Of a DNA stretch of 64,000 bases, positions 1-64,000 are shown one piece after another (the stretch's first letter is position 1; the number at the start of each line of letters is the position of its first letter). The position numbers were made by a program, and so were the translations under genes. The stretch is from Octopus sinensis. Lineage: Eukaryota. The stretch lies in the NCBI RefSeq assembly GCF_006345805.1, contig NW_021833291.1:1-64000 (forward strand), given 5' to 3'. Under the pieces are notes generated by a model. The model did no database searches. It was not told the origin of the DNA and saw only the letters and a list, made by a program, of their open reading frames with translations.

Positions 1-261
1 TCAGCAATATTTACTCTTAAATTATATTTATAATTTTTACTGTCAAATGTTGTGTCTGAGTTCTTTCATTTCTTCCCTGTCAGGATTTTTAAAGTTTATT
101 TAATCTTCTGCTTTGGATTTCTTTTCCTTTCTTTTTTTCTAAATTACCTCCTGTTTTTTGTTGGTTCTTTTTTTTTTAAACACTTTTATTTATTTTTCCC
201 CCTCATCTGATTTATACTCCATTACAGTTTCTGTTTTCATTCAGCCTGTGACTGTTTGATT

Positions 262-1717
262 GCAGTGGACACATAAGAGGTGCAGCAATGTCAAAGGAAG
301 GCTAACTAGGAAAATAGTTTTTGTCTGTGGCAGATGCTCAGGAGCAATAAACTCTGAAAATGTGCAGAGACCAACTTCTACCACGTTCCAGGGAGAAAAA
401 CTAGAAGTAGTTGATAGCTTCCGCTACCTAGGTGACCAAGTCAGTAGCGGGGGTGGGTGTGCTGAAAGTGTAACTGCTAGAGTAAGAATAGCCTGGGCAA
501 AGTTTAGAGAGCTCTTACCCCTGCTAGTGACAAAAGGCCTCTCGCTCAGAGTAAAAGGCAGATTGTATGATGCATGTGTACGTACAGCCATGCTACATGG
601 TAGTGAAACATGGGCTGTGACTGCTGAGGATATGTGTAAGCTCGCAAGAAATGAAGCCCGTATGCTCCGATGGATGTGTAATGTCAGTGTTCATAATCGA
701 CAGAGTGTAAGTACCTTGAAAGAAAAGTTGGACCTAAGAAGCATCAGTTGTGGTGTGCAAGAGAGACGTCTGCGCTGGTATGGTCATGTGATGAGAATGG
801 CTGAAGATAGTTGTGTGCAAAAGTGCCACACCCTAGCAGTTGAGGGAACCTGTGGAAGAGGTAGACCCAGGAAAACCTGGGATGAGGTGGTGAAGCACGA
901 CCTCCGAACTTTAGTTCTCACCAAGGAAATGACTAGAGACATAGACCTACGGAAGTATGCTGTGCGTGAGAAGACCCAGCAAGACTAGTGAGACCATAAC
1001 CCGTGGCCTCTACCTGGTATGTAGCCAGTCGACTTATACATACCTTTCCTTCTTGGGACACAGAACTCCACTTGTGAAGACCCGTTGAGGCAATTGAAAA
1101 TCAAAAATCAAAAAATCAAAAAATCAAATTCAAAATCAAACCAAATCAAATCAGATATCAGAAAGCAGAACCAAAATCAAAGTCGATCAACATCAATGGA
1201 AATCGCAGCTGTGATACCAGTGCCGGTGACAAGTAAGCGAACCATCCGATCGTGGCCGTTGCCAGCGCCACCCCGACTGGCCTCCATGCTGGTGGCACGT
1301 AAAAAGCACCATCCGTTCGTGGCCATTGCCAGCCTCACTTGGCCCCCGTGCCGGTAGCATGTAGCACCATCCGTTCATGGTCCTTGCCAGCCCCGTCTGG
1401 CCCCCGATCCGGTGGCACGTAAAAGCTCCATCCATTCGTGGCCATTGCCAGACTCGCCTGGCCCCCGTGTCGGTGGCACGTAAAAATCACCATCCGTCCG
1501 TGGACGTTTGCAAGCTCTATCTGGCACCTGTGCGGGTGGCACATAAAAAGCACCTACTACACTCACGGAGTGGTTGGCGTTAGGAAGGGCATCCAGCCAT
1601 AGAAACACTGCCAGATCAGACCGGGCCTGATGCAGCCTTCTGGCTTCCCAGACCCCAGTTGAACCGTCCAACCCATGCTAGCATGGAAAGCGAACGCTAA
1701 ATGACGATGATGATGAT
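262..1717 (+). mobile_element. 5'-truncated RTE-clade LINE: ORF2 C-terminal part (260-988), 3' UTR with ~62-nt tandem repeats, and (GAT)n tail
   Basis: ORF 260-988 has LEVVDSFRYLG (late RT motif), LYDACVRTAMLHGSETW, RRLRWYGHVMRM and GRGRPRKTW, typical of RTE ORF2 C-termini. It ends in gatgatgatgat at ~1703-1716. A second copy lies at 32631-33900. Confidence 0.92.
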
Positions 1718-2127
1718 ATATGTGTGGGTGTGTGTGTGTGTGAGTAAATGTATGAATATATACATACATACATATATATATATATATACATACATATATA
1801 TATGAATATATATATGTGTGTGTGAGTATATGTATGAATATTATATATATATATATATCATGTATATATATGCATATATATGTATGAATAGATATATATG
1901 CATATATATACACATGTATATATATGCAGGAATATATATATGTATGAATATATATATACACATACATATATGTATATATATATATACACACACACACACA
2001 TATATATATGTATACACACACACATATATATGTATACACACACACACATATATATATATATATACACACACACACATATATATATGTATACACACACACA
2101 TATATATGTATACACACACACACACAG

Positions 2128-2158
<31 letters not shown>

Positions 2159-2194
2159 TATATATATATGTATACACACACACACATGTATATA

Positions 2195-2312
2195 CGAGCA
2201 AAACACCCCCTCCCCGCCCAATGGACGGTGCTGAGTTGTCAAACATTTAAACCAAATTTTCTCAAAACAACTTGTCCGACAGTCCCATAGGCCACCCCTT
2301 TGAGAAGCACTG
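2195..2312. mobile_element. Probable right end of a hAT-type MITE (duplicated at ~12135-12262)
   Basis: Ends in tttgagaagcactg, the reverse complement of a CAGTGCTTCTCAAA-type hAT terminus. No left end found. Confidence 0.35.
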
Positions 2313-2812
2313 ATTTAACCTAAATTTGAGACACCAGCAAAAGAAGAAATAAAGATAGACTTTTTTTCTATTCCAAAGAAAAACGATTTTATTCACCCAA
2401 ATATGCAACCGAAGAGTTTAAAGTACTAGAAATGATAAGTCTGTAGACTGGGAGAACACAAACATGGAAAATCATTTATTAACAAGAAAATAATATTTTC
2501 TTCCTTGAATAAAAAGCAATCTGTGTTTTCTTTTCATTAAAAAATAATTAAGCATGCCTTTATTTCAATAAAACTTTTGGTTTTGTTAAACGAAATTAAG
2601 GCAAAAAAAAAAAAAAGACTTCTTCAGAAACAAAATAGTTTTTCCTTCCTTCATGCCAAGTTTGGAGAAAATATCTCTTTTGCATCTTACGTTTTTGGTC
2701 TCTTAAATATTCTGCATTTTGTGGCATTATTTCAAGCCAGCCGGCTTTTTTGCGCAAACTGCACGTGCAATTTTCTCGCGTATGCGTAGTATCGATCGCA
2801 ACAGCTGATGTA

Positions 2813-3009
2813 CTAGCACGTACAAATGCACGTTCCCACGGATTTATCGATCACATTCTCACCTGGAATCGATTTTTGTAATTTTTTTAAGAGTGATACA
2901 CGCCCTGATACCATTGGTATCTACATATCAAATTTGAGCGCAATCGGATGGAGGATGCCCGAGATCCTAGAAGACACACAGACAGACAGAACGGATTTTA
3001 TAAAAGAGA
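2813..3009 (-). mobile_element. Non-autonomous Helitron (~197 bp)
   Basis: On the - strand it starts with TC, has a (CTGT)n tract, and ends with hairpin acgtgca-ttt-gtacgt followed by CTAG. It is inserted in an A|T target. Confidence 0.75.
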
Positions 3010-3582
3010 TGTATATATATATATTTAATAACGAACCATGTAATTCACACTCTGGAAAATTTATTTCTGTAAAATGTTGGGAGTGGGTACAATTTCCAAT
3101 GCTTCTGCCTCACCCCACCCCGTTTTGCAGACCCAAAAAGGGTTTTGTAGCATAATAGGTCACGGGAATTCATCCAACAAAAACCAAAAATAATAATTTC
3201 CAATGATTTGGGAATGAGGTGGGAGTGCGTCCCCGTCGTGGCACCCTTTTCTTCTGAACCATAATAAGTGATTTCCAGCATATTTGGAGGTCAGGGTACT
3301 TCATTCCATGCAAAAAAAATTCGAGTTTTTTTCTTTCTTGGTGAAAATCGTGCGTGTGTTAATCTGAAAGTTTACCGAGGACGACACCCCCCTCCCCACC
3401 ACTGCTAACAAGATATTGTATATAAAGGGTGCAGTGTAGCAGCGATAACCCACTGGTGGAGAATCTGCCTTGGGTTAAACTAGTAGTAACCTTCAGCAGC
3501 CACTTTGATGTGCTGACTCACTTTACTTTGTGAGATTTTACAAACTACACACACACACACACACACACACACACTATAACGG

Positions 3583-3616
<34 letters not shown>

Positions 3617-3623
3617 CTATCTG

Positions 3624-3654
<31 letters not shown>

Positions 3655-4418
3655 GTCTCTCTCTCTCTCTCTCTATTTATTATGTAATGAAAGAAAGGAC
3701 ATGACCATCATGAAATACAACAATGTCTCTTTCAACACGCAACTTCACATGAAGAATCCGGCAAAACAAATGCATAAAAGTATGCCTGTGTCTGTGTGTA
3801 TCTTTTATCTTTAATGTGTTTCAGACATTAGACTGTGGCCATGCTGGAGCAACACCTTGAAGAATTTCTAGTCGAAGAATTGAACCCAGTACATCTTTGT
3901 GTTAAGCCTTGTATTTATTCCATCGATCCCTCCATATAGCACCTTCTTTTTCACTCGCTCATCCTCTCTCTCTCTCTCTCTATTTCTAACAAACTGAGTC
4001 ACAATGCAAATATTTCCTTCAGGCATTACACAGTATAATGTGTGATTTAAAGGGATTTGACTGCTATTTCTGCAAGAGAAAATATCGATAACAACTATTT
4101 CACAGATATACAAGAAGTGACTCCCAGACCTCAAAAAGAATTATAGTTCCTCATCCACGCCAGAAATTTTAAGGGGACGGGTTAAATCGACATTTACCGA
4201 AAGTGGTCTAGTCACCAGATAGGGGTCCTGCATGGCCTCATTAGACACACATAAGAGAGTACGCTGTAATTAATTGGTAATTCCAACGAGCCTACTTTCA
4301 TTGCAGATAATCCCCTCAGATATTACACAGTATGATGTGTGATTTCAGGAGATTTGACTGCTATTTCTAGAAAGAGATGTATTATATATATTATTGTTGC
4401 TATGGTGCGTGTGTTTGT

Positions 4419-4462
<44 letters not shown>

Positions 4463-6066
4463 CAGTGGGGAAATTGGTAGAATCGTTGCCATGCTGGAGG
4501 AAATGCTTAATCGCATTTTGTATAGCTTCATGTTGTGAGTTCAAGTTCTGCCTCAGTTGATTTATCCATTTCATCGTTTCAGGGTCAATAAATTAAGTAC
4601 CAGTCAAATACTAAGGATGAAGTAATTGATTAGTTGCCCACAGTAATTGCAGGCCTTGTGCTAATAGTAAAAAGTGAATTAGAGAGAGAGGGGTAGATAG
4701 ATCTGTTATAGTATGTGTGTGTATAAGCCGATGAGGTGACAGAATCGTTCACACGCAGGGTCGTTGGAGTCAATTAGTTGCCTCTATTAGAATTCCAGGC
4801 CTTGTTTTCTTTAGACAAAGAATGATCACATATGTGTATGGTAGAAAGCGGAAGTCTCCATGGGTGCCCTGGGACTGAATGTCGATGTGGGTGAAGATTA
4901 CAAGAAAAATTTCTGCTCCCAAATTCTGAGAAGAAAAGAGAGTAACAGACAAATGGCTGTGAGATTTGGCTGTTATTTCTTGCAGCAGGTCTACTGTACA
5001 TTAAGCATTGATACGTTATATATTTAGATCTTGTTTTTTCTGCATCCTTCTCTCGTTTTCTGTGTCCATCTTTGCATATATTTTTGCTAAACTCTTGCTG
5101 TTGTTTCTAGCATATGAAATGTCTCAGTTTCATGGACCTGTTGTATTGGATTTGTGTCGTGTGACAAATAGGTGTACAATTTATAAACTGCAATTAATTT
5201 CAGAAGAACAGTAGATTGGAGGGGCATTTAGCTGCTATTTCAAACAACTCTAGCTATCATGTACACTTCAGCTTTCATCAGCTAATATATAAATATGTAT
5301 GGAGTTAGAAGAGACGGTATGATGTTGTTTCAACGTAGATTTGGCTGCTATATCTAGCAGCTCTGGCATTCGTTTGCATTTTACACATGATTAATTTAAT
5401 TTTCTCATTAAATTAAACTTTAATTTGCATTTAAGTATTACAGTGAAATTAATACAACAACCAAAACTAGTTACAAACACACACTTACATATGCTAGAAA
5501 CAGCAGCTATATAGAAGTATTTCATGTTTCTTTTTACACAGTTTCCTTTCCAAAAACGTGTGTCTACGAAAAGTTTGTGCTTCAGTAGAAGAGACTGAGT
5601 GAATATGTATAGGGGATGGGGGTCGGTTTTCTGAAATAAAATCTGTGAGACTGGTGCCCCTAAATCAGCATAAGCAACAAGAGTATGGATGTATTCGGCA
5701 GAGGAAGGAATGGAAGCCACATTTAGGAGAATATCTTTGCATCGTTTAGGAGTGTGTGAGGGAAGACGACTGGGAACAAACGAATGGATTGATATCTATG
5801 TATATACATTTGTACTTATATATTATATATCTCCCTCCATCTAACTATACAACATGCATTCACATACAGGTGTGGCTGTGTGGTAAGAAGCTTGTTTCCC
5901 AACTACACACTCGGGGGTTCAGTCCCACTGTATGACAACTTGGACAAGTGTTTTCTACTACAGCATCTGGCCAACCAAAGCCTTGTGGGTAGAATTTGGT
6001 TGGCGGAAACTAAAAGAAGCCCATCGTATATTTATACCCATACATACTATATATATATATATGTAT

Positions 6067-6117
<51 letters not shown>

Positions 6118-6120
6118 TAT

Positions 6121-6175
<55 letters not shown>

Positions 6176-6205
6176 TATATACATATATATATACAGAGAG
6201 AGAGA

Positions 6206-6416
6206 GGTGAGCTGGCAGAATTGTTAGTGCACTGGACAAAGTACTTAGCGGTGTTTCACCTGTCACTATATTCTGAGTTCAAATTTCGTCAGGGTTAACT
6301 TTGCATTTCAACCTTTCAGGGTCAATAAATGAAGTACCAGTGAAACATTGGAGTCGATCTTATCAACTCGACACCCCCCCGCAAAACTTTCAGGCCTCGT
6401 GCCTATAGTACAATAG
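6206..6416 (+). mobile_element. tRNA-derived SINE, family 2 (GGTGAGCTGGCAGAA head); duplicate at 17558-17766
   Basis: A-box-like gagctggcagaa and B-box-like gagttcaaatt. Homologues lie at ~4470-4675, 15770-15975, 29598-29810, 30110-30300, 47620-47830 (+) and ~54600-54820, 55150-55550 (-). Confidence 0.75.
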
Positions 6417-6652
6417 ATATATATATATATGTGTGAGTGTATATATCTGTGTGTGTGTATATATATATATATATATAATATATATTATATATATATTCAT
6501 GTGTGTATATCTGAACCCCACCCCACATAACCATCACTTGACAACCTATGTTGGTCTGTTTACAACCCTTTAAGTTAGTTTGGCAAAAGAGACTGATAGA
6601 ATAAGTCCTGGGCTTATGAAGAATAAATCCTGGGGTCGATTTGTTTTAGATG

Positions 6653-6836
6653 CAGGGTTTCCCATCCAGGGGTGCACACACCACTTGGGGGTGCGAGCAG
6701 GGCTGGATTTATATGGGGTCAAAGTCGGCAATTGCTCCGGGCACTTTTATTCTTATATAAACTATTACTTTAAGGGGTGTGAGAACATATTAAAGGTTTT
6801 TAAGGGTGCAGGGCATAAAAAAGGTTGGGAACCTCT
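6653..6836. mobile_element. hAT-type MITE (copy at 18090-18273)
   Basis: Imperfect terminal inverted repeats cagggtttccca / ttgggaacctct (ttgggaacccct in the second copy). No clear TSD. Confidence 0.6.
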
Positions 6837-8259
6837 TCGATAGATAAACAGACAGATGTGAGATTTGGCTGCTATTTCTAGCAGTAACTCTGGCATCCAT
6901 TAAGCATTGAAACATTCTATATTTAAATGTCTTTTCTTTCTGCCTCCCTCTCAGTATTTTCTGTATCCTTCTTCGCATATATTTTTGATCAAGTTTTGCT
7001 GTTGTTTCTAGCATAGGAAACGTCTCAGTTTAATGGACCCTTTGTATTTGTCTTGTTTTGCGTGACAAATAGGTGTAGAATTTATAGACTGAAGTTAATT
7101 TCAGAACTACAGCAGATTGGAGGGACATTTGGCTGCTATTTCAAACAAATCTAGCTATCATTTTCATTGGCTTCAATTTTTATCGGCTCATATATAAATA
7201 TGGATGGAGTTACGTGAGGCAGTATGATGCTGTTTCGACGTAGATTTGGCTGCTATTTCTAGCAGCCCTTGCTTTCATTTACTTCTTATACATCATGAAT
7301 TTCGTTTTCTTTTCTAAATTAGACTTCATTTTCCATTTAATTATTCCAAATAAATTAATACAAAACTGGAAAACCATATAAGACAAATAGATAGATAGAC
7401 AGCTGTGATTCAGTGAGTTTTGACTGCTATTTCTAGCAGCAAGTCTATAAAATAGTTACAAATGCACAATTAAATACAAGTTGAAGCTAGAAATAACAGT
7501 TAAAGGAATGTATCACATATTTTTTTATAAAGTCTCCTTTCCAAAGCTTTGTGCCTAGGTTTAGTTTGTTGTTTGAGTAGAAGGGACGGAGGGAATATGT
7601 TTGGGGTCGATTTTCTGAAATAAAATCCTTGAGACTGGTGCCCCAGAATTGACAGAAACAACAAGACGAGTAAAATCGGCAGAGGAAGGAATGGAACCAA
7701 CATGTTGGAGTATACCTTGGTGTCGTTTAGGAATGTGTGTGGGAAGACAATCGGGAAGAAACGAGTCGACACAGGTACCAGTAATGCAAACTGGCATCGG
7801 CCAGGCTCTGTCATAAGAAGTTTGCTTCCCAACCACATGTTTCCAAGTTCAATCCTACTGTGTGGCACCTTAGGCAAGTGTCTTTTAAATGACCCTTAAG
7901 CCAACCAAAGCCTTGTGAGTGGATCTGCTAGATGGAAACTGAAAGAAGCCCATCATATATGTATGTATGTATATCTATTTGTATGTGTGTATATATATAT
8001 ATACATATACATACATATATATATATATACATATTCATTTGTATGTGTCTACCCTACACCACACATCCCCATCGTATGACAACCGATGTTGGTCTGTTTA
8101 TGTCCCTGTGACTTTGATTTGACAAAAGAAACTGATAGAATAAGTACTAAACTTACAAAGATTTGTTTGACAGAAACCCAGTAAGGTGGTGCTCCAGCAG
8201 GGCCACAGTGAAATAACTGAAACAAATAAAAGAATAAATAAATGTACAAGAATAAAAGA

Positions 8260-8300
<41 letters not shown>

Positions 8301-9276
8301 GAGACAAACAGACAGACAGACAAATAGATAGACAGACAGCTGTGATTCAGTGAGTTTTGGCTGCTATTTCTAGCAAGTACATTTAACATTGATACATTAT
8401 ATATTTCGATCTTTTTGGGTTTTTGCTTTCCTCCCAGTTTTTTCTCTGTCCGTCTTTGTATATATTTTTGCTAAACACTTGCTGTTGTTTCTAGCATATG
8501 AAATGACACAGTTTAATGGACCTGTTGTATTGGATTTGTTTTGCATGACAAACAGGCGTAGAATTTTAAACTGTAGCTAATTTCAGAAGTACAGTGGATT
8601 GGAGGGGCACTTGGCTGCTATTTCAAGCAACTCTAGCTATATAACTATGTATGGAGTTACGTGAGACAATATGGGGCTGTTTTCTCTGTAAATTTGGCTG
8701 CTATTACTAGCAGCTCTTGCATTCAGTTGCATTTTATATGTCATGCTTTTAATTATATTTTTAAATTAGGCATTAATTTGCATTTAATTATTAAAATGAA
8801 ATTAATACAACAAAAAACTAGTTACAGACACAAACTTAAATACAAAGTTTGCTAGAAACAACAGTTATATGAATGCATTGCATATTTTCTCACAAAGGGT
8901 CCCTTCCCAAAATATATGTCTAGATTTGGTTTGTGCTTCAGTACAAGAGACTAACTGAATACGTATGGGGTGGATTTCTAAAATAAAATCTGTGAGACTG
9001 ATGCCCCCAAATCAACATAACGAGACTACGAATATAATCGGCAGAGAAGGAATGGAACCCGCATGTCAGAGTATATCTTGTCATAGTTTACGAATGTATT
9101 TGGGAAGATGACTGGGAGCATACGAATGGATATATATATATATATACATCCATCATTCTAGCTATACAACATACATTTACATATATATATGTTTATATAT
9201 CAGGGCATTACCATACATAAATGCTTCACACTACGAGGGACTATTAAAGTCAAACTACCATAATAAACACATTATA

Positions 9277-9337
<61 letters not shown>

Positions 9338-9497
9338 GTTGTGTGCTCCACAAATGTATAAGCACAGGTGTTCCTGTGTGGTAAGAAGTTCTGTGTTCAG
9401 TCCTACTGCATGGCACCTAGGGCAATTCTCTTCTATTTTGACCTTGGGCCTTGTAAGTGGACCTTGTCAGATGGAAACTGAAGTGAGCCCATCAGAC

Positions 9498-9586
<89 letters not shown>

Positions 9587-9620
9587 GATAGATAGATAGA
9601 GATAGATAGATAGATAGATA

Positions 9621-9853
9621 TATTACGGAGATGTACTCGCATAGCAAGTAATTTGATCTGAGATCGTGTGCTGAAAGGAAAACAATTGCAGCGTGGAAGG
9701 TGTTTATAAGCCATTTAAGAAACACACAAAAGCCGTTCGATTCACTTCAACATTTAAGTTTAATTTGTCAAAATATTTTCGTCGCTTTAAGACCGCGACC
9801 TCTTCACTGACCAAGTCCGTGCTGCATCTGAGAAAGTAACAGTTAGTTCGTCA
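9621..9853 (-). mobile_element. Penelope-like pseudo-LTR fragment, inverted relative to the adjacent PLE ORF
   Basis: Homologous to 57585-57881, contains a hammerhead-like fold, and lies 0.8 kb from a PLE RT ORF. Confidence 0.65.
9764..9814 (-). ncRNA. Degenerate minimal type I hammerhead ribozyme (core GUGAAGA, G3/G8 mismatch; probably inactive)
   Basis: The - strand reads ttggtca GTGAAGA g gtcgc-ggtcttaaa-gcgac GAAA atat T T tgacaaa. Stems I and II pair and stem III is the palindrome aatatt. Confidence 0.55.
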
Positions 9854-10700
9854 TATATATGTACGTATGTATGCGTGTATGTGTATACATGTGTGTATGT
9901 ATGTACGTATGCATGTACGTACATACGCCTGTGTATGCATGTATGTATGTATGTATGTATGTATGTATGTATATATGTATGTGTGTGTATATGCACGCAC
10001 ACACACTCTATAAAACATAAAGCTATAAACCTGTAGCGATGGATGGATGTAGAGTGACCACTCATCACAAAGCTATCAAATTTCAACTTCCTCCGGGCCG
10101 AAGCTAGAAAGTGAATTTATGACGCTTACTCCCAAAACTATACCCTAAAATCCATTATCAGATTTTTATCTCTATATCACAGAACTATTGTTTTACTATT
10201 GTGCGTATGTATGTATGTATGTGCGTATGTATGTATGTATGTATGTATGTATGTATGTATGTGTGTATGTACATACGTACGCATGTGCGTATGTATGTAT
10301 ACGCGCTTGTATGCCTGTGCCCATGTATGTGTGTGCGTACATGTACGTGTGTATGCCCATACGTAGGTATGTATGTATGTTTGTATTCATGTGCTACGTA
10401 TGTATGTGAGTGTCTAGGAGAATGGGCAGACGTGTCTGTGAGAGTGTGTACATGTGTATGTGTATATGAACGTATGTCCGTGTACCGGCATGTGTCCGTC
10501 CAAGTTGTGTACATGACTGTTACTTTGCTGAAGGTTGTATACATATTCACATATATGTTTGTATAGACGCACACATATATATATATATATATGTGTGGGT
10601 GTGTGTTTGTTCCTCTCATCATCGTCTAACCGTGAATGGATACAACGCCTAAGTGCAACTGTACGTATCAAACAACGTCCGCTCATACCGTTGTATATAA

Positions 10701-12025
10701 CTGCACATACGCATTGCAACCTGTACCAATGAATACCTGTCGCGCAATAACCTTCTATATGCTTGTCCCACCCGTAACAAACGCGGTAGACCACCTACCA
10801 TTACCTCAGCTTACAGGAAGACTCACTGTGAGCGCTGGCAGGGATGGACAAAGCCGGACTACCCACCTTCAAGTGCACACGATATTAGAACCACCATCGC
10901 ACATGCTATCGGTGTCAGCCTGAGATTTACGCTAAAAACACATATTTTTAAACTTGACAACAAACTGTATAAGCAAACGAAAGGCGGTGCTATTGGAGTG
11001 GGGATCGCCGGTGACGTTGCTAACCTCTTCATGGTATGGTGGGACAAGCGTTTTAAACAGTGCCTAGCAAACCGTAACATCCACTTGGCTATGTACTCTC
11101 GTTACGTCGACGACATTAACCTTGTTGTGAAATATAATACAGACACAGTTATGGGCCCTCTACCAAGTGAAGAACAGGTGATGACATCTATACAACACAT
11201 AGCTGACTCTATCCACAGCAGTATAAAACTTACCATAGACTACCCCTCTAAACACCCCAGTAAACGATTACCCGTCCTAGATACTGAGCTATGGATGGAA
11301 GATGCTATGGCTAATGGTACCATTAAACCCTGTATACTCCACTCACACTATCAGAAACCGATGGCTAATCCACTAGTAATCCGTAGTGACTCAGCTATGT
11401 CGGATACTGCCAAACTCAACATCCTAGTGGCAGACTTAGTTAGAGTAATGAGGAATGTATCACCACTATGCCAACCACAAGAACGACAACAACACATCCA
11501 GCACTACATATTCCGAATGCAACGCTCCGGATACACACAAGACGATAGAGTCAGGGTGTACAAAGGAGCGAAAGCTAGATTCGAACGCATTCTAAGGAAC
11601 GACGAAAACGGTATATGCCCCCTGTACCGCAACAAGTTCTGGAATAGGTTAGAGAGGGACACCAACAAAAAGATGAGAAACGTTACTTGGTACGATAACA
11701 GGAGATTTCACGGAGTGATGTTCGTTGACGCCACACCTAAGAACGAGCTAAGTAAGGCATTCAAGAAAGTCCTGCGCACTACGGGCCTAAAAGTTAAAGT
11801 TGTAGAAAAGACAGGTAGGACTATCAAATCGGCATTATGCAGATCATATCCATTTGATAGAATCACCTGTCAAAGTAATTGTGCAGTATGTTCGACAAAT
11901 CCACATGTAAATTGTAAAACCAAGGGCACTGTATACCAGATTAAGTGCCAGGAGGGAGCTTGCGCGACTAACCCAGAGTCATACATAGGTGAGACTTCTA
12001 GAAGCATCAATGATAGGTTCAATGA
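10701..12025 (+). mobile_element. Penelope-like element ORF fragment: reverse transcriptase plus N-terminal half of a GIY-YIG endonuclease
   Basis: The frame of track ORF 10998-12185 is open from 10701. Motifs are LYKQTKGGAIG, RYVDD (11100-11114), LPVLD, SHYQKP, then VYQIKC...[10 protein letters not shown] (11931-12020). It is truncated at ~12025, and the rest of the ORF is microsatellite. Confidence 0.92.
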
Positions 12026-12765
12026 TATATGCAGGAATATATATGTATGCATATATATATATATATATACATATATATATGTATATATACATACACACAT
12101 ATATATATGTATACAAACACACACACACACATATATACGAACAAAACGCCCTCCCCCCCTCTCCCCGTCCAATGGACGGTGCTGAGTTGTCAAACATTTA
12201 AACCCAATTTCCTCAAAACAACTTGTCCGACAGTCCCATAGGCCACCCCTTTGAGAAGCACTGATTTAACCTAAATTTGAGACACCAGCAAAAGAAGAAA
12301 TAAAGATAGACTTTTTTTCTATTCCAAAGAAAAACGATTTTATTCACCCAAATATGCAACCGAAGAGTTTAAAGTACCAGAAATTATAAGTCTGTAGACT
12401 GGGAGAACACAAACATGGAAAATCATTTATTAACAAGAAAATAATATTTTCTTCCTTGAATAAAAAGCAATCTGTGTTTTCTTTTCATTAAAAAATAATT
12501 AAGCATGCCTTTATTTCAATAAAATTTTTGGTTTTGTTAAACGAAATTAAGGCAAAAAAAAAAAGAAAAGAGTTCTTCAGAAACAAAATAGTTTTTCCTT
12601 CCTTCATGCCAAGTTTGGAGAAAATATCTCTTTTGCATCTTACGTTTTTGGTCTCTTAAATATTCTGCATTTTGTGGCATTATTTCAAGCCAGCCGGCTT
12701 TATTGCGCAAACTGCACGTGCAATTTTCTCGCGTACGCATAGTATCGATCGCAACATCTGATGTA

Positions 12766-12969
12766 CTTGTGCGTACAAATGCACGTTCCCACGGCTTTGC
12801 CAATCGTATTCTCCCCTGGAATCGATTTTTGTTATTTTTTCAAGTCATACACACCCCCTGATACCACCAGTATCTACATATCAAATTTGAGTGCAATCGG
12901 ATGGAGGATGCCCGAGATCCTAGAAGACACACAGACAGACAGACAGAACGGGAGAACGGGTTTTATATA

Positions 12970-12972
<3 letters not shown>
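12766..12972 (-). mobile_element. Non-autonomous Helitron, duplicate of 2813-3009
   Basis: Same structure as 2813-3009, with the terminal CTAG changed to CAAG. Confidence 0.7.
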
Positions 12973-13006
<34 letters not shown>

Positions 13007-13086
13007 TTTTAATATTTCTTTGTAGTTTGATCGTTGATGATCTATTTCTAGCATGCGGCCAACCACCTAACGGTCGTGCCCTGTCA

Positions 13087-13134
<48 letters not shown>

Positions 13135-13279
13135 CCATCATTCTAACCATACAACATACATATATATTTGTTTATATATCAGGGCATTACCATACATAAG
13201 TACCTCACACTATGAGGAACTATTACAGTCAAACTACCATAACAAACACATACGTATATATATATATATATATATATAT

Positions 13280-14045
13280 ATGCTTTCAATTTGACCATAG
13301 ATTCCCTATTTCTCGGTCAGTTTAAACACAAACCAGCTGCACTCTGCTACACCCTCTATAAATTCCCTACTGGGATTCACCAACTTTAAGAGAATCTTAC
13401 ATTGCTTATAAACTCTACATCTGGATGGACTCATATTAAACTCTGTTGGACTTTTGGATTTTACTCAAAGGATACTGGAATATTGCACATATATACCCTG
13501 ATGCCTATAAAACGGATTTACGAATCCAATACCCATACATATCTTACATCTATTTTCTTTCCTCCATCTCACTCGCTATTTGTATCACATCGAAACTATG
13601 ACTTAATTTTTCCTCTCACACCGTCTCTGATGAAGGGATATTATTAATTAATATCCTACAAACAGCTGTAAGACCTTCTATCTATAAATGCTCTAATATC
13701 TATACAGCCTTGGTTTTTTTATCTCATTACGCAAAAAATTCATATATTTAATCGAAAACTGTTTGATTTCCTTATTTTCCTTCTTTTTACCTGTGTGAGT
13801 TACAGGTAAGGTTATCTGTGGAATCATATTTTGTAGCGAAGAAGAAATAACGGTCTTTTGGCTGCTATTTCTAAATTTTCGGTATGTGGTGAAGCAACTT
13901 GTTGCTAAACCCTTAATTACTGTTATAATTAAATATAAAACTTCTTGCATAAGTTTTTACTGAATATGGTTCTTTTCCATACCGAAACTACTTGGTAAAA
14001 TTTATTAATTATAAATTAATAATTTTTTTAACTTATATCTATAAA
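13280..14045 (+). mobile_element. Solo Penelope-like pseudo-LTR fragment present only in copy B
   Basis: Contains a hammerhead fold and a donor-like cag/gtaagg. The 3' terminus cataccga..ctacttggtaaaatt is shared with 30870-30930. It is flanked by (TA)n. Confidence 0.6.
13623..13674 (+). ncRNA. Minimal type I hammerhead ribozyme with a G12C substitution (probably inactive)
   Basis: gtct CTGATGA a-gggatatta-ttaat-taatatcct-a CAAA c-agct-g TA agac. Stem I is gtct/agac, stem II is long, stem III is the perfect palindrome acagctgt, and the site is GUA. C stands where G12 is required. Confidence 0.75.
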
Positions 14046-14874
14046 ATATATATATATATACATATATGTATATATATATATATTTAATAACGAACCACTC
14101 TGGAAATTTTATTTTTGTAAAATGTTGGGAGTGGGTAAAATTGCGGACCCAAAAAGGGTTTTCTGGGATATTAGGTGGGTCACAGCATTTCATTCAACAA
14201 AATAAAAAAAAAAGATTTCCAATGATTCTGGAATGGCGCAGAGGGTCCCCTTCGAACCCTATTCCTAAAGGGATTTGCAGCATATTAGGAGGTCACGGTA
14301 CTTGATTTCATGCAAAAAAATGTGATTTTTTTTCCCTTAGTGAAAATGGTGCTGGTGAAAAGATCACTGAGGATGGGGGTGGGTACAATTTCCGAGGCTT
14401 CCGCCTCACCCCACTCCATTTATCAGACCCCCTAAAAGGGTTTTGTAGCATATTAGGTCACGGGAATTCATCCAACAAAAACCAAAAATAATAATTTCCA
14501 ATGATTTGGGAATGGGGTGGGAGTGCGTCCCCGTCGTGGCACCCTTTTCTTCTGAACCATAATAAGTGATTTCCAGCATATTTGGAGGTCAGGGTACTTC
14601 ATTCCATGCAAAAAAAATTCGAGTTTTTTTCTTTCTTGGTGAAAATCGTGCGGGTGTTAATCTGAAAGTTTACCGAGGTACGACACCACCCCTCCCCACC
14701 ACTGCTAACAAGATATTGTATATAAAGGGTGCAGTGTAGCAGCGATAACCCGCTAGTGGAGAATCTGCCTTGGGTTAAACTAGTAGTAACCTTCTGCAGC
14801 CACTTTGATGTGCTGACTCACTTTACTTTGTGAGATTTTACAAACTACACACACACACACACACACTATAATGG

Positions 14875-14910
<36 letters not shown>

Positions 14911-15735
14911 GTCTGTCTGTCTGTCTGTCTCTCTATCTATCTGGCTGTCTGTCTCTCGCTCTCCCTCTCTCTCTATTTATTATGTAATGAAAGAAAGGAC
15001 ATCACCATCATGAAATACAACAATGTCTCTTTCAACACACAACTTCACATGAAGAATCCGGCAAAACAAATGCATAAAAGTATGCTTGTGTCTGTGTGAA
15101 TCTTTTATCTTTAACGTGTTTCAGACATTAGACTGTGGCCATGCTGGAGCAACACCTTGAAGAATTTCTAGTCGAAGAATTGAACCCAGTACATCTTTGT
15201 GTTAAGCCTTGTATTTATTCCATCGATCCCTCCATATAGCACCTTCTTTTTCACTCGCTCATCCTCTCTCTCTCTCTCTCTATTTCTAACAAACTGAGTC
15301 ACAATGCAAATATTTCCTTCAGGCATTACACAGTATAATGTGTGATTTAAAGGGATTTGACTGCTATTTCTGCAAGAGAAAATATCGATACAACTATATT
15401 CACAGATATACAAGAAGTGACTCCCAGACCTCAAAAAGAATTATAGTTCCTCATCCATGCCAGAAATTTTAAGGGGACAGGTTAAATCGACATTTACCGA
15501 AAGGGGTCTAGTCACCAGATACGGGTCCTGCATGGCCTCATTAGACACACATAAGAGAGTACGCTGTAATTAATTGGTAATTCCAACGAGCCTACTTTCA
15601 TTGCAGATAATCCCCTCAGATATTACACAGTATGATGTGTGATTTCAGGAGATTTGACTGCTATTTCTAGAAGGAGATGTATTAGTACAACTATATTGAT
15701 ATATATTATTGTTGCTATGGTGCGTGTTTGTGTGT

Positions 15736-15772
<37 letters not shown>

Positions 15773-15993
15773 CAGTGGGGAAGCTGGTAGAATCGTTGCC
15801 ATGCTGGAGGAAATGCTTAATCGCATTTTGTATAGCTTCATGTTGTGAGTTCAAGTTCTGCCTCAGTCAATTTATCCATTTCATCGTTCCAGGGTCAATA
15901 AATTAAGTACCAGTCAAATACTAAGGATGAAGTAATTGATTAGTTGCCCACAGTAATTGCAGGCCTTGTGCTAATAGTAAAAAGTGAATTAGA

Positions 15994-16041
<48 letters not shown>

Positions 16042-16319
16042 GATAGATCTCTTATAGTATGTGTGTGTGTGTGTGTATAAGCCGATGAGGTGACAGAATC
16101 GTTCACACGCAGTGTCGTTGGAGTCAATTAGTTGCCTCTACTAGAATTCCAGGCCTTGTTTTCTTTAGACAAAGAATGATCACATATGTGTATGGTAGAA
16201 AGCGGAAGTCTCCATGGGTGCCCTGGGACTGAATGTCGATGTGGGTGAAGATTACAAGGAAAATTTCTGCTCCCAAATTCTGAGAAGAAAAGAGAGTAAC
16301 AGACAAATGGATAGATGGA

Positions 16320-17417
16320 TGGCTGTGAGATTTGGCTGTTATTTCTTGCAGCAGGTCTACTGTACATTAAGCATTGATACGTTATATATTTAGATCTTGG
16401 TTTTCTGCATCCTTCTCTCGTTTTCTGTGTCCGTCTTTGCATATAATTTTGCTAAGCTCTTGCTGTTGTTTCTAGCATATGAAATGTTGCAGTTTCATGG
16501 ACCTGTTGTATTGGATTTGTGTCGTGTGACAAATAGGTGTACAATTTATAAACTGCAATTAATTTCAGAAGAACAGTAGATTGGAGGGGCATTTAGCTGC
16601 TATTTCAAACACCTCTAGCTATCATGTACACTTCAGCTTTCATCAGCTAATATATAAATATGTATGGAGTTAGAAGAGACGGTATGATGTTGTTTCAACG
16701 TAGATTTGGCTGCTATATCTAGCAGCTCTGGCATTCGTTTGCATTTTACACATGATTAATTTAATTTTCTCATTAAATTAAACTTTAATTTGCATTTAAG
16801 TATAACAGTGAAATTATTACAACAACCAAAACTAGTTACAAACACACAATTACATATGCTAGAAACAGCAGCTATATAGAAGTATTTCATGTTTCTTTTT
16901 ACACAGTTTCCTTTCCAAAAACGTGTGTCTACGTAAAGTTTGTGCTTCAGTACAAGAGACTGAGTGAATATGTATAGGGGATGGGGGTCGGTTTTCTGAA
17001 ATAAAATCTGTGAGACTGGTGCCCCTAAATCAGCATAAGCAACAAGGGTATGGATGTATTCGGCAGAGGAAGGAATGGAAGCCACATTTAGGAGAATATC
17101 TTTGCATCGTTTAGGAGTGTGTGAGGGAAGACGACTGGGAACAAACGAATGGATTGATATCTATGTATATACATTTGTACTTATATATTATATATCTCCC
17201 TCCATCTAACTATACAACATGCATTCACATACAGGTGTGGCTGTGTGGTAAGAAGCTTGTTTCCCAACCACACACTCAGGGTTCAGTCCCTGTATGACAA
17301 CTTGGACAAGTGTCTTCTACTACAGCATCTGGCCAACCAAAGTCTTGTGGGTAGAATTTGGCTGGCGGAAAATAAAAGAAGCCCATCGTATATTTATACC
17401 CATACATACATACTATA

Positions 17418-17501
<84 letters not shown>

Positions 17502-19438
17502 ATATATATATAATATATATATATATACATATATATATACACACACACACACAGAGAGGTGAGCTGGCAGAATTGATAGTGCACCGGACAAAGTACGTAG
17601 CGGTTTTTCACCTGTCACTATATTCTGAGTTCAAATTTCGTCAGGGTCAACTTTGCCTTTCAACCTTTCAGGGTCAATAAATGAAGTACCAGTGAAACAT
17701 TGGAGTCGATCTTATCAACTCGACACCCCCCCGCAAAACTTTCAGGCCTCGTGCCTATAGTACAATAGATATATATATATATGTGTGAGTGTATATATCT
17801 GTGTGTGTGTATATATATATATATATATAATATATATAATATATATATTCATGTGTGTATATCTGAACCCCACCCCACATAACCATCACTTGACAACCTA
17901 TGTTGGTCTGTTTACAACCCTTTAAGTTAGTTTGGCAAAAGGGACTGATAGAATAAGTCCTGGGCTTACGAAGAATAAATCCTGGGGTCGATTTGTTTGA
18001 CTAAAACCCTTTAAGGCAGTGCTCCAGCATGGCCGCAGTCAAATAACTGAAACAAGTAAAAGAAACAAAGAATGTAATATATTTAGATGCAGGGTTTCCC
18101 ATCCAGGGGTGCACACACCGCTTGGGGGTGCGAGCAGGGCTGGATTTATATGGGGTCAAAGTCGGCAATTGCTCCGGGCACCTTTATTCTTATATAAACT
18201 ATTACTTTAAGGGGTGTGAGAACATATTAAAGGTTTTTAAGGGTGCAGGGCATAAAAAAGGTTGGGAACCCCTTTGATAGATAAACAGACAGATGTGAGA
18301 TTTGGCTGCTATTTCTAGCAGTAACTCTGGCATCCATTAAGCATTGAAACATTCTATATTTAAATGTCTTTTCTTTCTGTCTCCCTCTCAGTATTTTCTG
18401 TATCCTTCTTCACATATATTTTTGCTCAAGTCTTGCTGTTGTTTCTAGCATAGGAAACGTCTCAGTTTAATGGACCCTTTGTATTTGTCTTGTTTTGCGT
18501 GACAAATAGGTGTAGAATTTATAGACTGAAGTTAATTTCAGAACTACAGCAGATTGGAGGGACATTTGGCTGCTATTTCAAACAAATCTAGCTATCATTT
18601 TCATTGGCTTCAATTTTTATCGGCTCATATATAAATATGGATGGAGTTACGTGAGGCAGTATGATGCTGTTTCGACGTAGATTTGGCTGCTATTTCTAGC
18701 AGCCCTTGCTTTCATTTACTTCTTATACATCATGAATTTCGTTTTCTTTTCTAAATTAGACTTCATTTTCCATTTAATTATTCCAAAGAAATTAATACAA
18801 AACTGGAAAACCATATAAGACAAATAGATAGATAGACAGCTGTGATTCAGTGAGTTTTGACTGCTATTTCTAGCAGCAAGTCTATAAAATAGTTACAAAT
18901 GCACAATTAATACAAGTTGAAGCTAGAAACAACAGTTAAAGGAATGTATCACATATTTTTTTATAAAGTCTCCTTTCCAAAGCTTTGTGCCTAGGTTTAG
19001 TTTGTTGTTTGAGTAGAAGGGACGGAGGGAATATGTTTGGGGTCGATTTTCTGAAATAAAATCCTTGAGACTGGTGCCCCAGAATTGACAGAACAAACAA
19101 GACGAGTAAAATCGGCAGAGGAAGGAATGGAACCAACATGTTGGAGTATACCTTGGTGTCGTTTAGGAATGTGTGTGGGAAGACAATCGGGAAGAAACGA
19201 GTCGACACAGGTACCAGTAATGCAAACTGGCATCGGCCAGGCTCTGTCATAAGAAGTTTGCTTCCCAACCACATGTTTCCAGGTTCAATCCTACTGTGTG
19301 GCACCTTAGGCAAGTGTCTTTTAAATGACCCTTAAGTCAACCAAAGCCTTGTGAGTGGATCTGCTAGATGGAAACTGAAAGAAGCCCATCATATATGTAT
19401 GTATGTATATCTATATGTATGTATATATATACATATAC

Positions 19439-19471
<33 letters not shown>

Positions 19472-20566
19472 CATATTCATTTGTATGTGTCTACCCTACA
19501 CCACACATCCCCATCGTATGACAACCGATGTTGGTCTGTTTATGTCCCTGTGACTTTGATTTGACAAAAGAGACTGATAGAATAAGTACTAAACTTACAA
19601 AGATTTGTTTGACAGAAACCCAGTAAGGTGGTGCTCCAGCAGGGCCACAGTGAAATAACTGAAACAAATAAAAGAATAAATAAATGTACAAGAATAAAAG
19701 AATGTATATATATATATATATATTTATATAAATAGAGAGACAAACAGACAGACAGACAAATAGATAGATAGACAGCTGTGATTCAATTTCTTTTGGCTGC
19801 TATTTCTAGCAAGTACATTTAACATTGATACATTATATATTTCGATCTTTTTTTGTTTTTGCTTTCCTCCCAGTTTTTTCTCTGTCCGTCTTTGTATATA
19901 TTTTTGCTAAACACTTGCTGTTGTTCTAGCATATGAAATGACACAGTTTAATGGACCTGTTGTATTGGATTTGTTTTGCATGACAAACAGGCAGCGTAGA
20001 ATTTAAACTGTACCAAATTTCAGAAGTACAGAGGATTGGAGGGGCATTTGGCTGCTATTTCAAGCAACTCTAGCTATATAACTATGTATGGAGTTACGTG
20101 AGACAATATGGGGGGCTTTCTCTCTGTAAATTTGGCTGCTATTACTAGCAGCTCTTGCATTCAGTTGCATTTATATATCATGCTTTAATTATATTTTTAA
20201 TTAGGCATTAATTTGCATTTAATTATTAAAATGAAATTAATACAACAACAAAAAACTAGTTACAGACACAAACTTAAATACAAAGTTTGCTAGAAACAAC
20301 AGTTATATGAATGCATTGCATATTTTCTCACAAAGGGTCCCTTCCCAAAATATACGTCTAGATTTGGTTTGTGCTTCAGTACAAGAGACTAACTGAATAC
20401 GTATGGGGTGGATTTATAAAGTAAAATCTGTGAGACTGATGCCCCCAAATCAACATAACGAGGCTACGAATATAATCGGCAGAGAAGGAATGGAACCCGC
20501 ATGTCAGAGTATATCTTGTCATAGTTTACGAATGTATTTGGGAAGATGACTGGGAGATACGAATGG

Positions 20567-20570
<4 letters not shown>
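16320..20570 (+). repeat. Three diverged tandem units in copy B (16320-17155, 18290-19215, 19773-20570)
   Basis: Duplicates of the units at 4955-9131. Confidence 0.85.
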
Positions 20571-20597
<27 letters not shown>

Positions 20598-20728
20598 CAT
20601 CATTCTAGCTATACAACATATATTTACATATATATATGTTTATATATCAGGGCATTACCATACATAAATGCTTCACACTACGAGGGACTATTAAAGTCAA
20701 ACTACCATAATAAATACATTATATGTGC

Positions 20729-20769
<41 letters not shown>

Positions 20770-21023
20770 ATGTTTGTGTGCTCCACAAATGTATAGGCAC
20801 AGGTGTTCCTGTGTGGTAAGAAGTTTGCTTTCCAACCACAGGGTTCTGTGTTCAGTCCTACTGCATGGCACCTAGGGCAATTTTCTTCTATTTTGACCTC
20901 GGGCCTTGTAAGTGGACCTTGTCAGATGGAAACTGAAGTGAGCCCATATATGTATATATATACATATATATATATATGTATATATATAGATAGATAGATA
21001 CATAGATAAATATATGTATATAT

Positions 21024-21420
21024 AGTGGCTGTGGTAAGTAGCTTGCTAACCAGCCACATGGTTCCGTGTTCAGTCCCACTGCGTGGCATCTTGGGCAAGT
21101 GTCTTCTGCTATAGCCCCGGGCCGACCAATGCCTTGTGAGTGGATTTGGTAGACGGAAACTGAAAGAAGCCTGTCGTATATATGTATATATATATATGTG
21201 TGTATGAGTTTGTGTGTCTGTGTGTCCCCCAACATCGTCTGACAACCGATGCTGGTGTGTTTACGTCCCTGTCACTTAGCAGTTTGGCAACAGAGACCGA
21301 TAGAATAAGTACTGGGTTTGCAAAAGAATAAGTCCCGGGGTCGATTTGCTCGGCTAAAGGCGGTGCTCCAGCATGGCCGCAGTCAAATGACTGAAACAAG
21401 TAAAAGAGAAAGAGAAAGAA
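21024..21420 (+). mobile_element. Near full-length tRNA-derived SINE, family 1
   Basis: A-box tggctgtgg, B-box tgttcagtccc, conserved body, internal (TA/TG)n and an agtaaaagag tail. Partial copies lie at ~5868-6030, 7790-8245, 17232-17395, 19235-19700, 23490-23625, 27526-27670 and 45806-45950 (+), and 53757-53912 and 60115-60272 (-). Confidence 0.85.
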
Positions 21421-22393
21421 AGAGATATATATATATATATATTCATGTGCATGTAGGTGTGTCTGTCTGTGTGTCTGCCTCCCTCCCACCCTCATCATAA
21501 CTTGACAACCGATGGTGGTGTGTTTACATCCCTGTAATTTCATTCGGTAAAAAAGACTGCCAGAATATGTACTAAGCTTTCAAAGAGTAAGCCCTGGAGT
21601 CAATTTGTTTGGCTAAAGCCCTTTAAGGCATTGCTCCAGCATGACCACAGTCCCATTGCTGACACAAGTAAAAGAATAAAAGAGTGTTTATATATCTATA
21701 CAGATGGATGGTTAGATAAATAGATAGAGAGAAAGATAGAAAGAAAGATAGATAGAGAATATGATGATACTGTGGTGCCCCTGCATGGCCGTGACCTTTA
21801 CACCAGAGGTCAATACTACATATGTATATATATGTGTGTGTGTGTCTGTGTGTGTGTGTATAGATATTCTTTTAGTTACATGACAGTGGCCATGTTGGAG
21901 CACCACCTTCAGTCAGGCATATCAACCCCAGGACTTATTCATTGTAAGCCTTGTACTCATTCTGTCAGTCACTGTTGCTGAACCACAAAGTTACAGGGAT
22001 GTAAACACACCAACATCGGTTGTCAAGCAATGGTGTGGACAACCACAGACAAACAAATATATACATACAGTGGTGGGGAAATAAATATTCGTGATGTGTC
22101 ATAATTCTTTATTTATTTAATTTCTAATGAACATAAATGGGATATACCAATACTATATTTGCATTCACTTGCATAAACTAAGAATACTTTTTCACCCCTA
22201 AATATTTATAATTGTATATAAATTCCTTAGTTACTATAATTTATTAGTTTCATTTGCATATTCTTAGTTTATGCATGTGTATGCAAATATAGTATTGGTA
22301 TATCCCATTTTCCTATCATTTTCCCTAAACATGTTAGGTATTTAACCAGCAACTCCTTGAATGGTGCCATCCCTTAACTAAGGCGAAATTCAC

Positions 22394-22438
22394 CTCTAAT
22401 TGAACTTATGAATATATGAAAACATCCAAGATTGTATT
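22394..22438 (-). CDS. Candidate 45-nt phase 1-1 internal exon (YNLGCFHIFISSIR) of an unidentified - strand gene
   Basis: Strong acceptor ttttcctttttcctatcAG, donor GAG/GTGAAT and an open frame. No homology recognised. Confidence 0.3.
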
Positions 22439-22919
22439 CTGATAGGAAAAAGGAAAACACCCAAAGGTGCTGCTTCACCTTTTTAATCAGTGAACGGAAA
22501 TAAAAATAGAATAAATAAATTTATTTTTAATAAATTCAAAATAACACAATGATTGTGATGGTGATGATGATGATGATGACGAAGGTGATAATGCTGTTGT
22601 TGTTGGTGGTGGTGGTGGTGTTGGTGGTGTTGGTGTAAGTATTTGCATCCAGACTGAAGAAAGTGAAATTTATACAGAACAATGCATATTCATTAGAAAA
22701 ACCACAGTTTCTAAGGGTTTTAAAAGCAAAACCCTTGAGATGACCCCGAATCTGTAAATGAATGTGTTATCAGTTTGCAAAGAGGTTTCAATTATATTTA
22801 TTTTTGTCTAAAGGCAGCTTAGCCATTGTGACACAAAAGCAGATTGTTAGATGTTGAGAGGGAGGGAGGGGAAACGAATCAAAAGAACAACAAGGATCAA
22901 TGATTCAGAGTGATTATTG

Positions 22920-22964
22920 AGAGAGAGAGAGAGATGAGAGAGAGTGGAGAGGAGAGAGAGAGGA

Positions 22965-23004
<40 letters not shown>

Positions 23005-23068
23005 GATGAGAGAGAGAGGAGAGAGGGATAGAAAGAGAAGATGAGAGAGAGAGAGTGAGAGGGAGAGT

Positions 23069-23099
<31 letters not shown>

Positions 23100-23138
23100 G
23101 AGAGAGAGAAGAGAGAGAGAGAGAAAGAGAGAGAGAGG

Positions 23139-23176
<38 letters not shown>
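22920..23176. repeat. Long imperfect (GA)n polypurine tract
   Basis: About 255 bp almost entirely G and A. Confidence 0.95.
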
Positions 23177-23649
23177 GAAAGAATGAGGTGGTGTACAGGA
23201 AAACAAAAGCAATACACAAAGCATTATATTTTTAATAAATGACAGCTGAAACTAATGAATAAGATGATGATGGTGATGAGAGTGGGGTGTTTTTGTGGTG
23301 GCGGTGGTGGTGGGGATGTGAATACTTGCATTTTAGGGACCAATGTGTAAACAAAACCCTTGAGTTGTTGAGTAAATGTAAATGAATGCTTTATCAGTTG
23401 GAAACAACTGGAATTATTTCAAAATGGATTTTTAGACCTTAAGAGGGAGGAAGTGAAAATCAAATCCAAATAACAACAGGAGTGTCTTTGGATAAGAGGC
23501 TTGCTTCCCAACTACATGGTTCCAGGTTCAGTCCCACCGTGTGGCACCTTAAGCAAGTGTCATCTACTATAACCAAAGCTTTGTGAGTGGCTTTGGTAGA
23601 CAGAAACAGAAAGAAGTCCATCCTGAATATATGAGTGTGTGTTTGTGTA

Positions 23650-23711
<62 letters not shown>

Positions 23712-24023
23712 TATGTGTGTGTGTGTGTGTGTGTGTATGTTGATAAATATATGAGTGCAATTATGAAGGTGTTTAATCTGTACTAGTGCATGTGTGTGTG
23801 TGTATATATATGTATGTATATATATATGTATTATATATATATATATATATATATATAGATAGATAGATAGATAGATACATAGATAGGTAGATAGATAGAT
23901 ACATAGATAGGTAGATAGATAGATATAGAGTTAAATGCGGGTTTTGTTCAAATTCTTTTACTTCCTGGTACCTGTTTATGTATTTTTTCCGTGTTAATTG
24001 TTAACAAGGAAAAATACACATTC

Positions 24024-24061
<38 letters not shown>

Positions 24062-24611
24062 TGTGCATCTGTGACTGTCCACCCTCACCATCGTTTGAGA
24101 ACCAGTGTTGCTGTGTTTACACCCCTATAACTTAGCAGTTCAGCAAAAAAGACCAATAGAAAAACTACTAGGCTTACAAAGAGTAAGTCCTCGGATCGAT
24201 TTCTTCTACTAAAGGTGGTGCTCCAGCATGACCACATTGAAATTACTGAAACAAGTAAAGGAATAAGAGAATACATATACATATGTGCACACATACATAT
24301 AAGTTAGTTCTGGTAGATTATTTCCAGAGAAACCCAACCTGAGCTCTGGGCTGTTGGATTCCAGACCAATACCAAAATTCTTCAAGCATAAGAAATGCCG
24401 GTTTCACAACAGTAACACCATAGTTATGTTACTATCATACACAAACATGTATATATATATACATACATGTGTATATATAAACATGTGAGTGTGTGTGTAT
24501 GTGTATATATATACACACATATATATATACATACGTATATAAAAACAAGCATATCTATATATATGTGTGAGTATTTATGAGAAGGTTGTATGTTATTTCA
24601 GGAAAATTTCT

Positions 24612-24930
24612 TTATTATTTCTAACAAGACTATGGCTATGCTGGAGCACTGCCTTTAATTGAGCAAATCGACCCCAGTATTTTTTCTTTGTAAGCCTAGT
24701 ACTTATTCTATCAGTCTCTTTTCCTAAACTGCTAAGCTATGGGGGACATATACACACACATACATATATATAGAGAATGGGCTTCTTTCAGTTTCCATCT
24801 ACCAAATCTACTTACAAGGCTTTGGTTGGCCCCAGGCTATAGTAGAAGTCACTTGTGCAAGGTGCCACACAGTGGGACTGAACCCAGAGCCATGTGGTTG
24901 GTAAGCAATCTACTTAGTGCACAGCCACTC
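24612..24930 (-). mobile_element. SINE family 1 copy
   Basis: Reverse complement of the 21024-21420 element. Confidence 0.8.
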
Positions 24931-26181
24931 CCACACCTATACACACATAGAAATGTATATACACACAGACATGTATGTATGTGTATATCCATCTATATAT
25001 ACATACATACATAAAGATGTATACACACACACACACACATATGAGGAGGCAATGCCTACTACTCCCGGATATATTATAAGTATCCTCTTAACTGTTGCCA
25101 TATCTTCATTGCTGTTCGAGCGAAGCAGACTCACAGAATATTTCTGAGACAGAAAGACTTCAAGCCAGTATCAAAACCCAAAAACCAACCCTGGTAAATA
25201 ATATTCTTCTCCTATTTATTTAACACACAATTTACCACCACATTTACACTGCTAAACATTCATTAGACTTATTTCAAACATAAATATACTGTTATATAGA
25301 TATTGTTTTATTTGCACACACCATTTTATAGTCTAGACATTGTTTAAACATTTTGCAGTGTCACATCACACGTAAAACCTTTCATTTCCAGAATATAAAG
25401 TATGGTTGTGTTATAACTATGTCAAAACTATTTGATGGAAATGTTCATCTAAGGATAAATTCATTTTACGTAGTTTAAAGTGGATTTCTAAGTCTCAAGT
25501 GAAATTTAAAATTTGCAAATTAATTTCATGGCAGATAAATTAATTGGCTGTTTTTCATAAACTTAATTTTTTAAAAGCTTTGTTGAGGGAGAAGGGCCTG
25601 CATATGACCCTTTTATTTTCCAGGGTCTCTGACAGGGATGAGTGGGAGAAAACACATTCTCAAACAAGGGGCCTAATGTGAATGCAGACAAAAGAGAAAT
25701 CCTCTGCTAAAAGCAGCTCAGGGGCCAGCTTTTGGTGTGAAATTTGGTGATGATATAGTCTGCAACATAGGGTGGCCACAATGGGATTTGAACTCAATTC
25801 ATAAAGAACCACATTACCTACTGGAAGGCATCGTGTCCAGTATTAATTCTACCACCTCAAACTAGTATTTAAATTATTGACCCTTGCATAATAAAAGTCA
25901 AAGTTGACCATGCCAGAATTTGAACCCAGAACACAAAGTGTCAGTACTAATACCATTCTAACGACTCTACTAATTGAAATGTTTTAATTGATTTTTTATT
26001 TTAATATTAAACTTTGTATATAAATGGAATTGTTCTGGTGATTTCATTTCTATTTTATATCTTGAAGCAAACAAGAAGAATTGTTTAAATGTTAAACAAT
26101 TTGGTGACAACATATATTTTCTCTCTCAGCACATCTTTATCCTACATCAACATGTGCAATGCATTAAATATGTTTTCTCAC

Positions 26182-26253
26182 CATCTTCGATATTATTTAT
26201 CAGATGGATGGCTTCTGGGAAATATTTCACATTGTCTGCATTTAATATAAACT
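26182..26253 (-). CDS. Candidate 72-nt phase 1-1 internal exon (FILNADNVKYFPEAIHLINNIED)
   Basis: Acceptor ctttgttctttgtttgtaatAG, donor ATG/GTGAGA and an open frame, in non-repetitive DNA. Confidence 0.4.
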
Positions 26254-26732
26254 CTATTACAAACAAAGAACAAAGTCCCTAAAATGCCCCTAAAAACATA
26301 TTCAATCATGACAACTTATGGGAGGGTCATGGTTAGAGAGTTTTGACTATAGCATCGCTAGACAAGAATTAACTTTCAGTGAAAAATCAAAAATGGAAAT
26401 CATAGTTTTAATATATTTTAAACAAATGTATTTCTTTCATTTTAGATATATTTACTGTTATAAAAATAATTTAATGTTTCAATATTTCAACTTTATAAAT
26501 TGTATTTTGGAATTATAAAAGTTTTTTATAACATTTAAAAGATTGTATTTTTAATATATTTTATAAATTACATTTAAATATTGTATTTTTAATAATAATA
26601 ATATATGTTATAAATTTGTATATTTCTTCAAGTTAACAAAGAGAATTGTCTAAAAATTAAACAATTCCAAGTAACATCAGATATACCAATGAACATGCAC
26701 CTGTGTATAATGTAATTAATCATTGTTATTAC

Positions 26733-26762
26733 CTGGCCAAGGTACGACCTGGTTATGTTTCT
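26733..26762 (-). CDS. Candidate 30-nt phase 1-1 exon (KHNQVVPWP)
   Basis: Good donor CAG/GTAATA. The acceptor is weak, so the 5' boundary is uncertain. Confidence 0.25.
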
Positions 26763-27679
26763 CTAATGATGCTCTCTCAAGCAATAATATATTCATAGAA
26801 ATCAAACAGTAGTAAACAAGTGAACTTATTCATGTAAAAGGGGGGTCAGTTGGCAAAGGCTTTCGCACATTTTACTAAAAGACTGTTTCCAGTATCTGCT
26901 CTGCTGCCTCTGAGTTCAATACCTAGTGAGGTCAGCTTTACTTTATATTATGATTGATAAAGAACCAGTCAAGTACTGGAGTAGATTTGTCATCATTGTT
27001 GTTCTTCCTCCTCTTCAACCACTTCTTTCTTCTATGTGCAAGACATTGCCAGGGGTTACACAAGTAGAGAGAAAGGCTCCTCCAGATTTCAAATCTCTTC
27101 AAGTCATTCTAATCTATTATGTCATCTGGTTGACCTCTTTTGATTTTAAATACAGCCAGAGAGGTCAGATCTTCTGATGCTGTTTTTCAACTTATTTTCC
27201 ATCAATGTAGACCCAGAGTTTATTTACATGCCTCCTCTTCATCCATTTCCTCCCTCTTTCATCGTTCTTCTCTTTGTTTATATTATCAAGTCTGCAACAA
27301 ACTGTTGTAGTTGACCCTTCCACTTTTTTCAGCCGTTTAAGGCTCTGGTCTCAAAGACACCCATCCGGTCACTGCCACTGTGCTTCTGTTCTTGTTGTTG
27401 TTGTTGTCAACACCAGCTCATTGGCCATTCCCAGCATCAGCTCTGCCACTATAAATCCGTATGGAGTCAGGATCTTTAGGTTTGTGAATCTGTGGTGTAT
27501 ATATATATATATACACACACACACAGGAGTGGCTGAGTGGTAAGAAGCTTACTTCCCAACCACATAGTTCCGGGTTCAGTTCCACTGCGTGATACTTTGA
27601 GCGAGTGTTTACTATTATAGCCTCAGGCCAACCAAAGACTTGTGAGAGGATTTGGTAGACGGAAATGAAAGAATATCAT

Positions 27680-28140
27680 CATCATTGTTTAACGTCCGCT
27701 TTCCATGCTGTCATGGGTTGGACAATTTGAGTGAGGACAGGTGAACCAGATGGCTGCACCAGGCTCCAATCTCATCTGGCAGAGTTTCTATAGCTGGATG
27801 CCCTTCCTAATGCCAACCATTCCGAGAGTGTACTGGTTGCTTTTACGTTACACCAGCACAAGGGCCAGTCAGGTGATACTGGCAACGACCACACTCAAAT
27901 GGTGCCTTTTACGTGCCACCTGCACAGGAGCCAGTCCAGCGGCACTGGCTACGACCTCGCTAGAATCATTTTTTGTGCCACCAGCACAAGGGCCGATGAG
28001 GCAATGCTGGTAGCGATCACGCTCAAATGGTGCTTTTCATGTGCCACTGGCATGGGAGCCAGACAGCTGCTCTGGCAATGATCACACTCGGATGGTGCTG
28101 TTAGTGCTCCACTGGCACGGGTGCCAGTCATCGAATTTGG
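27680..28140 (-). mobile_element. RTE-family 3' UTR/tail fragment
   Basis: Homologous to 1241-1717 (repeat units, aggaagggcatccagc, (GAT)n tail). Other fragments lie at ~28915-29240, 30945-31290, 48370-48745 and 58770-58900 (+), and 58915-59090 and 61825-62112 (-). Confidence 0.8.
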
Positions 28141-28162
28141 TTCAATTTCGATTATATATATA

Positions 28163-28243
<81 letters not shown>

Positions 28244-28530
28244 TTGTCCCCCAGCTTCGCTTGACAACCGATTTTGATGTGTTTGCGTCCCTGTATCTTA
28301 GCGATTTGGCAAAAGAGACTGATAGAATAAGTATTGGGCAAAACAAAGAAAAGAGCTGGGGTCCATTTATATTTGACTACAGGCGGTGCTCCAGCATGGC
28401 TGCAGTCAGTTGACTGAAACAAATAAAGGAATACAATATATACATATATATATTATGAGAGACAACGTAAAGGGGGAATGGTAATGGGAGTGGGGTGACA
28501 AGAATTAGAAGCAGTGGGGCAGGGGCACAA

Positions 28531-28875
28531 GAGTGGCTGTGTGGTAAGAAGCATGCTTGCCAACCACATGGCTCTGGGTTCAGTCCTATTGCATGGCACA
28601 TTGGGCAAATCAAAACCTTGTGAGTGGATCTGTTAGACGGAAACTGAAAGAAGCCCATCAGATATATTTATGTGTCTCTGTTTGTCCCACCAACAGAGCT
28701 TGACAACCAATATTGGTATGTTTACATCCTTGTAACTTAGCAATTTGGCTAAAGAGACCAATAGAATAAGTATTGGTCTTAGAAAGAATAAGTCCTGAGG
28801 TTGATTTGTTTGACTAAAGGCAGTGCTCTAGCATGGCCACACTCAAATGACTGAAGCAAGTACAAGAATTAAAGA
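28531..28875 (+). mobile_element. SINE family 1 copy
   Basis: Same A/B boxes and body as 21024-21420. Confidence 0.8.
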
Positions 28876-29284
28876 ATATATATATATATATATATATACA
28901 CGTGGCCTTACTTGTGCCCGGGCTAGTAGGGTGCTAAGAGCATCATCCAAGCGTGATCGTTGCCAGAGTGGTTAACTGGCTTCCGTGTCAGTGGCACGTA
29001 AATGACACCATTCGAGTGAGGTCGTTGCCAGTACCGCCTGACTGGCCCTCCTGCCGGTGGCACGTAAAATGCACCCACTACACTCTCGGAGTGGTTGGCG
29101 TTAGGAAGGGCATCCGGCTGTAGAAACTCTGCCAGATCAAGATTGGAGCCTGGTGCAGCCATCTGGTTTGCCAGCCCTCAGTCAAAATCGTCCAACCCAT
29201 GCTAGCATGGAAGGCAGACGTTAAACGATGTTGATGATGATACATAATATATATATATTATTATATACATATGTATATATATAT

Positions 29285-29331
<47 letters not shown>

Positions 29332-30309
29332 TCTATACACACATACACACATAATATATATATATATGTTTTGTCCAACCCATGCTAGCATGGAAAACGG
29401 ACGCTAAATGAATGATGATGATGTTTATGTAAAAGAAGGGAATGAAATGTTGAAGTTGATATTTAAAAGGAGACAGTGAATGAGAGAGAGAGAGAGAGAT
29501 GAAAGTAAAAGGGGACATATGAAGGATATGAAATAGGAAAAGTATGGTTGTTGTTGTTATTGTTTATTATTATTATGATGATGATGATGATGATGTAGGT
29601 GGTGAGCTGGCAGAACAGTTAGCATGCTGGGCAAAATGCTTGGCAGCATTTTGGTTGTCTTTACGTTCTGAGTTCAAATATTGCCGATGTCAACTTCCAT
29701 TCTTTCAGGGTCGATAAAATAAGTACCTTTCGAGTTCTGGGGTCGCTGTAATCAACTTACCTGCTCCCCTGAAACTGCTGGCCTTGTGCTAAAATTTGAA
29801 GCCATTCTTATTATTATCAATATTATGATGACTCGTTTGCCGTTACAGTCTGAGTTCAAATTCCACCAAGGTCGACTTTGCCTTTCTTCCTTTTGGGGTC
29901 AATTCAATAAGTACCAGTTACACACTGGAGTTGTGCAACTGGTACTTATTCCACCAAATTCCACAAGGTCGACTTTGCCTCTCATCCTTTTTCTGATTGA
30001 TAAAATAAGAACCAGTTAGGGGCTGGGTCTGATGTAATAACTAGTCCCCTCACCCGAAATTTCAGGCCTTCTTCCTATAGTAAGAAAGGATTATTATTAT
30101 TATTATTACTGTGACGAGCCGGCAGAATTATGTGGATGCAAAGCAGAATTTTGACCGTCTTTACATTCTGAGTTCAAATTCCACCAAGGTTGATTTCGCC
30201 TTTCATCCTTTTGGGATTGATAAATTAAGTTCTAGCTGAGTACTGGGGCCCCCTTCCTTGAAATTGCTGGCCTTGTGCCAAAATTTAAAATCAGTTTTAT
30301 TATAATAGG

Positions 30310-30550
30310 AATATCAGAATATCATAAAAAATAGAGATTTTTATAGAAAAAAAGCACCTTTTTGATGTAAATAATTTTTGGTGTTAACATGGTCCAATTT
30401 GAATTTTTTCTTCTGCGGAAGGAAGAGCAAACCTTCTTCTATCACACTCTCAATTTTGGTCAACTTGCGCGGCAGGATCTCGGAGGAGACAGTGTTAGTT
30501 GAAGGCTAACAAACCTGCCATACACAGACAACTTCAGCTTTATATATAGA
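30310..30550 (-). mobile_element. Probable non-autonomous Helitron fragment (5' end)
   Basis: The - strand begins tctatatataaagctgaagttgtctgtg, the same 5'-end architecture as 54178 and 3009. Confidence 0.45.
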
Positions 30551-30599
30551 GAGATAATTAGGGTTCAGCTAACTGCTTCACCACATCCCGAAATTAGAA

Positions 30600-30930
30600 A
30601 TGGGAGTTAAAAATTCCTTTTCTACTACTATAAGAATCTCCATGACGGTAAACATACTTTTTTACGAAGGCAAAGAGAAAGACAATGAATCAACATGACC
30701 AGAATTAATTATATACGTGTTTCGAGATTAAAGTAATTTGAATTTTACTTACTTCTCTCTTCAGTACAATATTTCCAATTTTTATAAAATTTCAAAGTGC
30801 TATGACTGAATATGTACACAATCGAGCCTAATTATAATTATATGGATAATTTTACCTATAAAGGTAATTTTAACATACCGATCTACTTGGTAAAATTGTT
30901 AATTAATTGATTAATTAATTAATTAAATTA
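30600..30930. mobile_element. Penelope-like pseudo-LTR fragments in back-to-back inverted arrangement
   Basis: Hammerhead on the - strand, plus a + oriented terminus (cataccgatctacttggtaaaatt) that matches 13978-14005. Boundaries are approximate. Confidence 0.5.
30708..30770 (-). ncRNA. Minimal type I hammerhead ribozyme with intact catalytic core
   Basis: The - strand reads attgta CTGAAGA gaga-agtaa...ttact..tctc GAAA cacg TA tataat. Stem I has 6 bp (one G-U), stem II closes with G10.1-C11.1, and the GUA site predicts cleavage between 30714 and 30713. Confidence 0.8.
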
Positions 30931-31634
30931 CTGTGCTAGCGGGGTGCAAAGAGCACCATACGAGTGTGGTCGCTGACAGAGCGGCTAACCGGGTTCTTTG
31001 CCAGTGGCACATAAAAGGCACCATTCAAGTGTGATCGTTACCAGCGTCGGCTTACTGGCACTCGAGCCCCGTGCTAGTAGGGTGTTAAGGGCACCATCCG
31101 AGCATGATCGTTGCCAGAGCAGCTATCTGGCCTCCATGCCGATGGCACGTAAAACACACCATTCGAGTGTGATCATTACAGCATTGCCTTACTGGCACCT
31201 ATACCAGTGGCATGTGTAAAAGATTCGAGCGAGGTCATTGCCAGTACTGCCTGACTGGCCCCGTGCCAGTGACACGTAAAAGCACCCACTACAGTTGGGT
31301 GCTGGGGTTGATGTAATCGACTAGACCCCACACCCAAAATTTCAGGCCTTGTGCCTATAGCAGAAAGGATTATTGTTATTATTATTATCTTCAGAATATC
31401 ACCAAAAAAAGATGGGGGCATGGCTGTAAGGTTAAGGAATTCACTTTGCAATCTTGTGGTTTCAGGTTCAGTCCCACTTTGCAGCACCTTAAAGAATTAA
31501 CTTCTTCTAATGTTCCAGGTCGACTCAAGCCTTGTGAGTGGGTTTCGTACATGGAACTGATAAAGCCTATGGTATATACATGTGGGTGTATATTCATGTA
31601 TGCATATCTACATTTGTACTTGTATGTGTATGCA

Positions 31635-31685
<51 letters not shown>

Positions 31686-32630
31686 TATGTCTGCTCATGT
31701 CTCCTTGTCTTGACATCTGCTGCGAATTATAAACAAATGTCACGTCAAACAAACAGAGTCGTTTGTTTGCAGTGTTCCACCAGAAAACATATCCAACCAT
31801 TGTGCTGTTCATGTTGGAAGAACTTGGGGAAATATTCTCTTGCTTGAACCAGGTGAGGATTGGTGACCCTCATCGAGTGTAGTCATAGACTTGACTGAGT
31901 GGGACTCAAGAACCTGGCAAAAAACAAAACAAAATTATTAGAAGGAAAATACAGAAAAGAAATACACCATCTGATGTATTATAAAGGTTTTGATATCCAT
32001 TTTCCCTAACTGGCATGGGTAGGACAGTTGACGAGGAAGCAGTGAACCAGAGGACATTGCTGAGCTCCAATGAAAGATTTGGCAAGATTTCTACAGCTGG
32101 ATGATCTTCTTAACACCAGATGCACACATACACGTGTGTGTGTGTTTATGCATGCATAAGAGTATATGAATGAATAAACATGGGTTTACTTATGTTTGAT
32201 TGCACATCTGATTTTGTATGCTAGCATGGGCTAGGTGAATATATTATTGTAGCCTTGTTTTACAGACAGACAGCCTTCCTATTGCTCACCCAAAACCATT
32301 TTGCAAGAACAAAAGTTCTTATTTCCCATGTCTTCCAAGGTGGGGGTGAATGGTTGACAGATGTTTCTGCTTGGAGCAATTTAAAAGAGATTGCAAACAT
32401 AAACAAATGCACAGACACCTATGCGCACACACACTCAGCTCGAGTTCACTGCTTCCTGTAGCAGAAACAGCTGGAAGCTAATGAAGGTGTCTACGTAACT
32501 CTTGTTCTTTTGTCGTTCATTGATTCATATCTATAAACATACATAGACACAAACATTTATACACGGGTACGTGAAGGTATATTCATATAGTTTCACACGT
32601 GCATTTATGTATATGTGTATGTATGTATAT

Positions 32631-33900
32631 ATCATCATCATGATAATTTAATGTCCTCTTTCCATGCTAGCATGGGTTGGACAATTTGACTGAAGGCTGG
32701 TGAACCAGATGGTTGCACCAGGCTTCAATCTTGATCTGGCAGAGTTTCTACAGCTGGATGCTTTTCCTAACGCCAACCACTCTGAGAGTGTAGTGGGTGC
32801 TTTTACGTGTCACCGGCACGGGGCCAGTCACGCGATACTGGTAATGACCTTGCTCAAATCTTTTACACGTGCCAGTAACGCAATGCTGGTAATTATCAAG
32901 CTCGAATGGCGACTTTTATGTGCCACCGGCATGGAAGCCGGTTAGCCACTCTGTCAACGATCACACTCGTATGGTGCTCTTTGCTCCCCGCTAGCACAGA
33001 TGCCAGTCATCGGATTTGATTTGATTTCACTTGCATCAACAGGTCTTCGCAAGCAGAGTTTTAGTGTCCAAAGAAGGAAGAGGAACGCATAAGTGAGCTG
33101 GTTACGTCCCTGGCATAGGCCCGAGGTTATGTTCTCATGTGGCTTGCCGAGTCTTCTCATGCACGGCATATTTCCAAAAGTGTCTGTCACTAATCATTTC
33201 CTTGGTGAGGCCTAAAGTTCGAAGGTCATGCTTCACCACTTCATCCCAGGTTTTCCTGGGTCTACCTCTTCCACAGGTTCCCTCAACTGCTAGGGTGTGG
33301 CACTTTTGCACACAACTATCTTCAGCCATTCTCGTCACATGACCATACCAGCGCAGACGTCTCTCTGCACACCACAACTGATGCTTCTTAGGTCCAATAT
33401 TTCTCTCAAGGTACTTACACTCTGTCGAGTATGCACACTGACATTACATATCCATCAGATCATACTGGTTTCATTCCTTGCGAGCTTACGCATGTCCTCA
33501 GCAGTCACAGCCCATGTTTCACTGCCAAATAGCATGGCTGTTTGTACACATGCGTCATACAGTCTACCTTTTACTCTGAGTGAGTGGCCCTTTGTCACCA
33601 GCAGAGGTAAGAGCTCTCTGAACTTTGCCCAAGCTACTCTTATTCTAGCAGCTACACTTTCAGCGCACCCTCCCCCACTACTGACTTGGTCACCTAGGTA
33701 ATAGAAGCTATCAACTACTTCTAGTTTTTCTTCCTGGAATGTGGCGAAAGTTGTTCTCTGTGCATTTTCAGTGTTTATTGCACCCGAGAATCTGCCACAT
33801 GCAAAAGCTATCTTCCCAGTTAGCCTTCCTTTGATATTGCTGCACCTCTTATGTGTCCATAGCTTACACTGGGTACATCTTAGAGTTTCTACCCAAACCT
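32631..33900 (-). mobile_element. 5'-truncated, frameshifted RTE LINE (second copy)
   Basis: ORFs 33455-33961 and 33135-33377 match 260-988 (KLEVVDSFYYLG, RRLRWYGH, GRGRPRKTW). They are followed by the repeat-containing 3' UTR and a (GAT)n tail at 32631-32643. Confidence 0.92.
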
Positions 33901-34006
33901 CAACTACAGATCGGGCAGGGCCATCTACCTGAAAGGATTTGTGGTTTGCTTGCCTTCCCACTTATTAGGACTTTGGTTTTAGCTAGGTTGACTCTAAGGC
34001 CCTTTG

Positions 34007-34040
<34 letters not shown>

Positions 34041-35864
34041 TATTTAGCAGAAGTAACAAAGTGACCCAAAATCCAAAAGTTTCGTTTATTAGCATTTATC
34101 AAACTGGTTCTTTGGAGGTATATTCCCAGACCTCCAAACACCACTTTGATGAGTGTCAACTCTTGGACCTTGAGTCCCAACTATCATGCCCCTATCACCC
34201 CTACCTCTATCTTTCATCTCTCAATCCTCTCTCTTCTTCTTCTTTTACTCTACTATCTTACTACTGTGACAAAGATTGGCAGTAAATCTCTTCTCTTCAC
34301 CATTCTTCCAATGAAACTAGGGATGTTACTGGACCTACCTGAGTCTCTCCCCAACACTCAGCCACTCCTTTTCATATATTTATTACCCTAGATCTCTCAC
34401 ACATCCCAGGGTATATGTCACACCCAGAGATTGAGGGGAACCTTTAGTTTGTCAAGGTCATGGCGATTGTCTCTAGCGATGGTACCATAAGATGCACCCA
34501 GTGCACATTGTGCAGTGGTTGGTGTCAGGAAGAGCATCCAGCTGCAGAAAGAAAACCAGAAAATATAACTTCAGGCAAGATATTCTCTGAACCATCCACC
34601 CATTCCAGCATGGAAAGTGGGGGTAAAATGATGATCATCATACATACATACAGATGTATGGATGTATAAATATACATATGTGCATCCTTGTGTATATATT
34701 ATACACATTCATTCTATCATATATACATATATATGTATGTGTATCCTGAAGAAGGTCTCTTTTATTTTTCATTCCTCCTGGGGTCAATAGAGTAACAGTC
34801 ATTATTTCATAGACCAAGGAGGCGGTGGAGGATCATTCTGATGATGATGGGTCACCAGAATATCATTAAACACCCCACCAATATTTCCTAATCCACCTCA
34901 TTAAACCCCCAATACTTCATAATAAAAACCTACACCAAGTTATAACTCCTCACCTAACCACAACAAAACACACTTCACCTGCCAAACCCCTTTTTCATAC
35001 AAACACATCTTTCTCATTGCTACCCAAACATTGTCCCTTATATTAAAGATAATTAAGATGAACCTACCTTTCATTAATTGGGCTTATTCATTAACCAATC
35101 TTTATGATCTCAATCAGCAACAAATAATAACGATCCTCTCAACATGCTGTCTATCAGTGTGATTATATGAAAGCCCATCTTTGGATAAGCTTTCCGAGTT
35201 AATCAATATTGTGTATGATAATTGTGTGGATTATATTGAAATGTCGAGAGATTTACCGCATTTGTCAGGTTAAGAACAGTTTCATCTCCAGCTTTATTCG
35301 TATCTGTTAATCCAGGTAAATATGATGGAAACCAAGCCAACCATGACTGTCCCATCATTAGTAATACTTGTACCTGACAAATGTCTATGAAACATAATAA
35401 AGTCTATGTTTTGCTAATTGTTCCATGTTAACGAAGTTTGAACATGATTGCTGTGTGTTGGGACATAATATAGCATGTACACCAATTAAAGTTAATTTTC
35501 TCTACAGCTTAGAGTGTCTCGTTATTGAGTGCTTTTGGAGCAGGGGAATCTCTTTGACTAATTATCGTTAAATAAATCTAAACCACACATGACTATTTCT
35601 TTGTGATGTTGAGAGCAAATATCATTTCCAGTGAAAATAATTATTTCTAATATTTAGACTCCATGTAATTAATGAAACTTAATACATCTTAGAATAGATT
35701 GTAATAAGTTGTTTAAATATTAATTAGACAAGATTAATTCACTGACAGAAATACATAAATGTTTTGTTTGTGTTTTTCAAATGATGAAGCAAACATCATC
35801 TCCCTGAAACTTCAATATTTTCACAAAGCTAAATGTTTTCCTTATATTTCTTTACAGATTCACT

Positions 35865-38800
35865 ATGGAAGACCAGACTGAAAATACTTTAAGGAAACTT
35901 ATCCCTCAGAAATTGGCTTTGAGTTACTCAACACCAAAATGGGATGAAGAAGGAGTTGACCATCAAAGGTGTAAATATGTGAGAGACGACGGTTCAGGGA
36001 GAGAAATGTCCGAGAAACGAGCTTCATCTCAGCCAACAACAAAACATAAAAGACATAAAGGAGACCCTAAAAACTGGGAAATAATGGGAAGACGAAATAT
36101 TTTTGACAAACACATATTTTATACAAGATTCAATGCCTATGAGGACAAAATTGATTTGTTGATAAATTCTCGGAAAGAAATATGTACTTTTTTAAAAAGA
36201 ATAGGAATGGATGAAAATACTTTTCTAAAACATTTTACACAGAGAATAGAAATTCTGACGAAAGACATTAAAAAAAACGATTACAATCAAGAATTTATAA
36301 TTTTTGGAAAACTAGAATTGTTCCTGGAACACTATTACAAAGAAATATTCTACAAGACAAACACAAAACCATTGAAGCACCAAAAATAATCACAAAATTT
36401 CGGCCTCTTCAGCCAGTTGTGACTAGAGAAGCAAACATTGAGGAATCTGGAGAAGAATTTGAAGAAATCCCAATAATATCCAATATTGTCATCATAGAGG
36501 AGGGAGTGATGACATATTCCCACAATTGCAAGATAATAAGTTTAGTAACAAGAGACAGTGACAGAATTGATGTCCATTGTCCATCTTCTGTGACCAGTTT
36601 CACAAGAATCAGTGAAGACATGGTTCTGGCAACCCTCCCCTTCCATGAAATGATTCTTATTATCAGCCCCAAAACCTTCAAGATCAAAAGGATACAGTTG
36701 GGGTTACATATGGTGAGTTACTTGGAAGATTCTACACTTATAGGTGTAGAAATGTTTGGTAAGATAGTTTACCAATTGATTGGGAGGATAATACCATTAA
36801 CTATCAATTATTACCAAAGAAACCCCTACAGATATTGCTGTAGGGGTCCAGAATATACTTGTAATTACATTCGCCAGCATCAACAGAGTAATCTGTTACA
36901 AACTGGATGGCCAACAGTTATGGGAGGTAGAGACCCATTCTCTGCACCTCCCAAGTAAAATCTCTCTCTACCAAAATTATTTCTATGTCCTCCAGGGACA
37001 AATAATTTATAGGATTTCAGCTAAAGGTGGTGTGACAAGGAGGGACATTGGCAGGAAATGCCGCTCTATTTCTGTTGGTAAAGATACCATTTTGGTAACA
37101 GATTATTGCGGCAAACCACATGGTATTCAAATGAATAAAGACTTTTGGCCCAACCTGTCATACAACCACCAGCTACATACCCCCAGTTTAAAAGACTATA
37201 TTGATATTGAGGATTGCTACAACATTACAAATATTCTACCTATGTCTACATCTTCTATATTAATAATTTACAAAAACAAGAAAGCTAAATTATTCACTGA
37301 TAACGGGGAAATAATTAACCAAAATAATTCAGTTTTCCTTGAGCTTCCTTCTTTCTGTTGTAGAATAAACGCAAACAGATTCCTGGTATTTTATCCTGAA
37401 ATGAAAGGGTTTCAGTATATCACCTGTCCTGAACTAAGAAAAGGCCCTTTAATAAAGGTGCAAACTGGTTACATGAAAATATGTCATATTGTATCAAATA
37501 AGTGTCTAGCTGTGACCACCACTGAAAACAAAAGCGAGGTCCATATCCTCTTGATCAACGAAGATAAAGTTGACATTGCAGAAAGAATTTCTCTGGGACA
37601 TCATAATGTCAGCATTACTGCAACTCCAATTAATTTTGTAGTCGTAGATGGAAACGAAAATAAAATGGTATTTTATTCCACATGTGGTGAAGAACTTTTT
37701 CAAAATTACCTTCCATTCTATGGCTACCCTCATCACATCTACTCTGATAATGTTTATTTCTATGTCCTCTTCAGGAGACACTCTATTCTCAGATGTTATG
37801 ATCTATATGGACAAATGAAATGGCAGTGGGAACTGCCTTTCCCTGTTCACCCTCACATTGCTGTTTTCCAAGGAACTCTTTATGTCCCGGACGCTCAACT
37901 CAACAGGGTTCTTCTTTACAAGTATCAAGACCGGTCGTCTGGCGGTCTTTTACCCATTAAAAATCCTTACATCAGAAATCTAAATCTACGACTCAAAGAA
38001 AAGGAGAATGACCAAAAACTTGTAATTGGCGAAATATGTAATCTGTCCAATGGACAGTTGGTGGTTTCTGACATCAACCATGATTGCTTGTTGTATATTT
38101 CTGAGGAAGGAGACATTGTGTCCAGATTATCTCTGCCGTCTACAGCCACAGATATATGTCGATGGGATTCTAATCATATAGGGGTCACATTACCCCTACA
38201 GAAACAATTAAGGGTCATCGGAAACCTATCAAAGAGAGTGAGAAGTGTATCATTTAGGCAGCCTTATGTACGGGTGTGTAAGATGGGTGAATGTGAAATT
38301 GTTTGTTATTGTGATAAACCATCACATTTAGATATTTTAGCCATCAATTATTATAATCAAGTTGAAGGAATTAAGACAATTAATATCCCTGTGTTTGTAA
38401 AATCATTATCAATAGACAAGAAAACAGAAAAGCTATTAATTGTTACTAGGGGAAAAGCTTTTCAGTACAACACTAGAATAGGTGGTGGTGGTCGTGGAGG
38501 TCGTCAGATGGTTCCCAGTGTTTTAATGTCCCAAGTGAAACGTCCCCTCAGTCTCCAAGGTGGATCTATTGACCAAACGTCTGTTTATCTGATAGACAGA
38601 AGCCGTATGTTTGCCATAAACGATCAGAATTTGTTGGTTAATGATCTCGTTACTAATAATCAACTTAATTATTATATCGACCTGGTGGATGTATTTTCCA
38701 GACACATTTCTCTCAGTGAAATGTTGTCTTCCACTTTATATCTACAGGACCTGACAGTTTCTGATAAAGCCAGACATATTCCTCTCCCTAAACATTTGGG

Positions 38801-41324
38801 AGACAAAGAACCAGCGTGGATTAATCGTTTGGTTCTTACTGAAAATAATCTGATTGCAGGATGGGACGGGGGGAATAGAAACATTAAGATATTCACATTG
38901 GATGGTCACCTTATGGATTCAATCAAAGTGAATGTTTATAGAGATATTAAAATGTGTCGATGGCAGTCAAACACACTGGTCATTACGAATTGGGATTATT
39001 TTGATGATAATAAACACCAACTGTTGACATTAAAAGTGGAATTTCCATTGTCGTTGGTAATTTACAAAACGAGAAATAAATATAAATGTGTGGCTTCTTT
39101 ATCAAACAATCAATTGGTTTTGAGTGAAAGTGGAGATGTAAGACGTTTGCATTTTGTTGATATTGATGAAATACATTCGAATGTGAAGGAAATAAAAAAA
39201 ATAGACATACCTGAACCATTAATAAGGAGAAGAGAAGATGGAGATTATTCTGATATAATCCGGGATATTAAAGTTACTGATGAAGATGTCATCATTGTCT
39301 TAAACTGGAGATTCATCATTTTCTTCAACAGTGGTGGTCAATATTTACATTCAGTCAGACACTACATGGAGGATTATGTTGGTGTTGACACGATGACAAT
39401 CGATGACAGTTTTTTGTACATTTATGGTTATTGGGAGAAATATTTAGGTTCAACTGGATATAAAAACATTTTGTGTTTGACCCAGAATGGGGAATACAAG
39501 AGAATATTTTTAAATAAAAGGATTTATAAAGATGAAGTAGAATTCTCCAGTATAGACTGTAAAGGACCAAGGTTTGTTGGAAGCCCCAGGATGGGAAGGA
39601 GAGAGAATGAATTGTATGTTGAAGGGTTGTTTATGGTGAATCGAGACAGCTTCCCGGTTGCTCGTTTACAAACAGACGAATGTCCTGTTCAAGTAAAAGA
39701 TTTTGATGTCTCTGAGGAAGGAAAGACAGTTGTGTGTGAAAAAGCCAATAATGGAAATGTTAAAATATTCGATGAAGACGGCCAGTTGCTATGTCACAGA
39801 AATGTTGCAAGTTTAGTTGGTGGTGTGTGTTTTACACAAGAATCACACATAATGGCCACGGTTCCTAAAAGGAAAGAAATATTTCAACTGAATGGAGAAG
39901 ATTTGCAGACATCTCAAGTTTGGTCGAGTCTCATCCCTTATGGTGTAATATGGAGAAAAGTGGCGGGTATTTACTGGTGTGTACATAATGAATTGATTGA
40001 ATGTCATTGCATAAAGATTGATGGGGACCAAGTGAACATTCTGGAATCTGTGTCGTCATTAAATCTTGATTCTGGTCTTCGTTTCCCTTCCATTACATCT
40101 GAAACGAACAAGGAAATATTCAGTAATGAATTAATTAATAAATTGGAATACAGAGGAGGAGATGGAGATGGAGGAGGAAGAAGAAGAGGTAAATCAGGTG
40201 AAATAATTGGTAAAGGTAGATTAAAGGTGAGATGTGGTAATTACATAGCGGAGATTAATAATTCAGGAATTGATGAAATATCAGTGAGGAGACTTCCATA
40301 TAGGACAGCAATGGTCCCTTTTTCCATTCCTGCATTCGAGGAACCTGTTGATTATGATTTGAGGGACATTAGGGACCGGAACAGTAAACTAATTAAGTTA
40401 GATGAGAATGTGAGTGTGTTGATGTTTCGAGAAAGTGTCACATTAATCAGAACAACAACAACAACAACAGTGGACATACTTCAACATGAACAACAACAAC
40501 GACCACCACTGGACATATGTCGGTGGACAGAGGAATGTTTCATTGTCGCCTTTGGGAGAGAAATGAGGGTCTTCAACAGGGATCTCCGTCGTTTAAAAAC
40601 CATCAGAACTGAGAAATACTACAACAGGATTTATAAATACAACGACAATCAACTCGTGTGTGGTGGTCATTATATTAGAGACATAACTCAAGAAGAGAGA
40701 CACAAGAAATACAAAAGAATATGGAGAAACAACAAGTATTACTATTATTGCAAAGACCCTGACATCTTTGACCCTTATTATGTGGATGTGGTTGATTTTG
40801 AAGATGGGAAATGTAAAGATGAAGTGTGTCGTGGGAAGATGGGGAGATATGGAAGGTTTGAGGGAGATGAAGGGGTGGATGATGTGGGAGTCACATCTTT
40901 TGGTGATGTTGTTGTTGTGAGGTGGGAGATGAAGGAGGAGCAGTGGTCTGGATCGGGGGATATTTTGTGTTTTGTGGAATGGTTCAGGGAAAAGTCTTTG
41001 GTGAGGAGGATAAGAATAGAAGGAGGAAGGTTTTATGTTCTGGAAGAATATATTCCAAGACCTCGTCTGACCATAATTGGTGAATGTGTTTATATAACAG
41101 ATACAAGAAACAATATTTACGAAATACCTCGACATATTGAAGAGGAAACATCTGAAGATGATGAAATCCTGGGATTAAAAGATAATCCAAAATATTTACT
41201 CCTCAGACGGGATGATAATGAAGTCTCTGAAGTTCTTGGTTTGGATGTTTCAGACAATTCTTTGATGGTTTTTGGAATTATTCCTGGACCTCAATCTTTT
41301 GCTTTCTTTTATTTTGACAAATAA
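35865..41324 (+). CDS. Single-exon ~1820-codon protein: helical N-terminus plus about six tandem NHL/TolB-like beta-propellers, interrupted by 2-3 frameshifts (assembly error or recent pseudogene)
   Basis: Acceptor tttctttacAG lies just before ATG 35865. The three track ORFs overlap: frame 0 35865-36389, the -1 frame open 36272-36958, and frame 0 open again 36801-41324 (1507 codons). Blade motifs recur (PTDIAV, GQLVVSDINHDCL, TLYVPDAQLNRV, D/M-x-CRW at 38151, 38952 and 40512). Confidence 0.8.
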
Positions 41325-41325
41325 A
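41320..41325 (+). terminator. Candidate polyadenylation signal overlapping the stop codon
   Basis: AATAAA at 41320-41325 overlaps the TAA at 41322-41324. Confidence 0.35.
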
Positions 41326-41724
41326 TATTTCCAGAAATATTAAACTTCAATCTTCTTCTTCTTATTATTGTTGTTGTTGTTGTAAATGGCTTCGCCCGGG
41401 AATCGAACCTGCATCGCATACATTGCATTCTACACACTAACACTTATTGTTGTAACATTCCTCAACACTCTCTCTTTGTGTGTGTGTGTATATTTATGTA
41501 CAGTATATGTACATGTGTTTATATATATATACACACATATTTAGGAATGTATGTATAGAAATAAGGCTATAAGTATGTATGTTTGTGTGTGTATATGTGT
41601 ATGTGTATATATATATATATATATATACGCATGCATGTATGTATAGGAATGTCTGGTCCGAAAGCAGAGACTTTCATAATCATTGATCCTCCATTAAAAG
41701 GCAGACGACAACCGCCGCCGCCTC

Positions 41725-41756
41725 CACCATCATCATCATCATCGTCGCCATCATCG

Positions 41757-41802
<46 letters not shown>

Positions 41803-41827
41803 TATCATCATCATCATCGTCGTCATC
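41725..41827. repeat. (TCA)n trinucleotide microsatellite
   Basis: About 33 imperfect units seen directly. Confidence 0.95.
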
Positions 41828-42006
41828 AGCGTTGTGTGTGCGTGTGTGCAGTCTGCATCTGACAGTTTTTAACGTTTAATAAGAATAGATTGTTGTTGTT
41901 GTTGTTGTTGCAGTGACATTCCAACTGCACACACGCACAAACATTGCCTTTCGTCCTCGTAGGGTTGTTGTTGTTGTTGTTGTTGTTGGGGGTTCATAAA
42001 AAAAGA

Positions 42007-42350
42007 GAAGGACACTTTAAGAAGCATTCAGTAAAAGCTTTCCCATAGCTGGTCATTTTTCATGCTAGAAATAGAAACCACTTTACTTTTCATATAAAAT
42101 TTGAAGGACAGATAAGAAGCATTCATAAATAAAATTGACCTGTATATGGTCTCATTTCATGCTAGAAAGAGCCACAAAAACCTTCACATTTTTGTTTCAT
42201 CACAAATAAAAATCGAAGGACAATTTGCAAAGCATCCATGTCAAATATTGTCCTATAGATGGCCTAACATCATGCTAGAAATAACAGCCAAATACTCTGA
42301 AATTTGTATCGTTTGTCATAAAAAAAGTGAAGGACACTTTAAGAAGCAAC
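42007..42350. repeat. Degenerate ~100-115 bp tandem repeat, 3.2 copies
   Basis: gaaggaca...aagca recurs at 42007, 42103, 42215 and 42329. Each full unit contains catgctagaaa. Confidence 0.75.
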
Positions 42351-42988
42351 TCCGAAAATATTGTCCTGCGGCGATTTAAGTGTAAAATATTATAAAAGTA
42401 TGCATCTATGAGTTTTATGTGTTTAAAAAACATAGCAAAGACCTGTGTGTATATGTAGGTATATACATGTGTATAAAGGTATTTTTGCATAAAAATGGGT
42501 ATTTTTGAATGAAATTTGGTAGAAATAACTTTCAAGCGATGCAGATTACGATTAAAAAGAAATTTGTTGGCAAAATGTTTTGTAAGGGTTCGAGGGAAAA
42601 AGTGTGTGATTTAAGGGAGATTTGGCTGTTGTTTCTAGCACACCACCCTCCTTGTCTTCTTTTTTTTATCATTTTTTCCCTGAGAAACACATTTATGTTA
42701 TAAAAAAATAAAAAGAATATTTTAAAAATCTCTGATTATTTTTAGCCCCACTTCCTGGCCCCCAATTCTTTCTCTTTATATAATTGTAAAATATTGGAGA
42801 GCCTGAGAAGATTCTTGTTGGGATTTATCCACAGGGATTTAAATAAGAGCTTTGTAAAAGAGGATTTCTTTTGAGAGCATGCTTTTTTGTTAGAAAATGA
42901 AAGTGGAAGTTTCATTAAAAATATCCATTTTCCTGGAAGTTATGAGGAAACAAAGTCGATGGGGTGTTCATCTGTAGTTATGCCACAG

Positions 42989-43029
<41 letters not shown>

Positions 43030-43249
43030 CTGTAGAAATGTAGGTGTGTATATATATATATTATATGTATGTGTGTTTGTGTATACATTTATTCATGTAT
43101 ATGTACAAGTTTAAAAAAGAAATATCAAAAGATGTTGGAATATTTGAGGTATTGGATAATTTCCGACTCAGGATTGCCAATACATTTATATAGGAATATA
43201 AATATACATCATTATTATACGTAGCCTTCTTGCACACACATAAGCATAC

Positions 43250-43292
43250 CTCGAAGAAAAGACGACGGGTAAATCCATCTGTGACAACCCAT
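43250..43292 (-). CDS. Candidate first coding exon (MGCHRWIYPSSFLR, phase 1) of a - strand gene; 5' UTR probably extends to ~43380
   Basis: ATG in aagcATGG context and a strong donor GAG/GTATGC at 43250/43249, about 100 bp downstream of an X-box. Confidence 0.5.
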
Positions 43293-43395
43293 GCTTAAGG
43301 GTGTCTGGTGATATTTCTGGTCTGGTATCACACAAACCGCCCAGTCTGGAGTCTCTCTATAACTTCTGCCGCTTCCCGTTCAATTGTTTCTACTT

Positions 43396-43450
43396 GTTGC
43401 CTAGCAACGCTAATTTGAATGACAAAAAACGTGGAGAAAAAGGCGGGAAA
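43396..43450. promoter_or_regulatory. Promoter-like region: RFX X-box (43396-43408) and E2F-type site (43442-43450)
   Basis: GTTGCCTAGCAAC matches the RFX X-box consensus and GGCGGGAAA matches the E2F consensus. Local GC/CpG content is raised in non-repetitive DNA. Confidence 0.6.
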
Positions 43451-43912
43451 TTTAGACAAAACTTTGTCTAAATTAATTATTTAAAATCAAAGAGACATTG
43501 TCAGCATTTTTATGAATTAAATAATGTTAAAAGACATTAAGGTCTCACAATTAAGTCATTAATTAGGAATTATAATTAATTTGGACGTGAAAAAGAAAGG
43601 AAAACTAACGGATGTGTGTATATGTATGTATTTATGTATGTACATAAGCAGGTAAATATTTATATATGTAAGTGTGTATGAATATTTACATACGTCTATA
43701 GAGAGAGAAAGGGGGAGAGAGAGGGTGGAGTATTACACATGTATACACATAAGACGAATGATGTCTGGGGTGTGTATCGGTGTGTCTGTGTGTGTGTATA
43801 CACGCCTGTTTATGTTTGTGCGTGTGTGTGTATTTATGTGTGATGTGTGTGGTGTGTGTGTATCCGGGAACGTCACTTTCTGCTTCTGCCTCTCTCTATA
43901 TCTGACTGTCTC

Positions 43913-43969
<57 letters not shown>

Positions 43970-43974
43970 ATATA

Positions 43975-44043
<69 letters not shown>

Positions 44044-44173
44044 GTCTGTTTGACTCTCTCCCCTATCTATCTACCCATCTCTCTCTCTCTATCTGTCTAT
44101 CTTTTTATGAATATCTATCTATTTAGCATATATATATATTATATATATATATATATATTATATATATATATAT

Positions 44174-44528
44174 CCTTTTACTCTTTTACTTGTTTCAGTC
44201 ATTTGGCTGCGGCCAAGCTGGAGCACCGCCTTTAATCGAGCAACTCGATCCCGGGACTTTTTCTTTTGTACGCCTAGTACTTATTCTATCGGACCGTTTT
44301 GCCGACCCGCTAGTAACGGGGACGTAAACATCGGTTGTCAAACACAGACACACTCATATATATATATAAATATATACGACGGGCTTCTTTCAGTTTCCAT
44401 CAAACAAATCCACTCACAGGGCTTTGGTCGGCAATAGTAGAAGACACTTGCCCAAGATGCCACGCAGTGGGACTGTACCCGGAACCATGTGGTTGGTAAA
44501 CAAGCTACTTACCACACAGCCACTCCTG
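44174..44528 (-). mobile_element. SINE family 1 copy
   Basis: Reverse complement of 57127-57498. Confidence 0.85.
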
Positions 44529-44651
44529 CGCCTACACACATACACACACACACATACATATATATAATATTAATTAAGGGTAGAAATTGATATTTATCAA
44601 TTAAGACCAGTGGTCTAGCATATTAAAAAAGAATCCGAAGATTAAAATATT

Positions 44652-44858
44652 TATATATACCAATTGAGGACTGAACACGAAAAGTGGACAGTCAACATGC
44701 TAGATATAGACGTCAAATCGACATTCTCCACAAAAGATTATGTTCTCAGATCAAACTCACCAAGTTTGTACTGGGAACATAATCTTTTGTGGAGAATGTC
44801 GATTTCACGTCTATATCTAGCATGTTGACTGTCCACTTTTCGTGTTCAGTCCTCAATT

Positions 44859-44868
<10 letters not shown>
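44652..44868. repeat. Near-perfect inverted repeat (arms 44652-44749 / 44771-44868, 21-nt loop), probably PLE pseudo-LTR derived
   Basis: Arms are reverse complements with about 2 mismatches. The unpaired left extension (44570-44650) loosely resembles the termini at 13980-14045 and 30870-30930. Confidence 0.9.
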
Positions 44869-44925
<57 letters not shown>

Positions 44926-45399
44926 GTCTGTATTTAACTCTCTCACTTTGTCTTTATCTACAACAACCTCCACTCTGTACCAGTGTCTGGGGTTTGGTTG
45001 TTTATGGAAGTAGTATGTTTAACAAGGAGTGTTTCAGCCTCCCATTCTACTACTGAGTCCTCAAGACACACACACACACACACATGCAAACAATCCAACA
45101 CGTACACACCCACGTCGTTCAGTGATGGAAAGGGACGTCCGTCCTATTTGTGCAGATGTGAGGCAATCCTTTTACTCAATATAGAAAGAGAAATAAGGAA
45201 ATAGATTTCCTTCTCTACCTCTGCCTTGTCATGGATTTGAACGCGAATCCACAGGAAACCAACTCGCAGAATTATAACACGCGTTTTATACATACATTCA
45301 CCAATATAAACACATGCAGCCACAAGTACACAGTCATATACAAAACATATGTGTACGTCTCTCTGCTTGTGGCCATATTACGTGTATATCTATGAGATA

Positions 45400-45648
45400 T
45401 TGAGTCGGTGTATAATTATTGCGGCTATTTTTCAACAAATTTTATTCAACAAAAACAATAACAATATTTAACAAAAACATCTTTGAATGACGGTCTGACC
45501 GTCTGCCAAGCAAATAGGAAGCAGTAATTGAAGGAGATGGTGAATATGCTCCGGAATAATCATTTAAGATGTTTTTATTGCATGTTGTTATTGTTTTTGT
45601 TGAATGAAATTTGTTGAAAAAAGCCGCAATAATTATGCACCAAGCCAA
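45400..45648 (+). mobile_element. Internally deleted mariner element (MITE) with TA target duplication
   Basis: TIRs ttgagtcggtgtataattattgcggc / gccgcaataattatgcaccaagccaa resemble mariner TIRs and are flanked by TA on both sides. The interior encodes RLPSK*EAVIEGDGEYAPE*, the mariner transposase C-terminus. Confidence 0.85.
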
Positions 45649-48600
45649 TATGTATATAACAAGATAGAATGAACAAACATTTTCGGCCTCTATTCTAGGA
45701 CTCAACCAAGTAGAAACACACACTGATCGATCGATAGGTAGACAGATAGAGAGAAAGAGAGGGAGAGATGGATAGACAGACAGAAGACAGATACATAGAT
45801 AGACGCAGGAGTGGCTGTGTGGTACGTAGCGTGCTTACGAACCACATGCTTCCGGGTTCAGTCCTGCTGCGTGGCACATCTGTAGCCTTGGGCCAACCAA
45901 AGCCTTGTGAGTGGATTTGGTAGACGGAAACAGAAAGAAGCCCGTCGTATATATATATATGTATACATAGACAAACACACGTGTAAGCATACGCACGCAC
46001 GCACACACACACGTAAGTTTATGCAAGTATTTATATACTTGCATACACCTATATAATTATGGCTCTGGTAACATCCTCACAATGAGATTCATAGAAATGT
46101 TGTCGCTAAATCCTGTGCATCACAGGCTGCAACAGTTACCATTCTCTCACTCCACATCGACAGACATGTCTCACCTGCACACTTCATCCTATCAACAACT
46201 TCCAACAGAAAATGCCTTCCTTTTATGCGTTGCATCTCTCCTGAATTCTTACATGTGCAACCAGTAAACATTTTAAAAAGTTTAGTCAGCATTTAAACCT
46301 AGTCTTGTCGACTGCAGTTTTTGTGCCTCTAGCAACAAACAGCTCTCCTAAGAGATTTCCTATTCCACTTACGAGAGGCGATTCAAGTCTTTCAGAACCA
46401 GCTCCCCTGCAATTCTTGACTTCGTCCCTTGAGGCAGAGGTTAGGACTCACCTAAAAGACACAAGTGAACGTCTGGAAACAGCAGTCTATATCTGACCAA
46501 CTCAGACTGGTTTGCCAGCTCCAAAAGGCAACGAAAAATGCTCATTTTCTAACAATTCACCCAACAGTGAATCAATATTCTTTATTTAATATCGTCACCT
46601 ATTTCTTAACGTCTCCATTTTCCTGGTGTATATATTTTATCGCCTGCCGTCTTCTTTCTATCGTTTAAACACAGCAGACACGGCAGAATCGTATCGAAAA
46701 CTGTTCAGAAGTATTTCAGGAGGAAAAAAGAAAGCAAAGCCACCTCAGTGATCAAAAGCAAAATCTATTCAAACAAACCTAAAACATACAAGTCACCATA
46801 CGACATTATGTGATGTAATATAGTTTTGTGTATAGAAAGTATTAGATTTGATGTGGACCTTGTTGTTAATGACAACCAGTGTGTTATGTATTCTTTTGGT
46901 TCGTGGTGAGATAATAAACAACTCACTGAAGGCATTTTTATGATTCTACCCGTTTCTTTACTTGGCATGTTCACAAACTGTAAATGACACAGGTCATACT
47001 GCTTACTAGATGCGCTTAACAAAATAGTACTAATAGTGGGGATGTATTCATATATACGTATATCTACGCATACACATAGATATGAACGTGTAACATTAAT
47101 AAACACCCACTTTACAATTATCTAAAGTGTGTATACATTCGCGTGGGGGACACCCTGTATATATACATGTACAACAGGCTACTTTCAGTTTCTAAGAAGT
47201 TATAATAGAAAATACTTGTTTGTGGTGTCAGCAGTGAAACGCCTGCACCCGTGTGTGTGTGTGTGTTAAATAGTGTCCTTCCTTTTATAAAAAACATTTG
47301 TTTGTCCACATACAAACTTTCTTAGGTAGTTCCGTGTAACTTTATCAGATGAGGGGGAAATACTCTGGTTTTCCACGTGATTTCTATCCCTTGACTAATT
47401 CCAATTTGACCGTTTTTTTTTGTCTTTCTTGAAATATTTTCCATTCGTACATTTGACAGTCTACATCATCATCATCATCATCACCACCACAATCATCATC
47501 ATCATCACCCACCACCACCACTACCATCATCGTACTTTAGGTTCATTTCTTTCGTTGCAAAACTCGTGGCTTATTTTTATTCCAGTTTTTTGTTTTTTTA
47601 TCATTATTCTCTAAGTCAAGGAGGTGAGCTGGCAGAATCATTAGCATTCTGGACAAAATGCTTAGCGATATTTCGCTCATCGCTACGTTCTGAGTTCAAA
47701 TTTCACTGAGGTCGACGTTACCTTTCATTATTTTGGGGTTGATAAATTAAGTACCAGTTGAGTACTGGGGGTCAATGTAATCGACTATGCCCCTCCCACA
47801 AATTTCAGGCTTTCTGCCTATAATAGACAGGATCATTATTCACTAAGTCCTACAGGAAACAGTTTTATCATCATTAAAATAGAAAGAAGTTTGAAAGAAT
47901 GCATTTACAATGCTAAGTACAGAAGAATTTATTGTAAAAAATCTTTAGCCAACATCTTAAAGGTATTTAAAAATGGGAAAATAAACTAAAAAGTAACCTA
48001 AAGTAATCTCCGTTTAGGTCGTGGATCCCATGCCAGAGTAACACCAGGCAGGGTTTAAAGGCAGTTTGATATCACTGAACGATATCACACAGCAGTGTAA
48101 AAAAAACAGATGCAAAAAAAATAGATACATCAAACCAAATGCTAAAGCATGAAGTCTGTAACATCCTTCGGTTCCTGCAACTGACTCTTCAATAAACATT
48201 CGCTTTCTGTTGACCTCTCATTTGAACCCAGGTGCGTAGGACTAGCCTACCTCAGCCGACACAAGAACACAAACATTCTCTATACTATAAACAATAATGT
48301 ATGGCCCGGGTAACTATGTACCTCCTCTACTGAAACACACCTGTTTCTGTCTCAGTGTAAGCTTTCATCATCTGACACAAGATCATCTCCTCCAATGTCC
48401 CCTCCCTTCTCAAAGGACCTTTGTCTTCCAAGTCACTTGGTGGCCCTGCTAGCACTGGTGCCATGTGAAAAGCATTCAGTCCACACTGTGTAGTGGTTGG
48501 CATTTGGAAAGGCATCAAACTGTGAGAACCTTGCCAAAACTGACCTCGCCTGTGCTTGTGCCATGTAAAAAAAGGTCCACTCTGCTGGGTGATTGGTTTT

Positions 48601-49334
48601 AGGAAGGGCATCCAGCCATAAAAACCCTGATAAAACAGATAGAGAAGTCTGGTGCCAGCTGCTGCCTGGCCAACTCCTGTCAAACCGTCCAACCCATGCC
48701 AGCATGGAAGGCAGATGTTCAATGATTATGATAATGATGATGATGGTTTCCCTTAAACTTGAAATGAAGTGTGACCTGAAGTGCAACCTTAAAACAAATT
48801 GTGATTGGTACACCATTTCACGTCTTGAAGGCTATGTTATTTTGGGGGATTTTATTTTTTTTATTTGTGACCCAAGAGCAGGAGAAAGCTATGGAGTATC
48901 TAATGAACAGATGAGACAGTGAAACCCTTAAATTGCCAACCAAGATACACAACAGTAAATGTTGACCTTGCACTAACACATGTGATCATCAGCTGCCTGA
49001 ATGTCATCAAGGGGCTTCCTCCCCCCTACTGTCACATGATGTTTTGGCTACAGCAAGATACAATACCAACCTCAGCAAAGACTGCCGCAGGATAAATATA
49101 TTCAACACCTCTGCTAAGAAATACACACACCGACACACATACATATATTTACATAGACAGACAGACAGATAACTAGAGATACACGTACATATAGATATAT
49201 ATATACATATATACATCTGTAATACAATCAGTGGGAAGGAGAACATTTATGGGTAAATGTTTTGAAACCTAAAGCTCCTCTACGTTGATTATAAATCCAT
49301 ATTAATTCCAATTATTACTGACATTTTCAGGCAT

Positions 49335-50150
49335 GCTTCAGTGTGCCCCATTCCAAATAAAGGCAGCTCGTTTAACCCAATCAAGTATCACGCTATGGCT
49401 CTCACCTCAAACATCTCCCAGGTAATGAAAACAATGACCTTCTCCAAAACGTTGAATCCCTCTCTCAGCCCAGTGACCATTAGCACATCTTGTGCTGAGC
49501 CCGATCCGTTGGGGACCGATGGTTTCTTGTCATTCACCAGCCGGATGACATTTCTGAGATGTTCAGTAAAAGCCACTTTGTTACCCCAAGACAACAAGAA
49601 AACTTTTGTCCCTGTCTGGGATGTGAATCTCCTACAAAAAAAGAAAAGAAAATTCCCACGTATGGTTTCTACCCATTTCACACCTCTTCAGTCAGTAGCT
49701 TCCAATCAGATCACACCATTGCAACTTATGTTGATGGAGCTCATTCCATCTCATTCAAAATTAACTCTCGTGTACTTCCAGGGGTTTGGTTCTGTCACAT
49801 AAGCCAATCACCTGCTTATTGCTAAATCCAACAATGACCATCCTCATGGAGTCAATATGAACCTTCATTCCTCACCAATCTGCCTCAACCATTCAACCTG
49901 GACCACGTCCAAATAAGGGCTGCTCAACTGATTGGCATTCAACCCCTAAAGAACAGACTCTTTACTCTCCGGCATGTTTCCATCATGCCTGTGAAGGTCG
50001 CTGTTCATGTCTCTCTCCCATTCAGCAACCACAGATCCGCTCCTCTCTCTCACCTCTCTTCAATCCAAACTTCAGTCCTGGTCTGACCAATCCACGCCGT
50101 CCTTCTTTCCTCCCTGAAACATCGAGCCACCGTAATTGTCTTCTCCCTGC
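49335..50150 (+). mobile_element. Highly degraded CR1/L2-type LINE ORF2 remnant
   Basis: PIPNKGSSFNPIKYHAMALTSNISQVMK resembles the PKKG..NYRPISLTS..K RT motif. LDHVQIRAAQLI resembles the C-terminal LDRVQ.RA motif. Confidence 0.6.
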
Positions 50151-50447
50151 TCATATCTTTCTTGCAGGGGTTAGACCAGAACATTAATGACATGAAACAC
50201 AATGGTGTTGGAGGGTCTGCAGAGGCCATGGGCTTTGCCCCACCTTCCAGACAAAGCAAATAAAAACACATACATACATGCATGATGTATACACACATAT
50301 ACTTGTATATACATACAGCATCTTTCCATAAATACACACTTTCACCGTCCATTAATACAAATACACATCTACACATCCATACACACGTAAAAACGTATAT
50401 AGAGTTTAATACACACACACGCACACATAAACACACACACACACACA

Positions 50448-50590
50448 TCTTCTATATTTATAAAATTGAGTTTGTGTGTGTGTGTGTATGTGCCTGTGTG
50501 TCAGTGTGTCTGTAGCCATTTATGTTTTTTATAGAAATCCACATTCAACGTCCGATTGACCTCAAAATTTATACACATGCTCCACAAGGT
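50448..50590 (+). mobile_element. Probable Helitron 5' end
   Basis: Starts a|tc...tatatttataaa, followed by a (TG)n tract and ccgattgacctcaaaattt, similar to the 2813-3009 element. Confidence 0.45.
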
Positions 50591-51749
50591 CAGAGCTAGG
50601 TCATGGCGAGGAATTCACCCCCGTGACCTGCATGCATGATCGGGGGGCATACACATAAAGTGACCTTATGCGCACATGTGTTGCTGAACTTTTGTTCACG
50701 CCTGAATTGCTCCATTTTACACGTTAATGTGTTATTTTGGGGGGAGAGAGCAAAAAGGATCATGCACCAACACGTTTGCACCTCTAGCTACCCTTTTGAC
50801 ACATGTTTTGGTCCAATAAATGAAGCACTTACCCTTTCTTTGCCAGGGTTCAATGCAATGCTACCTTAAAAAAGCCAGTTGCCAAACGTTTAGTCATTCC
50901 ATTGCTACACTTTTTACTTTGAAGAAAGACAGCAAAAGAACCCATGAGTACTGGGTCGATCTAATCGACTAGCACCCCTCCCCAAAAATTTCGGGCCTTG
51001 TGCCTAGAGCAGAAATGAATATTCAAGAACACGTGTGTGTGTGTGTGTGCGTGTTCATGTCTACACGCGCGCGTCTGAGTGAGTGCGTGCGCTCACTTGT
51101 GTATAAAATTGCTGCAGCATGACCGAATGGTTAAGAAGTTCGCTTTGCAGTCACGAGGTCCCGGCTTCAATCCCACTTTCTGATACGTGGCTAAGTATCC
51201 TTTATCATAGATTGGAGTCAATCCGAGTCTTGTCTGTGGCGGAAACTAATTGAAGCCTGTCAGATGGACTGAACTCATAATTGAAAAGTCCAAACTTGTT
51301 CTATTGTGTCACGCTGATTCTGTCTGAGAATTAAGTTAGGAGTCCATGTGTCTGTGGAACAGATAATAGTAGTGATATCAGCAGCAGCCGTCCAAGAATT
51401 TGGACCTGGAGATCTCCATTTCCAGCGGCTTCGAGGGCCACCTCCCAGTGGTGTCGGGCGTCAACGAAGAGCCCTCGACTACAACAAGACAACCAAAGTT
51501 TTGTTTTTTTTTCCCAAGGTCTGGGGTCTCCCGCCCCTAAGCCCTAGACCATCACCTAATCACCCTTACCCGTCTTGTTGCTTAACAAAACAGCAGTAGC
51601 AGTGGCAGTAGCAGCAGCAGCAGCAGTAGAGTAGTGGTAGTGATGGTGGTGGTGGTGGTGGGTGGTGGTGGTAGGTGCTGTAGTAGTAGCAGTAATAGTA
51701 GTAGCATTAGTAGTACTAGTTACCATTGTTGTCGATGTTAATGTAAAAC

Positions 51750-52435
51750 ATTTAGTTACTGTCGCTAACAGATGGAAAGGTAACAGAATGGAGATATTAA
51801 CTTACTAATTGCTACCAGTGACCACAGACATATTAAGTTACTGTTGCTAAAAGATGGAGAGACCACATAGTAGAAACGTAGTTGTGGCGAAGCCAAAAGA
51901 AGCATTTAGTTGCTATTGCTAACAAACGGGGGGAGAACCACATACTAGGAACATCTAGTTACTGTTGCTAATAGATGGGAAGATCAAACAAACATTTAGT
52001 TATTGTTGCTAAGAGATGGAGAGGCCACAGAGTAAGGGTTATTAAGTTACTGTTGCTAACAGTGATCACGTAGAGTTATTAATTTATTGTTGCTAACAGA
52101 TGGAAAGACTAGATAGTAGAAACATGTAGTCGTTGTTACTAACAAATGGTATCGTCAAACAGAAGCATTTAGTTGCCGTTGCTATCAGACGGAGAGGCCT
52201 CGTACTAGGACCATCTAGTTACTGTTGCTAACAGATGGAGGGGCCACATAGAAATATTTACTTACTGTTACTAACAGATGGAGAGACCACATAGTAGAAA
52301 CATCTAGTTACTGTTGCTAACAGATCGATACACCCCATTCTAGAAACGTTTGGTTGTTGCTAACAGAATCCACGCAGAAACATGTAGTTACTGTTGCTAA
52401 CGGAGGTGCAAAACATTCAGTTATTGCTAAGAGAT
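51750..52435. repeat. Degenerate minisatellite of ~16 units (35-50 bp) with conserved core agttactgttgctaacagatgg
   Basis: Core seen at about 51757, 51802, 51838, 51909, 51959, 52000, 52047, 52084, 52130, 52172, 52219, 52262, 52308, 52353, 52388 and 52420. Confidence 0.9.
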
Positions 52436-53687
52436 GCTTCAACGAAGTAAAAAAAAAAAGAAGAGTAAACTCTGTAAATAATGGTTTGTCATTATTTGCA
52501 ACACACACAAAAAATGATTTTCTTTAAAACGAGTCTCTTAGGGAAATTACTTTCAATATATCTCTTCCTTCCCTTTCCCTCTTCTTCCTCCTCCCTCTCT
52601 TTCCTTCCGGCTCCTCTCTCCCCTTCTTTCCCTTCCTTTCTCTTTCTCTCTCCCCCTCACTTCATTATTTCTATCTTATTCTGCTGTGATTTTTGGTATT
52701 AACCGTTTTCCAAATTTAACCGTTTACCATTTAATTTTTTAATTTTTTTATTTTCATTGCATATTTGATAGGTCCTATAAGATTCAATATTCAACCATGC
52801 ACACAAGCACACTTAATGCATCTGCAAACCAACTAACCTAAGTGCTTTTACACAAACAAAACACATGGAAGCGTAGTCAAATCTCCCTCAAGTCACATCC
52901 TGCCTGCGATTCTTAAAATAATATATAAGATATATGCAGTTGAAACAGACACGATGATCACAGCTGGAGTATATTTGATCATAGGTCAGTACTTGTTTAG
53001 ATCTGACCTGGTATTAAACAACATGCTTGACATATTTCAACCCTGAAAGAGTCTAATGAAGAATTAACCAAAAACAAATGAGGAATAGGAATATCGGTTT
53101 TGACGTTTAGCCCCAGGTCAGACCTGAACGGGTAGAACTACAATTAATGGCAGGTAATCCAAGATATAATATGTCTGAAAATGACAATCATGTAGTAATG
53201 TACCTTGGGCGACATTAAGCAATGTGACTATATCTAAAACAACAGTGTAATTGAAAAGACATTTGGCTGTTATTTCTAGCTTGTAGAGACAGACACAACT
53301 TCCGAAATATTAAAAGTAGTTGTGTTTTAGTCCCAGGTCAACACTAATCCGGTAGACTTATCAAAAGCGTTCCAGTCGTGACCACCCAGTCTTTTATTTA
53401 AGTACAGTCTCGGTTAATATATAGATCCGCGCCCGGGTGGGAAAATGGAAAAGAATATGTGTAACAGGTGTAAGGCATCGTATATAGAAGGAATATGACG
53501 AAAAAAATCGCGCTGACAAACGGGTGGGGGTGAGGGGAGGGGGCTCGGAAAATACCCACGATCAACCGTAGAGGATCCGAGCAGTAAACCTCAACACCCG
53601 GTCGCTAGGAGCGCAACAGAAAACGTCTAAATACTTCTAATGCAATGTATATTCAACAAATATTGTTGGGTGGACAAACACACACAC

Positions 53688-53738
<51 letters not shown>

Positions 53739-54177
53739 CATATATACATATATACGACGGGCTTCTTAAAGGTTCCGTCTACCAAACCCACTCACAAGGC
53801 TTTTGCTGGCTCAAGACTATAGTAGAAGACACTTGGCCAAGGTGCCACGCAGTGGGACTGAACCCGGAACCATGTGGTTGGTGAGGAAGCTACTTACCAC
53901 ACAGCCATCCACTCTTTCTCGAACACATCTCTTCTAATCCCTGCCAACGCTGTTTCCCCGAACACACTTCTCGACAAAACTCATATTTTTTTGTAAATTT
54001 CAAATAAAATAATAAAAAAAAACCTTAATTTCATATTGATGTGGGGAAAATACCCCGAAAGAAATATTTGCAGAAAGGTGAGTAGATTCATTACACAATT
54101 CATTTCATTATGTTACCGCAGTTTAGTGAGATTTGGCTGTTATTTCTAGCATGAAAATAGCCGGCTTGAGGGGGATA

Positions 54178-54307
54178 TATCTTTATATATAAAAGTGAGG
54201 TTGTGTGCTATCTGTCTCCTACGATTTAGATTCCTAACTACTCCCACATTTTGCGGTGCAGTTTAACCAAAACCGGGTATCTTATAGTCGTGATTCATAT
54301 CGAGCCC
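54178..54307 (+). mobile_element. Helitron 5' fragment, ending at a 22-bp direct repeat (54305-54326 / 54328-54349)
   Basis: Begins a|tctttatatataaaagtgaggttgtgtg, the same architecture as the other Helitron 5' ends here. Confidence 0.5.
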
Positions 54308-54409
54308 TAGTTTGAAAGATAATAAGACCCTAGTTTGAAAGATAATAAGTAAGTAAACCCGAGGGCTACCTTCTGTTCCCCCAAAATAGAATTATGGTCT
54401 AGTGACATG

Positions 54410-54544
54410 AGCGTAGCTAAAGTGTGTGCCTCCTGGGGCGGCCTTTTGGTGTGCTGCCCCCGGTGCCCCACAAAAAATACATATTGCCTACAGCAGATCG
54501 AAAACTGGTGCCACCTGGGGCGGATCGCTCCCTCTAGCTACGCT
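54410..54544. mobile_element. Short GC-rich hAT-like MITE
   Basis: Inverted repeat agcgtagcta / tagctacgct, with cctggggcgg repeated internally. No clear TSD. Confidence 0.5.
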
Positions 54545-56927
54545 AGTATAGCCATCAATGGAGTATATGTCTGTTGAATCATTTTATATCTGGATTTAAA
54601 TAGCTCTATCAACTAATAGGTACAAGGCCTGAAATTTGGGGTTTGGGGGCTAGTTGATTACATCATCGACACCAGGGCTCGACTTGTACTTATTTTATCG
54701 ACTCCGAAAGGATGAAAGACAAAATCTATGTCTGGGATTTGAACTCAGAACGTAAAGCCAGAAGAAATGCTACTAGGCATTTTGTCCGACGCACTAACGA
54801 TTATGCCATCTCACTGCTTTCATCTGGTTTTAAATAACAATTGCCCTCTCACCTTACTACACTTCTACACTTAGAAAATCTTTTCCACTGGTACTGAAGA
54901 GCAAAGCTGGCCTCAGATTTTAATTCACAACATAAAGGCATGTAATAAGATAGGCATTTTGTCTGGTACTTTATCAGTTCTTCTGCCGCTCTAATGTCTT
55001 TCAAGTGTCATAAATAATAGGTACTTACAAAGGCCGGCAATTTCAGGAGAGGAAATTAACCGCAAATTATTTATTCCAACGCCTTAACATTTCTGCCTGT
55101 CAACCACTTTTCAAATAACGGTTTCAAATTTTGGACTAAAGCCAGCAAGTTTGGAGTAGTGAGTCGATTACATCGATTCCAGTACTCAACTGTATTTAAT
55201 TATATCGACTCTGAAAAGATGAAAGTCAAAGGTTGGCCTCCTTGGGATTTAAACTCAAAGAGTCAGGGAAAATGTACTGGAAAGCATTTTTTGCGATACT
55301 CTAACAGTTCTGCCAGTCCGCTTGCTTTTTCCTTTCGAATCTTTATAAATAGTTTCAGTAATTTTGTGGGAGAGAGGATAATCGACACCAGCGATCCCAG
55401 TACTTGACTGGTACCTTATTTTATTGACTCCCGAAACAATGAAGGGCAAAGTTGACCTCGGCAGGATTTGAACTCTGAACGTAAAGAGTAAGAAGAAATA
55501 TCACAAGACATTTTTTTCCCCGACGCTTTGACGATTCTACCAACCCGCTACCTCATCTTTACAAATAATAAACAATAATTTGGGTACGAGGGAGCCCACT
55601 TTTATAGAGTTTACTTGTGCCAACAAGGGCCACCGAAATGTAGGAAAATTTCAAAATGTTTAGTGTTATTTATCATTATTGTTTAGCTCCAAATCAGCTG
55701 CTGTAGATTTCGATAATATCGGGATTTATTATTTTTTTAAATGGTGGCACACACACACACACACACACCGGTGTTTTCTTTTGTTTTTTGTTTTACACAT
55801 TAAATTCCGATACCATCTGAAAGGTATTTGTAGGAAATTAAAAATTATCCATTTTTCTGAAAATTATGAGGAAACAAAGTCGATTCGCGTGAATTATCCG
55901 AATCTCCCCCAATTTTTTTCATCAAAAATTCTGATGTAATCAGAATTTACACCATGTCAAAGGAATTTGTAGAAAATTTCATCAGAAAATCTCTATTTTT
56001 CTGAAAGTTATGAGACAAAGTTGTGGTGGGGGGGATATTTGTGAAGATACGCTCCGAATTCTAAACTATCTATTACACTCGAGAGACGGCTGTAATAGTT
56101 GATCGGCAGACTTTCCAACTAATTATTCCTGGAGAGGAGAATCAGTTGGAATTTATTGTGGGAAAGGCATGGAATGGAGAGGCCAAATATATTTTTTAAA
56201 ATTCAAATATTGCGAACAAAAAATTCTTTCAGAAAAGGAACAATCATCACAATTCCTCCTCTTTTCTTTATCCATGAGGCAGAGATAGCTATTTTGAAAG
56301 TCCACCGATCGATTATTACATCCAGCCAAGAGTGTGTGTAACAGCTTATTTAATAATCCTTTAATTTAAAAAAAAAATGGCTGTTGATAATAGGAAAATA
56401 CTGATTTTCCAATTATAACAATCAGGCTTTAATGTTTTTTTGTTTTTAAGACTGGTAGGGTGGGATTTCAATGAGATTCGACTAGCCATAGGTTAAGCGA
56501 ACCGCTTAGTGGCTCCTGCATTGACTCGTGTGAACTTTACATAGGTTTTCAGGATTGAACCAGCATGAGTGGGTTGCTATTTCTAGCAAACAGAGCGACC
56601 ACCGAGAAGCATTCTCGTTCGAGTTGACTGCTCTTCGTCTCGGCAGATGAATGTATAACGACGTCTTCGGTTGAGAGTGGATAAGATATTCAAATTTTAT
56701 AGTATTTGGCGGAGAGACTAATAATACTTCCCTCTCCCCGCCCTCCCTCTCTCTCTACTTCTTCTTTTTACTCCTCCTTTTCTGCCCTCCCCCTCACTCT
56801 CACTCTCTCTCTCTCCCCTCTCCCCTCACCCCTCCACTTCGATTGGTACCAAGAAAAACAGAAAACAATAAAACAACACAAGCAAAATCTAAATAGAGCA
56901 AGTGATGCACACGTGTAGAGATATGTA

Positions 56928-56960
<33 letters not shown>

Positions 56961-57126
56961 GTGTGCATGTATGTATGTGTGTGTGTGTGTATGTATGTAT
57001 GTATGCATGTATGTAAACATAAGTTTGGTGATACAGAAATATTTCTTTTTATTCTTTTCTTTCAGTCATTTGACTGCGGCCATGCTAGAGCACCGCTTTA
57101 AATATATATATATATATTTAAAGCCA

Positions 57127-57498
57127 GAAGTGGCTGTGTGGTAAGTAGCTTGCTAACCAACCACATGGTTCCGGGTTCAGTCCCACTGCGTGGCATCTTG
57201 GGCAAGTGTCTTCTACTATAGCCCCGGGCCGACCAATGCCTTGTGAGTGGATTTGGTAGACGGAAACTGAAAGAAGCGGTCGTATATGTATATATATGTA
57301 TGTGTCTGTGTTTGTCCCCCTAGCATTGCTTGACAACCGATGCTGGTGTGTTTACGTCCCCGTCACTTAGCGGTTCGGCAAAAAGAGACCGATAGAATAA
57401 GTACTGGGCTTACAAAGAATAAATCCCGGGGTCGATTTGGTCGACTAAAGGCGGTGCTCCAGCATGGCCGCAGTCAAATGACTGAAACAAGTAAAAAA
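57127..57498 (+). mobile_element. Full-length, little-diverged SINE family 1 copy
   Basis: A-box tggctgtgtgg, B-box ggttcagtccc, full body and A-rich tail. Confidence 0.88.
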
Positions 57499-57584
57499 AA
57501 AAATAAAAATATATATATATCGGTGCCCCAGCATGGCCACAGCTCATTAGCTGAAACTGGAAAAATCAAAATCAAAATCATATA

Positions 57585-57881
57585 TATTACGGAGATGTAT
57601 ATACATAAATATATTACGGAGATGTACTTGCATAGCAAGTGATTTGATCTGAGATCGTGTGCTGGAACGAAAACAATAGCAGCGTGGAAGGTGTTTGTAA
57701 GCCATTTAAGAAACACACAAAAGCCGTTCGATTCACTTCAACATTTTTGTCAGTGAACAGGTTGCGGTCTTAAAGCGACGAAAATGTTTTGACAAATTAA
57801 ACTTAAATGTTGAAGTGAATTGAACGGCTTTTGTGTGTTTCTTAAATGGCTTACAAACACCTTCCACGCTGCAATTGTTTT
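57585..57881. mobile_element. PLE pseudo-LTR fold-back (arms 57670-57746 / 57805-57881)
   Basis: Homologous to 9621-9853. The arms are reverse complements with about 3 mismatches. Confidence 0.85.
57746..57796 (+). ncRNA. Minimal type I hammerhead-like fold with a G3-C8 variant core
   Basis: tttgtca GTGAACA g gttgc-ggtcttaaa-gcgac GAAA atgt T T tgacaaa. It has a 7-bp stem I and a 5-bp stem II, with one extra G after A9 and a UU site. Confidence 0.65.
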
Positions 57882-57905
57882 ATATATATATATATATATA
57901 TATAT

Positions 57906-58519
57906 GGATTTTTCCTTTTGAACGGCAGTTTTCAACACAATTTCTAGTTAACTAAACACTTTTAAACTTCGTATACTGGTAGAATGTGTCAAAATAAAAC
58001 ATTTTTTTCTATCGGCTTTCTTGAGTAAATTGTAATTTATAAGTTTAACATAGTTTAATTTTTCGTATTTTAACCAATCCTATGGCCTCTATTGAGCTAA
58101 AATCATTAGCTGCGTCTAAAACTGAGACAACATCCTGTCACTAACCCTAACTCTAACCCTCGCCCTAACCCTAAATTTTAGCCTTTCGTTTTTTTTTCCT
58201 AATTGTTATCCTTAAATTAATTTAACAATTAAGAAAAAAAAAACGAAAGGCTAAAATTTAGGGTTAGGGTGAGGATTAGAGTTAGTGACAGGATGTTGTC
58301 TGTTTTAGATGCAGCAAATGATTTTAGCTAAATAGAGGCCATAGGATTGGTTAAAATTCGAAAAATTAAACTACGTTAAACTTATAAATTACAATTTTCT
58401 CAAGAAAGCCGATAGAAAAAAATGTTTTATTTTGACACATTCTACCAGTATACGAAGTTTAAAAGTGTTTAGTTAACTAGAAATTGTGTTGAAAAGTGGC
58501 GTTCAAAAGGAAAAGATCC
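57906..58519. mobile_element. 614-bp fold-back element with internal telomere-like repeats
   Basis: Arms 57906-58208 and 58223-58519 are near-perfect reverse complements around a 14-nt loop. Degenerate (CTAACC)n lies at 58141-58174 and (GGTTAG)n at 58257-58286. Confidence 0.9.
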
Positions 58520-59813
58520 CGATGTGCTCCTTTCAGTTACTGTCTACCACAGGTTTGGTCGGCTCGAGGCTATAGCAAAAGACGTTAACTGAAGGTGCTA
58601 CGCAGTGAGACTGAATGCGGAATAATATGGCTAGTAAGCACGCTTCTTACCACACAGCCACGGCTATTGGCAACAGTAAAACGAAAAGATTATTTAAGTT
58701 AATTATGATTGTATATTGTCAATGTCTTCCCTAATTTATAATTAAAATTTATGAGTAATTTTCGGAACGGTTGGCATTAGGAAGGGCATCCAGCGGTAGA
58801 AACTTCGCCAGATCAGATTGGAGCCTGGTGCAGCCTTCTGGCTTCCCAGCCCTCAGTCAAACCGCCAACCTATGCCAGCATGGAACACGGACAATTTCAC
58901 CATTTCACATACAATCATCATCATTTAACGTCTGCTTTTCATGTTGGCACGAGTTGCATGGTTTGGCATGGAACTGGCCAGACTCCAACTGCTTGTTGTG
59001 GCATGGTTTCTACAGCTGGATGCCCTTCCTAATGCTAACCACTTAACAGAGTGTGCTGGGTGCTTTTTATGTGGCACCAGCACCTGAAAGAACAAGCCTG
59101 TATGTGTAGAAAACAATCTCCTTATGAAAAATGAGCCTTAATGTGTTATTGTAGCAGCACCAGCACTGCTGAGAACCCCCTTCAGTTATAATTAACCATG
59201 GGATTACACCTAGAAAGTTACCCTCCCAGGCACAGGTCCGGGCAAGGTTGTTTATGGAAGACCAGCAGTCACCCATGCATACCAACCTCCCCTCTCCACG
59301 TCACCAGTGTTATCCAAGAGAAAGGCAAAGGCTGATACAGCTTGGCACCTGTGATGTCGCAACTCATTTCTACAACTGAGTGGATTGGAGCAACGTGAAA
59401 TAAAGTGTCTTGCTCAAGAACACATCACGCAGCCCGGTCTGGGATTCAGACTCACAATCTTGTGATCGTAAACTCGACGCTGTAACCACTGAGCCAGCAC
59501 AAAGGTATTAGTTATATATATATATATATATAAAACCCTTTAGAATTCAGATTCCTTTGTCAGTTGTATTGCTTATGTATCATTTACCGTTTTTCTTTTA
59601 CTTGTTTCAGTCAATGGACTGTGGCCATGCAGGGACCCCATCTTGAAGGTTTTTTTTGTAAAACATATTGAGCTGAGGACTTATTTTTTAAAGCCTACTA
59701 CTTATTCTAGTAGCCTCTTTTGTCAAACCGCTAAGTTATGGGGATGTAAACATACCAACACTGGTTGTCAAGCACTGGTGGGGACAAACACAATGACTTA
59801 CACACATAGATAT

Positions 59814-59844
<31 letters not shown>

Positions 59845-61212
59845 ATACAAATAAGAAAATAGAGGAACAGATTCCCTTCAATCACCGACTTACAGATATT
59901 ACCAATTCATATTATTTATTAACTACTTCAATAGGAACATCCAAATCCAACAGAATAAAACAATTTACATCAATAAGTAAGATAAAACCATAAAAATATT
60001 ACACATAAAATGGATCTTACAGCTGTACTTCACCAGCAGTATATTGGATAACTGATATCCCATCGTGGGTTACACTCATAACCCCTATCTCACTTTATAT
60101 ATATATATATATATGATGGGCTTCTTTCAGTTTCCATATACCAAATCTACTCACAAGGCTTTGGCTGACCCGAGACTATAGTAGAAGATATTTGTGCCCA
60201 AAGTGCCATGCAGTGAAACTGAACTCGGAACCCTGTGATTAGGAAGCCAGCTTCTTACCACACAGCCATGCCTGCAACTATGTGAATTTATTCATGTTGT
60301 TTTGTATTAATCACACATTGTAGCTTCAAGATTTCAACGGTGTGTTTGTATATTTTTAGAAAGACATTATAGGGTAGGTGTGAGAGGTCAGATCTGGTCG
60401 ATTTTAACATAAAACAGAATACTTGGGCCGGGTTAGAAATTAAACAAGATTATTGATTTTGGAAACATCTGTTGTACTAACGCAAAGTGAAAGGTAACAT
60501 ACAAAACCTATTATGGGGTTAGCAATAAATCACATCTCTCATGTTTGGGGGTTAGACATTCATGTTGTGGTTGTTTAGCCCTGGTTCTGTTCTGATCAAG
60601 CAGGCCTCACAATCAAAGACATTCCATCCATGACCATCTGTTTCTGTTAGGAGCATCAAGGACTGCATTATTCAATATATACTTCCTTTGTTGGTAGAGT
60701 GTACTGTAAATGAGACTTAACTTCTGTTTCTATCAGATTGAATGACTGCATTGAGGCTGTTAAATTAGGCCCTTGAATTTGTAATTAACAATGAAACTTG
60801 TAATTTTAATTCTCCCTAACTGTGAAAAAAATTGCCCAGTAAATATGTGTGGATATTAGCTCATAATCTTCATCTTTTAATATCCTTCCTTGCTGGCATG
60901 GGTTTTGATGGTTGACAAATCCAAAGGATCTGAGCATCGCATCATGTTTCACTATCTGCTTTGAGATGCTTTTTGTTTGGATGCCCTTCCTGATGCCAAC
61001 AGAGTGTACTGGTTACTTAATTTGATGAATCCAGATATAAATATTTATATATCATTGTCATCATCATCATCATTTAATATCCATGTTCCATGCTGGCATG
61101 AGATGGATGGTTTGACAATGATCCATACGGTCCAAGGACTGCATCACGATCCAGTGTCTGCTTTGGTCTCGTTTCTTACAGTTGGATGCTTTTCATTAGT
61201 GCCAACTAATTT

Positions 61213-61426
61213 ACTCTTTTACTTGTTTCAGTCATGTGACTGGGGCCATGCTGGAGCACCACCTTTAATCGATCGAATCGACCCCAGGGCTTATTCTTTG
61301 TAAGCCTAGTACTTATTTTATTGGTCTCTTTTTTTGCCGAACCGCTAAGTTACAGGGACACACCAGCATCGGTTGTCAAGCGATGTTGGGGGGACAAGCA
61401 CAAACACGCATATACACACACATATA

Positions 61427-61471
<45 letters not shown>

Positions 61472-61630
61472 TGCGACAGGCTTCTTTCAGTTTCCGTCTA
61501 CCAAATTCACTCACAAGGCTTTAGTCGGCCCGAGGCTATAGTAGAAGACACTTACCCAAGGTGCCACGTAGAGGGACTGAAACGGAACCATGTGGTTGGT
61601 AAGCAAGCTACTTACCACACAGCCACTCCT
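61213..61630 (-). mobile_element. SINE family 1 copy
   Basis: Reverse complement of 57127-57498. Confidence 0.85.
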
Positions 61631-62549
61631 ATGCCTATTCATAAATTTACATTAACAATATCATAGTAATTATTGGTTTCAAATTTTGGCACAAAACTAG
61701 TAATTTCAAGGGAAAGGATAAGTCAATCACATCAACCCCAGTACATAACTGGTACTTACTTTATCAATCATGAATGGATGGAAGACAAAATCCTAGTAAT
61801 TGTTGTCAAGCCATCAACCTTGTACATCATCATCATCATCATCATCATCTTCGTTTAGTGTCCGCTTTCCATGCTGGCATGGGTTGGACGGTTCAACTGG
61901 GGTCTGGGAAGCCAGAAGGTTGCACCAGGCCCAGTCTGATCTGGCAGTGTTTCTACAGCTGGATGCCCTTCCTAACGCCAACCACTCCGTGAGTGTAGTG
62001 GGTGCTTTTTGCGTGCCACCGGCACAGGTGCAGACGAGGCTGGCAAACGGCCACGATTGGATGGTGCTTTTTACGTGCCACCGGCACGGGGGCCAGGCGA
62101 GGCTGGCAACGGCCACAATCATTATTTAAATGACTTATTCCTTCACAGAAATATGTTAATATTTTAATGGTCTCCCATTTCTTACGCTGGACATCTTGAG
62201 AATGGAAGGCCAGTAATTAACAGAGAGCAGCCAGTTCAGTTTTCATCCAAACTGCCAAAAATGTTCACATGAGGCCTTATTTCATAGCAACATTAAATAC
62301 ATACAGAAATTACTTCATACATTTATTTCTCCATAATTTGTGCTGTATTGGTTCTCAAATAATATAATTAGTAATTCTAATTAATATGGTCAGTAGCCCA
62401 GCACCTTTTAAATTCATGCCACCTCACGTCTATGTCTTAATTTCGAATAGCTACTCTGTAATATGCTTTAATTGGTTATACAGTCACCTGGTAACATACA
62501 GATATTCAGCTTCAGTAGAATTGCAATTTTTTATTTTATTTATCTGGCA

Positions 62550-63080
62550 GGACAAGTGAGGCCACAACCCGTGGCCTCTAACTGGGACGTAGTCAGTCCA
62601 CCTGTGCATACCTTCCTTCTTGGGACACATAACTCTACTTGTGAAGACCTGTTGAGGCTAGTGAAAATCAAAATCGATCAACATCAATGGAATTTGTAGT
62701 TGTGATACCAGTGCCGGTGGCACGTAAGAGAACCATCCGAACGTGGCCATGGCCAGCGCCGTATCGACTGGCCTCCGTGCCGGTGGCATGTAACAAACAC
62801 CAGCCGATCGTGGCCGTTGCCAGCCTCACTTGGCCCCCGTGCCGGTGGCATGTAAAAAGCACCACCCGAGCATGGCCGTTCGCCAGCTTCATCTGGCATC
62901 TATGTCGGTGGCACGTAAGAAGCACCCACCACACTCACGTTAGGAAAGGCATCCAGCTGTAGAAACACTGCCAGATCTGACTGGCCTGGTGCAGCCTTCG
63001 GGCTGCCCAGACCCCTGTTGAACCGTCCAACCCATGCTAGCATGGAAAGCGGACGTTAAACAGTGATGATGATGATGATG
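62550..63080 (+). mobile_element. RTE 3' fragment (ORF end, 3' UTR with three repeat units, (GAT)n tail)
   Basis: Collinear with ~985-1717. Confidence 0.88.
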
Positions 63081-63224
63081 ATTAAACATGTTTCCCAATC
63101 ACAAGGTTTCAGGTTCAGTTTCACTGCATGGCACTTTGGACAAGTGTCTTTTACTCTGTACTCTTAGGCTGACCAAACCCTTATGAATGGATTCAGTAGA
63201 TGGAAACTTTAAAAGCCCATCACA

Positions 63225-63272
<48 letters not shown>

Positions 63273-63276
63273 GCAA

Positions 63277-63636
63277 GAGTGGCTGTGTGGTAAGTAGCTT
63301 GCTTACCAAACACATGGTTCCGGGTTCAGTCCCACTGCATGGCACCTTGGACAAGTGTCTTCTGCTATAGCCTCGGACTGACCAAAGCCTTGTGACAGGC
63401 AAAGAAGCCTGTCATATATGTGTGTGTGTTTGTATATATGTTTGTGTGTCTGTGTTTGCCCCCCCATCGTTTGACAACTGGTATTGGTGTGTTTATGTCC
63501 CTGTATCAGTTCAGCAAAAGAGACTGATAGAATAAATACTAGGCTTACAAAGAATAAGTCTTGAAGTCGATTTGTTCAATTAAAGATGGTGCTCCAGCAT
63601 GGCCACAGTCAAACAGCTGAGAAAAATAAAAGAATA
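63277..63636 (+). mobile_element. SINE family 1 copy
   Basis: Same A/B boxes and body as the other family 1 copies. Confidence 0.85.
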
Positions 63637-64000
63637 CGTATATATTGTGTGTGTATTTGTTGTCTTGACATCGCCTAATAGTTGTAAGCAGGCATTACCT
63701 TGTACAAGCAGTCTCTTTCATTCCCATTCTTCTGTGAAAAAATGTCCAGCCATGGGGGAATGTTAGCTTACTCGGAAAGAAGTGAGGGTGGATGACAGGA
63801 AGGCTGTAGAAAATTTGCCTCAAGGAATTTTGTCTGTGGAAAAGTGAACATGAAAATGAAGGATAGGTGGTGGTTTTGGTGATGATGATGATGACAAATC
63901 ATGACGACCATGACAAACAAAGATCCAGCATGGCCACAGCTAGTTAGAAAGAAAAAGAAAATGTAAAAGACAGACAATTGATATGTTGGGTTTGTTGAGA

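What the first reader, a model, noticed from the sequence alone, without database searches (positions are those of the whole stretch)
35865..41324. Giant intronless protein made of about six tandem NHL-like beta-propellers
Seen: approximate repeat units of 220-320 aa lie at 36465-37130, 37200-37930, 37960-38750, 38770-39630, 39650-40300 and 40350-41321. They share an I..I..L..G.+++.D..N..+.+F...G start, and three carry a CRW motif. Gly/Thr/Gln runs occur in loops, and no signal peptide, TM helix, RING or B-box is evident. Established: molluscan TRIM-like proteins carry a single C-terminal NHL-type propeller after a coiled coil, and NHL domains bind RNA or protein ligands. Inference: a coiled-coil remnant plus a six-propeller array in one exon is an unusual architecture. 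It could be a multivalent cytosolic recognition or RNA-binding scaffold, possibly from a cephalopod-specific family. This is the most striking coding feature in the window.
Basis: partly seen in the sequence, partly recalled or inferred. Interest (0 to 1): 0.75.

Follow-up and report, generated by a model that had tools for sequence, protein, structure and literature searches.

The report
Octopus six-unit NHL-propeller gene copy
This is one, apparently broken, copy of an uncharacterised multi-copy gene family found only in octopuses and argonauts, encoding ~1,800-residue proteins of six diverged NHL-type beta-propeller units in a row; the architecture is unusual and the function is unknown.

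Summary
The six repeat units, the shared start motif and the three CRW motifs are real. Profile comparison links all six units to one another. Each also matches the single C-terminal NHL propeller of molluscan RING/B-box proteins at 96.6-99.4% hhalign probability, and that outgroup matches solved TRIM2, TRIM3, TRIM71 and Brat NHL domains. AlphaFold models are almost entirely beta-strand, and Foldseek returns only multi-propeller proteins. Confidence is low to moderate, and blade counts are firm only for some units. Pfam sees nothing in the family.

The gene belongs to a family of at least 60 protein clusters, found only in Octopus species and Argonauta. Most O. vulgaris copies lie on one 29-Mb chromosome and spread by segmental duplication. 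Intact relatives have a single-exon coding sequence.

The window copy is not one open frame. Three 1-bp deletions, at about 36335, 36775 and 36807 and absent from five relatives, split it into ORFs of 174, 179 and 1430 codons. It is either a very young pseudogene or a local assembly error.

No evidence links the N-terminal helices to a TRIM coiled coil. Function was not tested. The best guess is a RING-less, multivalent cytosolic binding scaffold. I class it as a new variant of a known fold, of moderate interest.

The parts
35838..35857 (+). Polypyrimidine tract plus AG (ttccttatatttctttacag), a possible 3' splice acceptor 7 nt upstream of the ATG
   Evidence: Read directly. The same sequence precedes the ATG in the related copies L003, L004rc and L004b. 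No transcript evidence.
35865..36335 (+). N-terminal region in frame 3: a hydrophilic, probably disordered stretch followed by a helical segment; window-type N-terminus
   Evidence: ORF 35865-36389. 83-92% identical to the N-termini of P0016, P0017, P0012, P0007 and P0003. In P0016, residues 1-80 are disordered and four helices span 81-166 at pLDDT 41-64. No similarity to TRIM RBCC regions.
36335..36336 (+). Frameshift 1: 1-bp deletion (TATATA in relatives, TATTA here); frame 3 to frame 2; the original frame then stops at 36387-36389
   Evidence: DNA alignments to L001, L002, L003, L004rc and L004b; tblastn frames.
36455..37193 (+). Unit 1 (NHL-like propeller unit), interrupted by frameshifts 2 and 3
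   Evidence: hhalign versus outgroup NHL profile 98.1% over 184 columns. 23 strands at pLDDT 70-85 in the model of the intact relative P0016.
36775..36776 (+). Frameshift 2: 1-bp deletion (TTT to TT); frame 2 to frame 1
   Evidence: alignment; frames.
36807..36808 (+). Frameshift 3: 1-bp deletion (TTT to TT); frame 1 back to frame 3, after which 1430 codons stay open
   Evidence: alignment.
37194..37949 (+). Unit 2 (NHL-like propeller unit)
   Evidence: hhalign versus outgroup 96.6% over 208 columns. 23 strands at pLDDT 76-89 in the P0016 model. Boundaries.
37950..38759 (+). Unit 3 (NHL-like unit with CRW at 38157), ending in a short helical linker
   Evidence: hhalign versus outgroup 99.1%. 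19 strands plus helices in both models. CRW position.
38760..39644 (+). Unit 4 (NHL-like unit with CRW at 38955); the unit most similar to TRIM-NHL proteins and one of the most variable among family copies
   Evidence: HMMER match to P0083 (RING + B-box + NHL), profile 273-510, E 4.8e-7. hhalign 99.4%. 23 strands. 70% mean identity among close copies.
39645..40331 (+). Unit 5 (short unit, about 3-4 modelled blades plus a Gly-rich disordered loop); nearly identical among close copies
   Evidence: hhalign versus outgroup 96.9% over 136 columns, but it also matches WD40 controls at 90-94% over 58 columns. 12-15 strands. 90% mean identity, and a stretch with no differences at all from L001.
40332..41321 (+). 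Unit 6 (NHL-like unit with Thr and Gln runs and CRW at 40518); variable among copies
   Evidence: hhalign versus outgroup 98.5% over 217 columns. 26 strands, with parts at pLDDT 80-91. 73% mean identity among close copies.
41322..41324 (+). Stop codon TAA, overlapped by AATAAA (41320-41325)
   Evidence: Read directly.
31292..47101 (.). Segmental-duplication block that carries the gene
   Evidence: Collinear blastn matches at 93-98% to L001 (O. vulgaris OX597841.1) well beyond the coding sequence.

Best explanation
Window 35865-41324 holds one copy of an uncharacterised gene family restricted to octopods (Octopus species and Argonauta). Intact members are proteins of about 1,660-1,910 residues encoded by a single coding exon. 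They have a variable, disordered N-terminus, a short helical segment, and then six diverged NHL-type beta-propeller units in tandem.

[quoted passage not shown] This is shown by homology. The order of events is inferred.

The family has multiplied by segmental and tandem duplication, mostly on one O. vulgaris chromosome. It evolves under weak purifying selection with gene conversion. The N-terminus, U4 and U6 vary most. U2, U3 and U5 are kept nearly constant.

The window copy carries three clustered 1-bp deletions that break the frame. It is either a very recently inactivated pseudogene or a locally mis-assembled intact gene.

The mechanism is inferred, not tested. With no signal peptide, TM segment or RING, the protein most likely acts as a non-catalytic, multivalent cytosolic scaffold. 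Its propeller faces would bind protein or RNA ligands. The variable propellers would give different copies different specificities.
For: Family and distribution: 57 hits, all Octopus or Argonauta; the same with the family profile; an exhaustive HMMER search found only Octopus or Argonauta proteins among those checked, down to E 1e-19.

Single-exon coding sequence in intact relatives.

Six related units.

NHL homology: RING/B-box/NHL proteins are the first outgroup hits; every unit matches the outgroup profile at 96.6-99.4%; the outgroup matches TRIM2, Thin, TRIM3, TRIM71, Brat and Mei-P26 structures; NHL chains make up most of the sub-threshold PDB hit lists for the family profiles that include U3-U6.

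Fold: models are almost all-beta, U1 and U2 reach pLDDT 70-89, and Foldseek returns multi-propeller proteins at E 1e-15 to 1e-25.

Segmental duplication and tandem neighbours.

Selection: omega 0.57-0.88, with stretches showing no differences; per-unit variability.

Frameshifts unique to the window.

No signal peptide, TM, RING or B-box.
Against: Pfam's NHL model does not reach threshold on any member. The best is 18.5 bits against a cut-off of 20, for the divergent member P0062. Direct profile searches against solved structures are not significant, with E at least 0.017.

The outgroup used was selected by similarity to U3-U6, so only the U1 and U2 results are independent of that selection.

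AlphaFold confidence is low to moderate: mean pLDDT 58 and 63, pTM 0.44 and 0.35. U5 is short and also matches WD40 controls.

Unit charges are unremarkable (pI 4.9-8.9), which gives no support to RNA binding.

There is no expression, localisation or ligand evidence of any kind.
Confidence: 0.6

Rival explanations
1. The window copy is an intact, functional gene, and the three 1-bp deletions are assembly or polishing errors in a recently duplicated, hard-to-polish region.
For: All three are deletions at short A/T runs, clustered within 475 bp, and they sum to -3. Against its closest relative L003, the window has only deletions (1, 1, 1 and 3 bp) and L003 has none. Of the 26 window-specific substitutions in the whole gene, the 21 that fall in the long ORF split 10 synonymous to 11 nonsynonymous, against a random expectation of about 21% synonymous. 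This suggests constraint until very recently. No stop codon occurs in 1430 codons.
Against: The runs are only 2-3 bases long, which is not the classic long-homopolymer error context. Other copies in a public assembly (L003, L005, L004rc) also carry frameshifts, so pseudogenes are common in this family. With only 21 lineage-specific substitutions, about one stop is expected, so its absence is weak evidence.
Confidence: 0.4
2. The units are generic or WD40/YWTD-like propellers, not NHL-type. The NHL resemblance would then be convergent blade-level similarity.
For: Foldseek's best matches are WD40 and YWTD multi-propeller proteins. U5 and partly U4 match WD40 control sequences at 83-94%. Pfam NHL is below threshold.
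Against: Whole-chain Foldseek ranking favours any multi-propeller target and cannot type single domains. WD40 and DUF5122 controls score below 4% for U1, U2, U3 and U6. The longest and best matches, about 200-230 columns, are to RING/B-box/NHL proteins. The start-of-unit motif, including ICxW...VTLP, is shared with the cuttlefish TRIM-NHL-like propeller.
Confidence: 0.1
3. The repeats do not form six separate closed six-bladed propellers. Some units are partial, and blades are shared or form a different higher-order beta assembly.
For: U3 models with 19 strands and U5 with 12-15, against 23-26 for U1, U2, U4 and U6. U3 and U5 align to only about 3-3.5 blades' worth of the outgroup profile. pTM is 0.35-0.44.
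Against: Unit lengths of 229-328 residues are in the range of solved six-bladed NHL domains, 277-307 residues. The low-confidence segments may hide further blades. All six units align in register from the first blade.
Confidence: 0.25
4. The ORF is cargo of, or encoded by, a mobile element, and its copy number reflects transposition rather than host gene duplication.
For: It is multi-copy, with a single-exon coding sequence and many broken copies. Some gene models are fused to zinc-finger or DUF4371 domains. The window is rich in retroelement fragments.
Against: Similarity between copies extends collinearly for at least 15 kb beyond the coding sequence, interrupted by different repeat insertions. 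No transposase, integrase or reverse-transcriptase domain lies in or next to the gene. Copies are concentrated on one chromosome in local clusters. The propellers' relatives are host TRIM-like genes.
Confidence: 0.04

Closest known systems
Molluscan RING/B-box proteins with a C-terminal NHL propeller (e.g. Acanthosepion pharaonis CAE1315789.1 = P0083; Mytilus galloprovincialis VDI39367.1 = P0093)
   Same: These are the nearest sequence relatives outside the family: HMMER E 4.8e-7 over about 230 residues, hhalign up to 97-99%. They share the first and second blade pattern, including I-C-x-W ... V-T-L-P.
   Different: They have one propeller after RING, B-box and helical regions, in about 620-860 residues. 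The octopod family has six propeller units, has no RING or B-box, and has an unrelated N-terminus.
TRIM-NHL proteins (TRIM2, TRIM3, TRIM71/LIN-41, Brat, Mei-P26, Thin)
   Same: NHL-type six-bladed propeller, linked by transitive homology through the molluscan outgroup. They lead the sub-threshold PDB lists for the family profile. Their NHL domains bind RNA or proteins (abstracts of PMC4015489 and PMC5908797, seen).
   Different: They have a single NHL domain and act with an RBCC E3-ligase module. No direct significant sequence match exists (E at least 0.035). There is no evidence here for RNA binding.
Multi-propeller scaffolds (DDB1, IFT-A subunits, Utp21, LRP2/LRP4/LRP6)
   Same: Several beta-propellers sit on one chain. 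These are the best Foldseek matches, at E 1e-15 to 1e-25, so the architectural analogy to a multivalent scaffold is reasonable.
   Different: They use WD40 or YWTD propellers, 2-3 per cytosolic protein, or are extracellular with EGF spacers (LRPs). Global TM-scores are only 0.1-0.25. No sequence homology was shown.
Other NHL-repeat proteins (NHLRC2, teneurin NHL domain, PknD sensor and Pizza designs)
   Same: Same propeller superfamily. They are hit by the outgroup profile.
   Different: They have a single propeller in unrelated domain contexts.

Membership tests
NHL-repeat beta-propeller (Pfam PF01436) | Sequence reaches the curated Pfam NHL threshold | tested here: not met
   No Pfam hit for the window ORFs or for 15 family members. 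The best is 18.5 bits against a cut-off of 20, for the divergent member P0062.
NHL-repeat beta-propeller (Pfam PF01436) | Detectable homology to bona fide NHL domains | tested here: met
   Exhaustive profile search: RING + B-box + NHL proteins at E 4.8e-7 to 6.5e-4 over about 230 residues. All six units match the outgroup propeller profile at 96.6-99.4%. The outgroup matches solved TRIM2, TRIM3, TRIM71, Brat and Thin NHL domains at E 1e-35 to 1e-21. The link is transitive, and for U3-U6 the outgroup was selected by similarity.
NHL-repeat beta-propeller (Pfam PF01436) | Six four-stranded blades closing into one propeller | tested here: inconclusive
   Strand counts are 23 (U1), 23 (U2), 19 (U3), 23 (U4), 12-15 (U5) and 26 (U6). 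Mean pLDDT is 58-63. No coordinates were available to verify closure.
TRIM / RBCC family | N-terminal RING finger | tested here: not met
   No RING hit in the window ORFs or in intact relatives.
TRIM / RBCC family | B-box zinc finger | tested here: not met
   No B-box hit.
TRIM / RBCC family | Coiled-coil following the B-box | tested here: inconclusive
   Four low-confidence helices are predicted at 81-166 of P0016. hhalign against RBCC regions of four TRIM-like outgroup proteins gives at most 1.3% probability. No dedicated coiled-coil predictor was run.
WD40 propellers | Match to WD40 repeat models | tested here: not met
   No WD40 Pfam hit at threshold. WD40 control sequences score below 4% for U1, U2, U3 and U6, but 83-94% over short stretches for U4 and U5.

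The most novel reading that the evidence does not exclude
Octopods evolved a private, rapidly duplicating repertoire of RING-less six-propeller NHL proteins. In these, constant propellers (U2, U3, U5) would form a common platform. Variable propellers (U4, U6) and a swappable N-terminus would give each copy a different ligand specificity. This would be an intracellular recognition system, for example for viral or transposon-derived proteins or RNAs, built from a TRIM-NHL sensor domain that has lost its ligase.
Probability: 0.15. Interest if true: 0.7.

Novelty: new variant of a known kind. Interest (0 to 1): 0.45.

Why it matters
The NHL propeller is a well-known ligand-binding module that normally occurs once per protein, attached to an E3-ligase or other effector part. 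Here it is repeated six times on one chain with no recognisable effector. The family is large, octopod-only and invisible to Pfam, and the databases list its members only as 'uncharacterized protein'.

It adds a candidate to the short list of octopod-specific gene expansions. It gives a clear case of domain-architecture innovation: a TRIM-like ancestor becoming a multi-propeller scaffold. Its pattern of variable and constant propellers makes a testable prediction about which parts carry specificity.

For this window the practical message is that the copy is broken or mis-assembled and should not be annotated as an intact 1,790-residue protein without checking the reads.

Tried and rejected
- Pfam on the window ORFs and on up to 15 relatives found nothing.
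- Direct family-profile searches of solved structures gave only sub-threshold hits. These were NHL chains for profiles that include U3-U6, and helical proteins for the N-terminus.
- A second word-indexed search with the family profile added no distant relatives.
- Whole-model Foldseek cannot type single propellers, because multi-propeller chains dominate the ranking.
- The idea that the N-terminus is a TRIM coiled-coil remnant was rejected for lack of any similarity.
- The transposable-element reading was rejected because similarity between copies extends collinearly into at least 15 kb of flanks and no element enzymes are present.
- The annotated upstream 5-nt first exon of P0016 lies in the flank of an inverted neighbouring copy and looks like a gene-model artefact. 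It is not evidence for a 5' exon.
- Literature searches by family features and by six LOC identifiers found no description of the family.
- Unit pI and charge gave no hint of nucleic-acid binding.
- The window's exact source could not be established. No fetched locus is identical to it. The closest proteins and loci are from O. vulgaris, at 93-97%.
Full report
**What is in the sequence.**
The + strand between 35865 and 41324 carries three ORFs of 174, 179 and 1430 codons in frames 3, 2 and 3. tblastn with intact relatives shows one gene read as frame 3, then 2, then 1, then 3. There is no second copy in the window. DNA alignments to five related loci show why the frame changes. The window lacks single bases at about 36335/36336 (TATATA in relatives, TATTA here), 36775/36776 (TTT to TT) and 36807/36808 (TTT to TT). 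None of the relatives shares these deletions. After the first deletion the original frame stops at 36389. After the third deletion the frame is restored and stays open to the TAA at 41322-41324.

**The family.**
The long ORF has 57 database relatives at E = 0 to 1e-193. All are 'uncharacterized' or 'hypothetical' proteins of Octopus vulgaris, O. sinensis, O. bimaculoides and Argonauta hians. Full-length members are 1,660-1,914 residues.
- At least 29 of the 57 clusters lie on one 29.19-Mb O. vulgaris record (OX597841.1). Copies sit at about 7.1, 9.6, 10.2 and 21.9 Mb, and some are direct neighbours.
- A search with the family profile added nothing outside octopods.
- An exhaustive HMMER scan of 1.84 billion representative proteins found family members and fragments down to E 1e-19. 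All those checked are from Octopus species.
- A divergent member, about 30% identical, lies on another chromosome and is present in three Octopus species (P0062/P0097).
- Intact members P0001 and P0022 have coding sequences that exactly fill their gene spans, so each is a single coding exon.
- Pfam recognises nothing in the window ORFs or in 15 members.
- I found no paper describing the family.

**Six units.**
A self-comparison of the family profile gave internal matches. In window coordinates the units are U1 ~36455-37193, U2 37194-37949, U3 37950-38759, U4 38760-39644, U5 39645-40331 and U6 40332-41321. The unit starts align to a common first and second blade pattern. CRW occurs three times, in U3, U4 and U6, and the Gly, Thr and Gln runs are present.

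**Are the units NHL propellers?**
Direct tests are weak. Pfam NHL is below threshold. Family profiles against solved structures give only E of 0.017 or more, although NHL chains (TRIM71, Brat, TRIM2, TRIM3, Thin) fill most of those lists.

The decisive evidence is indirect. In the exhaustive search of U3-U6, the first proteins beyond the family include:
- P0083, a cuttlefish protein with RING, B-box and NHL, at E 4.8e-7, aligned over profile positions 273-510;
- P0084, with B-box and NHL, at E 2.6e-6;
- P0094, with RING and B-box, and P0093, a Mytilus B-box protein;
- several short NHL-only proteins.

A profile of these outgroup propellers matches every unit: U1 98.1%, U2 96.6%, U3 99.1%, U4 99.4%, U5 96.9% and U6 98.5%, over 136-217 columns. 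U1 and U2 were not part of the query that selected the outgroup, so those two results are independent. The outgroup alignment in turn hits solved NHL domains very strongly: TRIM2 at 3.8e-35, then Thin, TRIM3, TRIM71, Brat and Mei-P26.

The controls argue for specificity but are not clean. WD40 and DUF5122 sequences score below 4% for U1, U2, U3 and U6. They reach 83-94% over short stretches for U4 and U5.

**Predicted structure.**
- The model of window residues U3-U6 (1112 aa) has mean pLDDT 58 and pTM 0.44. It is almost entirely beta-strand, and its best parts are U4 and U6.
- The model of the intact relative P0016, residues 1-981, has mean pLDDT 63. Residues 1-80 are disordered and four helices span 81-166 at low confidence. 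U1 and U2 reach pLDDT 70-89.
- Strand counts are 23, 23, 19, 23, 12-15 and 26 for U1 to U6. This fits six four-stranded blades for U1, U2, U4 and U6, about five for U3, and three to four for U5.
- Foldseek against the PDB returns only multi-propeller proteins (IFT-A subunits, DDB1, LRP2, LRP4, Utp21) at E 1e-15 to 1e-25, with low global TM-scores.
- This supports 'several propellers on one chain'. It cannot say which propeller type, and I could not inspect coordinates to confirm closure.

**N-terminus.**
Two N-terminal types exist. The window has the P0016/P0022 type, and P0001 has the other. Their helical parts are homologous to each other, at 99.8%. Neither type resembles the RING/B-box/coiled-coil region of the outgroup, at 1.3% or less. 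Intact relatives have hydrophilic N-termini and no convincing TM segment.

**How the copies arose and evolve.**
Similarity between the window and L001 runs collinearly from 31292 to 47101 at 93-98%, far beyond the coding sequence. This indicates segmental duplication, not retroposition or transposition.

One region within that block, 35360-36356, is not alignable. It holds the 5' end and the N-terminal codons, and there the two copies carry different N-terminal types. This is a mosaic pattern.

Pairwise omega is 0.57-0.60 for deeper comparisons and 0.69-0.88 for recent ones. Some stretches of hundreds of codons show no differences at all between copies, mainly in U5, which points to gene conversion.

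Among close copies, mean identity is 0.50 for the N-terminus, 0.77 for U1, 0.87 for U2, 0.89 for U3, 0.70 for U4, 0.90 for U5 and 0.73 for U6. Other copies (L003, L005, L004rc) also carry frameshifts. This is a birth-and-death family.

**Status of the window copy.**
Two readings remain.
- For a real but very young pseudogene: broken copies are common in the family, and the deleted runs are short.
- For local assembly error: all three changes are deletions at A/T runs, clustered within 475 bp. The window shows only deletions against its 97%-identical relative. Its 21 lineage-specific substitutions in the long ORF are 10 synonymous to 11 nonsynonymous, which looks constrained.

I cannot decide between them without reads. 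I put the odds near even.

**Function.**
Nothing was tested, so this is inference. The protein lacks secretion or membrane signals and any catalytic or ligase domain. It consists of six modules of a fold that is known to bind RNA or proteins on its faces. The variable and constant pattern among propellers suggests a common platform plus specificity-bearing modules. The most likely role is therefore a multivalent cytosolic binding scaffold. Unit charges give no specific support for RNA binding.

**Comparison with known families, and verdict.**
It works like, and descends from, NHL propellers. It is not a TRIM protein, since RING and B-box were tested and are absent. It fails Pfam's own NHL threshold. 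The tandem six-unit, effector-less architecture and the octopod-restricted expansion are new relative to what the libraries and papers available here describe. I class it as a new variant of a known kind, of moderate interest. The main corrections are the broken frame, the unsupported coiled-coil link, the uncertain blade counts for U3 and U5, and the narrower (octopod, not cephalopod) distribution.

Noticed in passing
window 10998-12185 (+): This 395-codon ORF has a reverse-transcriptase YVDD motif and a C-terminal GIY-YIG-like '[13 protein letters not shown]' motif. It looks like a fragment of a Penelope-like retroelement. The motifs are recognised from my own knowledge; Pfam gave no hit at E <= 0.01.
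   Followed up: partly
window 260-988 (+) and 33455-33961 (-): Two visibly similar ORFs share '...WTHKRCSN.KGRLT...LEVVDSF.YLGDQVSSGGGCAESV...'. They look like tails of a non-LTR retrotransposon ORF2-type protein. Only weak PHD and C1 hits were found.
   Followed up: partly
window 35360-36356 versus L001 9228-10442: The 5' end and first ~160 codons of the gene are not alignable by blastn between two copies whose flanks on both sides are 93-98% identical. The two copies carry different N-terminal types, which suggests cassette-like exchange or conversion of the N-terminus among family copies.
   Followed up: partly
window 41385-41420: 'ggcttcgcccgggaatcgaacctgcatcg', just 3' of the stop codon, resembles a tRNA T-arm in reverse and may be a tRNA-derived SINE fragment. 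ARAGORN finds no tRNA gene anywhere in the window.
   Followed up: partly
window 41728-41828, 43909-44174, 31640-31684, 44861-44923: Microsatellites: (CAT)n, (TCTA)n, (GT)n and (TA)n. Several long 'ORFs' elsewhere in the window (1563-2246, 10185-10622) are translations of TG/TA-rich simple repeats, not genes.
   Followed up: no
L004 2778-9839 (-), 10001-32927 (+), 38182+ (+): In O. vulgaris, an inverted, frameshifted copy of the gene lies directly upstream of P0016, and P0017 follows about 5 kb downstream. The 5-nt first exon of the P0016 gene model lies in the inverted copy's flank and looks like an annotation artefact.
   Followed up: partly
window 40593-41135 (-): This 180-codon antisense ORF lies inside unit 6. 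It has no support and is most likely a by-product of the coding strand's composition.
   Followed up: no
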